DNA of 36,412 bases from an uncultured Acidobacteriota bacterium (GTDB lineage Bacteria > Acidobacteriota > Terriglobia > Bryobacterales > Bryobacteraceae), in NCBI GenBank assembly GCA_937952345.1, contig CALFYN010001033.1, positions 1 through 36,412 on the forward strand, given 5' to 3'. A model generated the notes under the pieces. It did no database searches, was not told where the DNA came from, and saw only the letters and a program-made list of their open reading frames with translations. This document shows, piece by piece, positions 1-36,412 of the stretch. Position 1 is the stretch's first letter. The number at the start of each line of letters is the position of its first letter. The translations under genes and the position numbers were made by a program.

Positions 1-54
1 CAAGACAGCCACTGCAAAGCCGGTGAGCTGCAAGGAATGTGCGAGACTTCAGAA

Positions 55-458
55 ATGAAACTCTCCAGACGTTACCTGGCCTGTGTACTTCCCGCCGTAG
101 CATAGGCACAGAAGCCGCGCCTCGGCTCCATGGTATATCGGTTTAGAGATATGCCCGTGAGGGAAAACGGCGCGAACAGGTCACGAGCAATCCTAAAGGG
201 TTCAACGGTGGGCGATCATCCCATCGAGATCCATCTGACAGAACTGGCGGCAGGATTGATGCCGCATGCGGCACATCGGCACGCGCATGCCGAGATGGTC
301 ATGTTTCAGGAAGGGTCTCTTGAGATTACCATTGATGGAAGGTGACGGTGGCCGATGCGGGTTCCGTGGTTTACGTCTCACCTAACGACATGCATGGGTG
401 GAAGAACGTGGGAACGACACGGGCGCGATACTTCGTGATGGCGCTGGGACGCGCCTAG
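55..458 (+). pseudogene. Disrupted secreted cupin-domain gene (in-frame TAG plus frameshift)
   Basis: ATG 55 encodes a signal-like MKLSRRYLACVLPAVA. A TAG at 103-105 follows in the same frame as ORF 130..345. Cupin motif 1 (GLMPHAAHRHAHAEMVMFQEG) lies in that frame. Motif 2 (SPNDMHGWKN) continues in a different frame, 342..458 (VTVADAGSVVYVSPNDMHGWKNVGTTRARYFVMALGRA, stop 456-458), which is open only from 336. Confidence 0.7.
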
Positions 459-465
459 CGGCAAG

Positions 466-1503
466 TCAATCGCCGGCCCGCGCGGCGTGTGCCGGATCCT
501 TTCCGGCGATACCCATCTTTCTCCGCAGTTCGTTCTCGATGGAGCCAAAGGCATCCGCGTGTTCCTTGAGGAAGCTGCGTGCGTTTTCTCTTCCTTGACC
601 GATGCGCTCCCCGCGGAAGCTGTACCAGGAGCCCGTCTTGTCAATTACATTGTTGGCCACCCCCAGATCCAGCAGATCGCCTTCGCGAGAGATTCCCTCG
701 CCATACAGCAGGTCGGCCTCCACTTCCCGGAAGGGCGGAGCGAGCTTGTTCTTCACCACTTTGATCTTGGTCCGATTGCCGACCACCGTGTCGCCGTCCT
801 TGATGGCGGCCAGTTTCCGCACCTCGATGCGCATGCTGGAATAGAATTTCAGCGCTTTCCCACCGGTGGTAGTTTCCGGGTTGCCGAACATCACACCGAT
901 CTTCTCTCGCACCTGGTTGATGAAAAGAAGGCAGGTCTGGGTGCGAGCAGTGACTCCAGTGAGCTTACGGAGGGCTTGCGACATAAGCCGGGCATGGAGC
1001 CCGACGTGACTGTCCCCCATTTCCCCTTCCAATTCCGCCTTGGGAACCAGTGCTGCGACAGAGTCGACAACAAGGGCATCGATCGCTCCGGAGCCGACGA
1101 GGGCATTGGTAATCTCGAGGGCCTGCTCTCCGCAGTCCGGCTGCGACACGAGCAGGTTGTCGACATCAACTCCCAGTTTTCGGGCATAGGTGGGATCCAG
1201 TGCGTGTTCGGCATCGACAAAGGCGGCGGAGCCGCCCATCTTTTGAGCCTGGGCGATCAGTTGCAGGGCAATGGTTGTCTTCCCGGAAGACTCCGGGCCA
1301 AACACTTCAACAACGCGGCCGCGAGGGAAACCACCGATGCCGAGAGCAGCATCGAGTGAAATGGAACCTGTCGGAATCACCGGTACGGCGATCGCTTCGG
1401 TTGAGCCAAGGCGCTGTATAGCGCCTTTTCCGAATTGTTTTTCGAGGGAAATCAGCGCCTGGTCAATCGCCTTCCGGCGCTCTTTCGCATCCAGCTGTAT
1501 CAC
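466..1503 (-). CDS. recA: Recombinase RecA
   Basis: 345-aa ORF with Walker [10 protein letters not shown] and RecA-typical blocks ([49 protein letters not shown]). GTG start at 1503, with AAGGAG 7 nt upstream. Confidence 0.98.
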
Positions 1504-1551
1504 GCAAAATCTCCTTACGTTAAGGAAGGTGCGTGAAACGAGGAAAGAATC

Positions 1552-2085
1552 TCAATCCGATTGCGAATCGAGCGCGTCAAGGGCTTCCGCATCCTTGCCA
1601 TGGCGCTTGAGGACACGCATGGAATTGGTGTGCGTAAAGCCGGCAGTGCGCAGCTTCCTGTAGGCCGATGCCAGCCCCTTGGGTTCCGCCAACACCTCCG
1701 ACAATGGAGTTCGGCGATACTTGCGGGCCAGGAAGCGTTCGATCAGGTCCACTTCGTCTGTCCCAGTGAACGTCTGGTTTACCGCCCGTTCAGCTACGAC
1801 AGGTGCGACTCGTTTGGAGCGTAGATCGGAAAGCACTCGTGCCTTGCCGAACCCCTCGTTCTCCAAACGCCGTGAAGCGTACATTTCGGCAAACTGCCTG
1901 TCGTTGAGGTAGCCGTAGTCCTTCAGCTTGGCAACGACACTGTCGACATCACCTGCCCTTTCCGCCTTGCGCTTTAGTTTCTCGCGCAACTCGCCAGTTG
2001 ACATGGCCCGTGTCCCCAGCGCTTTCAATGCATAGTCAAAAAGGCCCGCTTCGTTCAGTAACTTCGCGGGCTTGCGAAGTGTCAC
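1552..2085 (-). CDS. recX: RecA regulator RecX
   Basis: 177-aa ORF directly upstream of recA on the same strand. It shows the RecX-like helical-repeat pattern (ALKALGTRAMSTGELREKLKRK, KLKDYGYLNDRQFAEMYASRRL, GKARVLSDLRSKRV). GTG start. Confidence 0.85.
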   Translation of the reverse strand: MTLRKPAKLLNEAGLFDYALKALGTRAMSTGELREKLKRKAERAGDVDSVVAKLKDYGYLNDRQFAEMYASRRLENEGFGKARVLSDLRSKRVAPVVAERAVNQTFTGTDEVDLIERFLARKYRRTPLSEVLAEPKGLASAYRKLRTAGFTHTNSMRVLKRHGKDAEALDALDSQSD

Positions 2086-2146
2086 TGATTCAGAGACTAC
2101 CAGATTCCCCGCGATGGTACACTAGGGGCAGCAAAGGAATTGCATT

Positions 2147-2446
2147 ATGGACGAAGACAAGAAGCTTTCGTATTTCTTTCTGGGACTTGGCATTGGAGTA
2201 GCTGTGGGTATTCTCTTCGCACCAAAGTCAGGGGAGGAGACCCGTGAACTGATTCGCTCCAAGGCAGGCGAAGGCACGGATTATCTGCGCCGGCGCAGTG
2301 AAGACTTGCGCGAGAGGGCGGAAGACATTGTGGAACGCGGGAAGGGCGCAGTGCAACGGCAGAAGGAGCAGTTACACGCGGCCGTTGACGCGGGCAGACA
2401 GGCATATCGTGAATCCGTGAGCACAACAACTGGCTCGGAGTCGTAG
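2147..2446 (+). CDS. YtxH-domain general-stress-type small membrane protein
   Basis: 99 aa. The N-terminal hydrophobic segment FFLGLGIGVAVGILFAPKSGEETRELI followed by a charged helical tail is the typical YtxH layout. Confidence 0.7.
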   Translation: MDEDKKLSYFFLGLGIGVAVGILFAPKSGEETRELIRSKAGEGTDYLRRRSEDLRERAEDIVERGKGAVQRQKEQLHAAVDAGRQAYRESVSTTTGSES

Positions 2447-2455
2447 CATACGGGC

Positions 2456-2962
2456 ATGAATCAGGATTCGATGGTTCTTCTCCTCACTGTGTTCGTGGGG
2501 CTGGTGGCAATCAGCCAGTTGGCGACCGCCATTGCGCTCATTATGCTTCACAGGCGTTTTCGCGCCATGCAGGATCAAATCACCGCCTTTGTTCCCAAGA
2601 CGGAGGCGGTGCTCGAATCCGCGAGAGTAACGCTGGAGCAGAGCCGCAAGCAAATTCACGAGGTGACATCGAAGGCCAACGACGTGCTGGATCTGACGCG
2701 GACACAACTGAACACAGTTGATGACCTATTGAAGGACGTGACAGGACGTGCACGGACCCAGCTAGACCGTGTCGAACTGGTCCTTGACGATACACTTGGC
2801 AGGGTCCATCAAACGGTGACCACCGTTCATAGTGGAGTGATGAAGCCGCTGAAAGAAATCAGTGGAATATCCGCAGGAATCCGGGCGGCAATTGGGCAGT
2901 TGGTCAAGGGCGGCAGGCCGAGTGTGGCACAGGCCACGCAGGACGAGGAGATGTTTATCTGA
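2456..2962 (+). CDS. Membrane-anchored coiled-coil protein (DUF948-like), function unknown
   Basis: 168 aa with one N-terminal TM segment (VLLLTVFVGLVAISQLATAIALIML) followed by long helical heptad-like sequence. It lies 9 nt after the YtxH gene. Confidence 0.6.
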   Translation: MNQDSMVLLLTVFVGLVAISQLATAIALIMLHRRFRAMQDQITAFVPKTEAVLESARVTLEQSRKQIHEVTSKANDVLDLTRTQLNTVDDLLKDVTGRARTQLDRVELVLDDTLGRVHQTVTTVHSGVMKPLKEISGISAGIRAAIGQLVKGGRPSVAQATQDEEMFI

Positions 2963-3720
2963 TCGATATACATAGCCACATCCTCTATGGACTGGACGAC
3001 GGTTCCAAGAGCCTAGAGGAGAGCGTGGCAATGCTGCAGATGGCGGCAGCATCCGGGACGACGGACATTGTTGCCACCCCCCATGCCGATCTCGAATATG
3101 AGTTTCAACCGGATCTGATCCGGGAGCGCGTCGATGAATTGACTGCAGCCACTGGGGGGAAGCCATGTATCCACGAGGGATGTGATTTTCACCTCACATT
3201 CGACAACATCCAGGATGCGATAGCCAACCCTCGCAAGTACACGATCGGGCATAAGAGCTACCTGATGGTGGAATTCTCCGACATGCTCATTTTTCCCAAT
3301 ACGGCGGAGATCTTCGAACGGATGCGGAATGCCGGGATCTATCCAGTGATTACCCATCCGGAGCGCAATCCATTGTTGCAGCAGCGCATGCCGGCATTGG
3401 AGCGATGGGTACAGGAGGGCAGTTACATCCAGGTGACGGCGCAATCCCTGTTTGGACGATTCGGCAAGACCGCGCGGAGTTTTTCCTTGGAGTTGCTGCG
3501 GCGGAATCTGGTGCACTTCATCGCCAGCGATGCCCACGACACGAAACATCGTCCTCCCGTGCTCAAAGACGCCTTCCAGTGGGTAGCCGAGGAGTACGGC
3601 GAGGAACTGGCCCAACGACTCTTCGTCGACAACCCACGAGCCACAATCGAGGGCGCTCCATTGACAACCGTGCCGGTAACGGAAGTTCCTTCGCGCAGTT
3701 GGTACCAATTCTGGCGCTGA
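2959..3720 (+). CDS. CpsB/YwqE-type PHP-domain protein-tyrosine phosphatase (probable CTG start)
   Basis: The tracked ORF starts at GTG 3025. The frame is open from 2833 and encodes the family N-terminus (L/M)IDIHSHILYGLDDGSKSLEES just upstream. There is no ATG/GTG/TTG in frame between 2833 and 3025. CTG 2959 sits where the family Met is, with GAGGAG at 2945-2950. Later motifs: VATPH, ITHPER, ASDAH. Confidence 0.75.
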   Translation: MIDIHSHILYGLDDGSKSLEESVAMLQMAAASGTTDIVATPHADLEYEFQPDLIRERVDELTAATGGKPCIHEGCDFHLTFDNIQDAIANPRKYTIGHKSYLMVEFSDMLIFPNTAEIFERMRNAGIYPVITHPERNPLLQQRMPALERWVQEGSYIQVTAQSLFGRFGKTARSFSLELLRRNLVHFIASDAHDTKHRPPVLKDAFQWVAEEYGEELAQRLFVDNPRATIEGAPLTTVPVTEVPSRSWYQFWR

Positions 3721-3740
3721 AATCCGTCTACATTGGGAGT

Positions 3741-4574
3741 ATGAGGCTGCTGCTTTCGATGCTGGCTTGCACTTCCGTGATTTTTGCCCAGGATGCTCTG
3801 GAGATCGTTCGCCGGTCGGTGGAACGGGATCAGGCAAACTGGGAGCGCGCAAAGGAATACACCTATGTGGTGCACTCCAGGATGCGCGAGCGCGACGCGG
3901 GGGGACGGGTCAAGAAAGAGGACCGCGAAGCAGAGGAGGTCGTCATCCTCTACGGCGAGCCTTATGAGAGAAAGATTGAGAAGGACGGCAAGCCACTCTC
4001 TTCGGCGGAGCAACACAAGGAGCAGCAGAAGTTCGACAAAGAAATGACCAAGCGCCAAAACGAATCGCCCGAACAGCGCCGAAAACGCATTGCGGCGTTC
4101 GAGAAGAAGCGCCGCGAACAGAGGGAATTCGCCAGGGAGATTCCAGATGCTTACCATTTCCAGCTGATGGGCGAGGAGATGATCGGCGGCCGAAAAACGT
4201 GGGTGATCGAGGCCACGCCACGCGCTGAATACCGGCCGCGGAACTCCAGGGCGGCGATGTTGAAGAAGTTCAAGGGGCGCATGTGGATCGACCAACAGGA
4301 ATACCAGTGGGTGCGAATGGACGGCGAAGTCATCGAGACGGTGTCCTGGGGGCTGTTCCTGGCACGACTGGCGAAGGGCTCGAGGATTTTTTTCGAGCAG
4401 GTGAGAGTGAATGATGAAGTGTGGATGCCGAAGCAATTGAAAGTGGACCTCGATGCCCGGATCGCCTTGATCAAAAGGTTTCAGGGCGATATTGATGTGC
4501 GGTTCCAGGATTTCCGGAAGTTCCAGAGCGAATCTCGCATTGTTTCGACGGCGGAATTGACAACCACACCATAG
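3741..4574 (+). CDS. Secreted LolA-like / outer-membrane lipoprotein-sorting-like protein
   Basis: ATG 3741 gives the signal peptide MRLLLSMLACTSVIFAQ. The C-terminal half (KGRMWIDQQEYQWVRMDGEVIE, VNDEVWMPKQLKVDLDARI) resembles the LolA-like fold family. The 5' extension to 3405 overlaps the phosphatase gene and is rejected. Confidence 0.55.
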   Translation: MRLLLSMLACTSVIFAQDALEIVRRSVERDQANWERAKEYTYVVHSRMRERDAGGRVKKEDREAEEVVILYGEPYERKIEKDGKPLSSAEQHKEQQKFDKEMTKRQNESPEQRRKRIAAFEKKRREQREFAREIPDAYHFQLMGEEMIGGRKTWVIEATPRAEYRPRNSRAAMLKKFKGRMWIDQQEYQWVRMDGEVIETVSWGLFLARLAKGSRIFFEQVRVNDEVWMPKQLKVDLDARIALIKRFQGDIDVRFQDFRKFQSESRIVSTAELTTTP

Positions 4575-4605
4575 CCTGGCTGCGCGAGTTCTGATGGCAG
4601 GTGGA

Positions 4606-5046
4606 TCAAGTCAGAGGCACATCGAAATAATCCAGCGCCCATTCGCGCATGTAACGGACTCGGGTGGGGTCGACGCGGTAGAGGATGAATTCGGGATTGT
4701 CTACGGATTTAAGGTAGGCACGAAGGAGTGGGTTGGTGTCCCAGATCTGCTGTTTGACGGCGAGATCGTCGACGGTACTGGCGGTGCCAGTGATGCGTAC
4801 CTGGTCGTGGTCGTTGGTGAGATAGCAGAGTTCCACTTTCGCCGAGGGGCCGATTTCCGTAGTCTTGTTCGATGAGCGAAGCGAGGCGACGTAGATGGTG
4901 AAACCGTCGGAACGAACCGGAGACACAGGGCGGACACGGGGTTGGTCGCCGTCGATAGTGGCGAGCATCGGGAATTTGTCGGCGGCGACGACGCTAAGGG
5001 CAAGGCCGCGCAGTTCTTCCGGTTTGGGAGCGGGTGGGAGTTTCAT
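4606..5046 (-). CDS. Pyridoxamine 5'-phosphate oxidase-like (general stress protein 26-like) FMN-binding protein
   Basis: 146 aa. The pattern FPMLATIDGDQPRVRPVS, VELCY and RITG is typical of the PNPOx-like split-barrel family. Confidence 0.6.
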   Translation of the reverse strand: MKLPPAPKPEELRGLALSVVAADKFPMLATIDGDQPRVRPVSPVRSDGFTIYVASLRSSNKTTEIGPSAKVELCYLTNDHDQVRITGTASTVDDLAVKQQIWDTNPLLRAYLKSVDNPEFILYRVDPTRVRYMREWALDYFDVPLT

Positions 5047-5052
5047 GTGTAC

Positions 5053-6663
5053 TTAGCCGACCATCGCTTTGGCGTCTTCAAGAATTAGGACGAGATGCTC
5101 TTCGCTTACGTAGCTTTCAGCGTATAGTTTGCAGATGTTCTCAGTTCCTGAAGGGCGGGCGGCGAACCAGCCGTTTTGTGTAGCGACTTTGAGTCCGCCT
5201 ATGGATGCTCCGTTGCCGGGTGCTTTGGTGGCTTTTAGCTCGATGCGGTCGCCGGCGAGTTCGAGGGCGGGAATGGATTCGGGGTCGAGCTTGCCGAGCC
5301 GGGCTTTCTGTTCGGGTGAGGCGGGAGAGTCGATACGGGTGTAGAAGCAGCGGCCGAATTTTTCGGTGAGGGCCGTGTAGGCGAGGCCGGGATCCCTGCC
5401 CGTCACGGCGGTGATTTCGGCGGCGAGCAGGCCGAGAATGAGGCCGTCTTTGTCGGTGCTCCAGGCGGTGCCGTCCCGGCGGAGGAAGCTGGCTCCGGCG
5501 CTCTCTTCGCCACCGAAGCAGATGCTGCCGTCGTGGAGTCCTTTGGCGAACCATTTGAATCCGACGGGGACTTCGTAGAGGCGGCGCCCACGGCTGGCGA
5601 CAACGCGATCGAGGATTCCACTGGAAACGAGCGTTTTGCCGACAGCGGCGTCTTCGCTCCAATCAGGACGGTGGGAGAGCAGATAATCGACGGCGACGGC
5701 GAGATAGTGGTTGGGGTTGAGGAGGCCTGAGGACGGAGTGACGATGCCGTGCCGGTCGGCATCGGGATCATTGCCGAAGGCAATGTCGAACTTATCTTTG
5801 AGGCCGACGAGTCCGGCCATGGCATAGGGGCTGGAGCAATCCATGCGGATCTTGCCGTCGTGATCGACAGTCATGAAGCCGAAGGTAGGATCGAGTTTGG
5901 GGTTGGTGACGGTGATGTCGATGTTGTGGACTGTGGCGACGTGCTCCCAGTAGGGGAGCGAGGCTCCGCCGAGGGGATCGACGCCGATGCGGAGTTTGGC
6001 GGCGCGGATGGGTTCGAAGTCGATAACGGCGGCGAGATCGAGGACGTAGGGGAGAATGAGGTCTTGGGCGTTGGCCTTGCCTGAGGCGGTGCGCTTGACA
6101 CCGCGGTTGTCATCCTTCATCAATTCGTTGGCGCGCAACTGAATCCAGCCGGTGGCGTCGGTGTCGGCTGGGCCACCGTGGGGAGGATTGTATTTGAACC
6201 CTCCATCCTGCGGCGGGTTGTGGGACGGCGTGATGACAACGCCATCGGCATGGCCGGTGGAGCGGCCATGGTTGTAGACCAGGATGGCGCGGGAGATGAC
6301 GGGGGTAGGGGTGACTCCGTCATTTTGCTGGATGACGGCGTTGACTCCGTTGCCAAGGAAAACTTCGAGAGCTGTCTTTTCGGCGGCAGATGAGGCGGCG
6401 TGCGAATCCTTTCCGAGGTAAAGGGGTCCGTCGATCCCTTGGGCGGCGCGGTATTCGCAGATGGCCTGGCTGATGGCGAGAATATGTGTCTCGTTGAATG
6501 TGCCATCGCTGGGGTTGCCACGATGCCCGCTGGTGCCAAAGCTGACGAGTTGGAGAGGATTTTCGATGTCGGGCTCTTTGTCGTAGTAGGCCTGGACCAG
6601 TTGCGTAGGGTTAATGAGCATCTGCGCGGTTGCGGGCTTGCCCGCCATCGGATGAAGTCCCAT
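5053..6663 (-). CDS. pgm: Phosphoglucomutase (alpha-D-glucose phosphate-specific)
   Basis: Active-site loop [19 protein letters not shown] and N-terminus [27 protein letters not shown]...FGTSGHRG, which matches the E. coli Pgm N-terminus. The start is therefore placed at ATG 6663 rather than the ORF-track 6813. Confidence 0.93.
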
Positions 6664-6733
6664 GAGAATGATTGTAGCCAGATGACAGACGACGCCGTGC
6701 CTTTTCGCCTGAGGAAGCAGGAGGATTGATCCT

Positions 6734-7126
6734 ATGGGATTGGCCGAACGGAGAAAAATGAAGGAATTGCAGGAGAACGTGTTGCCAGGGCGCGTCAAAG
6801 AGATTGCGGACATCTGCGGAGCAGAGATTCCGTATGAGGTGGATTGGGACAGCTTTCAGGACGATGCGCAGGGGTTGAATTTCATGGATAGCCTCTCCTG
6901 CCACCGGCTGAACATGGCGCTGCGGGTGATTTGCATCGATGACATGGGAAAAGAAGCAGTCCGCGAATCGCTGAAGCGAGTGCGACTGCGTAACGTGAAG
7001 GACAAATCGGCGATGAAGTTGAGCTTCGCCGATGGGACGTTGGAGATGCATTGCGCGTATGCACTGGCGACCGAAGGGATGCACAGCGATGGCGAAATCC
7101 GTCAGGTGCTGATGCAAGGGCTATAG
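6734..7126 (+). CDS. Hypothetical protein (130 aa)
   Basis: Clean ORF divergent from pgm across a 70-nt gap. No motif recognised. An alternative internal start exists (MKELQ). Confidence 0.5.
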
Positions 7127-7127
7127 G

Positions 7128-8585
7128 TTACTTGCGCTTCCAAGTGTGGGTTTGGAAATCGAAGTCGTAGGCGTTGCGATCGGGTAGGGGCGGAGCGCTG
7201 GACTTGGGGAAGTACTGCGCCAAGTCGGCTTTAAGAGCTTTGTGCGCGGGGTCGCCGGCAAGGTTGCGATACTCGTTGCGATCGGCGATGTTGTCGTAGA
7301 GTTCTTCGGTGCCGTCGCTGTAGCGGATATAGCGCCAGCGTTCGGTGCGAACCATGTGATTGCCTGGGCCGAAGGTGGATACGGCGGGGCGATGCTTTGC
7401 GGTGGGGTTTTTGAGCACGGGCAGGAGCGATTCGCCCTCGTTCTCTTTCTTGGCGGGGAGGCCGCAGAGATCGAGGATGGTGGGGTAGAGATCGAGCAGG
7501 CTGACGGATTGCTTGCGAGTGGTGCCTGTGGCGTTGACTCCGGGTCCGGCGATGATGAGGGGGATGTGGGTGGCGCGTTCCCAGAGGGTGGATTTGTGCC
7601 AGTGCACTTTTTCGCCGAGGTGCCAGCCGTTGTCAGACCAGAAAACGATGACGGTGTTCTTTCCGTAGGGCGATGCTTCGAGGGCATCGAGGACCATGCC
7701 GACCATGGCGTCGGCGAAGCTGATGCAGGCGAGGTAGGCTCGGACGGCGTCTTTCCATTTGCCCTCTTTGACGATGCGCTCGTGCTCGGCGCGGCGGGCG
7801 GCGGCGAGCTTTTTGGCGATGGGCGGGACATCGTCGAGGTCGTTGGCAGGCACTTCCGGAATGCGCGGATCCGGGTACATGTCGAAGTATTTCTTAGGAG
7901 CGAATAGCGGGATGTGGGGGTGCCAGAATCCGATGGCGAGGAAGAAGGGCTTGGCGTGCTGTTTCTTGAGGAAGTCACGGGCATAGCGCACGGCTTTCAT
8001 GTCTCCGTAGTCTTCCTCTTTGTAGTCGAGGACGCCCCAATCGAATTCACCGGGGAAGTTGTCGAGGCCGTTGAAAGGATGACCCGCAGGGTTGGGGATT
8101 TTCTTGACCCAGGGATACCATTCGAGGCGCCGGTACCAGGGGTCGTCGAATTCCTGGAGTTGGAAGTGATCCCACTGATCGGGAGGATTGAAGCCGGAAG
8201 TGTGATGGAAGACCTTGCCCGCGCCAGCGGCGTAATAGCCGTGCTTGCGGAGGTACATGGGGATGGTGACGTAATCGGGATGAGCGGGACGCCACCATTG
8301 ATCGTTGTTGTAGACGCCGGTGGTATCGGGGCGCATGCCTGTGAGCAGGGCGGTGCGCGAGGGGCAACAGAGCGGGGAGGCGCAATGAGCGTTGGAGAAG
8401 AGTGCGCCGCGACGGGCAAGGCGATCGATGTTCGGAGTTTTGACGCCCGGGTAACCGCCGAGGCAGCCCACCCAATCGTTCATGTCGTCGACGGACAACA
8501 ACAACACGTTCGGTTTTTGTTTCGGCTGGGCGAAGGCAGTGGCCGCGCCGGCACCGATGGATTGGAGGAATGTTCGGCGATTCAT
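7128..8585 (-). CDS. Formylglycine-dependent sulfatase with Tat-type signal
   Basis: N-terminus MNRRTFLQSIGAGAATAFA (twin-Arg). Sulfatase signature SPLCCPSRTALLTGMRP (C-x-P-x-R). NVLLLSVDD metal-binding start. Confidence 0.92.
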   Translation of the reverse strand: MNRRTFLQSIGAGAATAFAQPKQKPNVLLLSVDDMNDWVGCLGGYPGVKTPNIDRLARRGALFSNAHCASPLCCPSRTALLTGMRPDTTGVYNNDQWWRPAHPDYVTIPMYLRKHGYYAAGAGKVFHHTSGFNPPDQWDHFQLQEFDDPWYRRLEWYPWVKKIPNPAGHPFNGLDNFPGEFDWGVLDYKEEDYGDMKAVRYARDFLKKQHAKPFFLAIGFWHPHIPLFAPKKYFDMYPDPRIPEVPANDLDDVPPIAKKLAAARRAEHERIVKEGKWKDAVRAYLACISFADAMVGMVLDALEASPYGKNTVIVFWSDNGWHLGEKVHWHKSTLWERATHIPLIIAGPGVNATGTTRKQSVSLLDLYPTILDLCGLPAKKENEGESLLPVLKNPTAKHRPAVSTFGPGNHMVRTERWRYIRYSDGTEELYDNIADRNEYRNLAGDPAHKALKADLAQYFPKSSAPPLPDRNAYDFDFQTHTWKRK

Positions 8586-8589
8586 AGGG

Positions 8590-9732
8590 CTACAGTGCGA
8601 GGCATACGACCAGCATCACGATGGATGCGGCGGGCAGAAGGAGAAGCGCTTTCTTCAGCCCCTTGGGATCGTCGCCGGCGATGCCGCCGATGATGGGGGA
8701 GCTGACTACCAGTCCGAGCCAGCCGGCGGTGACGGCGATGCCGGTGGCGGTGGCGGCCATGTTCGTAAAGCGGGCGCTGACGACTGCGAGGGTAGTGGGG
8801 AATACGGGGGCCATGGCGATGCCGGCGAAGAAAACGAGGATTTGGGCAGTGCCGGGGTTGGCGCTTTGGAGCATGAGGAACGTGGTGACGGCCATGAGGG
8901 CGGCGGAGCCGGCGAGGACGTTTTCGGGCGACACGCCGGTAAGGATGGGAGAGACGGCGACACGGCCAAGCAGGAGGCCGAGGGCGAAGCCGAGCGATAG
9001 GATGGTGAGCGCTTTCGATTCGGGGAGGCCCTGTGCGATCAAGTGACGGACGAGCCAGTTCCAGACTCCGACTTCACAGGCTACGTATACGAACAAGGTC
9101 AGGGCGAGAAGGATGAGCGAAGTGTTGCCCATGAGTGCGCCGACCTGAGAGGAATCGAATGCGACCTGACCGCTGGCTCCGGGCATTTCGGTGATGGCGC
9201 TGACGCCGAGGGCGACTGCGACGGTGGAGACAGCAAAGACGAGGAGCCGGCTCGAATTGTTGTGGAATAGTTTGGCCGCTACTAGAGGAGTGACGAGCCC
9301 ACCAAGTCCGAAGAAGAGGTTGAGCACGTTGAACACGCCGGCGGTGGAGAGGGATTCAAGTTTGATGTGGGGCGGGAGGCCGTTGGCCCCTACGACCACC
9401 GCGCCGCCGCCGACGCCGAGGACGAGCATGAGGATCGCGATCATACTGTAGCCGCCGACGGTACGGAGACCAAGGAGGGCGATGGCAATGAGGCCAAGGC
9501 CAAGGAGGAGTCCGGTTTTCCAGCCTTGCAGATCCATGAGGGGGCCGCCGAAGAAGGAGCCGATCATGAGGCCGACAGCTTGGGCCATGGCGATGTTGCC
9601 GTTCTGCTTTGGCGTGAGGCTGAATTTCTTGGAGAGGTCGGGGAGAATCGTGCCGAGCATGGCGGCGATCATCCCGTAGACAAAAATAGCGAGGACTGCT
9701 GCAACAATGAGCATAGCCTCAAATGCTACCAA
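8590..9732 (-). CDS. MFS transporter
   Basis: 380 aa, about 12 hydrophobic segments, glycine-rich helices. It lies 4 nt upstream of the sulfatase gene. Start is uncertain (TTG 9732 or ATG 9714). Confidence 0.8.
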   Translation of the reverse strand: MVAFEAMLIVAAVLAIFVYGMIAAMLGTILPDLSKKFSLTPKQNGNIAMAQAVGLMIGSFFGGPLMDLQGWKTGLLLGLGLIAIALLGLRTVGGYSMIAILMLVLGVGGGAVVVGANGLPPHIKLESLSTAGVFNVLNLFFGLGGLVTPLVAAKLFHNNSSRLLVFAVSTVAVALGVSAITEMPGASGQVAFDSSQVGALMGNTSLILLALTLFVYVACEVGVWNWLVRHLIAQGLPESKALTILSLGFALGLLLGRVAVSPILTGVSPENVLAGSAALMAVTTFLMLQSANPGTAQILVFFAGIAMAPVFPTTLAVVSARFTNMAATATGIAVTAGWLGLVVSSPIIGGIAGDDPKGLKKALLLLPAASIVMLVVCLAL

Positions 9733-9743
9733 ATCCGGGGGTG

Positions 9744-10586
9744 TTATGCCTGATCGAGTTTGCGGGCGAGGATCTGGCTGCGCTCCTTGGCGTGCTTTGT
9801 GGCGGTTTCGATTGCGGAGATGAGCATGGAGCGGAGTCCGTGGCGCTCGAGTTCGTGAATAGCGACGATTGTCGTGCCGCCGGGCGTGGTAACTTCATCG
9901 CGTAGGACGGCGGGGTGGGCTTGGGATTGACGAACGTGTTTGGCTGCGCCGAGTACGGTTTGCTCTGCGAGACGGGTGGAGATTTCGCGGGAAAGCCCCA
10001 TCTTGACGCCTCCGGCGATGAAGGCCTCGATCACCATGTAGACGTAGGCGGGACCGCTGCCGGAGAGCGCGGTAACGGCATCCATCATTTCTTCTTCGAC
10101 GGTGCAGACGATGCCGACGGCACGGAAGATGCGGTCGACGAGGAGTTGATGTTCGGGTAGAGCGTGGCTGTTGGCGGAGATGGCGATGGCTCCTTCTTCG
10201 ACGAGCACAGGGATATTAGGCATGGCTCGGAAGACGGGCATCGGATGAGGGAGTCGCTTCTCGATGACCGAGAGTGGGAGCGCAGCGGCAAGTGAGATGA
10301 GGATTTGATCGGGGCGGAGTGCGTCGCGAATTTCATCGACGACTTTGGGGACGATGTGGGGTTTGGTGGCGAGGACGATGACGGAGGCTTGCTGGGCAGC
10401 AATCCGATTGCCTCCGGCGAGGACGGTGCAGCCGTATTTATCGCGGAGGCTGTTGGCTTTTTCCTCTGATTTGACGGTGGCGATGACCTCGTCTTTGGTG
10501 ACGACACCTGCTTTAAGGATGCCACCGAGGAGGGCTCCGCCCATGTTGCCGGTGCCGAGGACGGCGATTTTCAGATTGTTGGACAC
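9744..10586 (-). CDS. proC: Pyrroline-5-carboxylate reductase
   Basis: 280 aa. NAD(P) loop IAVLGTGNMGGALLGG. C-terminal block VTTPGGTTIVAIHELERHGLRS is typical of ProC. GTG start. Confidence 0.92.
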   Translation of the reverse strand: MSNNLKIAVLGTGNMGGALLGGILKAGVVTKDEVIATVKSEEKANSLRDKYGCTVLAGGNRIAAQQASVIVLATKPHIVPKVVDEIRDALRPDQILISLAAALPLSVIEKRLPHPMPVFRAMPNIPVLVEEGAIAISANSHALPEHQLLVDRIFRAVGIVCTVEEEMMDAVTALSGSGPAYVYMVIEAFIAGGVKMGLSREISTRLAEQTVLGAAKHVRQSQAHPAVLRDEVTTPGGTTIVAIHELERHGLRSMLISAIETATKHAKERSQILARKLDQA

Positions 10587-10611
10587 AAAGATATTGTAGG
10601 GGTACGACGGA

Positions 10612-11568
10612 TCAACTGACCACGTTGCTCGGGTTGCCGGCGAGGAAGGCTTTGACGTTGTTCACCGCAATGTCCATGAGACGGGCGCGGGCTTCCTTAG
10701 TGGCCCAGGCGATGTGCGGGGTGACAATGCAATTTTTCGCGGAGAAGAGCGGGTTGCCGTGGACGGGGGGTTCGAGAGAGAGGACATCAAGTCCTGCTCC
10801 GGCGATGATGCCGGCATTGAGCGCATCGGCGAGATCCTGGTCCACGATGAGTGGGCCCCGGGAGGTGTTCAGCAGGAAACTGCTGGGTTTCATGCGGCGG
10901 AGTCGTTCGGCGTTGATGATGCCCTTGTTGTCGGCCGTGAGCGGGCAGTGGAGGCTGACGACATCGGATTCGGCGAGCAGTTCGTCGATGGGAGCCCAAC
11001 GGAAACCTTCGTAATCGGGTGCGTTGCCCTGGTAGGTGTCGTTGGCGATGACGCGCATTCCCATTGCGTCGGCGATCTTCGCAGTCTGGCGGCCGATGCG
11101 GCCGAAGCCGACGATGCCCATGGTCTTGCCCGCGAGTTCGATGAGCGGTGTTTTCCAGAAGCACCAGTCGGGATTGGTGGTCCACTCGCCGTTGCGGACT
11201 GCTTCGCCATGCGCGCCGGCGTGATGGCAGAGTTCGAGGAGGAGGGCGAAGGCGTGTTGGGCGACAGAGGCGGTACCGTAGGTGGGAATGTTGGAGACGA
11301 CGATGCCGCGCTGCTTGGCGGAGACGATATCGACGATGTTGTAGCCGGTGGCAAGGACTCCGATGTATTTCAAATTGGGCGATGCGGCCTGCGCGGCGGC
11401 GTCAAGCGGAGTTTTGTTCGTCATCACGAGTTCGGCGGTGCCGATGCGCGGAAGTATGTCCGCGGGGGCGGTGCGGTCGTGCACTTCGAGGTCGACTATT
11501 TCACGCAAGGCGTCCCAGCTGAGGTCGCCGGGGTTGAGACAGTATCCATCCAATACGATCAGTTTCAT
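10612..11568 (-). CDS. D-isomer-specific 2-hydroxyacid dehydrogenase (glycerate/hydroxypyruvate reductase-like)
   Basis: MKLIVLDG start at ATG 11568. NAD loop GIVGFGRIGRQTA. Catalytic-region blocks LLNTSRGPLIVDQ, GLDVLSLEP and VTPHIAWAT. The tracked 5' extension to 11925 overlaps the divergent gene and is rejected. Confidence 0.88.
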   Translation of the reverse strand: MKLIVLDGYCLNPGDLSWDALREIVDLEVHDRTAPADILPRIGTAELVMTNKTPLDAAAQAASPNLKYIGVLATGYNIVDIVSAKQRGIVVSNIPTYGTASVAQHAFALLLELCHHAGAHGEAVRNGEWTTNPDWCFWKTPLIELAGKTMGIVGFGRIGRQTAKIADAMGMRVIANDTYQGNAPDYEGFRWAPIDELLAESDVVSLHCPLTADNKGIINAERLRRMKPSSFLLNTSRGPLIVDQDLADALNAGIIAGAGLDVLSLEPPVHGNPLFSAKNCIVTPHIAWATKEARARLMDIAVNNVKAFLAGNPSNVVS

Positions 11569-11614
11569 GTGTGCTCGTCGTTCGATGATATACCATAAGG
11601 CGTTGGTCACTCGA

Positions 11615-12811
11615 ATGGCTGCCATTGCACCATCAACGCGCATCGGAGAATTGCGGCCCACGGCTGTGAACTCGATTCTGGCTGAGGTGCGCCAATTGCA
11701 AGCGGAGGGGAAGAATCTTGTTTCGTTGATGCGCGGGGAGCCTGATTTGCGGACCCCGGAACACATAGTGGAGGCGGCCGAGAAAGCTCTGCGGGCGGGG
11801 CGGACAGGGTATCCGGACAACCGGGGCGAGCCGCGGCTGCGGGAAGCGGTACGGACAAAACTGGAGCGGGATAACGGGCTGCAGTACGACCCGGGGACAG
11901 AGATCCTGGTTACCACAGGCGCCACGTTCGGGATTCATGCGGCTCTAACTGCGGTGCTGAATCCAGGAGATGAGGTGTTGTTGCCGGAGCCGGTCTACGA
12001 TGCATACTGTTCGCCGGTGATGCTGGCGGGTGGAGTGTTGAAACCGGTGCCCGCTGTAATTGAGAACGGCCGCTTTGTGCTGTATCCGGAGATGATTGAA
12101 GCTGCGTGCAGCTCGCGCACGCGCATGTTGTTGCTCAACACACCATGGAATCCGACGGGTACGGTCTTCACGCGGAGTGAATTGGAGCGGATCGCGGATG
12201 TAGTGCTGCGGCATGGGCTGGTTTTATTGAGCGATGAGATCTACGAAGCGATCACGTACGAGGGGAAGACACACATCTCACCCGCATCGCTTTCAGATGA
12301 GTTGCGCGAACGCACTATTCTGGTGAACAGCGTTTCGAAAACGTACGCGATGACTGGATGGCGGGCGGGATATTGCGCGGCGGGGGCAGCGATTACACAG
12401 GCGATGTTCCTGGTTTTGCAACAGTCAAGCCGGGGTCCGGCGACGTTCGTACAGGATGCCTGTACGGAAGCTTTGATCGGACCGCAGAGTTGCGTGGCAG
12501 CCATGCGCGCGGAGTACGCGGCACGGCGTGGGGAGGTGTTGCGCGCTTTGGATGGAGTTGGGGGATGCCGGATGCTGGCTCCGGAAGGTGGGTTCTTCGC
12601 GATGGCTGATGTAAGGGCGCTGGGGATGGCTTCAAACGATGTGCGGCGGGCGCTGATGCGGCATCATGGAGTGGTGACAGCACACGGATCGGCGTACGGC
12701 CCAAGCGGTGAAGGAACGCTCCGCATTTCGTTTGCCACGGGAGGCGAGACGCTACAGCGCGGATTGGAACGATTGTGCGCGGGGTTGGCCGCGCTGCGGA
12801 CAGTGGAATGA
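11615..12811 (+). CDS. PLP-dependent class I/II aminotransferase (aspartate/aromatic-type)
   Basis: ATG 11615. Blocks GEPDLRTPEHIVEAA, YPDNRGEPRLREAV, NTPWNPTG, and the PLP-lysine motif SVSKTYAMTGWRAGY. Confidence 0.88.
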   Translation: MAAIAPSTRIGELRPTAVNSILAEVRQLQAEGKNLVSLMRGEPDLRTPEHIVEAAEKALRAGRTGYPDNRGEPRLREAVRTKLERDNGLQYDPGTEILVTTGATFGIHAALTAVLNPGDEVLLPEPVYDAYCSPVMLAGGVLKPVPAVIENGRFVLYPEMIEAACSSRTRMLLLNTPWNPTGTVFTRSELERIADVVLRHGLVLLSDEIYEAITYEGKTHISPASLSDELRERTILVNSVSKTYAMTGWRAGYCAAGAAITQAMFLVLQQSSRGPATFVQDACTEALIGPQSCVAAMRAEYAARRGEVLRALDGVGGCRMLAPEGGFFAMADVRALGMASNDVRRALMRHHGVVTAHGSAYGPSGEGTLRISFATGGETLQRGLERLCAGLAALRTVE

Positions 12812-15696
12812 ATCTGGTTTCGATCGAATCGGTACCGGTGGATCGCGAAGCGCTGCGGACCGCGCTGGAGGCGGAGGTGCAGGGGGAGGTGCGCTTCGAC
12901 AAGGTGTCGCGGGCGCTATATTCCACCGATGCCAGTGTGTACCAGATCATGCCTGTCGGCGTAGTGGTGCCGAAGTCGCAGGAGGATCTGATTCGCGCGG
13001 TAACTGTGTGCCGGCGGTACGGGTGTCCGGTGACGCTGCGCGGTGGCGGTACTTCGCAGGCCGGGCAGGCGATCGGCGAAGGGGTGCAGATCGACATTTC
13101 GAAGTACGTGAACCGACTGCTGGAGGTGGATGTCGAGCAGGGTTGGGCTCGGGTGGAGCCGGGGATTGTGCTGGATGAATTGAACGCGTTGCTGAAGCCG
13201 TATAACGTCCGTTTTGCACCGGATATCTCCACGGCGAGCCGGGCAACGTTGGGTGGGATGATGGCAAATAATTCCTCTGGCGCTCGCAGCGTGTTGTACG
13301 GAAAGACCATCGATCACGTGCTGGAACAGAGGGTGCTGCTGGCGGATGGGACGATCACGGAGTTTCGCGATCTGGATGCGGCGGCGCTGAATGACAAGTG
13401 TTCGGGGGGTACGTTCGAGTCGGAGTGTTACCGCGTGGTGCGGGATGTGGTGGCAACGCACGCCGATGAGGTGAGGGCACGATTTCCGAAGGTGATGAGG
13501 CGGGTGGGCGGCTACAACCTGGATGAGTTTCTCGATCCGGCACGACCATTTAATCTGTCGAAGCTGATGGTGGGTTCAGAAGGAACCTTGGGCATCGTGC
13601 TGGAAGCGAAGATCCGGTTGGTGCCCCTGCCGAAGCACAAATCGGTGCTGGCGATTGAGTTCGATACTCTGTTGGATGCCTTGGGGGCGACTCCGGTGAT
13701 TCTTCGCCACAAGCCCTCAGCAGTGGAGGTGATGGACAAGTTCATCCTGGATCACACGCGGCAGAGTCCGGCGCTTGATAGGGTGCGGCGCACGTTTATT
13801 CAGGGGGATCCGGGGGCCCTGCTGTGCGTGGAGTTCTATTCCGATACGGCGGAGGCGCTGCGGCCGCGCATGGAAGCGGTGGAGCAGGATGTGCGGGAGC
13901 ACGGCGTGGGGACGCACTTTTTCTACGCGATGGATTTGCCCGCACAGGCGCGCATCTGGAGCGTTCGGGAGTCGGCGCTGGGGCTGTCGATGGCGATGAA
14001 GGAGGACGCGAAGTCCATCTCGTTCGTCGAGGATACGGCGGTGGATCCCGCGAAGTTACGGGATTATATCGACCGCTTTCTGGGGATCATCCGAAAGCAT
14101 CAAACGGTGGCCGGGATTTATGCGCATGCCTCGGTGGGCTGCCTACACGTGCGTCCAGTGGTGAACATGAAGACCGAGGACGGGATACGAAAGTTCGAGG
14201 CGATCGCCAATGAAGTGGCTGATCTGGTGCTGGAGTTTGGGGGGGCGCTTTCAGGGGAGCATGGCGACGGGTATGTGCGGAGTCCCTTTCTGGAGAAGAT
14301 GTTCGGGCCGGTGTTGTACGAAGCGTTTCGTACCATCAAGCACACTTTCGATCCGAAGGGATTGATGAATCCGGGGAAGATTGTCGATTCGCCGCCATTG
14401 ACCGAGAATCTGCGTTTCGGCGCGGGATATGAAACTCCGAATCCGAAAACGTATTTCGACTACTCGGAATACGGCGGAATGGGCGGCGCGGTGGAAATGT
14501 GCAGTGGGGTGGGAGCCTGCCGGAAGAAGTTGGATGGGACGATGTGCCCATCTTACATGGCGACGCGCGAAGAAATGCACACGACGCGTGGGCGCGCGAA
14601 CGTGCTGCGCATGGCGATGGCGGGCCGGTTGGGGGAAGCAGGATTGGGCGATGACGGTGTGAAGCAGGTGCTGGATCTGTGCCTGGAATGCCGCGCCTGC
14701 AAAGCGGAATGCCCGGTGGGCGTGGATGTGGCTCGGTTCAAGAGCGAGTTTCTGGCCGATTACTATTCGCGGCACGGCGTGCCGCTGCGGGCGAAAATCC
14801 TGGGGCATGTGGCGGAAGTAGCAGCGTGGGGCAGCAGTTTCGCTCCCATTGCGAATTGGGCGGCGCGCGGGCCGTTGGCGCGGTGGTTTAACTCGCATTA
14901 CGTTGGAATTGATAAGAGACGGACGCTGCCGCGATGGAATTCGCGACCGCTGCGGCAGCGAATATTACGAACGGAAGGAGAGGTGCTGCTGTTCTGTGAT
15001 ACGTTCACGAATTACTACCATCCGGAAGTGGGCGAGGCCGCGGTACGAGTGGTGGAGGCGGGTGGCTTCGGGACGGGACTTGCGCCTAATGTGTGTTGCG
15101 GCCGGCCGCTGATCTCACAGGGATTGCTGGATGAGGCGCGAGCGAAGGCGCGGCGCAACACCGAACTGCTGTATCCCCTGCTGGAACAAAAGAAACGGTT
15201 TTTGTTTTGTGAACCGAGTTGCCTTTCGGCGATGAAGGAGGACGCTCCGAGCCTGCTCCGCGGGGATGAACAGCGGCGGGCGCGGGAAGTGGCGGCGGCG
15301 TGCCTGCTGTGGGAAGAATTCGTGGAAGTAGAAATCGGAGCGAAGCTGAGGCTGCGCACGGGTCCCAAGAAGATCCTGTTGCACGGGCATTGCCATCAGA
15401 AGTCGATGGGACTGCTAGCCGCTGCGAAGGCACTGCTGGGCCGTGTGCCGGAAGCGGCGGTGGTGGATCTGGATGCAGGATGTTGCGGCATGGCAGGATC
15501 GTTCGGGTACGCCAAGGAGCACTACGAAGTGTCGCGAACGATGGCGGAGCGGAAGTTGTTGCCGGCGGCGCGTAGCATGGGTCCGGATACGGTGCTAGTA
15601 GCGGCAGGGATTTCGTGCCGTCAGCAGGTGGAAGAACTGGCCGAGGTGCAAGCGCAGCATCCGGCGATTTTGATTGCGAGCCTGCTGGAAGTATGA
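12808..15696 (+). CDS. Fused FAD-binding oxidase / 4Fe-4S / CCG-domain dehydrogenase (YdiJ-like D-2-hydroxyacid dehydrogenase architecture)
   Basis: ATG 12808 overlaps the aminotransferase stop (ATGA). N-terminal GlcD-like FAD domain (RGGGTSQAGQ). Fe-S motifs CSGVGACRKKLDGTMCP and CLECRACKAECP. C-terminal CCG motifs NVCCGRP and AGCCGMAG. Confidence 0.85.
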   Translation: MNLVSIESVPVDREALRTALEAEVQGEVRFDKVSRALYSTDASVYQIMPVGVVVPKSQEDLIRAVTVCRRYGCPVTLRGGGTSQAGQAIGEGVQIDISKYVNRLLEVDVEQGWARVEPGIVLDELNALLKPYNVRFAPDISTASRATLGGMMANNSSGARSVLYGKTIDHVLEQRVLLADGTITEFRDLDAAALNDKCSGGTFESECYRVVRDVVATHADEVRARFPKVMRRVGGYNLDEFLDPARPFNLSKLMVGSEGTLGIVLEAKIRLVPLPKHKSVLAIEFDTLLDALGATPVILRHKPSAVEVMDKFILDHTRQSPALDRVRRTFIQGDPGALLCVEFYSDTAEALRPRMEAVEQDVREHGVGTHFFYAMDLPAQARIWSVRESALGLSMAMKEDAKSISFVEDTAVDPAKLRDYIDRFLGIIRKHQTVAGIYAHASVGCLHVRPVVNMKTEDGIRKFEAIANEVADLVLEFGGALSGEHGDGYVRSPFLEKMFGPVLYEAFRTIKHTFDPKGLMNPGKIVDSPPLTENLRFGAGYETPNPKTYFDYSEYGGMGGAVEMCSGVGACRKKLDGTMCPSYMATREEMHTTRGRANVLRMAMAGRLGEAGLGDDGVKQVLDLCLECRACKAECPVGVDVARFKSEFLADYYSRHGVPLRAKILGHVAEVAAWGSSFAPIANWAARGPLARWFNSHYVGIDKRRTLPRWNSRPLRQRILRTEGEVLLFCDTFTNYYHPEVGEAAVRVVEAGGFGTGLAPNVCCGRPLISQGLLDEARAKARRNTELLYPLLEQKKRFLFCEPSCLSAMKEDAPSLLRGDEQRRAREVAAACLLWEEFVEVEIGAKLRLRTGPKKILLHGHCHQKSMGLLAAAKALLGRVPEAAVVDLDAGCCGMAGSFGYAKEHYEVSRTMAERKLLPAARSMGPDTVLVAAGISCRQQVEELAEVQAQHPAILIASLLEV

Positions 15697-16931
15697 ATCT
15701 CGCTGTGGTGTCGGTGTCGGCGCTGGCACTGGCGATTCTGCTGAGTTGCGTGACCCAAATCAATGTCGGGATTGTATCCGTGGCCTTTGCGTGGATTATT
15801 GGTGTGTACCTGGGAGGGATGACAGCAAAGCAGGTGGCCGCGGGGTTTCCGGTGGATCTGTTCCTGACGCTGAGCGGAGTGACGCTGCTGTTTGCGCAAG
15901 CGCAGGTGAACGGGACTCTGGACCGGATGACGCGTCATGCGGTTCGATTGTGCCGGGGGAATGCAGGCGTGTTGCCGGTGATGTTTTTTCTGCTGGCTGC
16001 AGGACTGGCGTCAATCGGACCGGGGAATATCGCGACGGCGGCGCTGTTGGCCCCAGCGGCGATGGCTACTGCGGAGCGGATGCGCATTCCGGCGTTTCTA
16101 ATGGCGATTATGGTAGGGAATGGCGCGAACTCAGGGTCGTTGTCGCCGTTCGCTCCGACAGGGATTATTGTGAATGGGCTGATGGAACGAATTGGGTTGC
16201 AGGAAGTGGCGCTGAGCAATTGGGTGAGCAACTTCGCCGCACATGCGACTGTGGCGTTTGCAGGGTATGTGCTCTTTGGGGGTATTGGGCAGTTGCGGCG
16301 AAAGGATGCGCGTGCCGACGCGGATGAAGCGGCGGCTCCGTTCGAGCGAAGTCATTGGATCACGATGGTGGTTATTGCGGGCCTGGTGATGGGTGTGCTG
16401 GTGTGGAAGATGAATATCGGGATGGCGGCGTTCGCCGGGGCCGCGGTGCTCGCGCTGACGAGGGCATCGAATGATGCGGAGGCGATTCGGAAGATGCCGT
16501 GGAATACGCTGGTGATGGTGAGCGGGGTGACGGTATTGATTGGGATTCTGGAGAAGACACAGGGGATTGAGTTGTTTGCTGGTTTGATGGCGAAGGTGTC
16601 GACGCCAGGGACCGTGACCGGGGTGGTAGCGTTTCTGACGGGGGTGGTGTCGGTGTATAGCAGTACGTCGGGGGTTGTGCTGCCGGCGTTTTTGCCGGCG
16701 ATTCCGTCGCTAGTGGAAAAACTGGGCGGAGGAAGTGCGTTGGCGGTGGCTTCGTCGATGAATATTGGCGGGCATTTGGTGGATGTGTCGCCCTTGTCGA
16801 CGATTGGGGCGCTTTGTTTGGCTGGCGTGAGCGATGTGGTCGAGAGTAAGTCTCTGTTTTATAAGCTGCTGGCTTGGGGGCTATCTATGTGTGTGGTGGG
16901 GGCGGTGTTCAGTTGGGTGTTTTTCCGCTGA
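15693..16931 (+). CDS. Ion-transporter-superfamily anion permease (ArsB/NhaD/DASS/CitMHS-like)
   Basis: ATG 15693 overlaps the upstream stop (ATGA). 412 aa and polytopic. Hairpin-like motifs GPGNIATAALLAP and NGANSGSLSPFAPTG are typical of this superfamily. Confidence 0.7.
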   Translation: MNLAVVSVSALALAILLSCVTQINVGIVSVAFAWIIGVYLGGMTAKQVAAGFPVDLFLTLSGVTLLFAQAQVNGTLDRMTRHAVRLCRGNAGVLPVMFFLLAAGLASIGPGNIATAALLAPAAMATAERMRIPAFLMAIMVGNGANSGSLSPFAPTGIIVNGLMERIGLQEVALSNWVSNFAAHATVAFAGYVLFGGIGQLRRKDARADADEAAAPFERSHWITMVVIAGLVMGVLVWKMNIGMAAFAGAAVLALTRASNDAEAIRKMPWNTLVMVSGVTVLIGILEKTQGIELFAGLMAKVSTPGTVTGVVAFLTGVVSVYSSTSGVVLPAFLPAIPSLVEKLGGGSALAVASSMNIGGHLVDVSPLSTIGALCLAGVSDVVESKSLFYKLLAWGLSMCVVGAVFSWVFFR

Positions 16932-16969
16932 ATTGTTGGGCCAATGCCGCCATCAGCAGCACAGTCTGA

Positions 16970-17566
16970 TCAGGCGCGGTTGGCGGTTCGGAATTCGGGG
17001 TCGAACCAAGTGCGGAGGTTGGGGTAGCCTACGATTTGCGGATTCTTTTTGAAGCGCAGGAAATAGGGAGCGCCACCGCGGATGCCGCCTTCGACGAGGT
17101 CTTCCCAGGAAGCGATCTCGAGGGGTCCGGTTTCCGGATTGGATGAGAACCGGATACCGTCGCTGAGCGTTTGGGGGAATTGGAAGACGAAACGGGAAAG
17201 GGGGGCGGGGCGGAGAAGGAGTTTGTCGGCCGCTTCCTGAATCGCGGAGGCGGGCGGTTGACGGAGTTTCAGGCGGATGACGGCGTACGCTCGCGATTCG
17301 ACGGCGTCAAGGTCGTAGGACAAGGCACGGTAGATGTAGCGGATGACGTCCGGGGTTCGCTCGGTGGCGAGGTGGTAGCTCCACTGGACTTCGGTAGGCC
17401 GCTGGTGCGGGTCTGCTTCGGGGACGAAGAAGCGGCCAGCCCATTGTGCGGAGTTGGCGCGAACGGTGCGGGGGATCCATTCGATGTCTGGGACGGCACG
17501 ATAGGTGTCGGGGGCGATGCGGGCTATGGATTCGATCCAAATTTTGGTCAGTTCGGCTTCCGTCAT
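16970..17566 (-). CDS. Hypothetical protein C of orphan operon (198 aa, cytoplasmic)
   Basis: ATG 17566 lies 19 nt after the stop of the 445-aa ORF and is preceded by GAGGA. No signal peptide, TM segment or recognised motif. Confidence 0.7.
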   Translation of the reverse strand: MTEAELTKIWIESIARIAPDTYRAVPDIEWIPRTVRANSAQWAGRFFVPEADPHQRPTEVQWSYHLATERTPDVIRYIYRALSYDLDAVESRAYAVIRLKLRQPPASAIQEAADKLLLRPAPLSRFVFQFPQTLSDGIRFSSNPETGPLEIASWEDLVEGGIRGGAPYFLRFKKNPQIVGYPNLRTWFDPEFRTANRA

Positions 17567-17585
17567 GGCTTCCTCATTCTGCCTG

Positions 17586-18923
17586 CTAGCGATAACGCTG
17601 GACGATCTCCTCGATTTTGAAAAGAGCGTTTCCTACATCGTCGAATTCATAACTGAACCAAACGAGAGCGTGAAAGGCGTGGATGACTTCTTCGTGGGAA
17701 TCATAGACTCCGGCGCCACCCCCATAGTACTTGGTGACTCCTCCGTGGGAGAACCGAAGACAGGCTTCGAAGTTGTTCATGCCCATATCGTCAGAGCTGA
17801 AGGTGGCGCCGACCGCCACGGGATCGCGATCTGCCAGCGAGGCGTACCAGGTGACTCCGTTCACCTTCTTCTTACGATTGTGGAGTGTGAGCCTGGGATA
17901 GGGGGCTTCAAGGACTTTGGTTCCGTTGGAGACAGTGGGATCTGACCAGACGAGATAGGTTTTCGCATCACCGGGACAGCCGACCTGCATGAGCAAACCG
18001 CGGACGAAACGGACGATGGCCTGGCACTCTCCGGACTTGTCGATGTTATCGGCCATGGGCCAGGCACCGCCTGTTGTGTTGAAGAAGGTAGGGTGCTTGT
18101 ATTCGGCGGGAACATCAGGATGCGCTTCGAGCGTATAGAAGGGGAACTTCTCCATCAGATGCCCGACGATGGTGTGGGGATCGAGGGAGGCAACTTCACC
18201 GACGAGGGAGACGGCGGTTTCGGCGCGCTTTTTGGTGACGCCATCCTCAGGCTCGCCCTGATTGATGGGCTTGTTCATGACCAGGTAGCAGGTGTTCTGG
18301 GTTGTAACGTCGTAGTTGACCGGGGGTGTGACCACCATCCAGTCAATGGAGAGATCAAGTTCGTCGACACGTTTCGGGGTCTTGGTGTCGGAGGTGAGGG
18401 TAACCTTGAGTTTGCCGGGCTTGAAGGTGGCCTGACCGTTGAACTCAATGCCTTCAGGTCCTGTACCGGCGATGGTGCCTTGCTCTGCACATGCGCCTGG
18501 AGGACCGGCTTCGAAAGTGAGATCGAGCTTCACCTTCTTGTCGAGGTTGTGGACAATAGGGCTTCGGAGGTCTCTGCCGTCGACCCATTCAGGGACGGGG
18601 TAGCGGGCACCGGTGTTGGTCCACTTGTCTTCTTCATTCTTGATCAGGCCGTAATCCGACCAGAAGCGGAGTGAGATGAGCTTGATCCATTGGAGGCGCT
18701 TCGGGCAGGGCTTGACGGGCTCAGTGGGATCTTCATTTGGGGTCTTGCCAGTCTCTTCGATTTCACCGCCCGCGGCGATGTAGGCATCCATCCACTTTTC
18801 TCGGAGTACTTCGTCCTCGGGACCCATGGTAAGGGGGCGTCCGCCCGTTTCGGCGGCAATGGCATCATTGGCTGCTTTGGCGGCCTCTTCGTTGATGGGT
18901 TTAGCGGCGCGTCGATTGCTCAA
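17586..18923 (-). CDS. Hypothetical multi-domain protein B of orphan operon (445 aa); C-terminal Cys-His-Asp module resembles the transglutaminase/papain fold
   Basis: The TTG start shares TTGA with the upstream stop. It has a helical N-terminus, a beta-rich middle (LQWIKLISLRFWSDYGLIKNEEDKWTNTGARYPVPEW), and C-terminal SGEC(300)QAIVRFVRGLLMQVGCPG, then H348 and D365/D367 (LHNRKKKVNGVTWYASLADRDP). No signal peptide. Confidence 0.75.
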   Translation of the reverse strand: MSNRRAAKPINEEAAKAANDAIAAETGGRPLTMGPEDEVLREKWMDAYIAAGGEIEETGKTPNEDPTEPVKPCPKRLQWIKLISLRFWSDYGLIKNEEDKWTNTGARYPVPEWVDGRDLRSPIVHNLDKKVKLDLTFEAGPPGACAEQGTIAGTGPEGIEFNGQATFKPGKLKVTLTSDTKTPKRVDELDLSIDWMVVTPPVNYDVTTQNTCYLVMNKPINQGEPEDGVTKKRAETAVSLVGEVASLDPHTIVGHLMEKFPFYTLEAHPDVPAEYKHPTFFNTTGGAWPMADNIDKSGECQAIVRFVRGLLMQVGCPGDAKTYLVWSDPTVSNGTKVLEAPYPRLTLHNRKKKVNGVTWYASLADRDPVAVGATFSSDDMGMNNFEACLRFSHGGVTKYYGGGAGVYDSHEEVIHAFHALVWFSYEFDDVGNALFKIEEIVQRYR

Positions 18924-19300
18924 GCCTTCACCCGCCCTTCACCATATAGTTCATAGCCTTCGAGAAGATTGAGCTTCTCGTCGGGTTTGAGGCGGGCAGT
19001 GCTAAGGATCTCATGGGCCCACGGTGTGCAGTCCTTATCTCCGAATTTCGGGCCGTAGCGGAGGGCGAAGTCGAGGAAGCGGAATGAGTCCTCTTCGGTG
19101 ACAATGCCGTGGCTTCTGGCATTGGCGAGCGCGGCACTGGCGAGGCCTTCGAGATCGGCTCCGGTCATGGTGGCAGTTCTGGCAGGGTATGTATGGCACA
19201 GCCGAGAAATCAGGCGACGGGTGAAATCAACCGTTAGTTGACGGCGGAATGCGGTCATCTGTTCTGAGCGAATCGTCAGCATAAGGGGCATGCAGCGCAA
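18920..19300 (-). CDS. Hypothetical small helical protein A of orphan operon (about 120 aa)
   Basis: ORF with AAGGAG (19313-19318) upstream. Start is ambiguous (TTG 19300, ATG 19291 or ATG 19282). Sequence: MLTIRSEQMTAFRRQLTVDFTRRLISRL...GIVTEEDSFRFLDFALRYGPKFGDK. No named family recognised. Confidence 0.65.
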   Translation of the reverse strand: MRCMPLMLTIRSEQMTAFRRQLTVDFTRRLISRLCHTYPARTATMTGADLEGLASAALANARSHGIVTEEDSFRFLDFALRYGPKFGDKDCTPWAHEILSTARLKPDEKLNLLEGYELYGEGRVKA

Positions 19301-19335
19301 CGAGCACTGGTTCTCCTTATCCCTACTAGCGTAAT

Positions 19336-20679
19336 TTAGAGGAGTTTTAAATCATCCAGAATTTTGTCCCAGGGTTTTCTGTAGGGACGGCGCATCATGG
19401 CGGCGGCTTCGTTGTCACCGGTTATGGCTTCCTTGACGGCGTCCCAGCGGATGCTGCGTCCACCGAGGCGAAGAGAGATATTGGCGAGGTGGCAGGCTGT
19501 AGTGATCTGGTGGCCATCTTCCACATCGGCGATGGGACGCTGGCGCGTCTTGATGCAATCGAGAAAGTTGCGGACGTGTAGATCGAACTGCTGTTCGCTG
19601 GAGCCCTTTTCTTTCATGGGCTCGGTGTAGGGGGTGGGTTTGGTTGTGGAGCGATTGACGCCACCGGAGGAATGCCCGCGGAATTGAGGTACGGCGTTAT
19701 TGGGATCGATTTTCATTTCGGGGAGAATGTCGAAGCCGCCGCGATCGATGGTCATGCTGGCTTTGGTGCCGATGAATTCAAGGCCCGGGACGCGACGTCC
19801 GATGCCGGCTTCGCGTAGGGAGCAAATGGCGGTGAAACCGGGATATTGGAATGCGGCGTCCTGTGTGTCCGGCACATCACCATCCCCATCGAGGCCGTAG
19901 CGGCCTCCGACAGAGGAGACGACCTGCGGGCCGCGAACACCCATAAACCACTGGAGAATGTCGATGTGGTGCGCACCGAGGTTGGTCATCTGACCACCGG
20001 AATAATCCCAGAACCAGCGGAAATGATAGAGAGAGCGGAGTTGGTGATAAGGGCGCTTGGGTGCGGGGCCAAGCCACATATCGTAATCGAGTTCGGAGGG
20101 TGGCGATGCATCGGAGAACTTGCCGAAGCCGGGGGTGATGTTACGGGCGGCGTTCATGCGCACGTTTAGGACTTTGCCGAGGTAGTTCTCGCGGATGAGG
20201 CGGCGCGCCTTCTGATAGTGCAAGCCGCTGCGCTGTTGCGTGCCGGTTTGCACGACGCGGTTATAGCGGCGGGCGGCGCGGACCATCCATTTTCCTTCGT
20301 CGATGAATAACGACAGGGGCTTTTCCACGTAGACGTCTTTGCCGGCCGCGCACGCGAGGATGGTGTGGAGAGCATGCCAGTGGTCGGGGGTAGAAACAAC
20401 GATCGCCTGGAGATCCCTGTTTTCGTACATTTTGCGGAAGTCGCGGTAGCCTTTGGCGTTGGGCCCCATTTCCTGGAGACCCTCTTCGAGGCGTGGTTGG
20501 TGGGCTTCGCACATGGCGGCAAGATCCACGTCCTTCTGGTTTTTGAAATCGAAGACGTGCTGGCGGCCGATTAGGCCAAAGCCGATGAAGCCGACCTGAA
20601 TACGGTCGTTTGCTCCTAGGATTCGTTGATAGGCGGCGGCACTCAAGGCGGTCATGGCGTGGCGTCGTGTAACGGGCAT
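19336..20679 (-). CDS. Gfo/Idh/MocA-family oxidoreductase with Tat-type signal
   Basis: MPVTRRHAMTALSAAAYQRILG, then the Rossmann start IQVGFIGFGLIGRQH, then EKPL. ATG 20679 is preferred over GTG 20706. Confidence 0.88.
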   Translation of the reverse strand: MPVTRRHAMTALSAAAYQRILGANDRIQVGFIGFGLIGRQHVFDFKNQKDVDLAAMCEAHQPRLEEGLQEMGPNAKGYRDFRKMYENRDLQAIVVSTPDHWHALHTILACAAGKDVYVEKPLSLFIDEGKWMVRAARRYNRVVQTGTQQRSGLHYQKARRLIRENYLGKVLNVRMNAARNITPGFGKFSDASPPSELDYDMWLGPAPKRPYHQLRSLYHFRWFWDYSGGQMTNLGAHHIDILQWFMGVRGPQVVSSVGGRYGLDGDGDVPDTQDAAFQYPGFTAICSLREAGIGRRVPGLEFIGTKASMTIDRGGFDILPEMKIDPNNAVPQFRGHSSGGVNRSTTKPTPYTEPMKEKGSSEQQFDLHVRNFLDCIKTRQRPIADVEDGHQITTACHLANISLRLGGRSIRWDAVKEAITGDNEAAAMMRRPYRKPWDKILDDLKLL

Positions 20680-20708
20680 GGCGGGGATTCTATCATTGAA
20701 GAGCACCC

Positions 20709-22697
20709 ATGTCGAATTCTATCTTTGATTCCAACGACTCGTCTCTCTTTGCGGTTCGCTCGAAGCAGCCTGGGCCGAAGGGTACATTGCCTTTGACGGC
20801 GGAAATGCTGCGTGAGCGGCCCTCGGGGGATCTTTTTGGCTGGACCCAAAATGCAGGGATGGGATGGGATCCGGCGCGCCTGAACGGGCAGGACTACCTG
20901 ATTCTGAGCACGCATGGGGGGATACGTGGTGCGGACGGGACACCGATCGCGCTTGGTTATCACACAGGGCATTGGGAAGTGGGGTTACTGATGCAAGCCG
21001 CGGCGGAGGAACTGAAGGCCAACGGCGCGGTTCCGTTCGCCGGGTATTGCACCGATCCATGCGACGGAAGGAGCCAAGGCACGACAGGTATGTTTGATTC
21101 ACTGCCCTATCGCAATGATGCGGCGGTGGTGTTCCGAAGACTGATACGGTCACTGCCGACACGGCGCGGGGTGATTGGCGTGGCGACTTGCGATAAGGGG
21201 TTGCCATCGATGATGATGGCGCTGGCAGGGACTCCGGACCTGCCGTGCATCCTGGTTCCCGGGGGCGTCACTCTGGTTGCCGAAGATGGCGAAGATGCAG
21301 GCAAGGTGCAGACGATTGGAGCGCGATTTGCTCATGGAACCATCACACTCGAGCATGCAGCGGAAATGGGATGCCGTGCCTGCGGATCGCCGGGGGGCGG
21401 ATGCCAGTTCCTGGGTACAGCGGCGAGTTCGCAGGTGATTGGGGAAGCGCTGGGCATGTCGCTACCGCATTCTGCGCTGGCGCCGAGCGGGCATCCGATT
21501 TGGACGGATATGGCTCGTCGATCGGCTCGGGCCGTCCAGAACCTGGAATTACGCGGAATGAAGATGCGGGATGTTTTGACGGCGGCGGCGTTCAAGAACG
21601 CGATGATTGTGCACGCCGCGTTTGGCGGGTCGACGAATATCTTGCTGCATCTGTCGGCAATTGCGCATGCGGCGGGGGTGCCCCGGCCCAATGTGGAAGA
21701 TTGGGCGGCGGTGAATCGGATGGTGCCCCGGTTAGTGGATGCCTTACCGAACGGGCCGCGGAATCACCCTACCGTGCAGGTGTTCCTAGCCGGCGCGGTT
21801 CCGGAGGTGATGCTGCATCTGCGGGATGCGAACCTGCTGGATCTTCATGCCCTGACGGTAAGCGGGGAGACGCTGGGCGCGTGTCTGGAGTGGTGGGAGG
21901 CATCGGAGCGGCGGGTGGCTTTGCGGAAGGTGTTGGCCGAGGTCGACGGCGTGGATCCGGGTATGGTGATTCATTCGATCGAATCGGCTGGAAAGGCGGG
22001 GCTGACGTCGACTGTGTGTTTTCCGGTGGGGAATCTCGCGCCACAGGGGTCGGTGATTAAGAGCACCTCCATTGATCCGAGCGTCATTGATGCGGACGGA
22101 GTATATCGCAAGCAGGGCCCGGCGAAGGTGTTTACGAGTGAAGCGGCCGCGATTCATGCGATCAAGAGTGGCGGGATTGTGGCCGGGGACGTGATTGTGT
22201 TGATCTGCCGCGGGCCGATGGGTACGGGGATGGAGGAAACGTATCAGCTGACTTCGGCGTTGAAGCATCTGCCGTTCGGGAAGCATGTGGCGCTACTGAC
22301 CGATGCGCGGTTTAGCGGCGTTTCGACGGGGGCGTGCATTGGGCATGTGTCGCCGGAGGCGCTTGCCGGCGGGCCGATTGGAAAAGTCCGGGATGGGGAT
22401 CTGATTGAGATTGTGATTCACCGGAACACGCTGGAGGGGTCGATTCACCTGGTGGGTTTCGATGATGCGTCGATTGCCGTACGGGAGGCGCGGACGGATC
22501 TGGCTCCCGATCCGATGTTGCCCGGAGATTCGCGGCTGTGGGCGGCGCTGCAAGATGTGAGCGGCGGAACGTGGGGTGGATGCGTGTACGATGTTGACCG
22601 GATTTTGGAGGTACTGGAGGCGGGGAAGAAGGCTTTGGGATCCCGCCCCACAGAGCCTATTCCAGATGGCGGAGCCAGAGGTTGCGGAACTTCATGA
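20709..22697 (+). CDS. IlvD/Edd-family sugar-acid dehydratase of the YjhG/YagF (xylonate dehydratase) type
   Basis: 662 aa. Long collinear resemblance to E. coli YjhG as I recall it ([97 protein letters not shown]). Confidence 0.9.
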
Positions 22698-23400
22698 CGG
22701 TCTTCGGGGCATTGGGAAAGCCACTGTGGTCCTGGAGGCGGATGGGGCCTCGCTCGCAGATGTTTTCCTGGCGGCAGCCTGGGCCTTTTTTGGGTATTGG
22801 GGTATGATCTTGAACTAATATGCCGTTAAGTAGCACAGTAAGGCGGCCGGGTTCACTGACGTTGCCGGATGCATCACAACGGGGGGCTCGGAATATCATG
22901 TCGTAGGTCTGCCACTGTTCAGGGAGCTTACCAGCGTTGACGAGTGGAGGTGCGAATCCGTAAACGGCTCCGAGTGTGCCGTCAGCGTAGGTGGGGTTGC
23001 TGTGGGAATCAAGGATTTGCACTTCGTAGCAGGAATGAACGTAGACCCCGCTGTTGCCGCGGCGTTGGCCCTTCTGATCCTGCATGAGGGGAACGGCGAA
23101 TTCGAGGTGGATTTGCGCGTCTTTGAATTTTTCTTCGGTGATGATATCGCCGACGCCTGTGGCGCAAATCATCTCACCGGAGCGTGCATCGCATTTGCCG
23201 CGCTCGCCGGTGCGCGTGACCCAGCCGGACATGTCTTTGCCATTGAAGAGCAATACGGCGTCTGATGGAGCCTGTGTCGCTGAGCCAGGCGTGACGACAC
23301 GAGGTTGTGGTCCGTCTTCGCGGGGCGCGCGTTTCTTCTTCTTTTCCTGAGCAGTGAGCGGAAGCGTAACGAGAAGGAGAAGGATCGGGAGGCGTCGCAT
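22657..23400 (-). CDS. Secreted DUF1080 (3-keto-disaccharide hydrolase-like, concanavalin-fold) protein
   Basis: Signal peptide [18 protein letters not shown]. Family blocks: [55 protein letters not shown]. Confidence 0.85.
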
Positions 23401-23451
23401 GGTGGATACCGATTGTATCAGTGGTCGGTCAGGTTATGGAACAATTCGAAC

Positions 23452-24459
23452 ATGCTCTTTTCGCGGAGAGGTTTCCTGGCGTCGGCGGCGCTTCCGGTTG
23501 GAATACAAGGTCAGGGTTTGGTGTGGCGGGAACTGCCTGCTTTACCCAAAGGGCTCGCCGGGCAGATGGTGGGGACGATCGGAGGGATGCTGGTTGTCGC
23601 TGGCGGGACATGGTGGGAAGGTAAGCCTTGGAACGGAGGAAAGAAGTTCTGGTCGGATACTGTGTATGGACTTCGAGTGGGTGATCCAGGATGGCGGAAC
23701 TTGGGGACGCTGCCTCGTCCCCTGGCCTATGGGGCAGCGGTTTCGACGAAGGGCAGGCTGCTGCTGGTGGGGGGGCAGACCGACAGCTCAGTCAGTTCGC
23801 AGTTGCTGGAGTTGACACTGGGCGGACCGGGTATTCGGATCAGGGAGTTGCACCGGATGCCGTTGCCGACAGCATGGAGTTGCGCAGGGGTGATTGGGGA
23901 CCGGTTGTATGTGGCGGGGGGTGGAGACGGCTTTCCGTCGGCCAATCAAGCGTATCGGACTTGTTGGTCCTACAACCTCAGGAATCCGGCCGAGGAATGG
24001 CGAGAGCTGAATGCGTGGACAGGCTCACCTCGATTTCTAGCCGCGATGACAATCGTAGGAGATTCATTGGTGCTAGGTGGAGGAACGGACTTCGGCGGAG
24101 GGAAGCGGATTTTCCGGAACGACGCCTATACTTTCCATCCGAAGGCAGGATGGAAGCGGATTGCCGATTTGCCGCTTTCTTTGCAGGGAGGGTTGGCTGG
24201 AGTAGTCCGGGGAAACGCAACATTTTTTGGCGGGAATGATGGGGCGTGGGGCGACAGGGAATCCGATCCGGAGCATCCGGGGTTCCGGCGGGAGGTGTTT
24301 TCCTACGATGCAACAGCCAATGTTTGGAATCAGATCGGTGTGATGCCGGCTTCACTTGTGACAACAGGGATGGCACATTGGGATGGGGGTTTGGTGATTG
24401 CCGGCGGAGAAGACAAACCGGGATCACGCTCTGGGCGCGTGATTAAACTACAAGTATAA
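23452..24459 (+). CDS. Kelch-repeat beta-propeller protein (NanM/cyclically-permuted mutarotase-like) with Tat-like signal
   Basis: ATG 23452 gives MLFSRRGFLASAALPVG. Repeated G-x-LLVVGG / LYVAGG / LVLGGG / VIAGG kelch blades follow. The 5' extension to 23305 overlaps the DUF1080 gene. Confidence 0.75.
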   Translation: MLFSRRGFLASAALPVGIQGQGLVWRELPALPKGLAGQMVGTIGGMLVVAGGTWWEGKPWNGGKKFWSDTVYGLRVGDPGWRNLGTLPRPLAYGAAVSTKGRLLLVGGQTDSSVSSQLLELTLGGPGIRIRELHRMPLPTAWSCAGVIGDRLYVAGGGDGFPSANQAYRTCWSYNLRNPAEEWRELNAWTGSPRFLAAMTIVGDSLVLGGGTDFGGGKRIFRNDAYTFHPKAGWKRIADLPLSLQGGLAGVVRGNATFFGGNDGAWGDRESDPEHPGFRREVFSYDATANVWNQIGVMPASLVTTGMAHWDGGLVIAGGEDKPGSRSGRVIKLQV

Positions 24460-24472
24460 TTTATCGTTTGGC

Positions 24473-24499
24473 TGCAACTGCCACGCCCTGCGCGCGTAT
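24473..24499 (+). promoter_or_regulatory. Candidate ECF-type promoter (tGCAAC-N16-CGTAT) upstream of the ECF sigma gene
   Basis: AAC ends at 24478 and CGT begins at 24495, a 16-nt spacer. The site is about 20 nt upstream of ATG 24518. It resembles the generic GAAC-N16/17-CGT ECF promoter shape. A single occurrence is weak evidence. Confidence 0.3.
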
Positions 24500-24517
24500 A
24501 TTGCGTGGAAACCCGCG

Positions 24518-24994
24518 ATGGAGCCCACAACATTTGAAAGCCTGTTCAGCAGCTACTTTCAGCATGTCTTTCGCTACGCGTTGTGGCTTTGCGGGAACCG
24601 TGAGGAGGCCGAAGAGATTGCGGCGGCGGCTTTTCTACGTGCGTGGACCAGTGCTCCGTTGCGAGAGGGAACGGCGAAATCGTACCTGTTGCCCATTGCC
24701 AGGAACCTGTTTCTGGATGGGCGGCGTAGGGGCCGCAAATTCGTTTCTTTGAAGGACGCGGCGGTGCTGCGGTCAAACCAATCTGACCCGGAAGCGACTG
24801 CCCACAGTCGACAGATGTGGGCTGCAGTCGGGAATTTGGAAGAAAAATACCGCGAGCCTCTCACTCTATGGGCCGGAGGTGGACTCAGTTACGAGGAAAT
24901 CGCTACCGAGCTTCGGATTCCGATGGCGATGGTAAAGACCCGCATCCATCGTGCTCGGCTGCTGTTAGCGAAGAAGTTACGGAAAGGAGAATAG
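24518..24994 (+). CDS. ECF (sigma-70 family group 4) RNA polymerase sigma factor
   Basis: 158 aa. Region 2 (FQHVFRYALWLCGNREEAEEIAAAAFLRAW) and region 4 HTH (LSYEEIATELRIPMAMVKTRIHRARLLL). Confidence 0.9.
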   Translation: MEPTTFESLFSSYFQHVFRYALWLCGNREEAEEIAAAAFLRAWTSAPLREGTAKSYLLPIARNLFLDGRRRGRKFVSLKDAAVLRSNQSDPEATAHSRQMWAAVGNLEEKYREPLTLWAGGGLSYEEIATELRIPMAMVKTRIHRARLLLAKKLRKGE

Positions 24995-24996
24995 GA

Positions 24997-25416
24997 ATGG
25001 AAATCCGGAAGGAGATGGTACCGGACGTCATGCACGACCTGCTAGTACTATATATGGCGGGCGAGGCGTCGATTGCGACGAGGGCGGTGGTGGAAACGTA
25101 CGCGATACAGGACAGGGAATTCGCGGCATTACTGGGGAGTACCGAGAGATCTCCGCTGGAAGTTCCCGAGGCGAGGGATGCGGCCATGGAAGTGCTGGCA
25201 CGGACTCGGAAGCATTTGAAAATGCAGAAGATCCTTTTCGGCATTGGTCTGTTCACATGCCTTGTTCCGTTTACCGTTGTTGTGCGGCACGCGAAGATCG
25301 TCTTCTTCATGTGGAGAGATGCTCCTACGATGGCCCTTGCATTCACTGCAATAGGAGTCCTTGTATGGGCATCGTATTGGACGGTAGGGCGCCAAGTGAG
25401 CAAAGCCGGGTTGTAG
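24997..25416 (+). CDS. Putative membrane anti-sigma factor
   Basis: ATG 24997 lies 2 nt after the sigma stop. It has an N-terminal anti-sigma-like helix (VMHDLLVLYMAGEAS) and two C-terminal TM segments. The assignment rests mostly on position. Confidence 0.6.
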   Translation: MEIRKEMVPDVMHDLLVLYMAGEASIATRAVVETYAIQDREFAALLGSTERSPLEVPEARDAAMEVLARTRKHLKMQKILFGIGLFTCLVPFTVVVRHAKIVFFMWRDAPTMALAFTAIGVLVWASYWTVGRQVSKAGL

Positions 25417-25417
25417 G

Positions 25418-25804
25418 CTAGGCTCCGGCCCGCAGGATCGTACTGCCATGACGAGCAGAAGTCAGGATCCAGCGTAATTGTGAGCACTCGAAGGGAGGGG
25501 CGCAATAGTCGCTGGCACCAGCTTCCATAGCTGCGATCCACTCTCGAGTGTCAGGCACTCGGGAAACAACGATAATCGGTATGCAACCATGAAACCAAGA
25601 GACGAAGTCGGGGAGCTCTGGGGAAAGGGGGCAGAAAAGGATGTCAGGGGCATGAGTGTCGGTGAATTGGCGGCATTCTCCGATTCCGCTACAAATATAG
25701 GTTGATACGTCGAGATCGGGATTGGAGAGCGCCGATTTTAACTCAGCCTGGAGAGAGGGCTCCAATTGGCAAAGCAGGGCAGAACGCGGAACTGCAGTAT
25801 CCAT
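25418..25804 (-). CDS. Stand-alone pseudo-receiver (REC-like fold lacking phospho-acceptor residues)
   Basis: 128 aa that aligns by eye to CheY-like receivers (IPIIVVSRVPDTREWIAAMEAGASDYCAPPF). The acidic pair is QL, the D57 position is Cys (DILFCPL), and the K109 position is Pro. Confidence 0.65.
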   Translation of the reverse strand: MDTAVPRSALLCQLEPSLQAELKSALSNPDLDVSTYICSGIGECRQFTDTHAPDILFCPLSPELPDFVSWFHGCIPIIVVSRVPDTREWIAAMEAGASDYCAPPFECSQLRWILTSARHGSTILRAGA

Positions 25805-25813
25805 GCCACTAAC

Positions 25814-25947
25814 CTCCTAGGAGACACACAAATACTTCATTCTCATAGGGGTTGACAACCCACGGAGAGCGATGGAAAAGTACGACGCCCGTACCACCCT
25901 CAGACTACGCCGAAACCCGTGAGAAGTCCACAGGTATTTCTCCTAGG
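25814..25947. repeat. Interrupted inverted repeat built on CTCCTAGG, flanking the pseudo-receiver leader
   Basis: Left arm: CCTAGGAG (25816-25823), a 6-nt bulge, then AAATAC (25830-25835). Right arm: GTATTTCTCCTAGG (25934-25947), the exact reverse complement of the joined left arms. The left copy is also a 10-bp palindrome, CTCCTAGGAG (25814-25823), overlapping the GGAGG Shine-Dalgarno of the minus-strand gene. Confidence 0.6.
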
Positions 25948-25968
25948 TGTTATCGATCAAAAAAGAGC

Positions 25969-25996
25969 TTGCGCACCTCAAAATCGTACGTATAAT
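25969..25996 (+). promoter_or_regulatory. Sigma-70-like promoter of the TetR/efflux operon (TTGCGC-16 nt-TATAAT)
   Basis: TTGCGC at 25969-25974 and a perfect TATAAT at 25991-25996, in the AT-richer intergenic region about 37 nt upstream of ATG 26033. Confidence 0.55.
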
Positions 25997-26005
25997 TAAA
26001 ACATA

Positions 26006-26024
26006 CGTTTGATTCAATCAAACG
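26006..26024. promoter_or_regulatory. Perfect 19-bp palindrome, probable TetR operator
   Basis: CGTTTGATT-C-AATCAAACG (9-bp arms, 1-nt centre). It lies immediately downstream of the -10 box and 9 nt before the TetR ATG. Confidence 0.6.
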
Positions 26025-26032
26025 AACAATCC

Positions 26033-26683
26033 ATGAAACCTCTCACTCCCTCGCTCGACACAAAGGTTCGAATCCTCGACGCCGCAGAGCGCATTTTCGC
26101 CGACCGCGGGTTCGACGCCACCTCGTTGCGCATGATCACGACGGAAGCCAATGTCAATCTAGCCGCCGTGAACTACCACTTTCAATCGAAGGAGGCACTA
26201 CTTCATGCCGTATACGCGCGGCGGGCCGGGCCAGTGAATGCACGTAGGTTGGAGTTGCTGAATACCTATGAGGGCGCAGAGGATGAGCTGCAGGTCGAGT
26301 CGATTCTGGACGCGTTCGTTCGTCCAATGGTGGATGACGCCGAAGCCTGTGTGTTTATCCCTCGGCTGATGATCCGGCTGCTGTATTTGGACGCAAAGGA
26401 GACTTCTCGCAGCGTGTTCCAGGCGCAGTTTCAGCCAGTGGTGCAGCGCTTTCATGAAGCCTTCAGGCGAGCCCTACCACATTTGTCGGAAAAGGAGCTA
26501 TTCATGCGCATCCAGTTCTTTCTTGGGGCGCTAGCCAACGCCATGGCGGCAAGCCGCAACCTTTATGCGCTATCGCGGGAGGAGTTGGCACAAACGCCGC
26601 TGGACACCATGCGAGGCCTGATCCAGTTTGCGGCTGCGGGAATGAAGGCTCCCGCACTGGAGGAGACCCCATGTGGTTCGTAG
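26033..26683 (+). CDS. TetR/AcrR-family transcriptional repressor (YbiH/CecR-like position)
   Basis: N-terminal HTH RILDAAERIFADRGFDATSLRMITTEANVNLAAVNYHFQSKEALL. It is the first gene of the efflux operon. ATG 26033 is preferred over TTG 26009, which lies inside the palindrome. Confidence 0.9.
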   Translation: MKPLTPSLDTKVRILDAAERIFADRGFDATSLRMITTEANVNLAAVNYHFQSKEALLHAVYARRAGPVNARRLELLNTYEGAEDELQVESILDAFVRPMVDDAEACVFIPRLMIRLLYLDAKETSRSVFQAQFQPVVQRFHEAFRRALPHLSEKELFMRIQFFLGALANAMAASRNLYALSREELAQTPLDTMRGLIQFAAAGMKAPALEETPCGS

Positions 26684-27987
26684 GACTGCTGGGTGTGGCG
26701 GTCGTTCTCCAAGCACAGGATCCGCCGGCACTCCCCTTAACATTGCGCAAGTCCTTGGAGATTGCCTTGGCAACGGATGGGAATGCGCGGGTCGAAATGG
26801 CACAGGAGGGAATTCTTCAAGCTGAAGCCCGGAAGAATCAGGCAAGAGCGGCACTGCTGCCACATGTTGACGGGTCGGTATCCTACCAAAGTCTGACGCG
26901 AAACTTGCGGGCGTTCGGTATCGAGTTTCCAGCCATCCCAGGTTTGGCGTTTTCGACATTCGCGGGACCGTTCACGATTTTCGACGCGCGGGCCAATGCC
27001 ACGCAGTCTCTTGTCGATCTCGGATCCGTTCGCCGGTATCAAGCTGCAAAAGCCGCAACCGAGGTCAGCAAATTGGATAGAGACCATACCAGACTTCAAG
27101 TGATGGACTTCGTGGCACGTGCGTACCTCGGCGCGCTGCGTGCGGAGGCACATCTGGAATCAGCGAAGGCAAATCTGGAACTGGCGCAGGCGATTGAGCG
27201 GCTGTCGGATTCGCAACGGAAGGCCGGAACCGGTACCCGGATTGAAGTAACGCGCGCGCAGGTACAGGTAGCCGCCGAAAAGGGCAGGCTGATAGTGGCG
27301 GAGGCGGAGCGCAACCGCACCCACCTTCAGTTGTTGCGGGCGATGGACTTGAAGCTGGAAGCGCGTCTCGAGTTGACGGATAGGCTTCAGTACTCGGCAC
27401 CGCAGCCAATAAGTCTGGAGCTGGCAACGGAGATGGCATTAGAGCGTCGCGCGGATTACCGGGCGCAGCGCCAGCGCGAGCAAGCGGCTCGAATGACCTA
27501 CCAATCCGTGTCGATGGAGCGTGTTCCCACAGTCGCTTTATTTGCCGATTACGGGGCGATTGGGGGTGGAATCAACGATTCACGGGCAACGCGGACAGTA
27601 GGAGTGAGCATGCGGGTTCCTATTTTCGACGGAGGTCGTCGTGAGGCGCGGCGGGCCGAATCGGGATCGCAACTTCGCCTGGAGGCAATTCGCACACGCG
27701 ATCTGCGGCAGCAACTGGATCTGGAACTGCGAGTGGCATTCGATAGTCTACGTTCGGCGGAGGCTCAGGTGCAAAGTGCAACCGAGGGTCTTGACTTGGC
27801 ACAGCGCGAGTTAGAACAGGCCGAGCGCCGGTATAAGGCCGGGGTAGCAAACAGTCTGGAGATCACGGACGCGCAAACGCGTCTCACACGGGCGCGGGAG
27901 ACCCGCGTTAATGCTTTGTTCGCGCACAACTTGGCCAGACTCGATTTGGGCACGGCACTGGGCGCAGTGGAAAGGTACTTGCCATGA
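26671..27987 (+). CDS. TolC-family outer membrane efflux protein
   Basis: 438 aa with signal-like MWFVGLLGVAVVLQAQ. It has two tandem repeat halves with the TolC pattern (LTLRKSLEIAL, VTRAQVQVAAEKGRLI, ITDAQTRLTRARE). Confidence 0.88.
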   Translation: MWFVGLLGVAVVLQAQDPPALPLTLRKSLEIALATDGNARVEMAQEGILQAEARKNQARAALLPHVDGSVSYQSLTRNLRAFGIEFPAIPGLAFSTFAGPFTIFDARANATQSLVDLGSVRRYQAAKAATEVSKLDRDHTRLQVMDFVARAYLGALRAEAHLESAKANLELAQAIERLSDSQRKAGTGTRIEVTRAQVQVAAEKGRLIVAEAERNRTHLQLLRAMDLKLEARLELTDRLQYSAPQPISLELATEMALERRADYRAQRQREQAARMTYQSVSMERVPTVALFADYGAIGGGINDSRATRTVGVSMRVPIFDGGRREARRAESGSQLRLEAIRTRDLRQQLDLELRVAFDSLRSAEAQVQSATEGLDLAQRELEQAERRYKAGVANSLEITDAQTRLTRARETRVNALFAHNLARLDLGTALGAVERYLP

Positions 27988-29159
27988 AGAAAACAACTCG
28001 CATTGTCATACTGTTGCTGGTGCTGATGGCCCTCGGATCAGTGCTGTTTCGGGCGCGTCTTTTTGAGAAGAGCGAGACGAACGTGATCCGGCTTTCTGGG
28101 AACATCGAGATGACGGAGGTGGATATCGCGTTCAAGTCACCGGGGCGCATTGTGGAATTGAATGTGAAAGAGGGTGCGAGGGTGGCGAGGAATGCGGTGG
28201 TGGCTCGCATTGACCGGCAGATGATGGAGGGGCAGAAGGCGCGGGAACTCGCGACGGTAGATGCGGCGACCGCTCAACTGGCGCAGATGAGAACGGCGAT
28301 TGAGTTCCAGCGGCAGTCGATTGTAGGAGACTTGGCGTTGCGGCAAGCTGAGTTGCGGGCAGCGGAGGCAAGACTGGCGGAACTGATGGCCGGCTCGCGC
28401 ACGCAGGAGATTGCCACGGCCAAGGCGCAGTTGGCGGACATGAAAACCTGGTCTGACCAGTCGAAGCGTGATTGGGAACGTGCACAGACTCTCTTTAGCA
28501 ACGAGGATATTTCTGCGGCGCAGTATGAGCAATTCCGGGCAAAGAACGAGAGCACGGCACAGGCGGCTCGGCAGGCGGAAGAGCGGCTGGCGCTGCTCGA
28601 GGAAGGACCGCGGAAGGAAACCATCGAGCAGGCGCGAGCACAGGTAGAGCGGGCCAAGGCGGCCATCCGATTGGCGGAAACCAACCGGCTCGAGTTGAAG
28701 AGGCGCGAACAGGAACTAGCCGTGCGGCGGGCCGAGATCGGGCGGGCGAAAGCGGGGGTTGCCATCATCGATGCGCAGTTGGAGGATACGGTGGTGGCTT
28801 CGCCGATTGACGGCGTGGTGATGGTGAAATCAGCGGAGGCTGGGGAAATTGTGGCGGCCGGAGCGATTGTGGCCAAGATCGGCGACTTGCGGCATCCCTG
28901 GCTCCGAGCCTACATCGGAGAGCGCGAACTGGGGCGGATCAAGATCGGCACCGAGGTGAAACTGACGACGGACTCCTTTCCGGGAAAGGTGTATCGCGGT
29001 AGGATTTCGTTCATTGCGAGTGAAGCAGAGTTCACGCCGAAGCAGATTCAAACCCAAGATGAACGAGTGAAGCTGGTTTACCGCATCAAGGTGGATGTAG
29101 ACAATCCGGAGCAGGAATTAAAGGCGAACATGCCGGTGGACGCGGAAATTATTCTATGA
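27984..29159 (+). CDS. HlyD-family periplasmic adaptor (YbhG-like)
   Basis: ATGA overlap with the TolC stop. N-terminal anchor, a long Ala/Glu/Arg coiled coil, and a beta-barrel end (VVASPIDGVVMV, FTPKQIQTQDERVKLVYRIKV). Confidence 0.9.
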   Translation: MKKTTRIVILLLVLMALGSVLFRARLFEKSETNVIRLSGNIEMTEVDIAFKSPGRIVELNVKEGARVARNAVVARIDRQMMEGQKARELATVDAATAQLAQMRTAIEFQRQSIVGDLALRQAELRAAEARLAELMAGSRTQEIATAKAQLADMKTWSDQSKRDWERAQTLFSNEDISAAQYEQFRAKNESTAQAARQAEERLALLEEGPRKETIEQARAQVERAKAAIRLAETNRLELKRREQELAVRRAEIGRAKAGVAIIDAQLEDTVVASPIDGVVMVKSAEAGEIVAAGAIVAKIGDLRHPWLRAYIGERELGRIKIGTEVKLTTDSFPGKVYRGRISFIASEAEFTPKQIQTQDERVKLVYRIKVDVDNPEQELKANMPVDAEIIL

Positions 29160-30067
29160 CGCCGATGATAGAGGTTCAGAACCTGAGGAAAGAGTTTCCG
29201 CCGATATCGGCGGTGGACGGGCTGTCGCTGACGGTGGGGAAGGGAGAGATTTTCGGAATTGTCGGACCGGATGGCGCAGGCAAGACGACGACGCTGCGGA
29301 TTGTGTGCGGACTGATGAATCCGACGTCGGGCACCGTGCACGTGACGGGGCTGGATGTGACGAGGGAGACGGAGGCGGTGAAGGATCGCATCGGGTACAT
29401 GGCGCAGAAATTCGGACTGTATCCGGATCTCACGGTGCAGGAGAACATGCTGTTCTACGCCGACTTGTTCGGGATTGCTACTGAAGAGCGCAACCGGGTG
29501 GCGGTGTCACTGCTGGAGATGACGCGGATGCTGCCCTTCCGCGATCGGTACGCGGGAAAGCTTTCGGGAGGTATGAAACAAAAGCTGGCGCTGATGTGTA
29601 CACTGCTGCACCGGCCGGAAGTGCTGATTCTCGACGAGCCGACAAATGGTGTGGATCCTGTGTCGCGGCGCGATTTCTGGAAGATTCTGCGGAAGCTGGT
29701 GGCGGACGGGCTGACAGTGTTCGTCACCACAGCATATCTGGATGAAGCAGACTTGTGCGATCGTGTGGGATTGATGAACGCGGGCCGGCTGATTCTGCTG
29801 GATACTCCGAAAGCACTGAAGGAATCACTGCCGGAAACCTGCTACGAACTGCGGGCAACCGATGTTCGGGCGATCCGGGAGGCGCTGCGCGGGAAGCCGG
29901 AAGTCGCGGATGTGGAGTTGGCGGGCAGCGCGCTGCACGTGTTCCTGAAGCCGGGAGCTTCGGACGAAGTGCTGCGCCAAACAAAAGCGGAATACCGGCG
30001 GATCATGCCTTCGCTCGAAGATGTGTTCATCGCAACCGTGGGCAAGGAGCCTTCCCGTGCCGCGTGA
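29156..30067 (+). CDS. ABC transporter ATP-binding protein (first of two)
   Basis: Walker A GPDGAGKTT, signature LSGGMKQK, Walker B LILDEPT. ATGA overlap with the adaptor stop. Confidence 0.93.
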   Translation: MTPMIEVQNLRKEFPPISAVDGLSLTVGKGEIFGIVGPDGAGKTTTLRIVCGLMNPTSGTVHVTGLDVTRETEAVKDRIGYMAQKFGLYPDLTVQENMLFYADLFGIATEERNRVAVSLLEMTRMLPFRDRYAGKLSGGMKQKLALMCTLLHRPEVLILDEPTNGVDPVSRRDFWKILRKLVADGLTVFVTTAYLDEADLCDRVGLMNAGRLILLDTPKALKESLPETCYELRATDVRAIREALRGKPEVADVELAGSALHVFLKPGASDEVLRQTKAEYRRIMPSLEDVFIATVGKEPSRAA

Positions 30068-30818
30068 AATCGCCGTTACGGTAGTCCATCTCACCAAGCA
30101 ATTCGGGGACTTCCTCGCAGTCAACGATGTCTCGCTCGATGTAAAAAAGGGGGAAATTTTTGGCTTTCTTGGGCCGAATGGAGCGGGGAAGTCGACGACG
30201 ATCCGGATTCTGTGTGGGTTGCTGGCACCGAGTGCGGGGCAGGCCAGCGTGGCAGGGTATCAGGTGGCTACTGAGCCCGAGCGTGTAAAGCAAAACATCG
30301 GGTATATGTCGCAGAAATTTTCGCTCTACGACGACTTGAGCGTTGTGGAGAATCTGGAATTCTTCAGCGGAATTTACGGGGTTCCCGCAGAAAAGAGGCA
30401 GGCGCGGATCGAGTACGCGCTGGAGATGGCTGGGCTGAAAGGACGGCGCGGCGCAATGACGCGGCTATTGGCGGGAGGCTGGAAACAGCGGCTGGCGCTG
30501 GGGTGCGCCATTCTGCATGAGCCGCCAGTAATTTTTCTCGATGAGCCGACGAGTGGCGTGGATCCGATTGCGCGGCGGGCCTTTTGGGACTTGATCAATG
30601 ATCTATCGGAGGCAGGGCAGACGGTATTTGTCTCGACGCATTACATGGAAGAGGCTGAGTATTGTCACCGGCTGGCTTTGATGTACAGGGGAAGCATAAT
30701 CGCATTGGGTGCGCCGGCGGAATTGCGTGACGGCGTGCGAAGCGCGGCATTGCCGGAACCCACGATGGAAGATGTGTTCGTTTCGCTGATTGAGCGTGAG
30801 GAGGCGCTAGCCAAGTGA
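30057..30818 (+). CDS. ABC transporter ATP-binding protein (second of two)
   Basis: Walker A GPNGAGKST, signature-like LAGGWKQR, Walker B IFLDEPT. GTG 30057 gives an 11-nt overlap and is preferred over ATG 30021, which gives a 47-nt overlap. Confidence 0.88.
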   Translation: MPREIAVTVVHLTKQFGDFLAVNDVSLDVKKGEIFGFLGPNGAGKSTTIRILCGLLAPSAGQASVAGYQVATEPERVKQNIGYMSQKFSLYDDLSVVENLEFFSGIYGVPAEKRQARIEYALEMAGLKGRRGAMTRLLAGGWKQRLALGCAILHEPPVIFLDEPTSGVDPIARRAFWDLINDLSEAGQTVFVSTHYMEEAEYCHRLALMYRGSIIALGAPAELRDGVRSAALPEPTMEDVFVSLIEREEALAK

Positions 30819-31951
30819 TCTCTCTGCGGCGGACGCGCGCCATGGCGCGCAAAGAAATCACGCACATTCTCCGCGACCCTCTGAGCCTGGGACTCTCTTT
30901 GGCGTTGCCGATGCTCTTGCTGGTGCTGTTCGGATACGCACTTTCGCTGGATGTCGATCAGATTCCGATCCTGATTCAGGACTCCGACCGCACGCCCCAG
31001 AGTCAGGCGCTAATCGACCGGTTTCGCGGATCGGTGCTGTTTTCCGTCAACGGATACATCGATTCGTATGGGCAGGCGGAGGCTCCACTACTGCGCAGCG
31101 ACGTGATGGGTGTACTGACGATTCAGCGTGGGTTTGGAGAAGATCTGGCGCGGGCACGGCAGGCGTCTGTGCAATTGCTGCTTGATGGAAGCGATTCCAA
31201 TACGGCGAGTATTGCGCTGGGCTACGCGCGGGCCTTGATTTCCGGCTATTCGAATGAAGTGAGTACGGAGTACCAATTGCGCAGCGGCACCGGCGAGTTG
31301 AAAGCACCTGTGGATCCGCAACTGCGAGTGATGTTCAACTCCGAATTGCGTTCCCGGAACTATATTGTTCCGGGGCTGATTGCTGTGATCATTATGATGA
31401 TTGCGGCGATGGTGACCTCGCTGTCCATCGCGAGGGAGTGGGAGAATGGCACGATGGAGGAATTGCTCTCCACTCCCGTGCGCCCGTCTGAATTGGTATT
31501 GGGGAAGCTGTCGGCATATTTTCTGCTGGGCGCGGTAGATATGCTTACGGCGGTGCTCGCGGGAGTGTTCATTTTCGGCGTGCCATTGCGGGGGAGCGTA
31601 TGGGTGCTGATGCTGAGCGGCGGGGTGTTTCTGTTCGGCGCGCTGTGCTGGGGGCTGTTACTGAGCGCGATTACGCGGAATCAACTGATGTCGTTTCAGA
31701 TGGGCCTGCTGAGCAGCTTTCTTCCGGCGTTTCTGCTGTCAGGCTTCATTTATTCCATCGACAATATGCCGCTGTTGCCTCGAATCATAAGCACGGTGGT
31801 TCCAGCGCGCTACTTTGTGGCGTTGTCGAAGGGAGTCTTTCTCAAGGGAGTGGGACTGGAGATTCTGGGGTGGGAACTTGTGTTCCTGCTGATTTACGCG
31901 GCCATCGTATTCGCGTTGGTGACTCGCAAGCTGCGGGAGAAGATCGCATGA
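30815..31951 (+). CDS. ABC-2-type transporter permease (YbhS/YbhR-like)
   Basis: GTGA overlap with the upstream stop. An N-terminal TM segment, a large loop, then five C-terminal TM segments. Block EWENGTMEELLSTPV. Confidence 0.88.
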   Translation: MISLRRTRAMARKEITHILRDPLSLGLSLALPMLLLVLFGYALSLDVDQIPILIQDSDRTPQSQALIDRFRGSVLFSVNGYIDSYGQAEAPLLRSDVMGVLTIQRGFGEDLARARQASVQLLLDGSDSNTASIALGYARALISGYSNEVSTEYQLRSGTGELKAPVDPQLRVMFNSELRSRNYIVPGLIAVIIMMIAAMVTSLSIAREWENGTMEELLSTPVRPSELVLGKLSAYFLLGAVDMLTAVLAGVFIFGVPLRGSVWVLMLSGGVFLFGALCWGLLLSAITRNQLMSFQMGLLSSFLPAFLLSGFIYSIDNMPLLPRIISTVVPARYFVALSKGVFLKGVGLEILGWELVFLLIYAAIVFALVTRKLREKIA

Positions 31952-33099
31952 ACTGGCAACGGACGAAGGAAATCATCCGCAAGGAATTCCGACAGAGCTT
32001 CCGTGAACCTCGGACACGGGCCACAATGATTGTGCCGCCCATCCTGCAGTTTCTGATCTTCGGCTTTGTCGTAAACCTGGACGTCGAGCGTTCGCGGTTG
32101 GCGGTGCTCGACCAGGACCACTCGCCGGCGAGCCGGGAGTTGCGAGCTGCGTTTGAAGGTTCGAAGTACTTCATGGTGACTGGCATTCCGGCGAACGAGG
32201 TACAGATGCAAGCGATGCTTGATCGGGACCATGTGCATTCGGCGCTGGTGATTCCGCGGGGGTTCGGGCGTGATTTGGCGCGCGGGCGGGCGACGAAGAT
32301 CCAGATGCTGGTCGAGGGATCGAATTCGAATACGGCATCGATTCTCTCGCAATACAGTGCGGATATCGTCCGCGGGTTCTCAAGCGGCCGTATGGTGAAC
32401 CTAGTGAACCAGAAACGAATGGCGCGCGGTGGGGCGATTGCGAAACTGAGTGCCCCGGGCGTCGATCTGGAGCATCGCGTGTGGTTCAATCCGGAATTGA
32501 AGAGCCGCAACTACTTCATTCCGGGCGTTGCGGTGAATATCATCACGATCGTGACACTGATGCTGACGGCGATGGCGATTGTGCGGGAGAAGGAGATCGG
32601 CACGATGGAACAATTGATGGTAACGCCGATCCGGCCTGTGGAATTGATGCTGGGCAAGACGCTGCCGTTCGCGGTGGTCGGGCTGTTTGATCTGGCGATG
32701 ATTATCGTGCTCGGGATGGTTGTGTTTCACATTCCGTTTCAGGGAAGCGTGCTGCTGATGCTAGGCGGGGCGATCTGCTTCTTGTTCACGACGCTCGGCG
32801 CGGGAATATTTATCTCGACAGTGTCGCGCACACAGCAGCAGGCGATCATGGCGACATTCTTCTTTTTCCAGCCGGCGTTCATGCTGAGCGGCTTTGCGTT
32901 TCCCATTCGCAACATGCCGGAGCCTGTGCAGTGGTTGACGTATCTGAATCCGTTGCGGTATTTCATTGAGATCTCCCGCGGCGTGTTTCTGAAAGGGAGC
33001 GGCATCGATGTGCTGTGGACACAGTTTGCAGCGCTGGTGCTGTTCGGCGTGGCTGTAATGACAATGAGTGCGCTGCGGTTTCGAAAGAGGTTGGATTGA
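31948..33099 (+). CDS. ABC-2-type transporter permease (YbhS/YbhR-like paralogue)
   Basis: ATGA overlap with the upstream stop. Same topology, and EKEIGTMEQLMVTPI is paralogous to the previous gene. The tracked 5' extension to 31600 is rejected. Confidence 0.88.
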   Translation: MNWQRTKEIIRKEFRQSFREPRTRATMIVPPILQFLIFGFVVNLDVERSRLAVLDQDHSPASRELRAAFEGSKYFMVTGIPANEVQMQAMLDRDHVHSALVIPRGFGRDLARGRATKIQMLVEGSNSNTASILSQYSADIVRGFSSGRMVNLVNQKRMARGGAIAKLSAPGVDLEHRVWFNPELKSRNYFIPGVAVNIITIVTLMLTAMAIVREKEIGTMEQLMVTPIRPVELMLGKTLPFAVVGLFDLAMIIVLGMVVFHIPFQGSVLLMLGGAICFLFTTLGAGIFISTVSRTQQQAIMATFFFFQPAFMLSGFAFPIRNMPEPVQWLTYLNPLRYFIEISRGVFLKGSGIDVLWTQFAALVLFGVAVMTMSALRFRKRLD

Positions 33100-34157
33100 G
33101 ACTGATTGCTGCGATGTTGCTTTCTGGCGTCTGCCTGGCGGCGGACTTTTGGCAGGTGGACTTGTGGAAGCAGGGGGATGGCGGGGTACATACGTATCGC
33201 ATCCCGGCGTTGGTGGAAACACGCAATGGGACGTTGCTAGCCGTTGCCGATGCGCGGTATGACAGCAGCCGGGATCTGCCGGGGCGCATCGCGCTGGTGA
33301 TGCGGACGAGCCGTGATGGCGGCAAGAACTGGAGTCCGTCGCGGGTGATACGGCGGGAGGCGACGGGCGGGGCCGGCGATGCGTCCCTACTGCTCGATCG
33401 CAAGACGGGGCGCGTGTGGTGCTTCTATGCTTACGGACCACCGGGGATCGGATTTCCCACGGCCAATCCAGGGGCGGTTACGGGTTCCACTACGTTGCAG
33501 GTGCATGCGATGTATTCCGATGACGAAGGCACCACCTGGTCCGCCCCGGTGGATCTGACACCGCAAATCAAGGATCCAGCATGGGAAGCCATGTTCCCGA
33601 CATCCGGCACTCATTTCCAGACTTCGAAGGGGCGATACCTGGTTCCGATGGTGGTTCGGCACGCGGACAAGATTGTGCGCTCGCACAATGCCTATAGCGA
33701 CGATGCTGGAAAGACATGGCGGATCGGACCCGGCATAGGCGATGGGACTGATGAGAGCAAAGCGGTGGAACTCACGGACGGAACGGTTCTACAGAACATG
33801 CGGAACGGGACGCGGCGGGCGATTGCTCGATCGACAGATGGCGGAGTGACATTTTCACCTGTCACGCACGATGAGGCCCTGATCGATCCCACCTGCAACG
33901 CGGGGATCGCCCGAGCGGGAAAGTGGCTGGTATTTGCAAATGCCGCGAGCACTAGGCGGGAGAAGCTGACGGTGAAAATCAGCCATGACGAGGGCATGAC
34001 ATGGCCGCGAGCCAAGGTGCTGCACGAAGGGCCGGCGGCCTACTCGACTGTGGTTGCGCTGCGGGATGGCAACATCGGCGTTCTCTATGAACGGGGAAAC
34101 AGCGGCGCGGCGGAGCGGATTACGTTCGCGCGGTTTACAGTGAATTGGCTGCGATGA
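33096..34157 (+). CDS. Secreted exo-alpha-sialidase (GH33, BNR/Asp-box beta-propeller)
   Basis: YRIP motif (HTYRIPALV). Five Asp-boxes: SRDGGKNW, SDDEGTTW, SDDAGKTW, STDGGVTF, SHDEGMTW. TTG 33096 gives the signal peptide MRLIAAMLLSGVCLAA and shares TTGA with the permease stop. The alternative start is ATG 33114. Confidence 0.9.
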   Translation: MRLIAAMLLSGVCLAADFWQVDLWKQGDGGVHTYRIPALVETRNGTLLAVADARYDSSRDLPGRIALVMRTSRDGGKNWSPSRVIRREATGGAGDASLLLDRKTGRVWCFYAYGPPGIGFPTANPGAVTGSTTLQVHAMYSDDEGTTWSAPVDLTPQIKDPAWEAMFPTSGTHFQTSKGRYLVPMVVRHADKIVRSHNAYSDDAGKTWRIGPGIGDGTDESKAVELTDGTVLQNMRNGTRRAIARSTDGGVTFSPVTHDEALIDPTCNAGIARAGKWLVFANAASTRREKLTVKISHDEGMTWPRAKVLHEGPAAYSTVVALRDGNIGVLYERGNSGAAERITFARFTVNWLR

Positions 34158-34862
34158 TCAGGCAGCCGAAGGCAGCCGGATTTCCAGGGTCAGGTTCTCT
34201 CGTTCAGGGAAGATGCGAACGTCGCCACCATGCGACTCGACAATTCGTTTGACGCTGGCAAGTCCTAAGCCTGCTCCAGGCGGTAGGTGGGTATCGAAAG
34301 GGCGGAGGAGATCGTCGCACTGTTCGCACACCGAAGCAGGCGCTTCACAGGCAAAAGTGATTACGGCACAAACGCCATCGCCGCGCATAGAAATATTGAC
34401 CGGGGCTTGGCTGCGGCCGATCTGCCGGAAGACTTGTAGAACGCTACGGAACATGTGCAGCGCCTGATTGGGATCCATAGCGACCAGCGGAAGCGGCTGC
34501 GAATCACTCCAATCCGGTTCGACGTGCTGTTCTTGGGTGAGAGCTGCGATGACACTGCTGGCGGTTTCGGCAAGGTCGAGCAGTTGGCGTCGGGGCGGCG
34601 CGGCCTGGAGGTAGTGGACGGCATCGGAGAGGATCCAACCGATCTGATGAACCATCTGCTCGATGCGATCGAGTTGTCTCAGGGCGCCGCAGTCCTCGTC
34701 TTCGAGGACCAACTTCAAATAATATGCAGAAGCCTCGATGGTGCTGAGGGGTTGGCGCAGTTCGTGAGTCAGATGCCGCACAACGGCGGCGGTGTCGAGC
34801 GGCTGCGATTCATGCTGCACATCACTCTGTTTTTCCGTGGAGTAGATTGTTGCTTGAGCCAT
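34158..34862 (-). CDS. Soluble sensor-less histidine-kinase-like protein with a degenerate ATP-binding domain
   Basis: 234 aa. H-box HLTHELRQPLSTIE and G2 box GAGLGLASVKRIVESHGG are present. The N-box Asn and the G1 DxGxG are not recognisable (SVLQVFRQIG; ITFACEAPASV). Four Cys residues cluster in CAVITFACEAPASVCEQC. No TM or sensor domain. Confidence 0.7.
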   Translation of the reverse strand: MAQATIYSTEKQSDVQHESQPLDTAAVVRHLTHELRQPLSTIEASAYYLKLVLEDEDCGALRQLDRIEQMVHQIGWILSDAVHYLQAAPPRRQLLDLAETASSVIAALTQEQHVEPDWSDSQPLPLVAMDPNQALHMFRSVLQVFRQIGRSQAPVNISMRGDGVCAVITFACEAPASVCEQCDDLLRPFDTHLPPGAGLGLASVKRIVESHGGDVRIFPERENLTLEIRLPSAA

Positions 34863-35089
34863 CCCTTGTCTTCAGTCTGCAGGCGATTGAGCTCTCGGGG
34901 GACTCTTACTTATACCCCAGCGCGAAGCTTGAGTCAACGACATTCGAACGGGGTGGGGAGAGTGTGGTGACGGTGGGATATCGTTCACGGAGCGAGTGGC
35001 TTTATTTTCCTTTGTTATTCAACAGGTTAAAGATTGCGTGGAGATGTTGGTAAAAATCGGGACGGTAATCTTCAAATAGGAGGTTATTT

Positions 35090-35608
35090 ATGTCAGCATT
35101 ACCATATCCGACCTATGGTCTGGCGAATCTGTACCTCTTTCCAGTTTACCAGACACGGGAAGAGTACCGGCAGAAGACGGGCATGGAGGCTCCGCCGTTT
35201 GATCCGGCGAAGCCGTTGAAGTCGTGGTTTGACCCAACAGCGGCGTCGAGCACGCGGCGGAAGCTGGTTTACGATAACGTGATTGCGGTGGGCGACAACG
35301 GGTCGCCACTGGCGGACGCCAATGGACAGCCGATGCTGGAGCCGCTGATGATCGACCGCGAGTTCGCGGCGGTAGTGAATATTCCGGTGAAAGATTTCAC
35401 GGGCCAGATCCAGGAAGCGCATCCGTTTGGGGTGGAGGTCCCCGTGCCGCTGCGCGCGCTTGAGCCTGGCGAGGAGCTCTTTTTCGGGTTCGGCGGCGTG
35501 GTTATGGTGCGTAATCCGAAGGAATTCGAAAAAATCGAAGTCGGGTTTCTGCACGAAGACCGGCTGCTGCTGCGGGCGATCGCCAGCAAGCTCGGCATCA
35601 CCCAGTAA
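35090..35608 (+). CDS. Hypothetical protein (172 aa), monocistronic orphan
   Basis: ATG 35090 is preceded by AGGAGG with 7-nt spacing and is followed by a hairpin terminator. No signal peptide, TM segment or recognised motif. Confidence 0.7.
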   Translation: MSALPYPTYGLANLYLFPVYQTREEYRQKTGMEAPPFDPAKPLKSWFDPTAASSTRRKLVYDNVIAVGDNGSPLADANGQPMLEPLMIDREFAAVVNIPVKDFTGQIQEAHPFGVEVPVPLRALEPGEELFFGFGGVVMVRNPKEFEKIEVGFLHEDRLLLRAIASKLGITQ

Positions 35609-35617
35609 CGGCGGGAG

Positions 35618-35653
35618 GCGGGCAGATGGTGGAACGATCCGTCTGCCCGCTTT
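35618..35653 (+). terminator. Candidate intrinsic terminator
   Basis: GCGGGCAGA (35618-35626) pairs with TCTGCCCGC (35642-35650). The stem can extend by G-U, G-C and G-C pairs to leave a 9-nt loop. It is followed by TTT, 10 nt after the stop of the 172-aa gene. Confidence 0.55.
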
Positions 35654-35664
35654 CGCGTGTTAGC

Positions 35665-36412
35665 ATGAGGCCGATGCATCGGTATATGGCGTTCCTGGCG
35701 TTTTGCATGGCTTGGCCGGTTTGGGGAGAGTTGCCGGCAAGAGAATACGAGAAGCGGGTGTCGACCGTGCGCCGGACGAAGGGATTTGCGGCGCTGTGGG
35801 ATTTCGTGAAGAGGGAAGCGAACGGGGAGCGGTTTGACGCGTGGAAACCGGAACGGGAAACGGCGGACTTGCGGCTGGATGCTTCGAATTACGTGCAGCA
35901 GTATTGGGGTGAGGGGCGGGCTGCTGCGTACAGAGATATTCCGTTGATTGCGGAGGGCCCATTCGGGCAAGCGGTGGTTTTCCGGCAGGAAAACGAGCCG
36001 GATTTTCGGCCGCTGCTGCTGGTTCCGCGGGAACGATTGCATGGAAGTATCGTGGATGTGAAGGGTCCGGGGAGGAGCGTGACGCTGGTGGTGTGGCTGA
36101 AGCGAACGGCGGAGAGCGGCACGCATGCAATTGCAGGCATTTGGCACGAGGGCACGGACCTGAAGGATCATGGGACGGCGGCGAAACGAGTAGAGCGCGG
36201 GAGAAGGCAGTATGCGCTGTTTGGCGGACTGGCGGCGAATCCAGGCGCGAGCGCGGGGCATGTTTCCAACAATGGCGCGAGTTCCTTCGGAGACAAATAT
36301 GCGCGGCACATGGCGGTGACGAAGGAGAAGATACCGCTGGGGGAATGGGCGTCGATCGCCATGGTGTTCGACAATGCCCGGGATCGGGTTACTTGCTTTG
36401 TGAATGGAAAGG
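35665..36412 (+). CDS. Secreted LamG/concanavalin-like domain protein, 3'-truncated by the window end
   Basis: This ORF is not in the supplied track because it has no stop. My own translation from ATG 35665 is open for all 249 codons to the window end. It gives a signal-like MRPMHRYMAFLAFCMAWPVWG, then VTLVVWLKR..THAIAGIWHEG and EWASIAMVFDNARDRVTCFVNGK, the typical LamG strand pattern. Confidence 0.6.
   Translation, partial: MRPMHRYMAFLAFCMAWPVWGELPAREYEKRVSTVRRTKGFAALWDFVKREANGERFDAWKPERETADLRLDASNYVQQYWGEGRAAAYRDIPLIAEGPFGQAVVFRQENEPDFRPLLLVPRERLHGSIVDVKGPGRSVTLVVWLKRTAESGTHAIAGIWHEGTDLKDHGTAAKRVERGRRQYALFGGLAANPGASAGHVSNNGASSFGDKYARHMAVTKEKIPLGEWASIAMVFDNARDRVTCFVNGK

Follow-up and report, generated by a model that had tools for sequence, protein, structure and literature searches.

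An orphan cassette among metabolic genes

What do three genes without a recognisable family encode in the midst of the metabolic genes of an uncultured Acidobacteriota bacterium (Bryobacteraceae), and do they form an undescribed system, as the original prediction had it? The genes, here named A, B and C, lie head to tail on the minus strand of the window, which is the whole 36,412-nt stretch of DNA that was analysed (Table 1). An ORF check placed all three where they had been predicted, and the junctions read as described: the stop codon of A and the start codon of B overlap in TTGA (18923-18920), the B stop codon (TAG, 17588-17586) is followed by a 19-nt gap up to C, with GAGGA ahead of the C start codon, and 35 nt separate A from the stop codon of the upstream Gfo/Idh/MocA gene (at 19336). 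This last gap holds a strong AAGGAG, and no minus-strand terminator-like site was found between the Gfo/Idh/MocA gene and A. The start of A is ambiguous. Of the 1,316 family relatives, most start at the residue equivalent to M7 (ATG 19282, 120 aa), while in the nearest homologs from Bryobacterales the start lies a few codons 5′ of the M7 position, consistent with TTG 19300. A, B and C are real genes under purifying selection, with dN/dS values against four syntenic Bryobacterales loci of 0.17-0.36 for A, 0.07-0.20 for B and 0.16-0.30 for C. None of the three, in the window, has a signal peptide or TM segment, in agreement with the earlier claim.

Table 1. Coordinates of the cassette and its parts in the window
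Feature	Position	Strand	Basis or remark
AAGGAG, Shine-Dalgarno-like, 5′ of A	19313..19318	-	Sequence read directly; within the gap behind the Gfo/Idh/MocA gene
Gene A	18920..19300	-	ORF, 126 aa counted from TTG 19300; stand-alone helical domain
Alternative in-frame starts of gene A	ATG 19291; ATG 19282 (giving 120 aa)	-	
Gene B	17586..18923	-	ORF, 445 aa, TTG start; predicted T6SS cargo effector
B residues 1-57, N-terminal helical domain (predicted delivery domain)	18753..18923	-	AF2 structure; co-occurrence with A
B residues 58-78, Pro/Lys-rich linker, low confidence	18690-18752	-	AF2 model
B residues 79-215, all-beta sandwich	18279..18689	-	Secondary structure; like the N-terminal beta-sandwich of animal-type transglutaminases
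B residues 216-445, transglutaminase/papain-like catalytic core	17589..18278	-	Conservation, fold match
GAGGA, 4 nt ahead of the C ATG	17571..17575	-	Sequence read directly
Gene C	16970..17566	-	ORF, 198 aa, ATG start; predicted cognate immunity protein

Searches of A, B and C against Pfam, NCBIfam, PADLOC (anti-phage defence systems) and PHROGs gave no match at E<=1, so the description 'no recognisable families' is accurate as far as profile libraries go. The surroundings were also as predicted: the flanking genes scanned are metabolic or transport genes, a tRNA scan found no tRNA in the 36-kb window, and no secretion machinery was found there, that is, no VgrG, DUF4123 or other T6SS gene. 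Nor was a T6SS gene found less than 8 kb from the cassette in four other syntenic Bryobacterales loci. The cassette is thus an orphan. The window likewise holds no Rfam family, no eCIS genes and no mobile-element, integrase or defence-island neighbours. Five genomes share the neighbourhood (ILVD_EDD, Gfo/Idh/MocA, CitMHS and FAD-oxidase genes), B identity among them going down to 61%, and the base composition of the cassette is that of its flanks.

This setting would suit a domesticated or housekeeping function. The trio's tie to secretion would have been lost in Bryobacterales, with B working inside the cell as a transglutaminase-like protease or cross-linker, C regulating it or being its substrate in the cytoplasm, and A serving as a chaperone, all perhaps co-expressed with the upstream sugar-oxidoreductase gene. 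The conserved synteny and matching base composition speak for it, as do the lack of a promoter or terminator between the cassette and the Gfo gene, the lack of a signal peptide in the window's C, the absence of T6SS genes nearby and the purifying selection on all three genes.

Homologous trios behind vgrG and DUF4123 genes

The order VgrG, DUF4123, A, B, C was found on one strand in Gammaproteobacteria (loci L006 and L007), Planctomycetales (L039 and L041) and Pyrinomonadaceae (L060), A standing in each between B and a short DUF4123 gene (172-198 aa). Locus L060 also carries ClpV, PAAR and TssB/TssC, a full T6SS cluster, and is the sole such case. A vgrG, DUF4123 or T6SS core gene, which no gene of the window's cassette has as a neighbour, adjoins all of these homologous trios as well as loci L037 (Rhodanobacter sp. 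C03) and L051, and also L071 and L073. Most of the family, however, consists of about 30 Sorangium/Polyangium loci in which the B-C pair has no A, VgrG or DUF4123 nearby, so no strict tie to T6SS exists for the core B-C pair.

The genes nevertheless keep company, as the cross-genome check of co-occurrence made clear. A C homolog lies immediately downstream of B in 44 of the 47 full-length main-clade B genes, its start often overlapping the B stop, and A stands beside every B with the N-terminal domain, across phyla. The outcome that would have spoken against the original prediction, B as a housekeeping enzyme with A and C not conserved alongside, did not arise: B has an enzyme fold, and A and C are kept. 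The term 'undescribed system' was overstated, since homologous trios lie behind vgrG and DUF4123, once in a full T6SS cluster. Comparative genomics and structure prediction support the adaptor/effector/immunity layout suggested for the trio, but as a T6SS cargo module of a known kind rather than a new system. What is new is the set of protein families (the A domain, the predicted N-terminal delivery domain of B, its putative toxin core with a Cys/Glu site, and C) and a copy detached from T6SS genes.

Gene A as a candidate adaptor lobe

The A family comprises 1,316 clusters at 50% identity, has no Pfam model and is unnamed in all members checked. The AF2 model of A is all-alpha (pLDDT 90.5), and its top Foldseek match in the PDB, and sole meaningful neighbour there, is Tap3 (9r8g_B; prob 1.0, TM 0.69, rmsd 3.2 Å over 109 columns, with an E-value of only 0.1). 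In the Tap3-Tke5-Tki5 set of Pseudomonas putida (PDB 9r8g; PMC12909789), Tap3 consists of an alpha/beta N-domain (1-198) followed by a C-terminal bundle of five helices in contact with the effector. This bundle, its only all-helical part, contacts the N-terminal delivery (MIX) domain of Tke5 (PMC12909789). The Tap3 C-domain is taken as the counterpart of A because A is all-alpha and because of this published description. The order vgrG, tap, effector, immunity is the same and the predicted fold of A has its best match in Tap3, but no sequence similarity is detectable, and Tap3 is one 290-aa protein while the lobes are separate genes here; the DUF4123 genes adjoining A have about the length of the Tap3 N-domain alone.

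No match to DUF4123 (PF13503) was found in A or 91 relatives. One protein, P0201, joins FHA (26-88), DUF4123 (133-250) and an A domain (314-417) in an order collinear with the split genes of locus L073. It is the single fusion among the 150 best A relatives, comes from one 4.5-kb contig and is the only member of the A alignment in which a DUF4123 and an A domain can both be placed. Since the DUF4123 match precedes the A domain in this protein, A does not count as a DUF4123-domain protein by the Pfam definition.

A split adaptor has been described in Pseudomonas aeruginosa, where TecT and co-TecT, a DUF4123 chaperone and its co-chaperone, go with the effector TseT and the immunity protein TsiT (Colautti et al. 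2024, PMC11582642). The homologous loci follow the same gene logic: a short DUF4123 protein with the conserved lobe only, a small protein that would bind the effector, the effector and its immunity protein. A takes the position of co-TecT and would have a like role, an analogy drawn from the description in PMC11582642 and not from sequence. The two cases differ in that TecT docks on a PAAR protein while the homologous loci have VgrG directly upstream, that TseT is a nuclease while B has a transglutaminase fold, and that the DUF4123 half is absent from the window's locus. With the fold match and the fusion, this analogy makes A most plausibly the detached C-terminal lobe of a DUF4123/Tap adaptor, a lobe that would bind the effector as co-TecT does.

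The N-terminal domain of B as a predicted delivery tag

The N-terminal domain of B, with the motif RPL-x3-A-x2-AA[DN]...GRxLT...LRxxW[MV]xxY...GG, goes together with A. All 10 B genes that have it (from 4 lineages) have a single A directly upstream, and of the 39 B genes that lack it, none was found to have a directly adjacent single-domain A. It also heads four unrelated shorter proteins with other C-termini (L070-L073). In L071, L072 and L073 A is again immediately upstream, the L070 contig beginning about 230 nt before the gene so that A is not checkable there; a DUF4123 gene occurs in L071 and L073, the latter also having VgrG. These associations suggest that the N-terminal ~57 aa of B are a modular delivery tag.

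The tag, found in MAGs of Acidobacteriota, Planctomycetota and Gammaproteobacteria, has no match in Pfam, and in this it differs from the N-terminal part of Tke5, a MIX-domain pore-forming toxin. As far as the available descriptions go, the MIX, FIX, RIX, PIX and WHIX classes share the principle, a short N-terminal domain common to effectors with differing toxin domains and linked to spike loading. The B tag departs from them in lacking a Pfam match and in its strict pairing with a stand-alone gene for a putative Tap C-lobe.

The pairing bears directly on a housekeeping function. In every informative context A and the B tag appear to serve adaptor-mediated loading, and without a secretion partner their retention under purifying selection in the source organism would be difficult to account for. 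DUF4123 genes do occur in Bryobacteraceae (an example is L043), and it is common for orphan effector-immunity cassettes to lie at a distance from T6SS clusters. We regard domestication as unlikely.

Fold and active site of B

B has more than 160 homologs, all 'hypothetical'. Its AF2 model (pLDDT 95.4) has its top PDB matches by Foldseek in the animal-type transglutaminases TG3, TG2 and factor XIII (FXIII) (E=4e-8 to 1e-3, best prob 1.0), with alignments that cover sandwich and core over 440-500 columns at 8-10% sequence identity. Structure prediction thus places the core in the transglutaminase fold: B shares with these enzymes the beta-sandwich, the alpha/beta core and a Cys at a helix N-terminus, C300 starting the helix 300-314. 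An N-F-x motif on the 'His strand' is shared with TG2 too. The differences lie in the active site, where the position of the catalytic His is occupied by the invariant E386 and no conserved Asp follows, and in the profiles: Pfam Transglut_core gave no match to the window's B at E<=1, and weak matches in 7 of 93 B relatives (best E=9e-4).

The invariant residues of B are W288, E299-C300-Q301 (codons at 18029-18021), R305, N383 and E386-A387 (E386 codon at 17768-17766; coordinates checked), and C388 is kept in 90 of the 93 sequences. After C300 no His or Asp is invariant among the 93, H393 being present in 76% and D408 in 45%. A Cys-His-Asp catalytic triad was rejected for this reason. Of the 'Cys-His-Asp-like module' noticed originally, a transglutaminase/papain-like C-terminal half with an invariant Cys stands and the conserved His and Asp do not; since these are not conserved, enzymatic activity is not assured.

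A precedent for another catalytic set is Tgl, the spore-coat transglutaminase of Bacillus subtilis (PDB 4P8I), with a Cys116/Glu187 dyad and Glu115 as a back-up. The invariant Glu299-Cys300 and Glu386 of B occur in equivalent order, but hhalign aligned only 19 columns at E=0.066, which is not significant, and the essential His200 of Tgl aligns with an invariant Gly of B. Tgl also lacks a beta-sandwich domain and does not act as a toxin.

Tae effectors, the peptidoglycan amidases of the Tae/Tai effector-immunity pairs of T6SS, are small, single-domain Cys-His enzymes (NlpC/P60 papain-like) loaded through Hcp. B resembles them as a predicted thiol enzyme of the papain/NlpC-P60/transglutaminase class with no signal peptide and, in many lineages, a periplasmic lipoprotein partner, and some of its relatives are fused to peptidoglycan-binding domains. 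It differs in its length of 445 aa, its link to an adaptor and VgrG and its lack of the His, and the window's C is not exported.

Fusions of the B core elsewhere are to eCIS_core+PG_binding_1 (L052), to PG_binding_1 (L053) and, weakly, to LysM (L049), and by these fusions, its lack of a signal peptide and its fold B looks like a polymorphic-toxin domain. The L052 homolog raises the question of whether B is delivered by a different contractile injection system (eCIS or phage-tail-like), or is a contact-independent secreted toxin. EAT14 of Chitinophaga rupis offers an analogy (PMC11297309): this eCIS toxin has an N-terminal DUF4157/LysM part, similar to the N-terminus of the L052 protein, and a transglutaminase-type domain whose Cys-Asp-His triad was shown by mutagenesis, and it is toxic to E. 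coli and yeast. That domain, however, is Transglut_prok (PF09017, microbial MTG type), another family and fold class than B. The window has no eCIS genes, and its B has, instead of DUF4157, the A-paired N-terminal domain that is found with VgrG and DUF4123, so this alternative is very improbable. An eCIS-associated toxin class for B was likewise rejected, DUF4157/eCIS_core occurring in the L052 homolog only.

Gene C as the predicted immunity protein

C is homologous across phyla (E=5e-48 to Gammaproteobacteria and 3e-31 to Sorangium), and none of 28 members has a Pfam family. Lipoprotein or Sec signals are present in C of about 12 other lineages, and in most T6SS-linked loci C is a lipoprotein or an exported protein; B has no signal peptide or hydrophobic N-terminal segment, in the window or in about 60 homologs. 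From its position and conservation C is predicted to be the cognate immunity protein of B, cytoplasmic in the source organism. As C lacks an export signal here but is exported in most T6SS-linked loci, its role in this organism could differ.

The same genes might be thought an intracellular toxin-antitoxin or anti-phage module, with B as the toxin, C as the antitoxin and A as a sensor or regulator. The compact, translationally coupled layout, the cytoplasmic location of all three products in the source organism and the lone B-C pairs of many Polyangia genomes fit such a module. It is nevertheless hardly credible: PADLOC and PHROGs gave no match, there are no mobile-element, integrase or defence-island neighbours, the relatives of A are adaptor lobes, and an exported lipoprotein C beside a B that is not exported, as in many lineages, is incompatible with an intracellular pair there.

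How the cassette would work

A-B-C is probably an orphan T6SS cargo cassette composed of half an adaptor, an effector toxin and its antidote. A would bind the N-terminal tag of B and dock on a short DUF4123 protein, the VgrG-binding lobe, through which the complex would be tethered at the C-terminus of the VgrG spike. Neither vgrG nor the DUF4123 lobe is nearby, so both would have to be supplied in trans. T6SS firing would then carry B, built of tag, flexible linker, beta-sandwich and transglutaminase-fold thiol enzyme, into a neighbouring bacterium. There, Cys300 would form a thioester with an amide of the glutamine or gamma-glutamyl type, with Glu299 and Glu386 serving as the base where His/Asp normally would, similarly to Bacillus Tgl. 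The result would be a protein or peptidoglycan peptide that is cross-linked, deamidated or cleaved. C would bind and block B, protecting the producer and its kin.

A wider proposal is offered tentatively, and as a whole it is rather doubtful: that A and the tag constitute a widespread, undescribed delivery code in soil phyla, that B is the first T6SS-delivered enzyme of transglutaminase fold to work with a Cys/Glu centre and not with Cys-His-Asp, and that C has switched compartment repeatedly. Such an enzyme would kill by cross-linking or deamidating a bacterial target. Repeated switching of C between cytoplasm and periplasm would imply either a target accessible from both compartments or immunity at two sites.

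Implications

Three 'hypothetical' genes, together with several thousand public relatives, become a testable T6SS module of adaptor lobe, effector and immunity protein. For the recently proposed two-lobe model of Tap, the occurrence of A both as a domain on its own and fused to DUF4123 is independent support from genomics. It also provides a marker with which to look for new effectors in three phyla whose T6SS biology has hardly been explored, Acidobacteriota, Planctomycetota and Myxococcota. Among interbacterial toxins, one of transglutaminase fold with Glu for the catalytic His would be unusual, and the modular N-terminal tag of B could load foreign cargo. The switching of C between locations, for its part, raises the concrete question of where such effectors act.

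Anatomy and setting of the locus

The three packed minus-strand genes A, B and C (126, 445 and 198 aa) were all found exactly where the original prediction had placed them (see the table). As had also been claimed, the TGA of A and the TTG of B share the tetranucleotide TTGA at 18923-18920, a 19-nt gap follows the TAG of B, with GAGGA lying 4 nt before the ATG of C, and 35 nt separate the Gfo/Idh/MocA gene from A. On the minus strand, no terminator-like site was found between the Gfo/Idh/MocA gene and the cassette genes, the only such sites being on the opposite strand, and no promoter-like site was found; both scans are uninformative for Acidobacteria. The start of A could be placed at more than one codon: in most relatives the first residue is the one equivalent to M7 (ATG at 19282), while the nearest Bryobacterales homologs start a few codons upstream of it. 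The dN/dS values of A, B and C, calculated against four syntenic loci, were 0.07-0.36, indicating that all three are real genes.

Coordinates of the cassette genes in the window and of the regions with tag-bearing proteins recovered from metagenomes
Sequence	Feature	Position	Strand	Source or remark
Window	Gene A	19300-18920	minus	ORF call
Window	Gene B	18923-17586	minus	ORF call
Window	Gene C	17566-16970	minus	ORF call
Window	AAGGAG, strong	19318-19313	minus	in the 35-nt gap between the Gfo/Idh/MocA gene and A
L070	Tag protein with other C-terminus	230-1126		metagenome scan
L071	Tag protein with other C-terminus	1197-2858		metagenome scan
L072	Tag protein with other C-terminus	352-954		metagenome scan
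L073	Tag protein with other C-terminus	4001-5430		metagenome scan

The claim that the genes belong to no recognisable family held, since A, B and C gave no match at E ≤ 1 in Pfam, NCBIfam, PADLOC or PHROGs. Searches of the PDB yielded chance-level matches only, both with the single sequences of A, B and C and with the profiles of A and B. The window contains no Rfam family and, as predicted, no tRNA (the tRNA scan was empty) and no secretion genes, VgrG and DUF4123 being absent. The scanned flanks encode phosphoglucomutase, sulfatase, MFS, dehydrogenases, CitMHS, ILVD/EDD, 3-keto-disaccharide hydrolase, Kelch and OEP/HlyD/ABC-2 proteins, and base composition is uniform over the cassette region. 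Defence-system, toxin-antitoxin and phage readings were rejected, as neither database matches (PADLOC, PHROGs) nor the neighbourhood (tRNA, flanks) supported them; we consider a toxin-antitoxin or defence module highly improbable.

Two features of the window unrelated to the cassette were recorded. GC skew is strongly positive on the plus strand throughout positions 1-36412, irrespective of gene orientation, and the cumulative skew rises monotonically with no switch. In addition, a single 973-aa FAD-oxidase/Fe-S (glycolate-oxidase-like) ORF at 12775-15696 (plus strand) is matched by two neighbouring genes (505 and 477 aa) at L001, the syntenic locus of a Bryobacteraceae genome, reflecting either a fusion in the window or a split/frameshift in L001.

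Co-occurrence of A, B and C and their linkage to T6SS genes

Word-indexed homolog searches gave merely two relatives for A and four for C. A survey with local profiles covered 66 genome loci. The co-occurrence of the three genes in other genomes, on which the original prediction hinged, was borne out. One gammaproteobacterial MAG has VgrG and DUF4123 followed, in this order, by a 122-aa protein, B and a 243-aa protein, the 122-aa protein being a homolog of A (E = 1.5 × 10–16) and the 243-aa protein one of C (E = 5 × 10–48). C lies immediately downstream in 44 of 47 full-length main-clade B genes; of the other three genes, two come from a divergent subgroup and one sits where its contig ends.

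The occurrence of A follows that of the N-terminal domain of B (residues 1-57, hereafter the tag). Ten B genes carry the tag (those of the window, L004, L005, L009, L042, L006, L007, L039, L041 and L060), and each of them is immediately preceded by a single-domain A. Among the 39 tag-less B genes, a directly adjacent single-domain A was never seen; in four cases an A-family gene is present at a greater distance upstream or as a tandem double (Fisher p ∼1 × 10–7, a value that ignores the phylogenetic relatedness of the loci). In Polyangia (∼30 loci) only tag-less B (∼395 aa) and C were found. Five of the tagged loci fall outside the Bryobacterales synteny group; in each of these, VgrG and a short DUF4123 gene (172-198 aa) precede the cassette in the same orientation, and in a Pyrinomonadaceae locus (L060) the cassette lies inside a T6SS cluster with ClpV, VgrG, DUF4123, PAAR, FHA-DUF4123 and TssB/TssC.

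In L060, the interval between VgrG/DUF4123 and the cassette (3335-7353) encodes PAAR, a GNAT acetyltransferase, a double-A protein and two Pfam-less proteins (359 and 320 aa), the last two probably a second effector/immunity pair.

More than 12 divergent B-like paralogs (24-31% identity) were seen in one MAG labelled 'uncultured Salinivenus sp.' (CAYOWD01; L054, L056-L059, L061-L065 and L067-L069), frequently in tandem arrays of 2-4. C does not directly follow any of them; the one C-like ORF seen, in L057, precedes the B gene. Many begin with MGCxQSK or MGxxQS, resembling the eukaryotic N-myristoylation/palmitoylation motif. These proteins could be host-targeted effectors, or the contig set could be mis-binned.

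The tag and A as a probable reusable pair

A metagenome scan with a narrower tag alignment yielded four further loci. Their proteins are shorter (236-313 aa) and have only profile positions 1-80 in common with B. The C-termini differ from that of B: one is weakly metallopeptidase-like (anthrax lethal factor/M90), and the other three match nothing in Pfam. In L071, L072 and L073 the gene just upstream is an A homolog; in L070 a mere ∼230 nt of contig precede the gene, too short a stretch to tell. L071 and L073 also contain DUF4123, and L073 has VgrG as well. The occurrence of the tag on different C-termini, with A upstream, suggests that tag and A are a cognate pair reused with different toxin domains, the same logic as in the MIX, PIX, RIX and WHIX effector classes. 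Small ORFs downstream of the four tag proteins may be immunity genes.

A as the probable lobe of a split adaptor

An index-free search expanded the A family to 1,316 clusters. Its members are nearly all stand-alone (∼118 aa) or tandem doubles; those whose names were checked are all 'hypothetical', and in none of 92 does a Pfam match run through the A domain. One relative, P0201, combines FHA (26-88), DUF4123 (133-250) and the A domain (314-417) in a single protein collinear with the split genes of L073 (FHA-DUF4123, E = 4 × 10–76; A, E = 5 × 10–21), and retains the start of the A domain, 'MLTIRPEQM', internally. By sequence, P0201 matched only FHA domains in the PDB, with no bridge to Tap3, the DUF4123 T6SS adaptor of Pseudomonas putida.

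The AF2 model of A (pLDDT 90.5) is all-helical, and its sole meaningful PDB neighbour was Tap3 bound to the effector Tke5 (9r8g chain B; Foldseek prob 1.0, TM 0.69, rmsd 3.2 Å over 109 columns, yet E = 0.1). Tap3 begins with an alpha/beta N-domain (1-198), and its C-terminal bundle of five helices touches the MIX domain at the effector N-terminus (PMC12909789). In Tap adaptors, VgrG is bound by a conserved N-lobe and the effector by a variable C-lobe; the two lobes may be encoded by different ORFs, which is the case for TecT and co-TecT of Pseudomonas aeruginosa (Colautti et al. 2024, PMC11582642). The short DUF4123 genes beside A are only about long enough to encode a counterpart of the Tap3 N-domain. 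The order of the genes, the fusion in P0201 and the modelled fold thus all suggest that A is a stand-alone C-lobe of a Tap adaptor.

Tandem-double A proteins (250-266 aa) occur in L037 (Rhodanobacter sp. C03, a cultured strain; 7122-7922), L051 (7210-7989), L060 (4463-5227) and L071 (3545-4327), in L037 and L051 directly before a tag-less B. The double form may recognise its effector in a different way.

The predicted enzymatic part of B

More than 160 relatives of B were found, all 'hypothetical' except P0099, labelled 'Transglutaminase-like domain-containing' in UniRef. The AF2 model (pLDDT 95.4) starts with a helical hairpin (1-57), which a linker of low confidence connects to a beta-sandwich (79-215); an alpha/beta core (216-445) makes up the rest. 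Its best PDB matches by Foldseek were human TG3, TG2 and factor XIII (E down to 4 × 10–8), sandwich and core both being covered, and Transglut_core matched weakly in 7 of 93 relatives. Invariant residues are W288, E299-C300-Q301, R305, N383 and E386-A387; C300 opens a helix (300-314) in the model, and C388 is kept in 90 of 93 sequences. The 'Cys-His-Asp-like module' originally proposed for B was thus right as to an invariant Cys in a transglutaminase-like fold, but no invariant His or Asp follows C300 (H393, 76%; D408, 45%). On inspection against the TG2 motif W-N-F-His335-C-W, the N-F-Glu386-A-C of B puts a Glu at the place of the catalytic His.

Bacillus Tgl uses a Cys116/Glu187 dyad, with Glu115 as back-up, so that a Glu-Cys...Glu pattern is found in both proteins. 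Homology was not accepted, since hhalign of the B profile with the Tgl sequence gave only E = 0.066 over 19 columns; the likeness is kept as an analogy of residue pattern. EAT14, an eCIS transglutaminase toxin, was rejected as a relative because it belongs to another Pfam family, Transglut_prok. A Pantoea VgrG domain that is probably lysozyme/glycosidase-like is called a 'transglutaminase toxic domain' in a preprint.

A signal peptide was never found in B homologs. Some are fused to eCIS_core and PG_binding_1 (L052), PG_binding_1 (L053) or, weakly, LysM (L049), as is typical of polymorphic toxin domains. The eCIS_core fusion would suit cargo of another injection system, a reading to which we give very little weight beside the VgrG and DUF4123 genes of the tagged loci.

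C and the compartment of action

C, the predicted immunity partner of B, has no Pfam family. A lipoprotein or Sec signal is found at its start in ∼12 lineages, including most T6SS-linked loci (L006, L007, L037, L039, L060, L013 and L049); C is signal-less in the window, other Bryobacterales, Sorangium/Polyangium and L041. Nine of 12 signal-bearing versions (L013, L015, L035, L037, L039, L048, L049, L053 and L055) retain an internal Met that immediately precedes the conserved domain; signal-less versions, including that of the window (17566), start at this position. Export may thus have been gained or lost repeatedly through 5′ extension, or C may exist as two isoforms, one cytoplasmic and one periplasmic. 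Exported C, together with the PG-binding fusions of B, argues for an envelope target; the signal-less C of the window speaks for a target in the cytoplasm, or else for a role of C confined to the cytoplasm of the producer.

Residence of the cassette in Bryobacterales

B has a 94%-identical copy in an uncultured Candidatus Solibacter MAG (L009), and copies with 61-63% identity in MAGs of Bryobacteraceae/Bryobacterales and other Acidobacteria. The metabolic neighbourhood in those genomes is that of the window (ILVD_EDD, Gfo/Idh/MocA, A, B, C, CitMHS, FAD-oxidase), indicating that the cassette has long been resident in the lineage. Assemblies with the syntenic cassette are JAXLQM01, JAFDVS01, JAEUQG01 and CAYOBO01. 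Such residence, with a signal-less C, would also fit a domesticated intracellular module; set beside the T6SS genes that accompany tagged cassettes elsewhere, this seems unlikely to us. A literature search for T6SS in Solibacter/Acidobacteria found nothing useful.

Two Terriglobia/Bryobacteraceae MAG loci (L038, 6798-10838; L043, 5235-8738) contain A, an unassigned ORF and then a tag-less B, whose start the ORF overlaps (267 aa in L038; inferred in L043 from a similar 650-nt gap). Both lack C and have a DUF4123 gene on the opposite strand, so Bryobacteraceae do carry DUF4123 adaptors.

Proposed function and novelty

A-B-C is likely to be an orphan T6SS cargo cassette. A, the split Tap C-lobe, would bind the tag of B, and a short DUF4123 lobe and VgrG encoded elsewhere would complete the loading chain. 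B, as a transglutaminase-fold thiol enzyme, would attack an amide of protein or peptidoglycan in the recipient, probably by Cys/Glu chemistry, and C would act as the immunity protein.

The catalogues searched made no mention of a transglutaminase-like T6SS effector of the type of B. The original prediction of an undescribed system stands in part: the kind is known, TecT/co-TecT/TseT/TsiT likewise comprising a T6SS effector, a split Tap adaptor and an immunity gene, and Tap3/Tke5/Tki5 being a further instance, but the component families, namely the A-domain family as such, the N-terminal tag of B, a transglutaminase-fold T6SS effector without His/Asp and the C family, appear to be undescribed.
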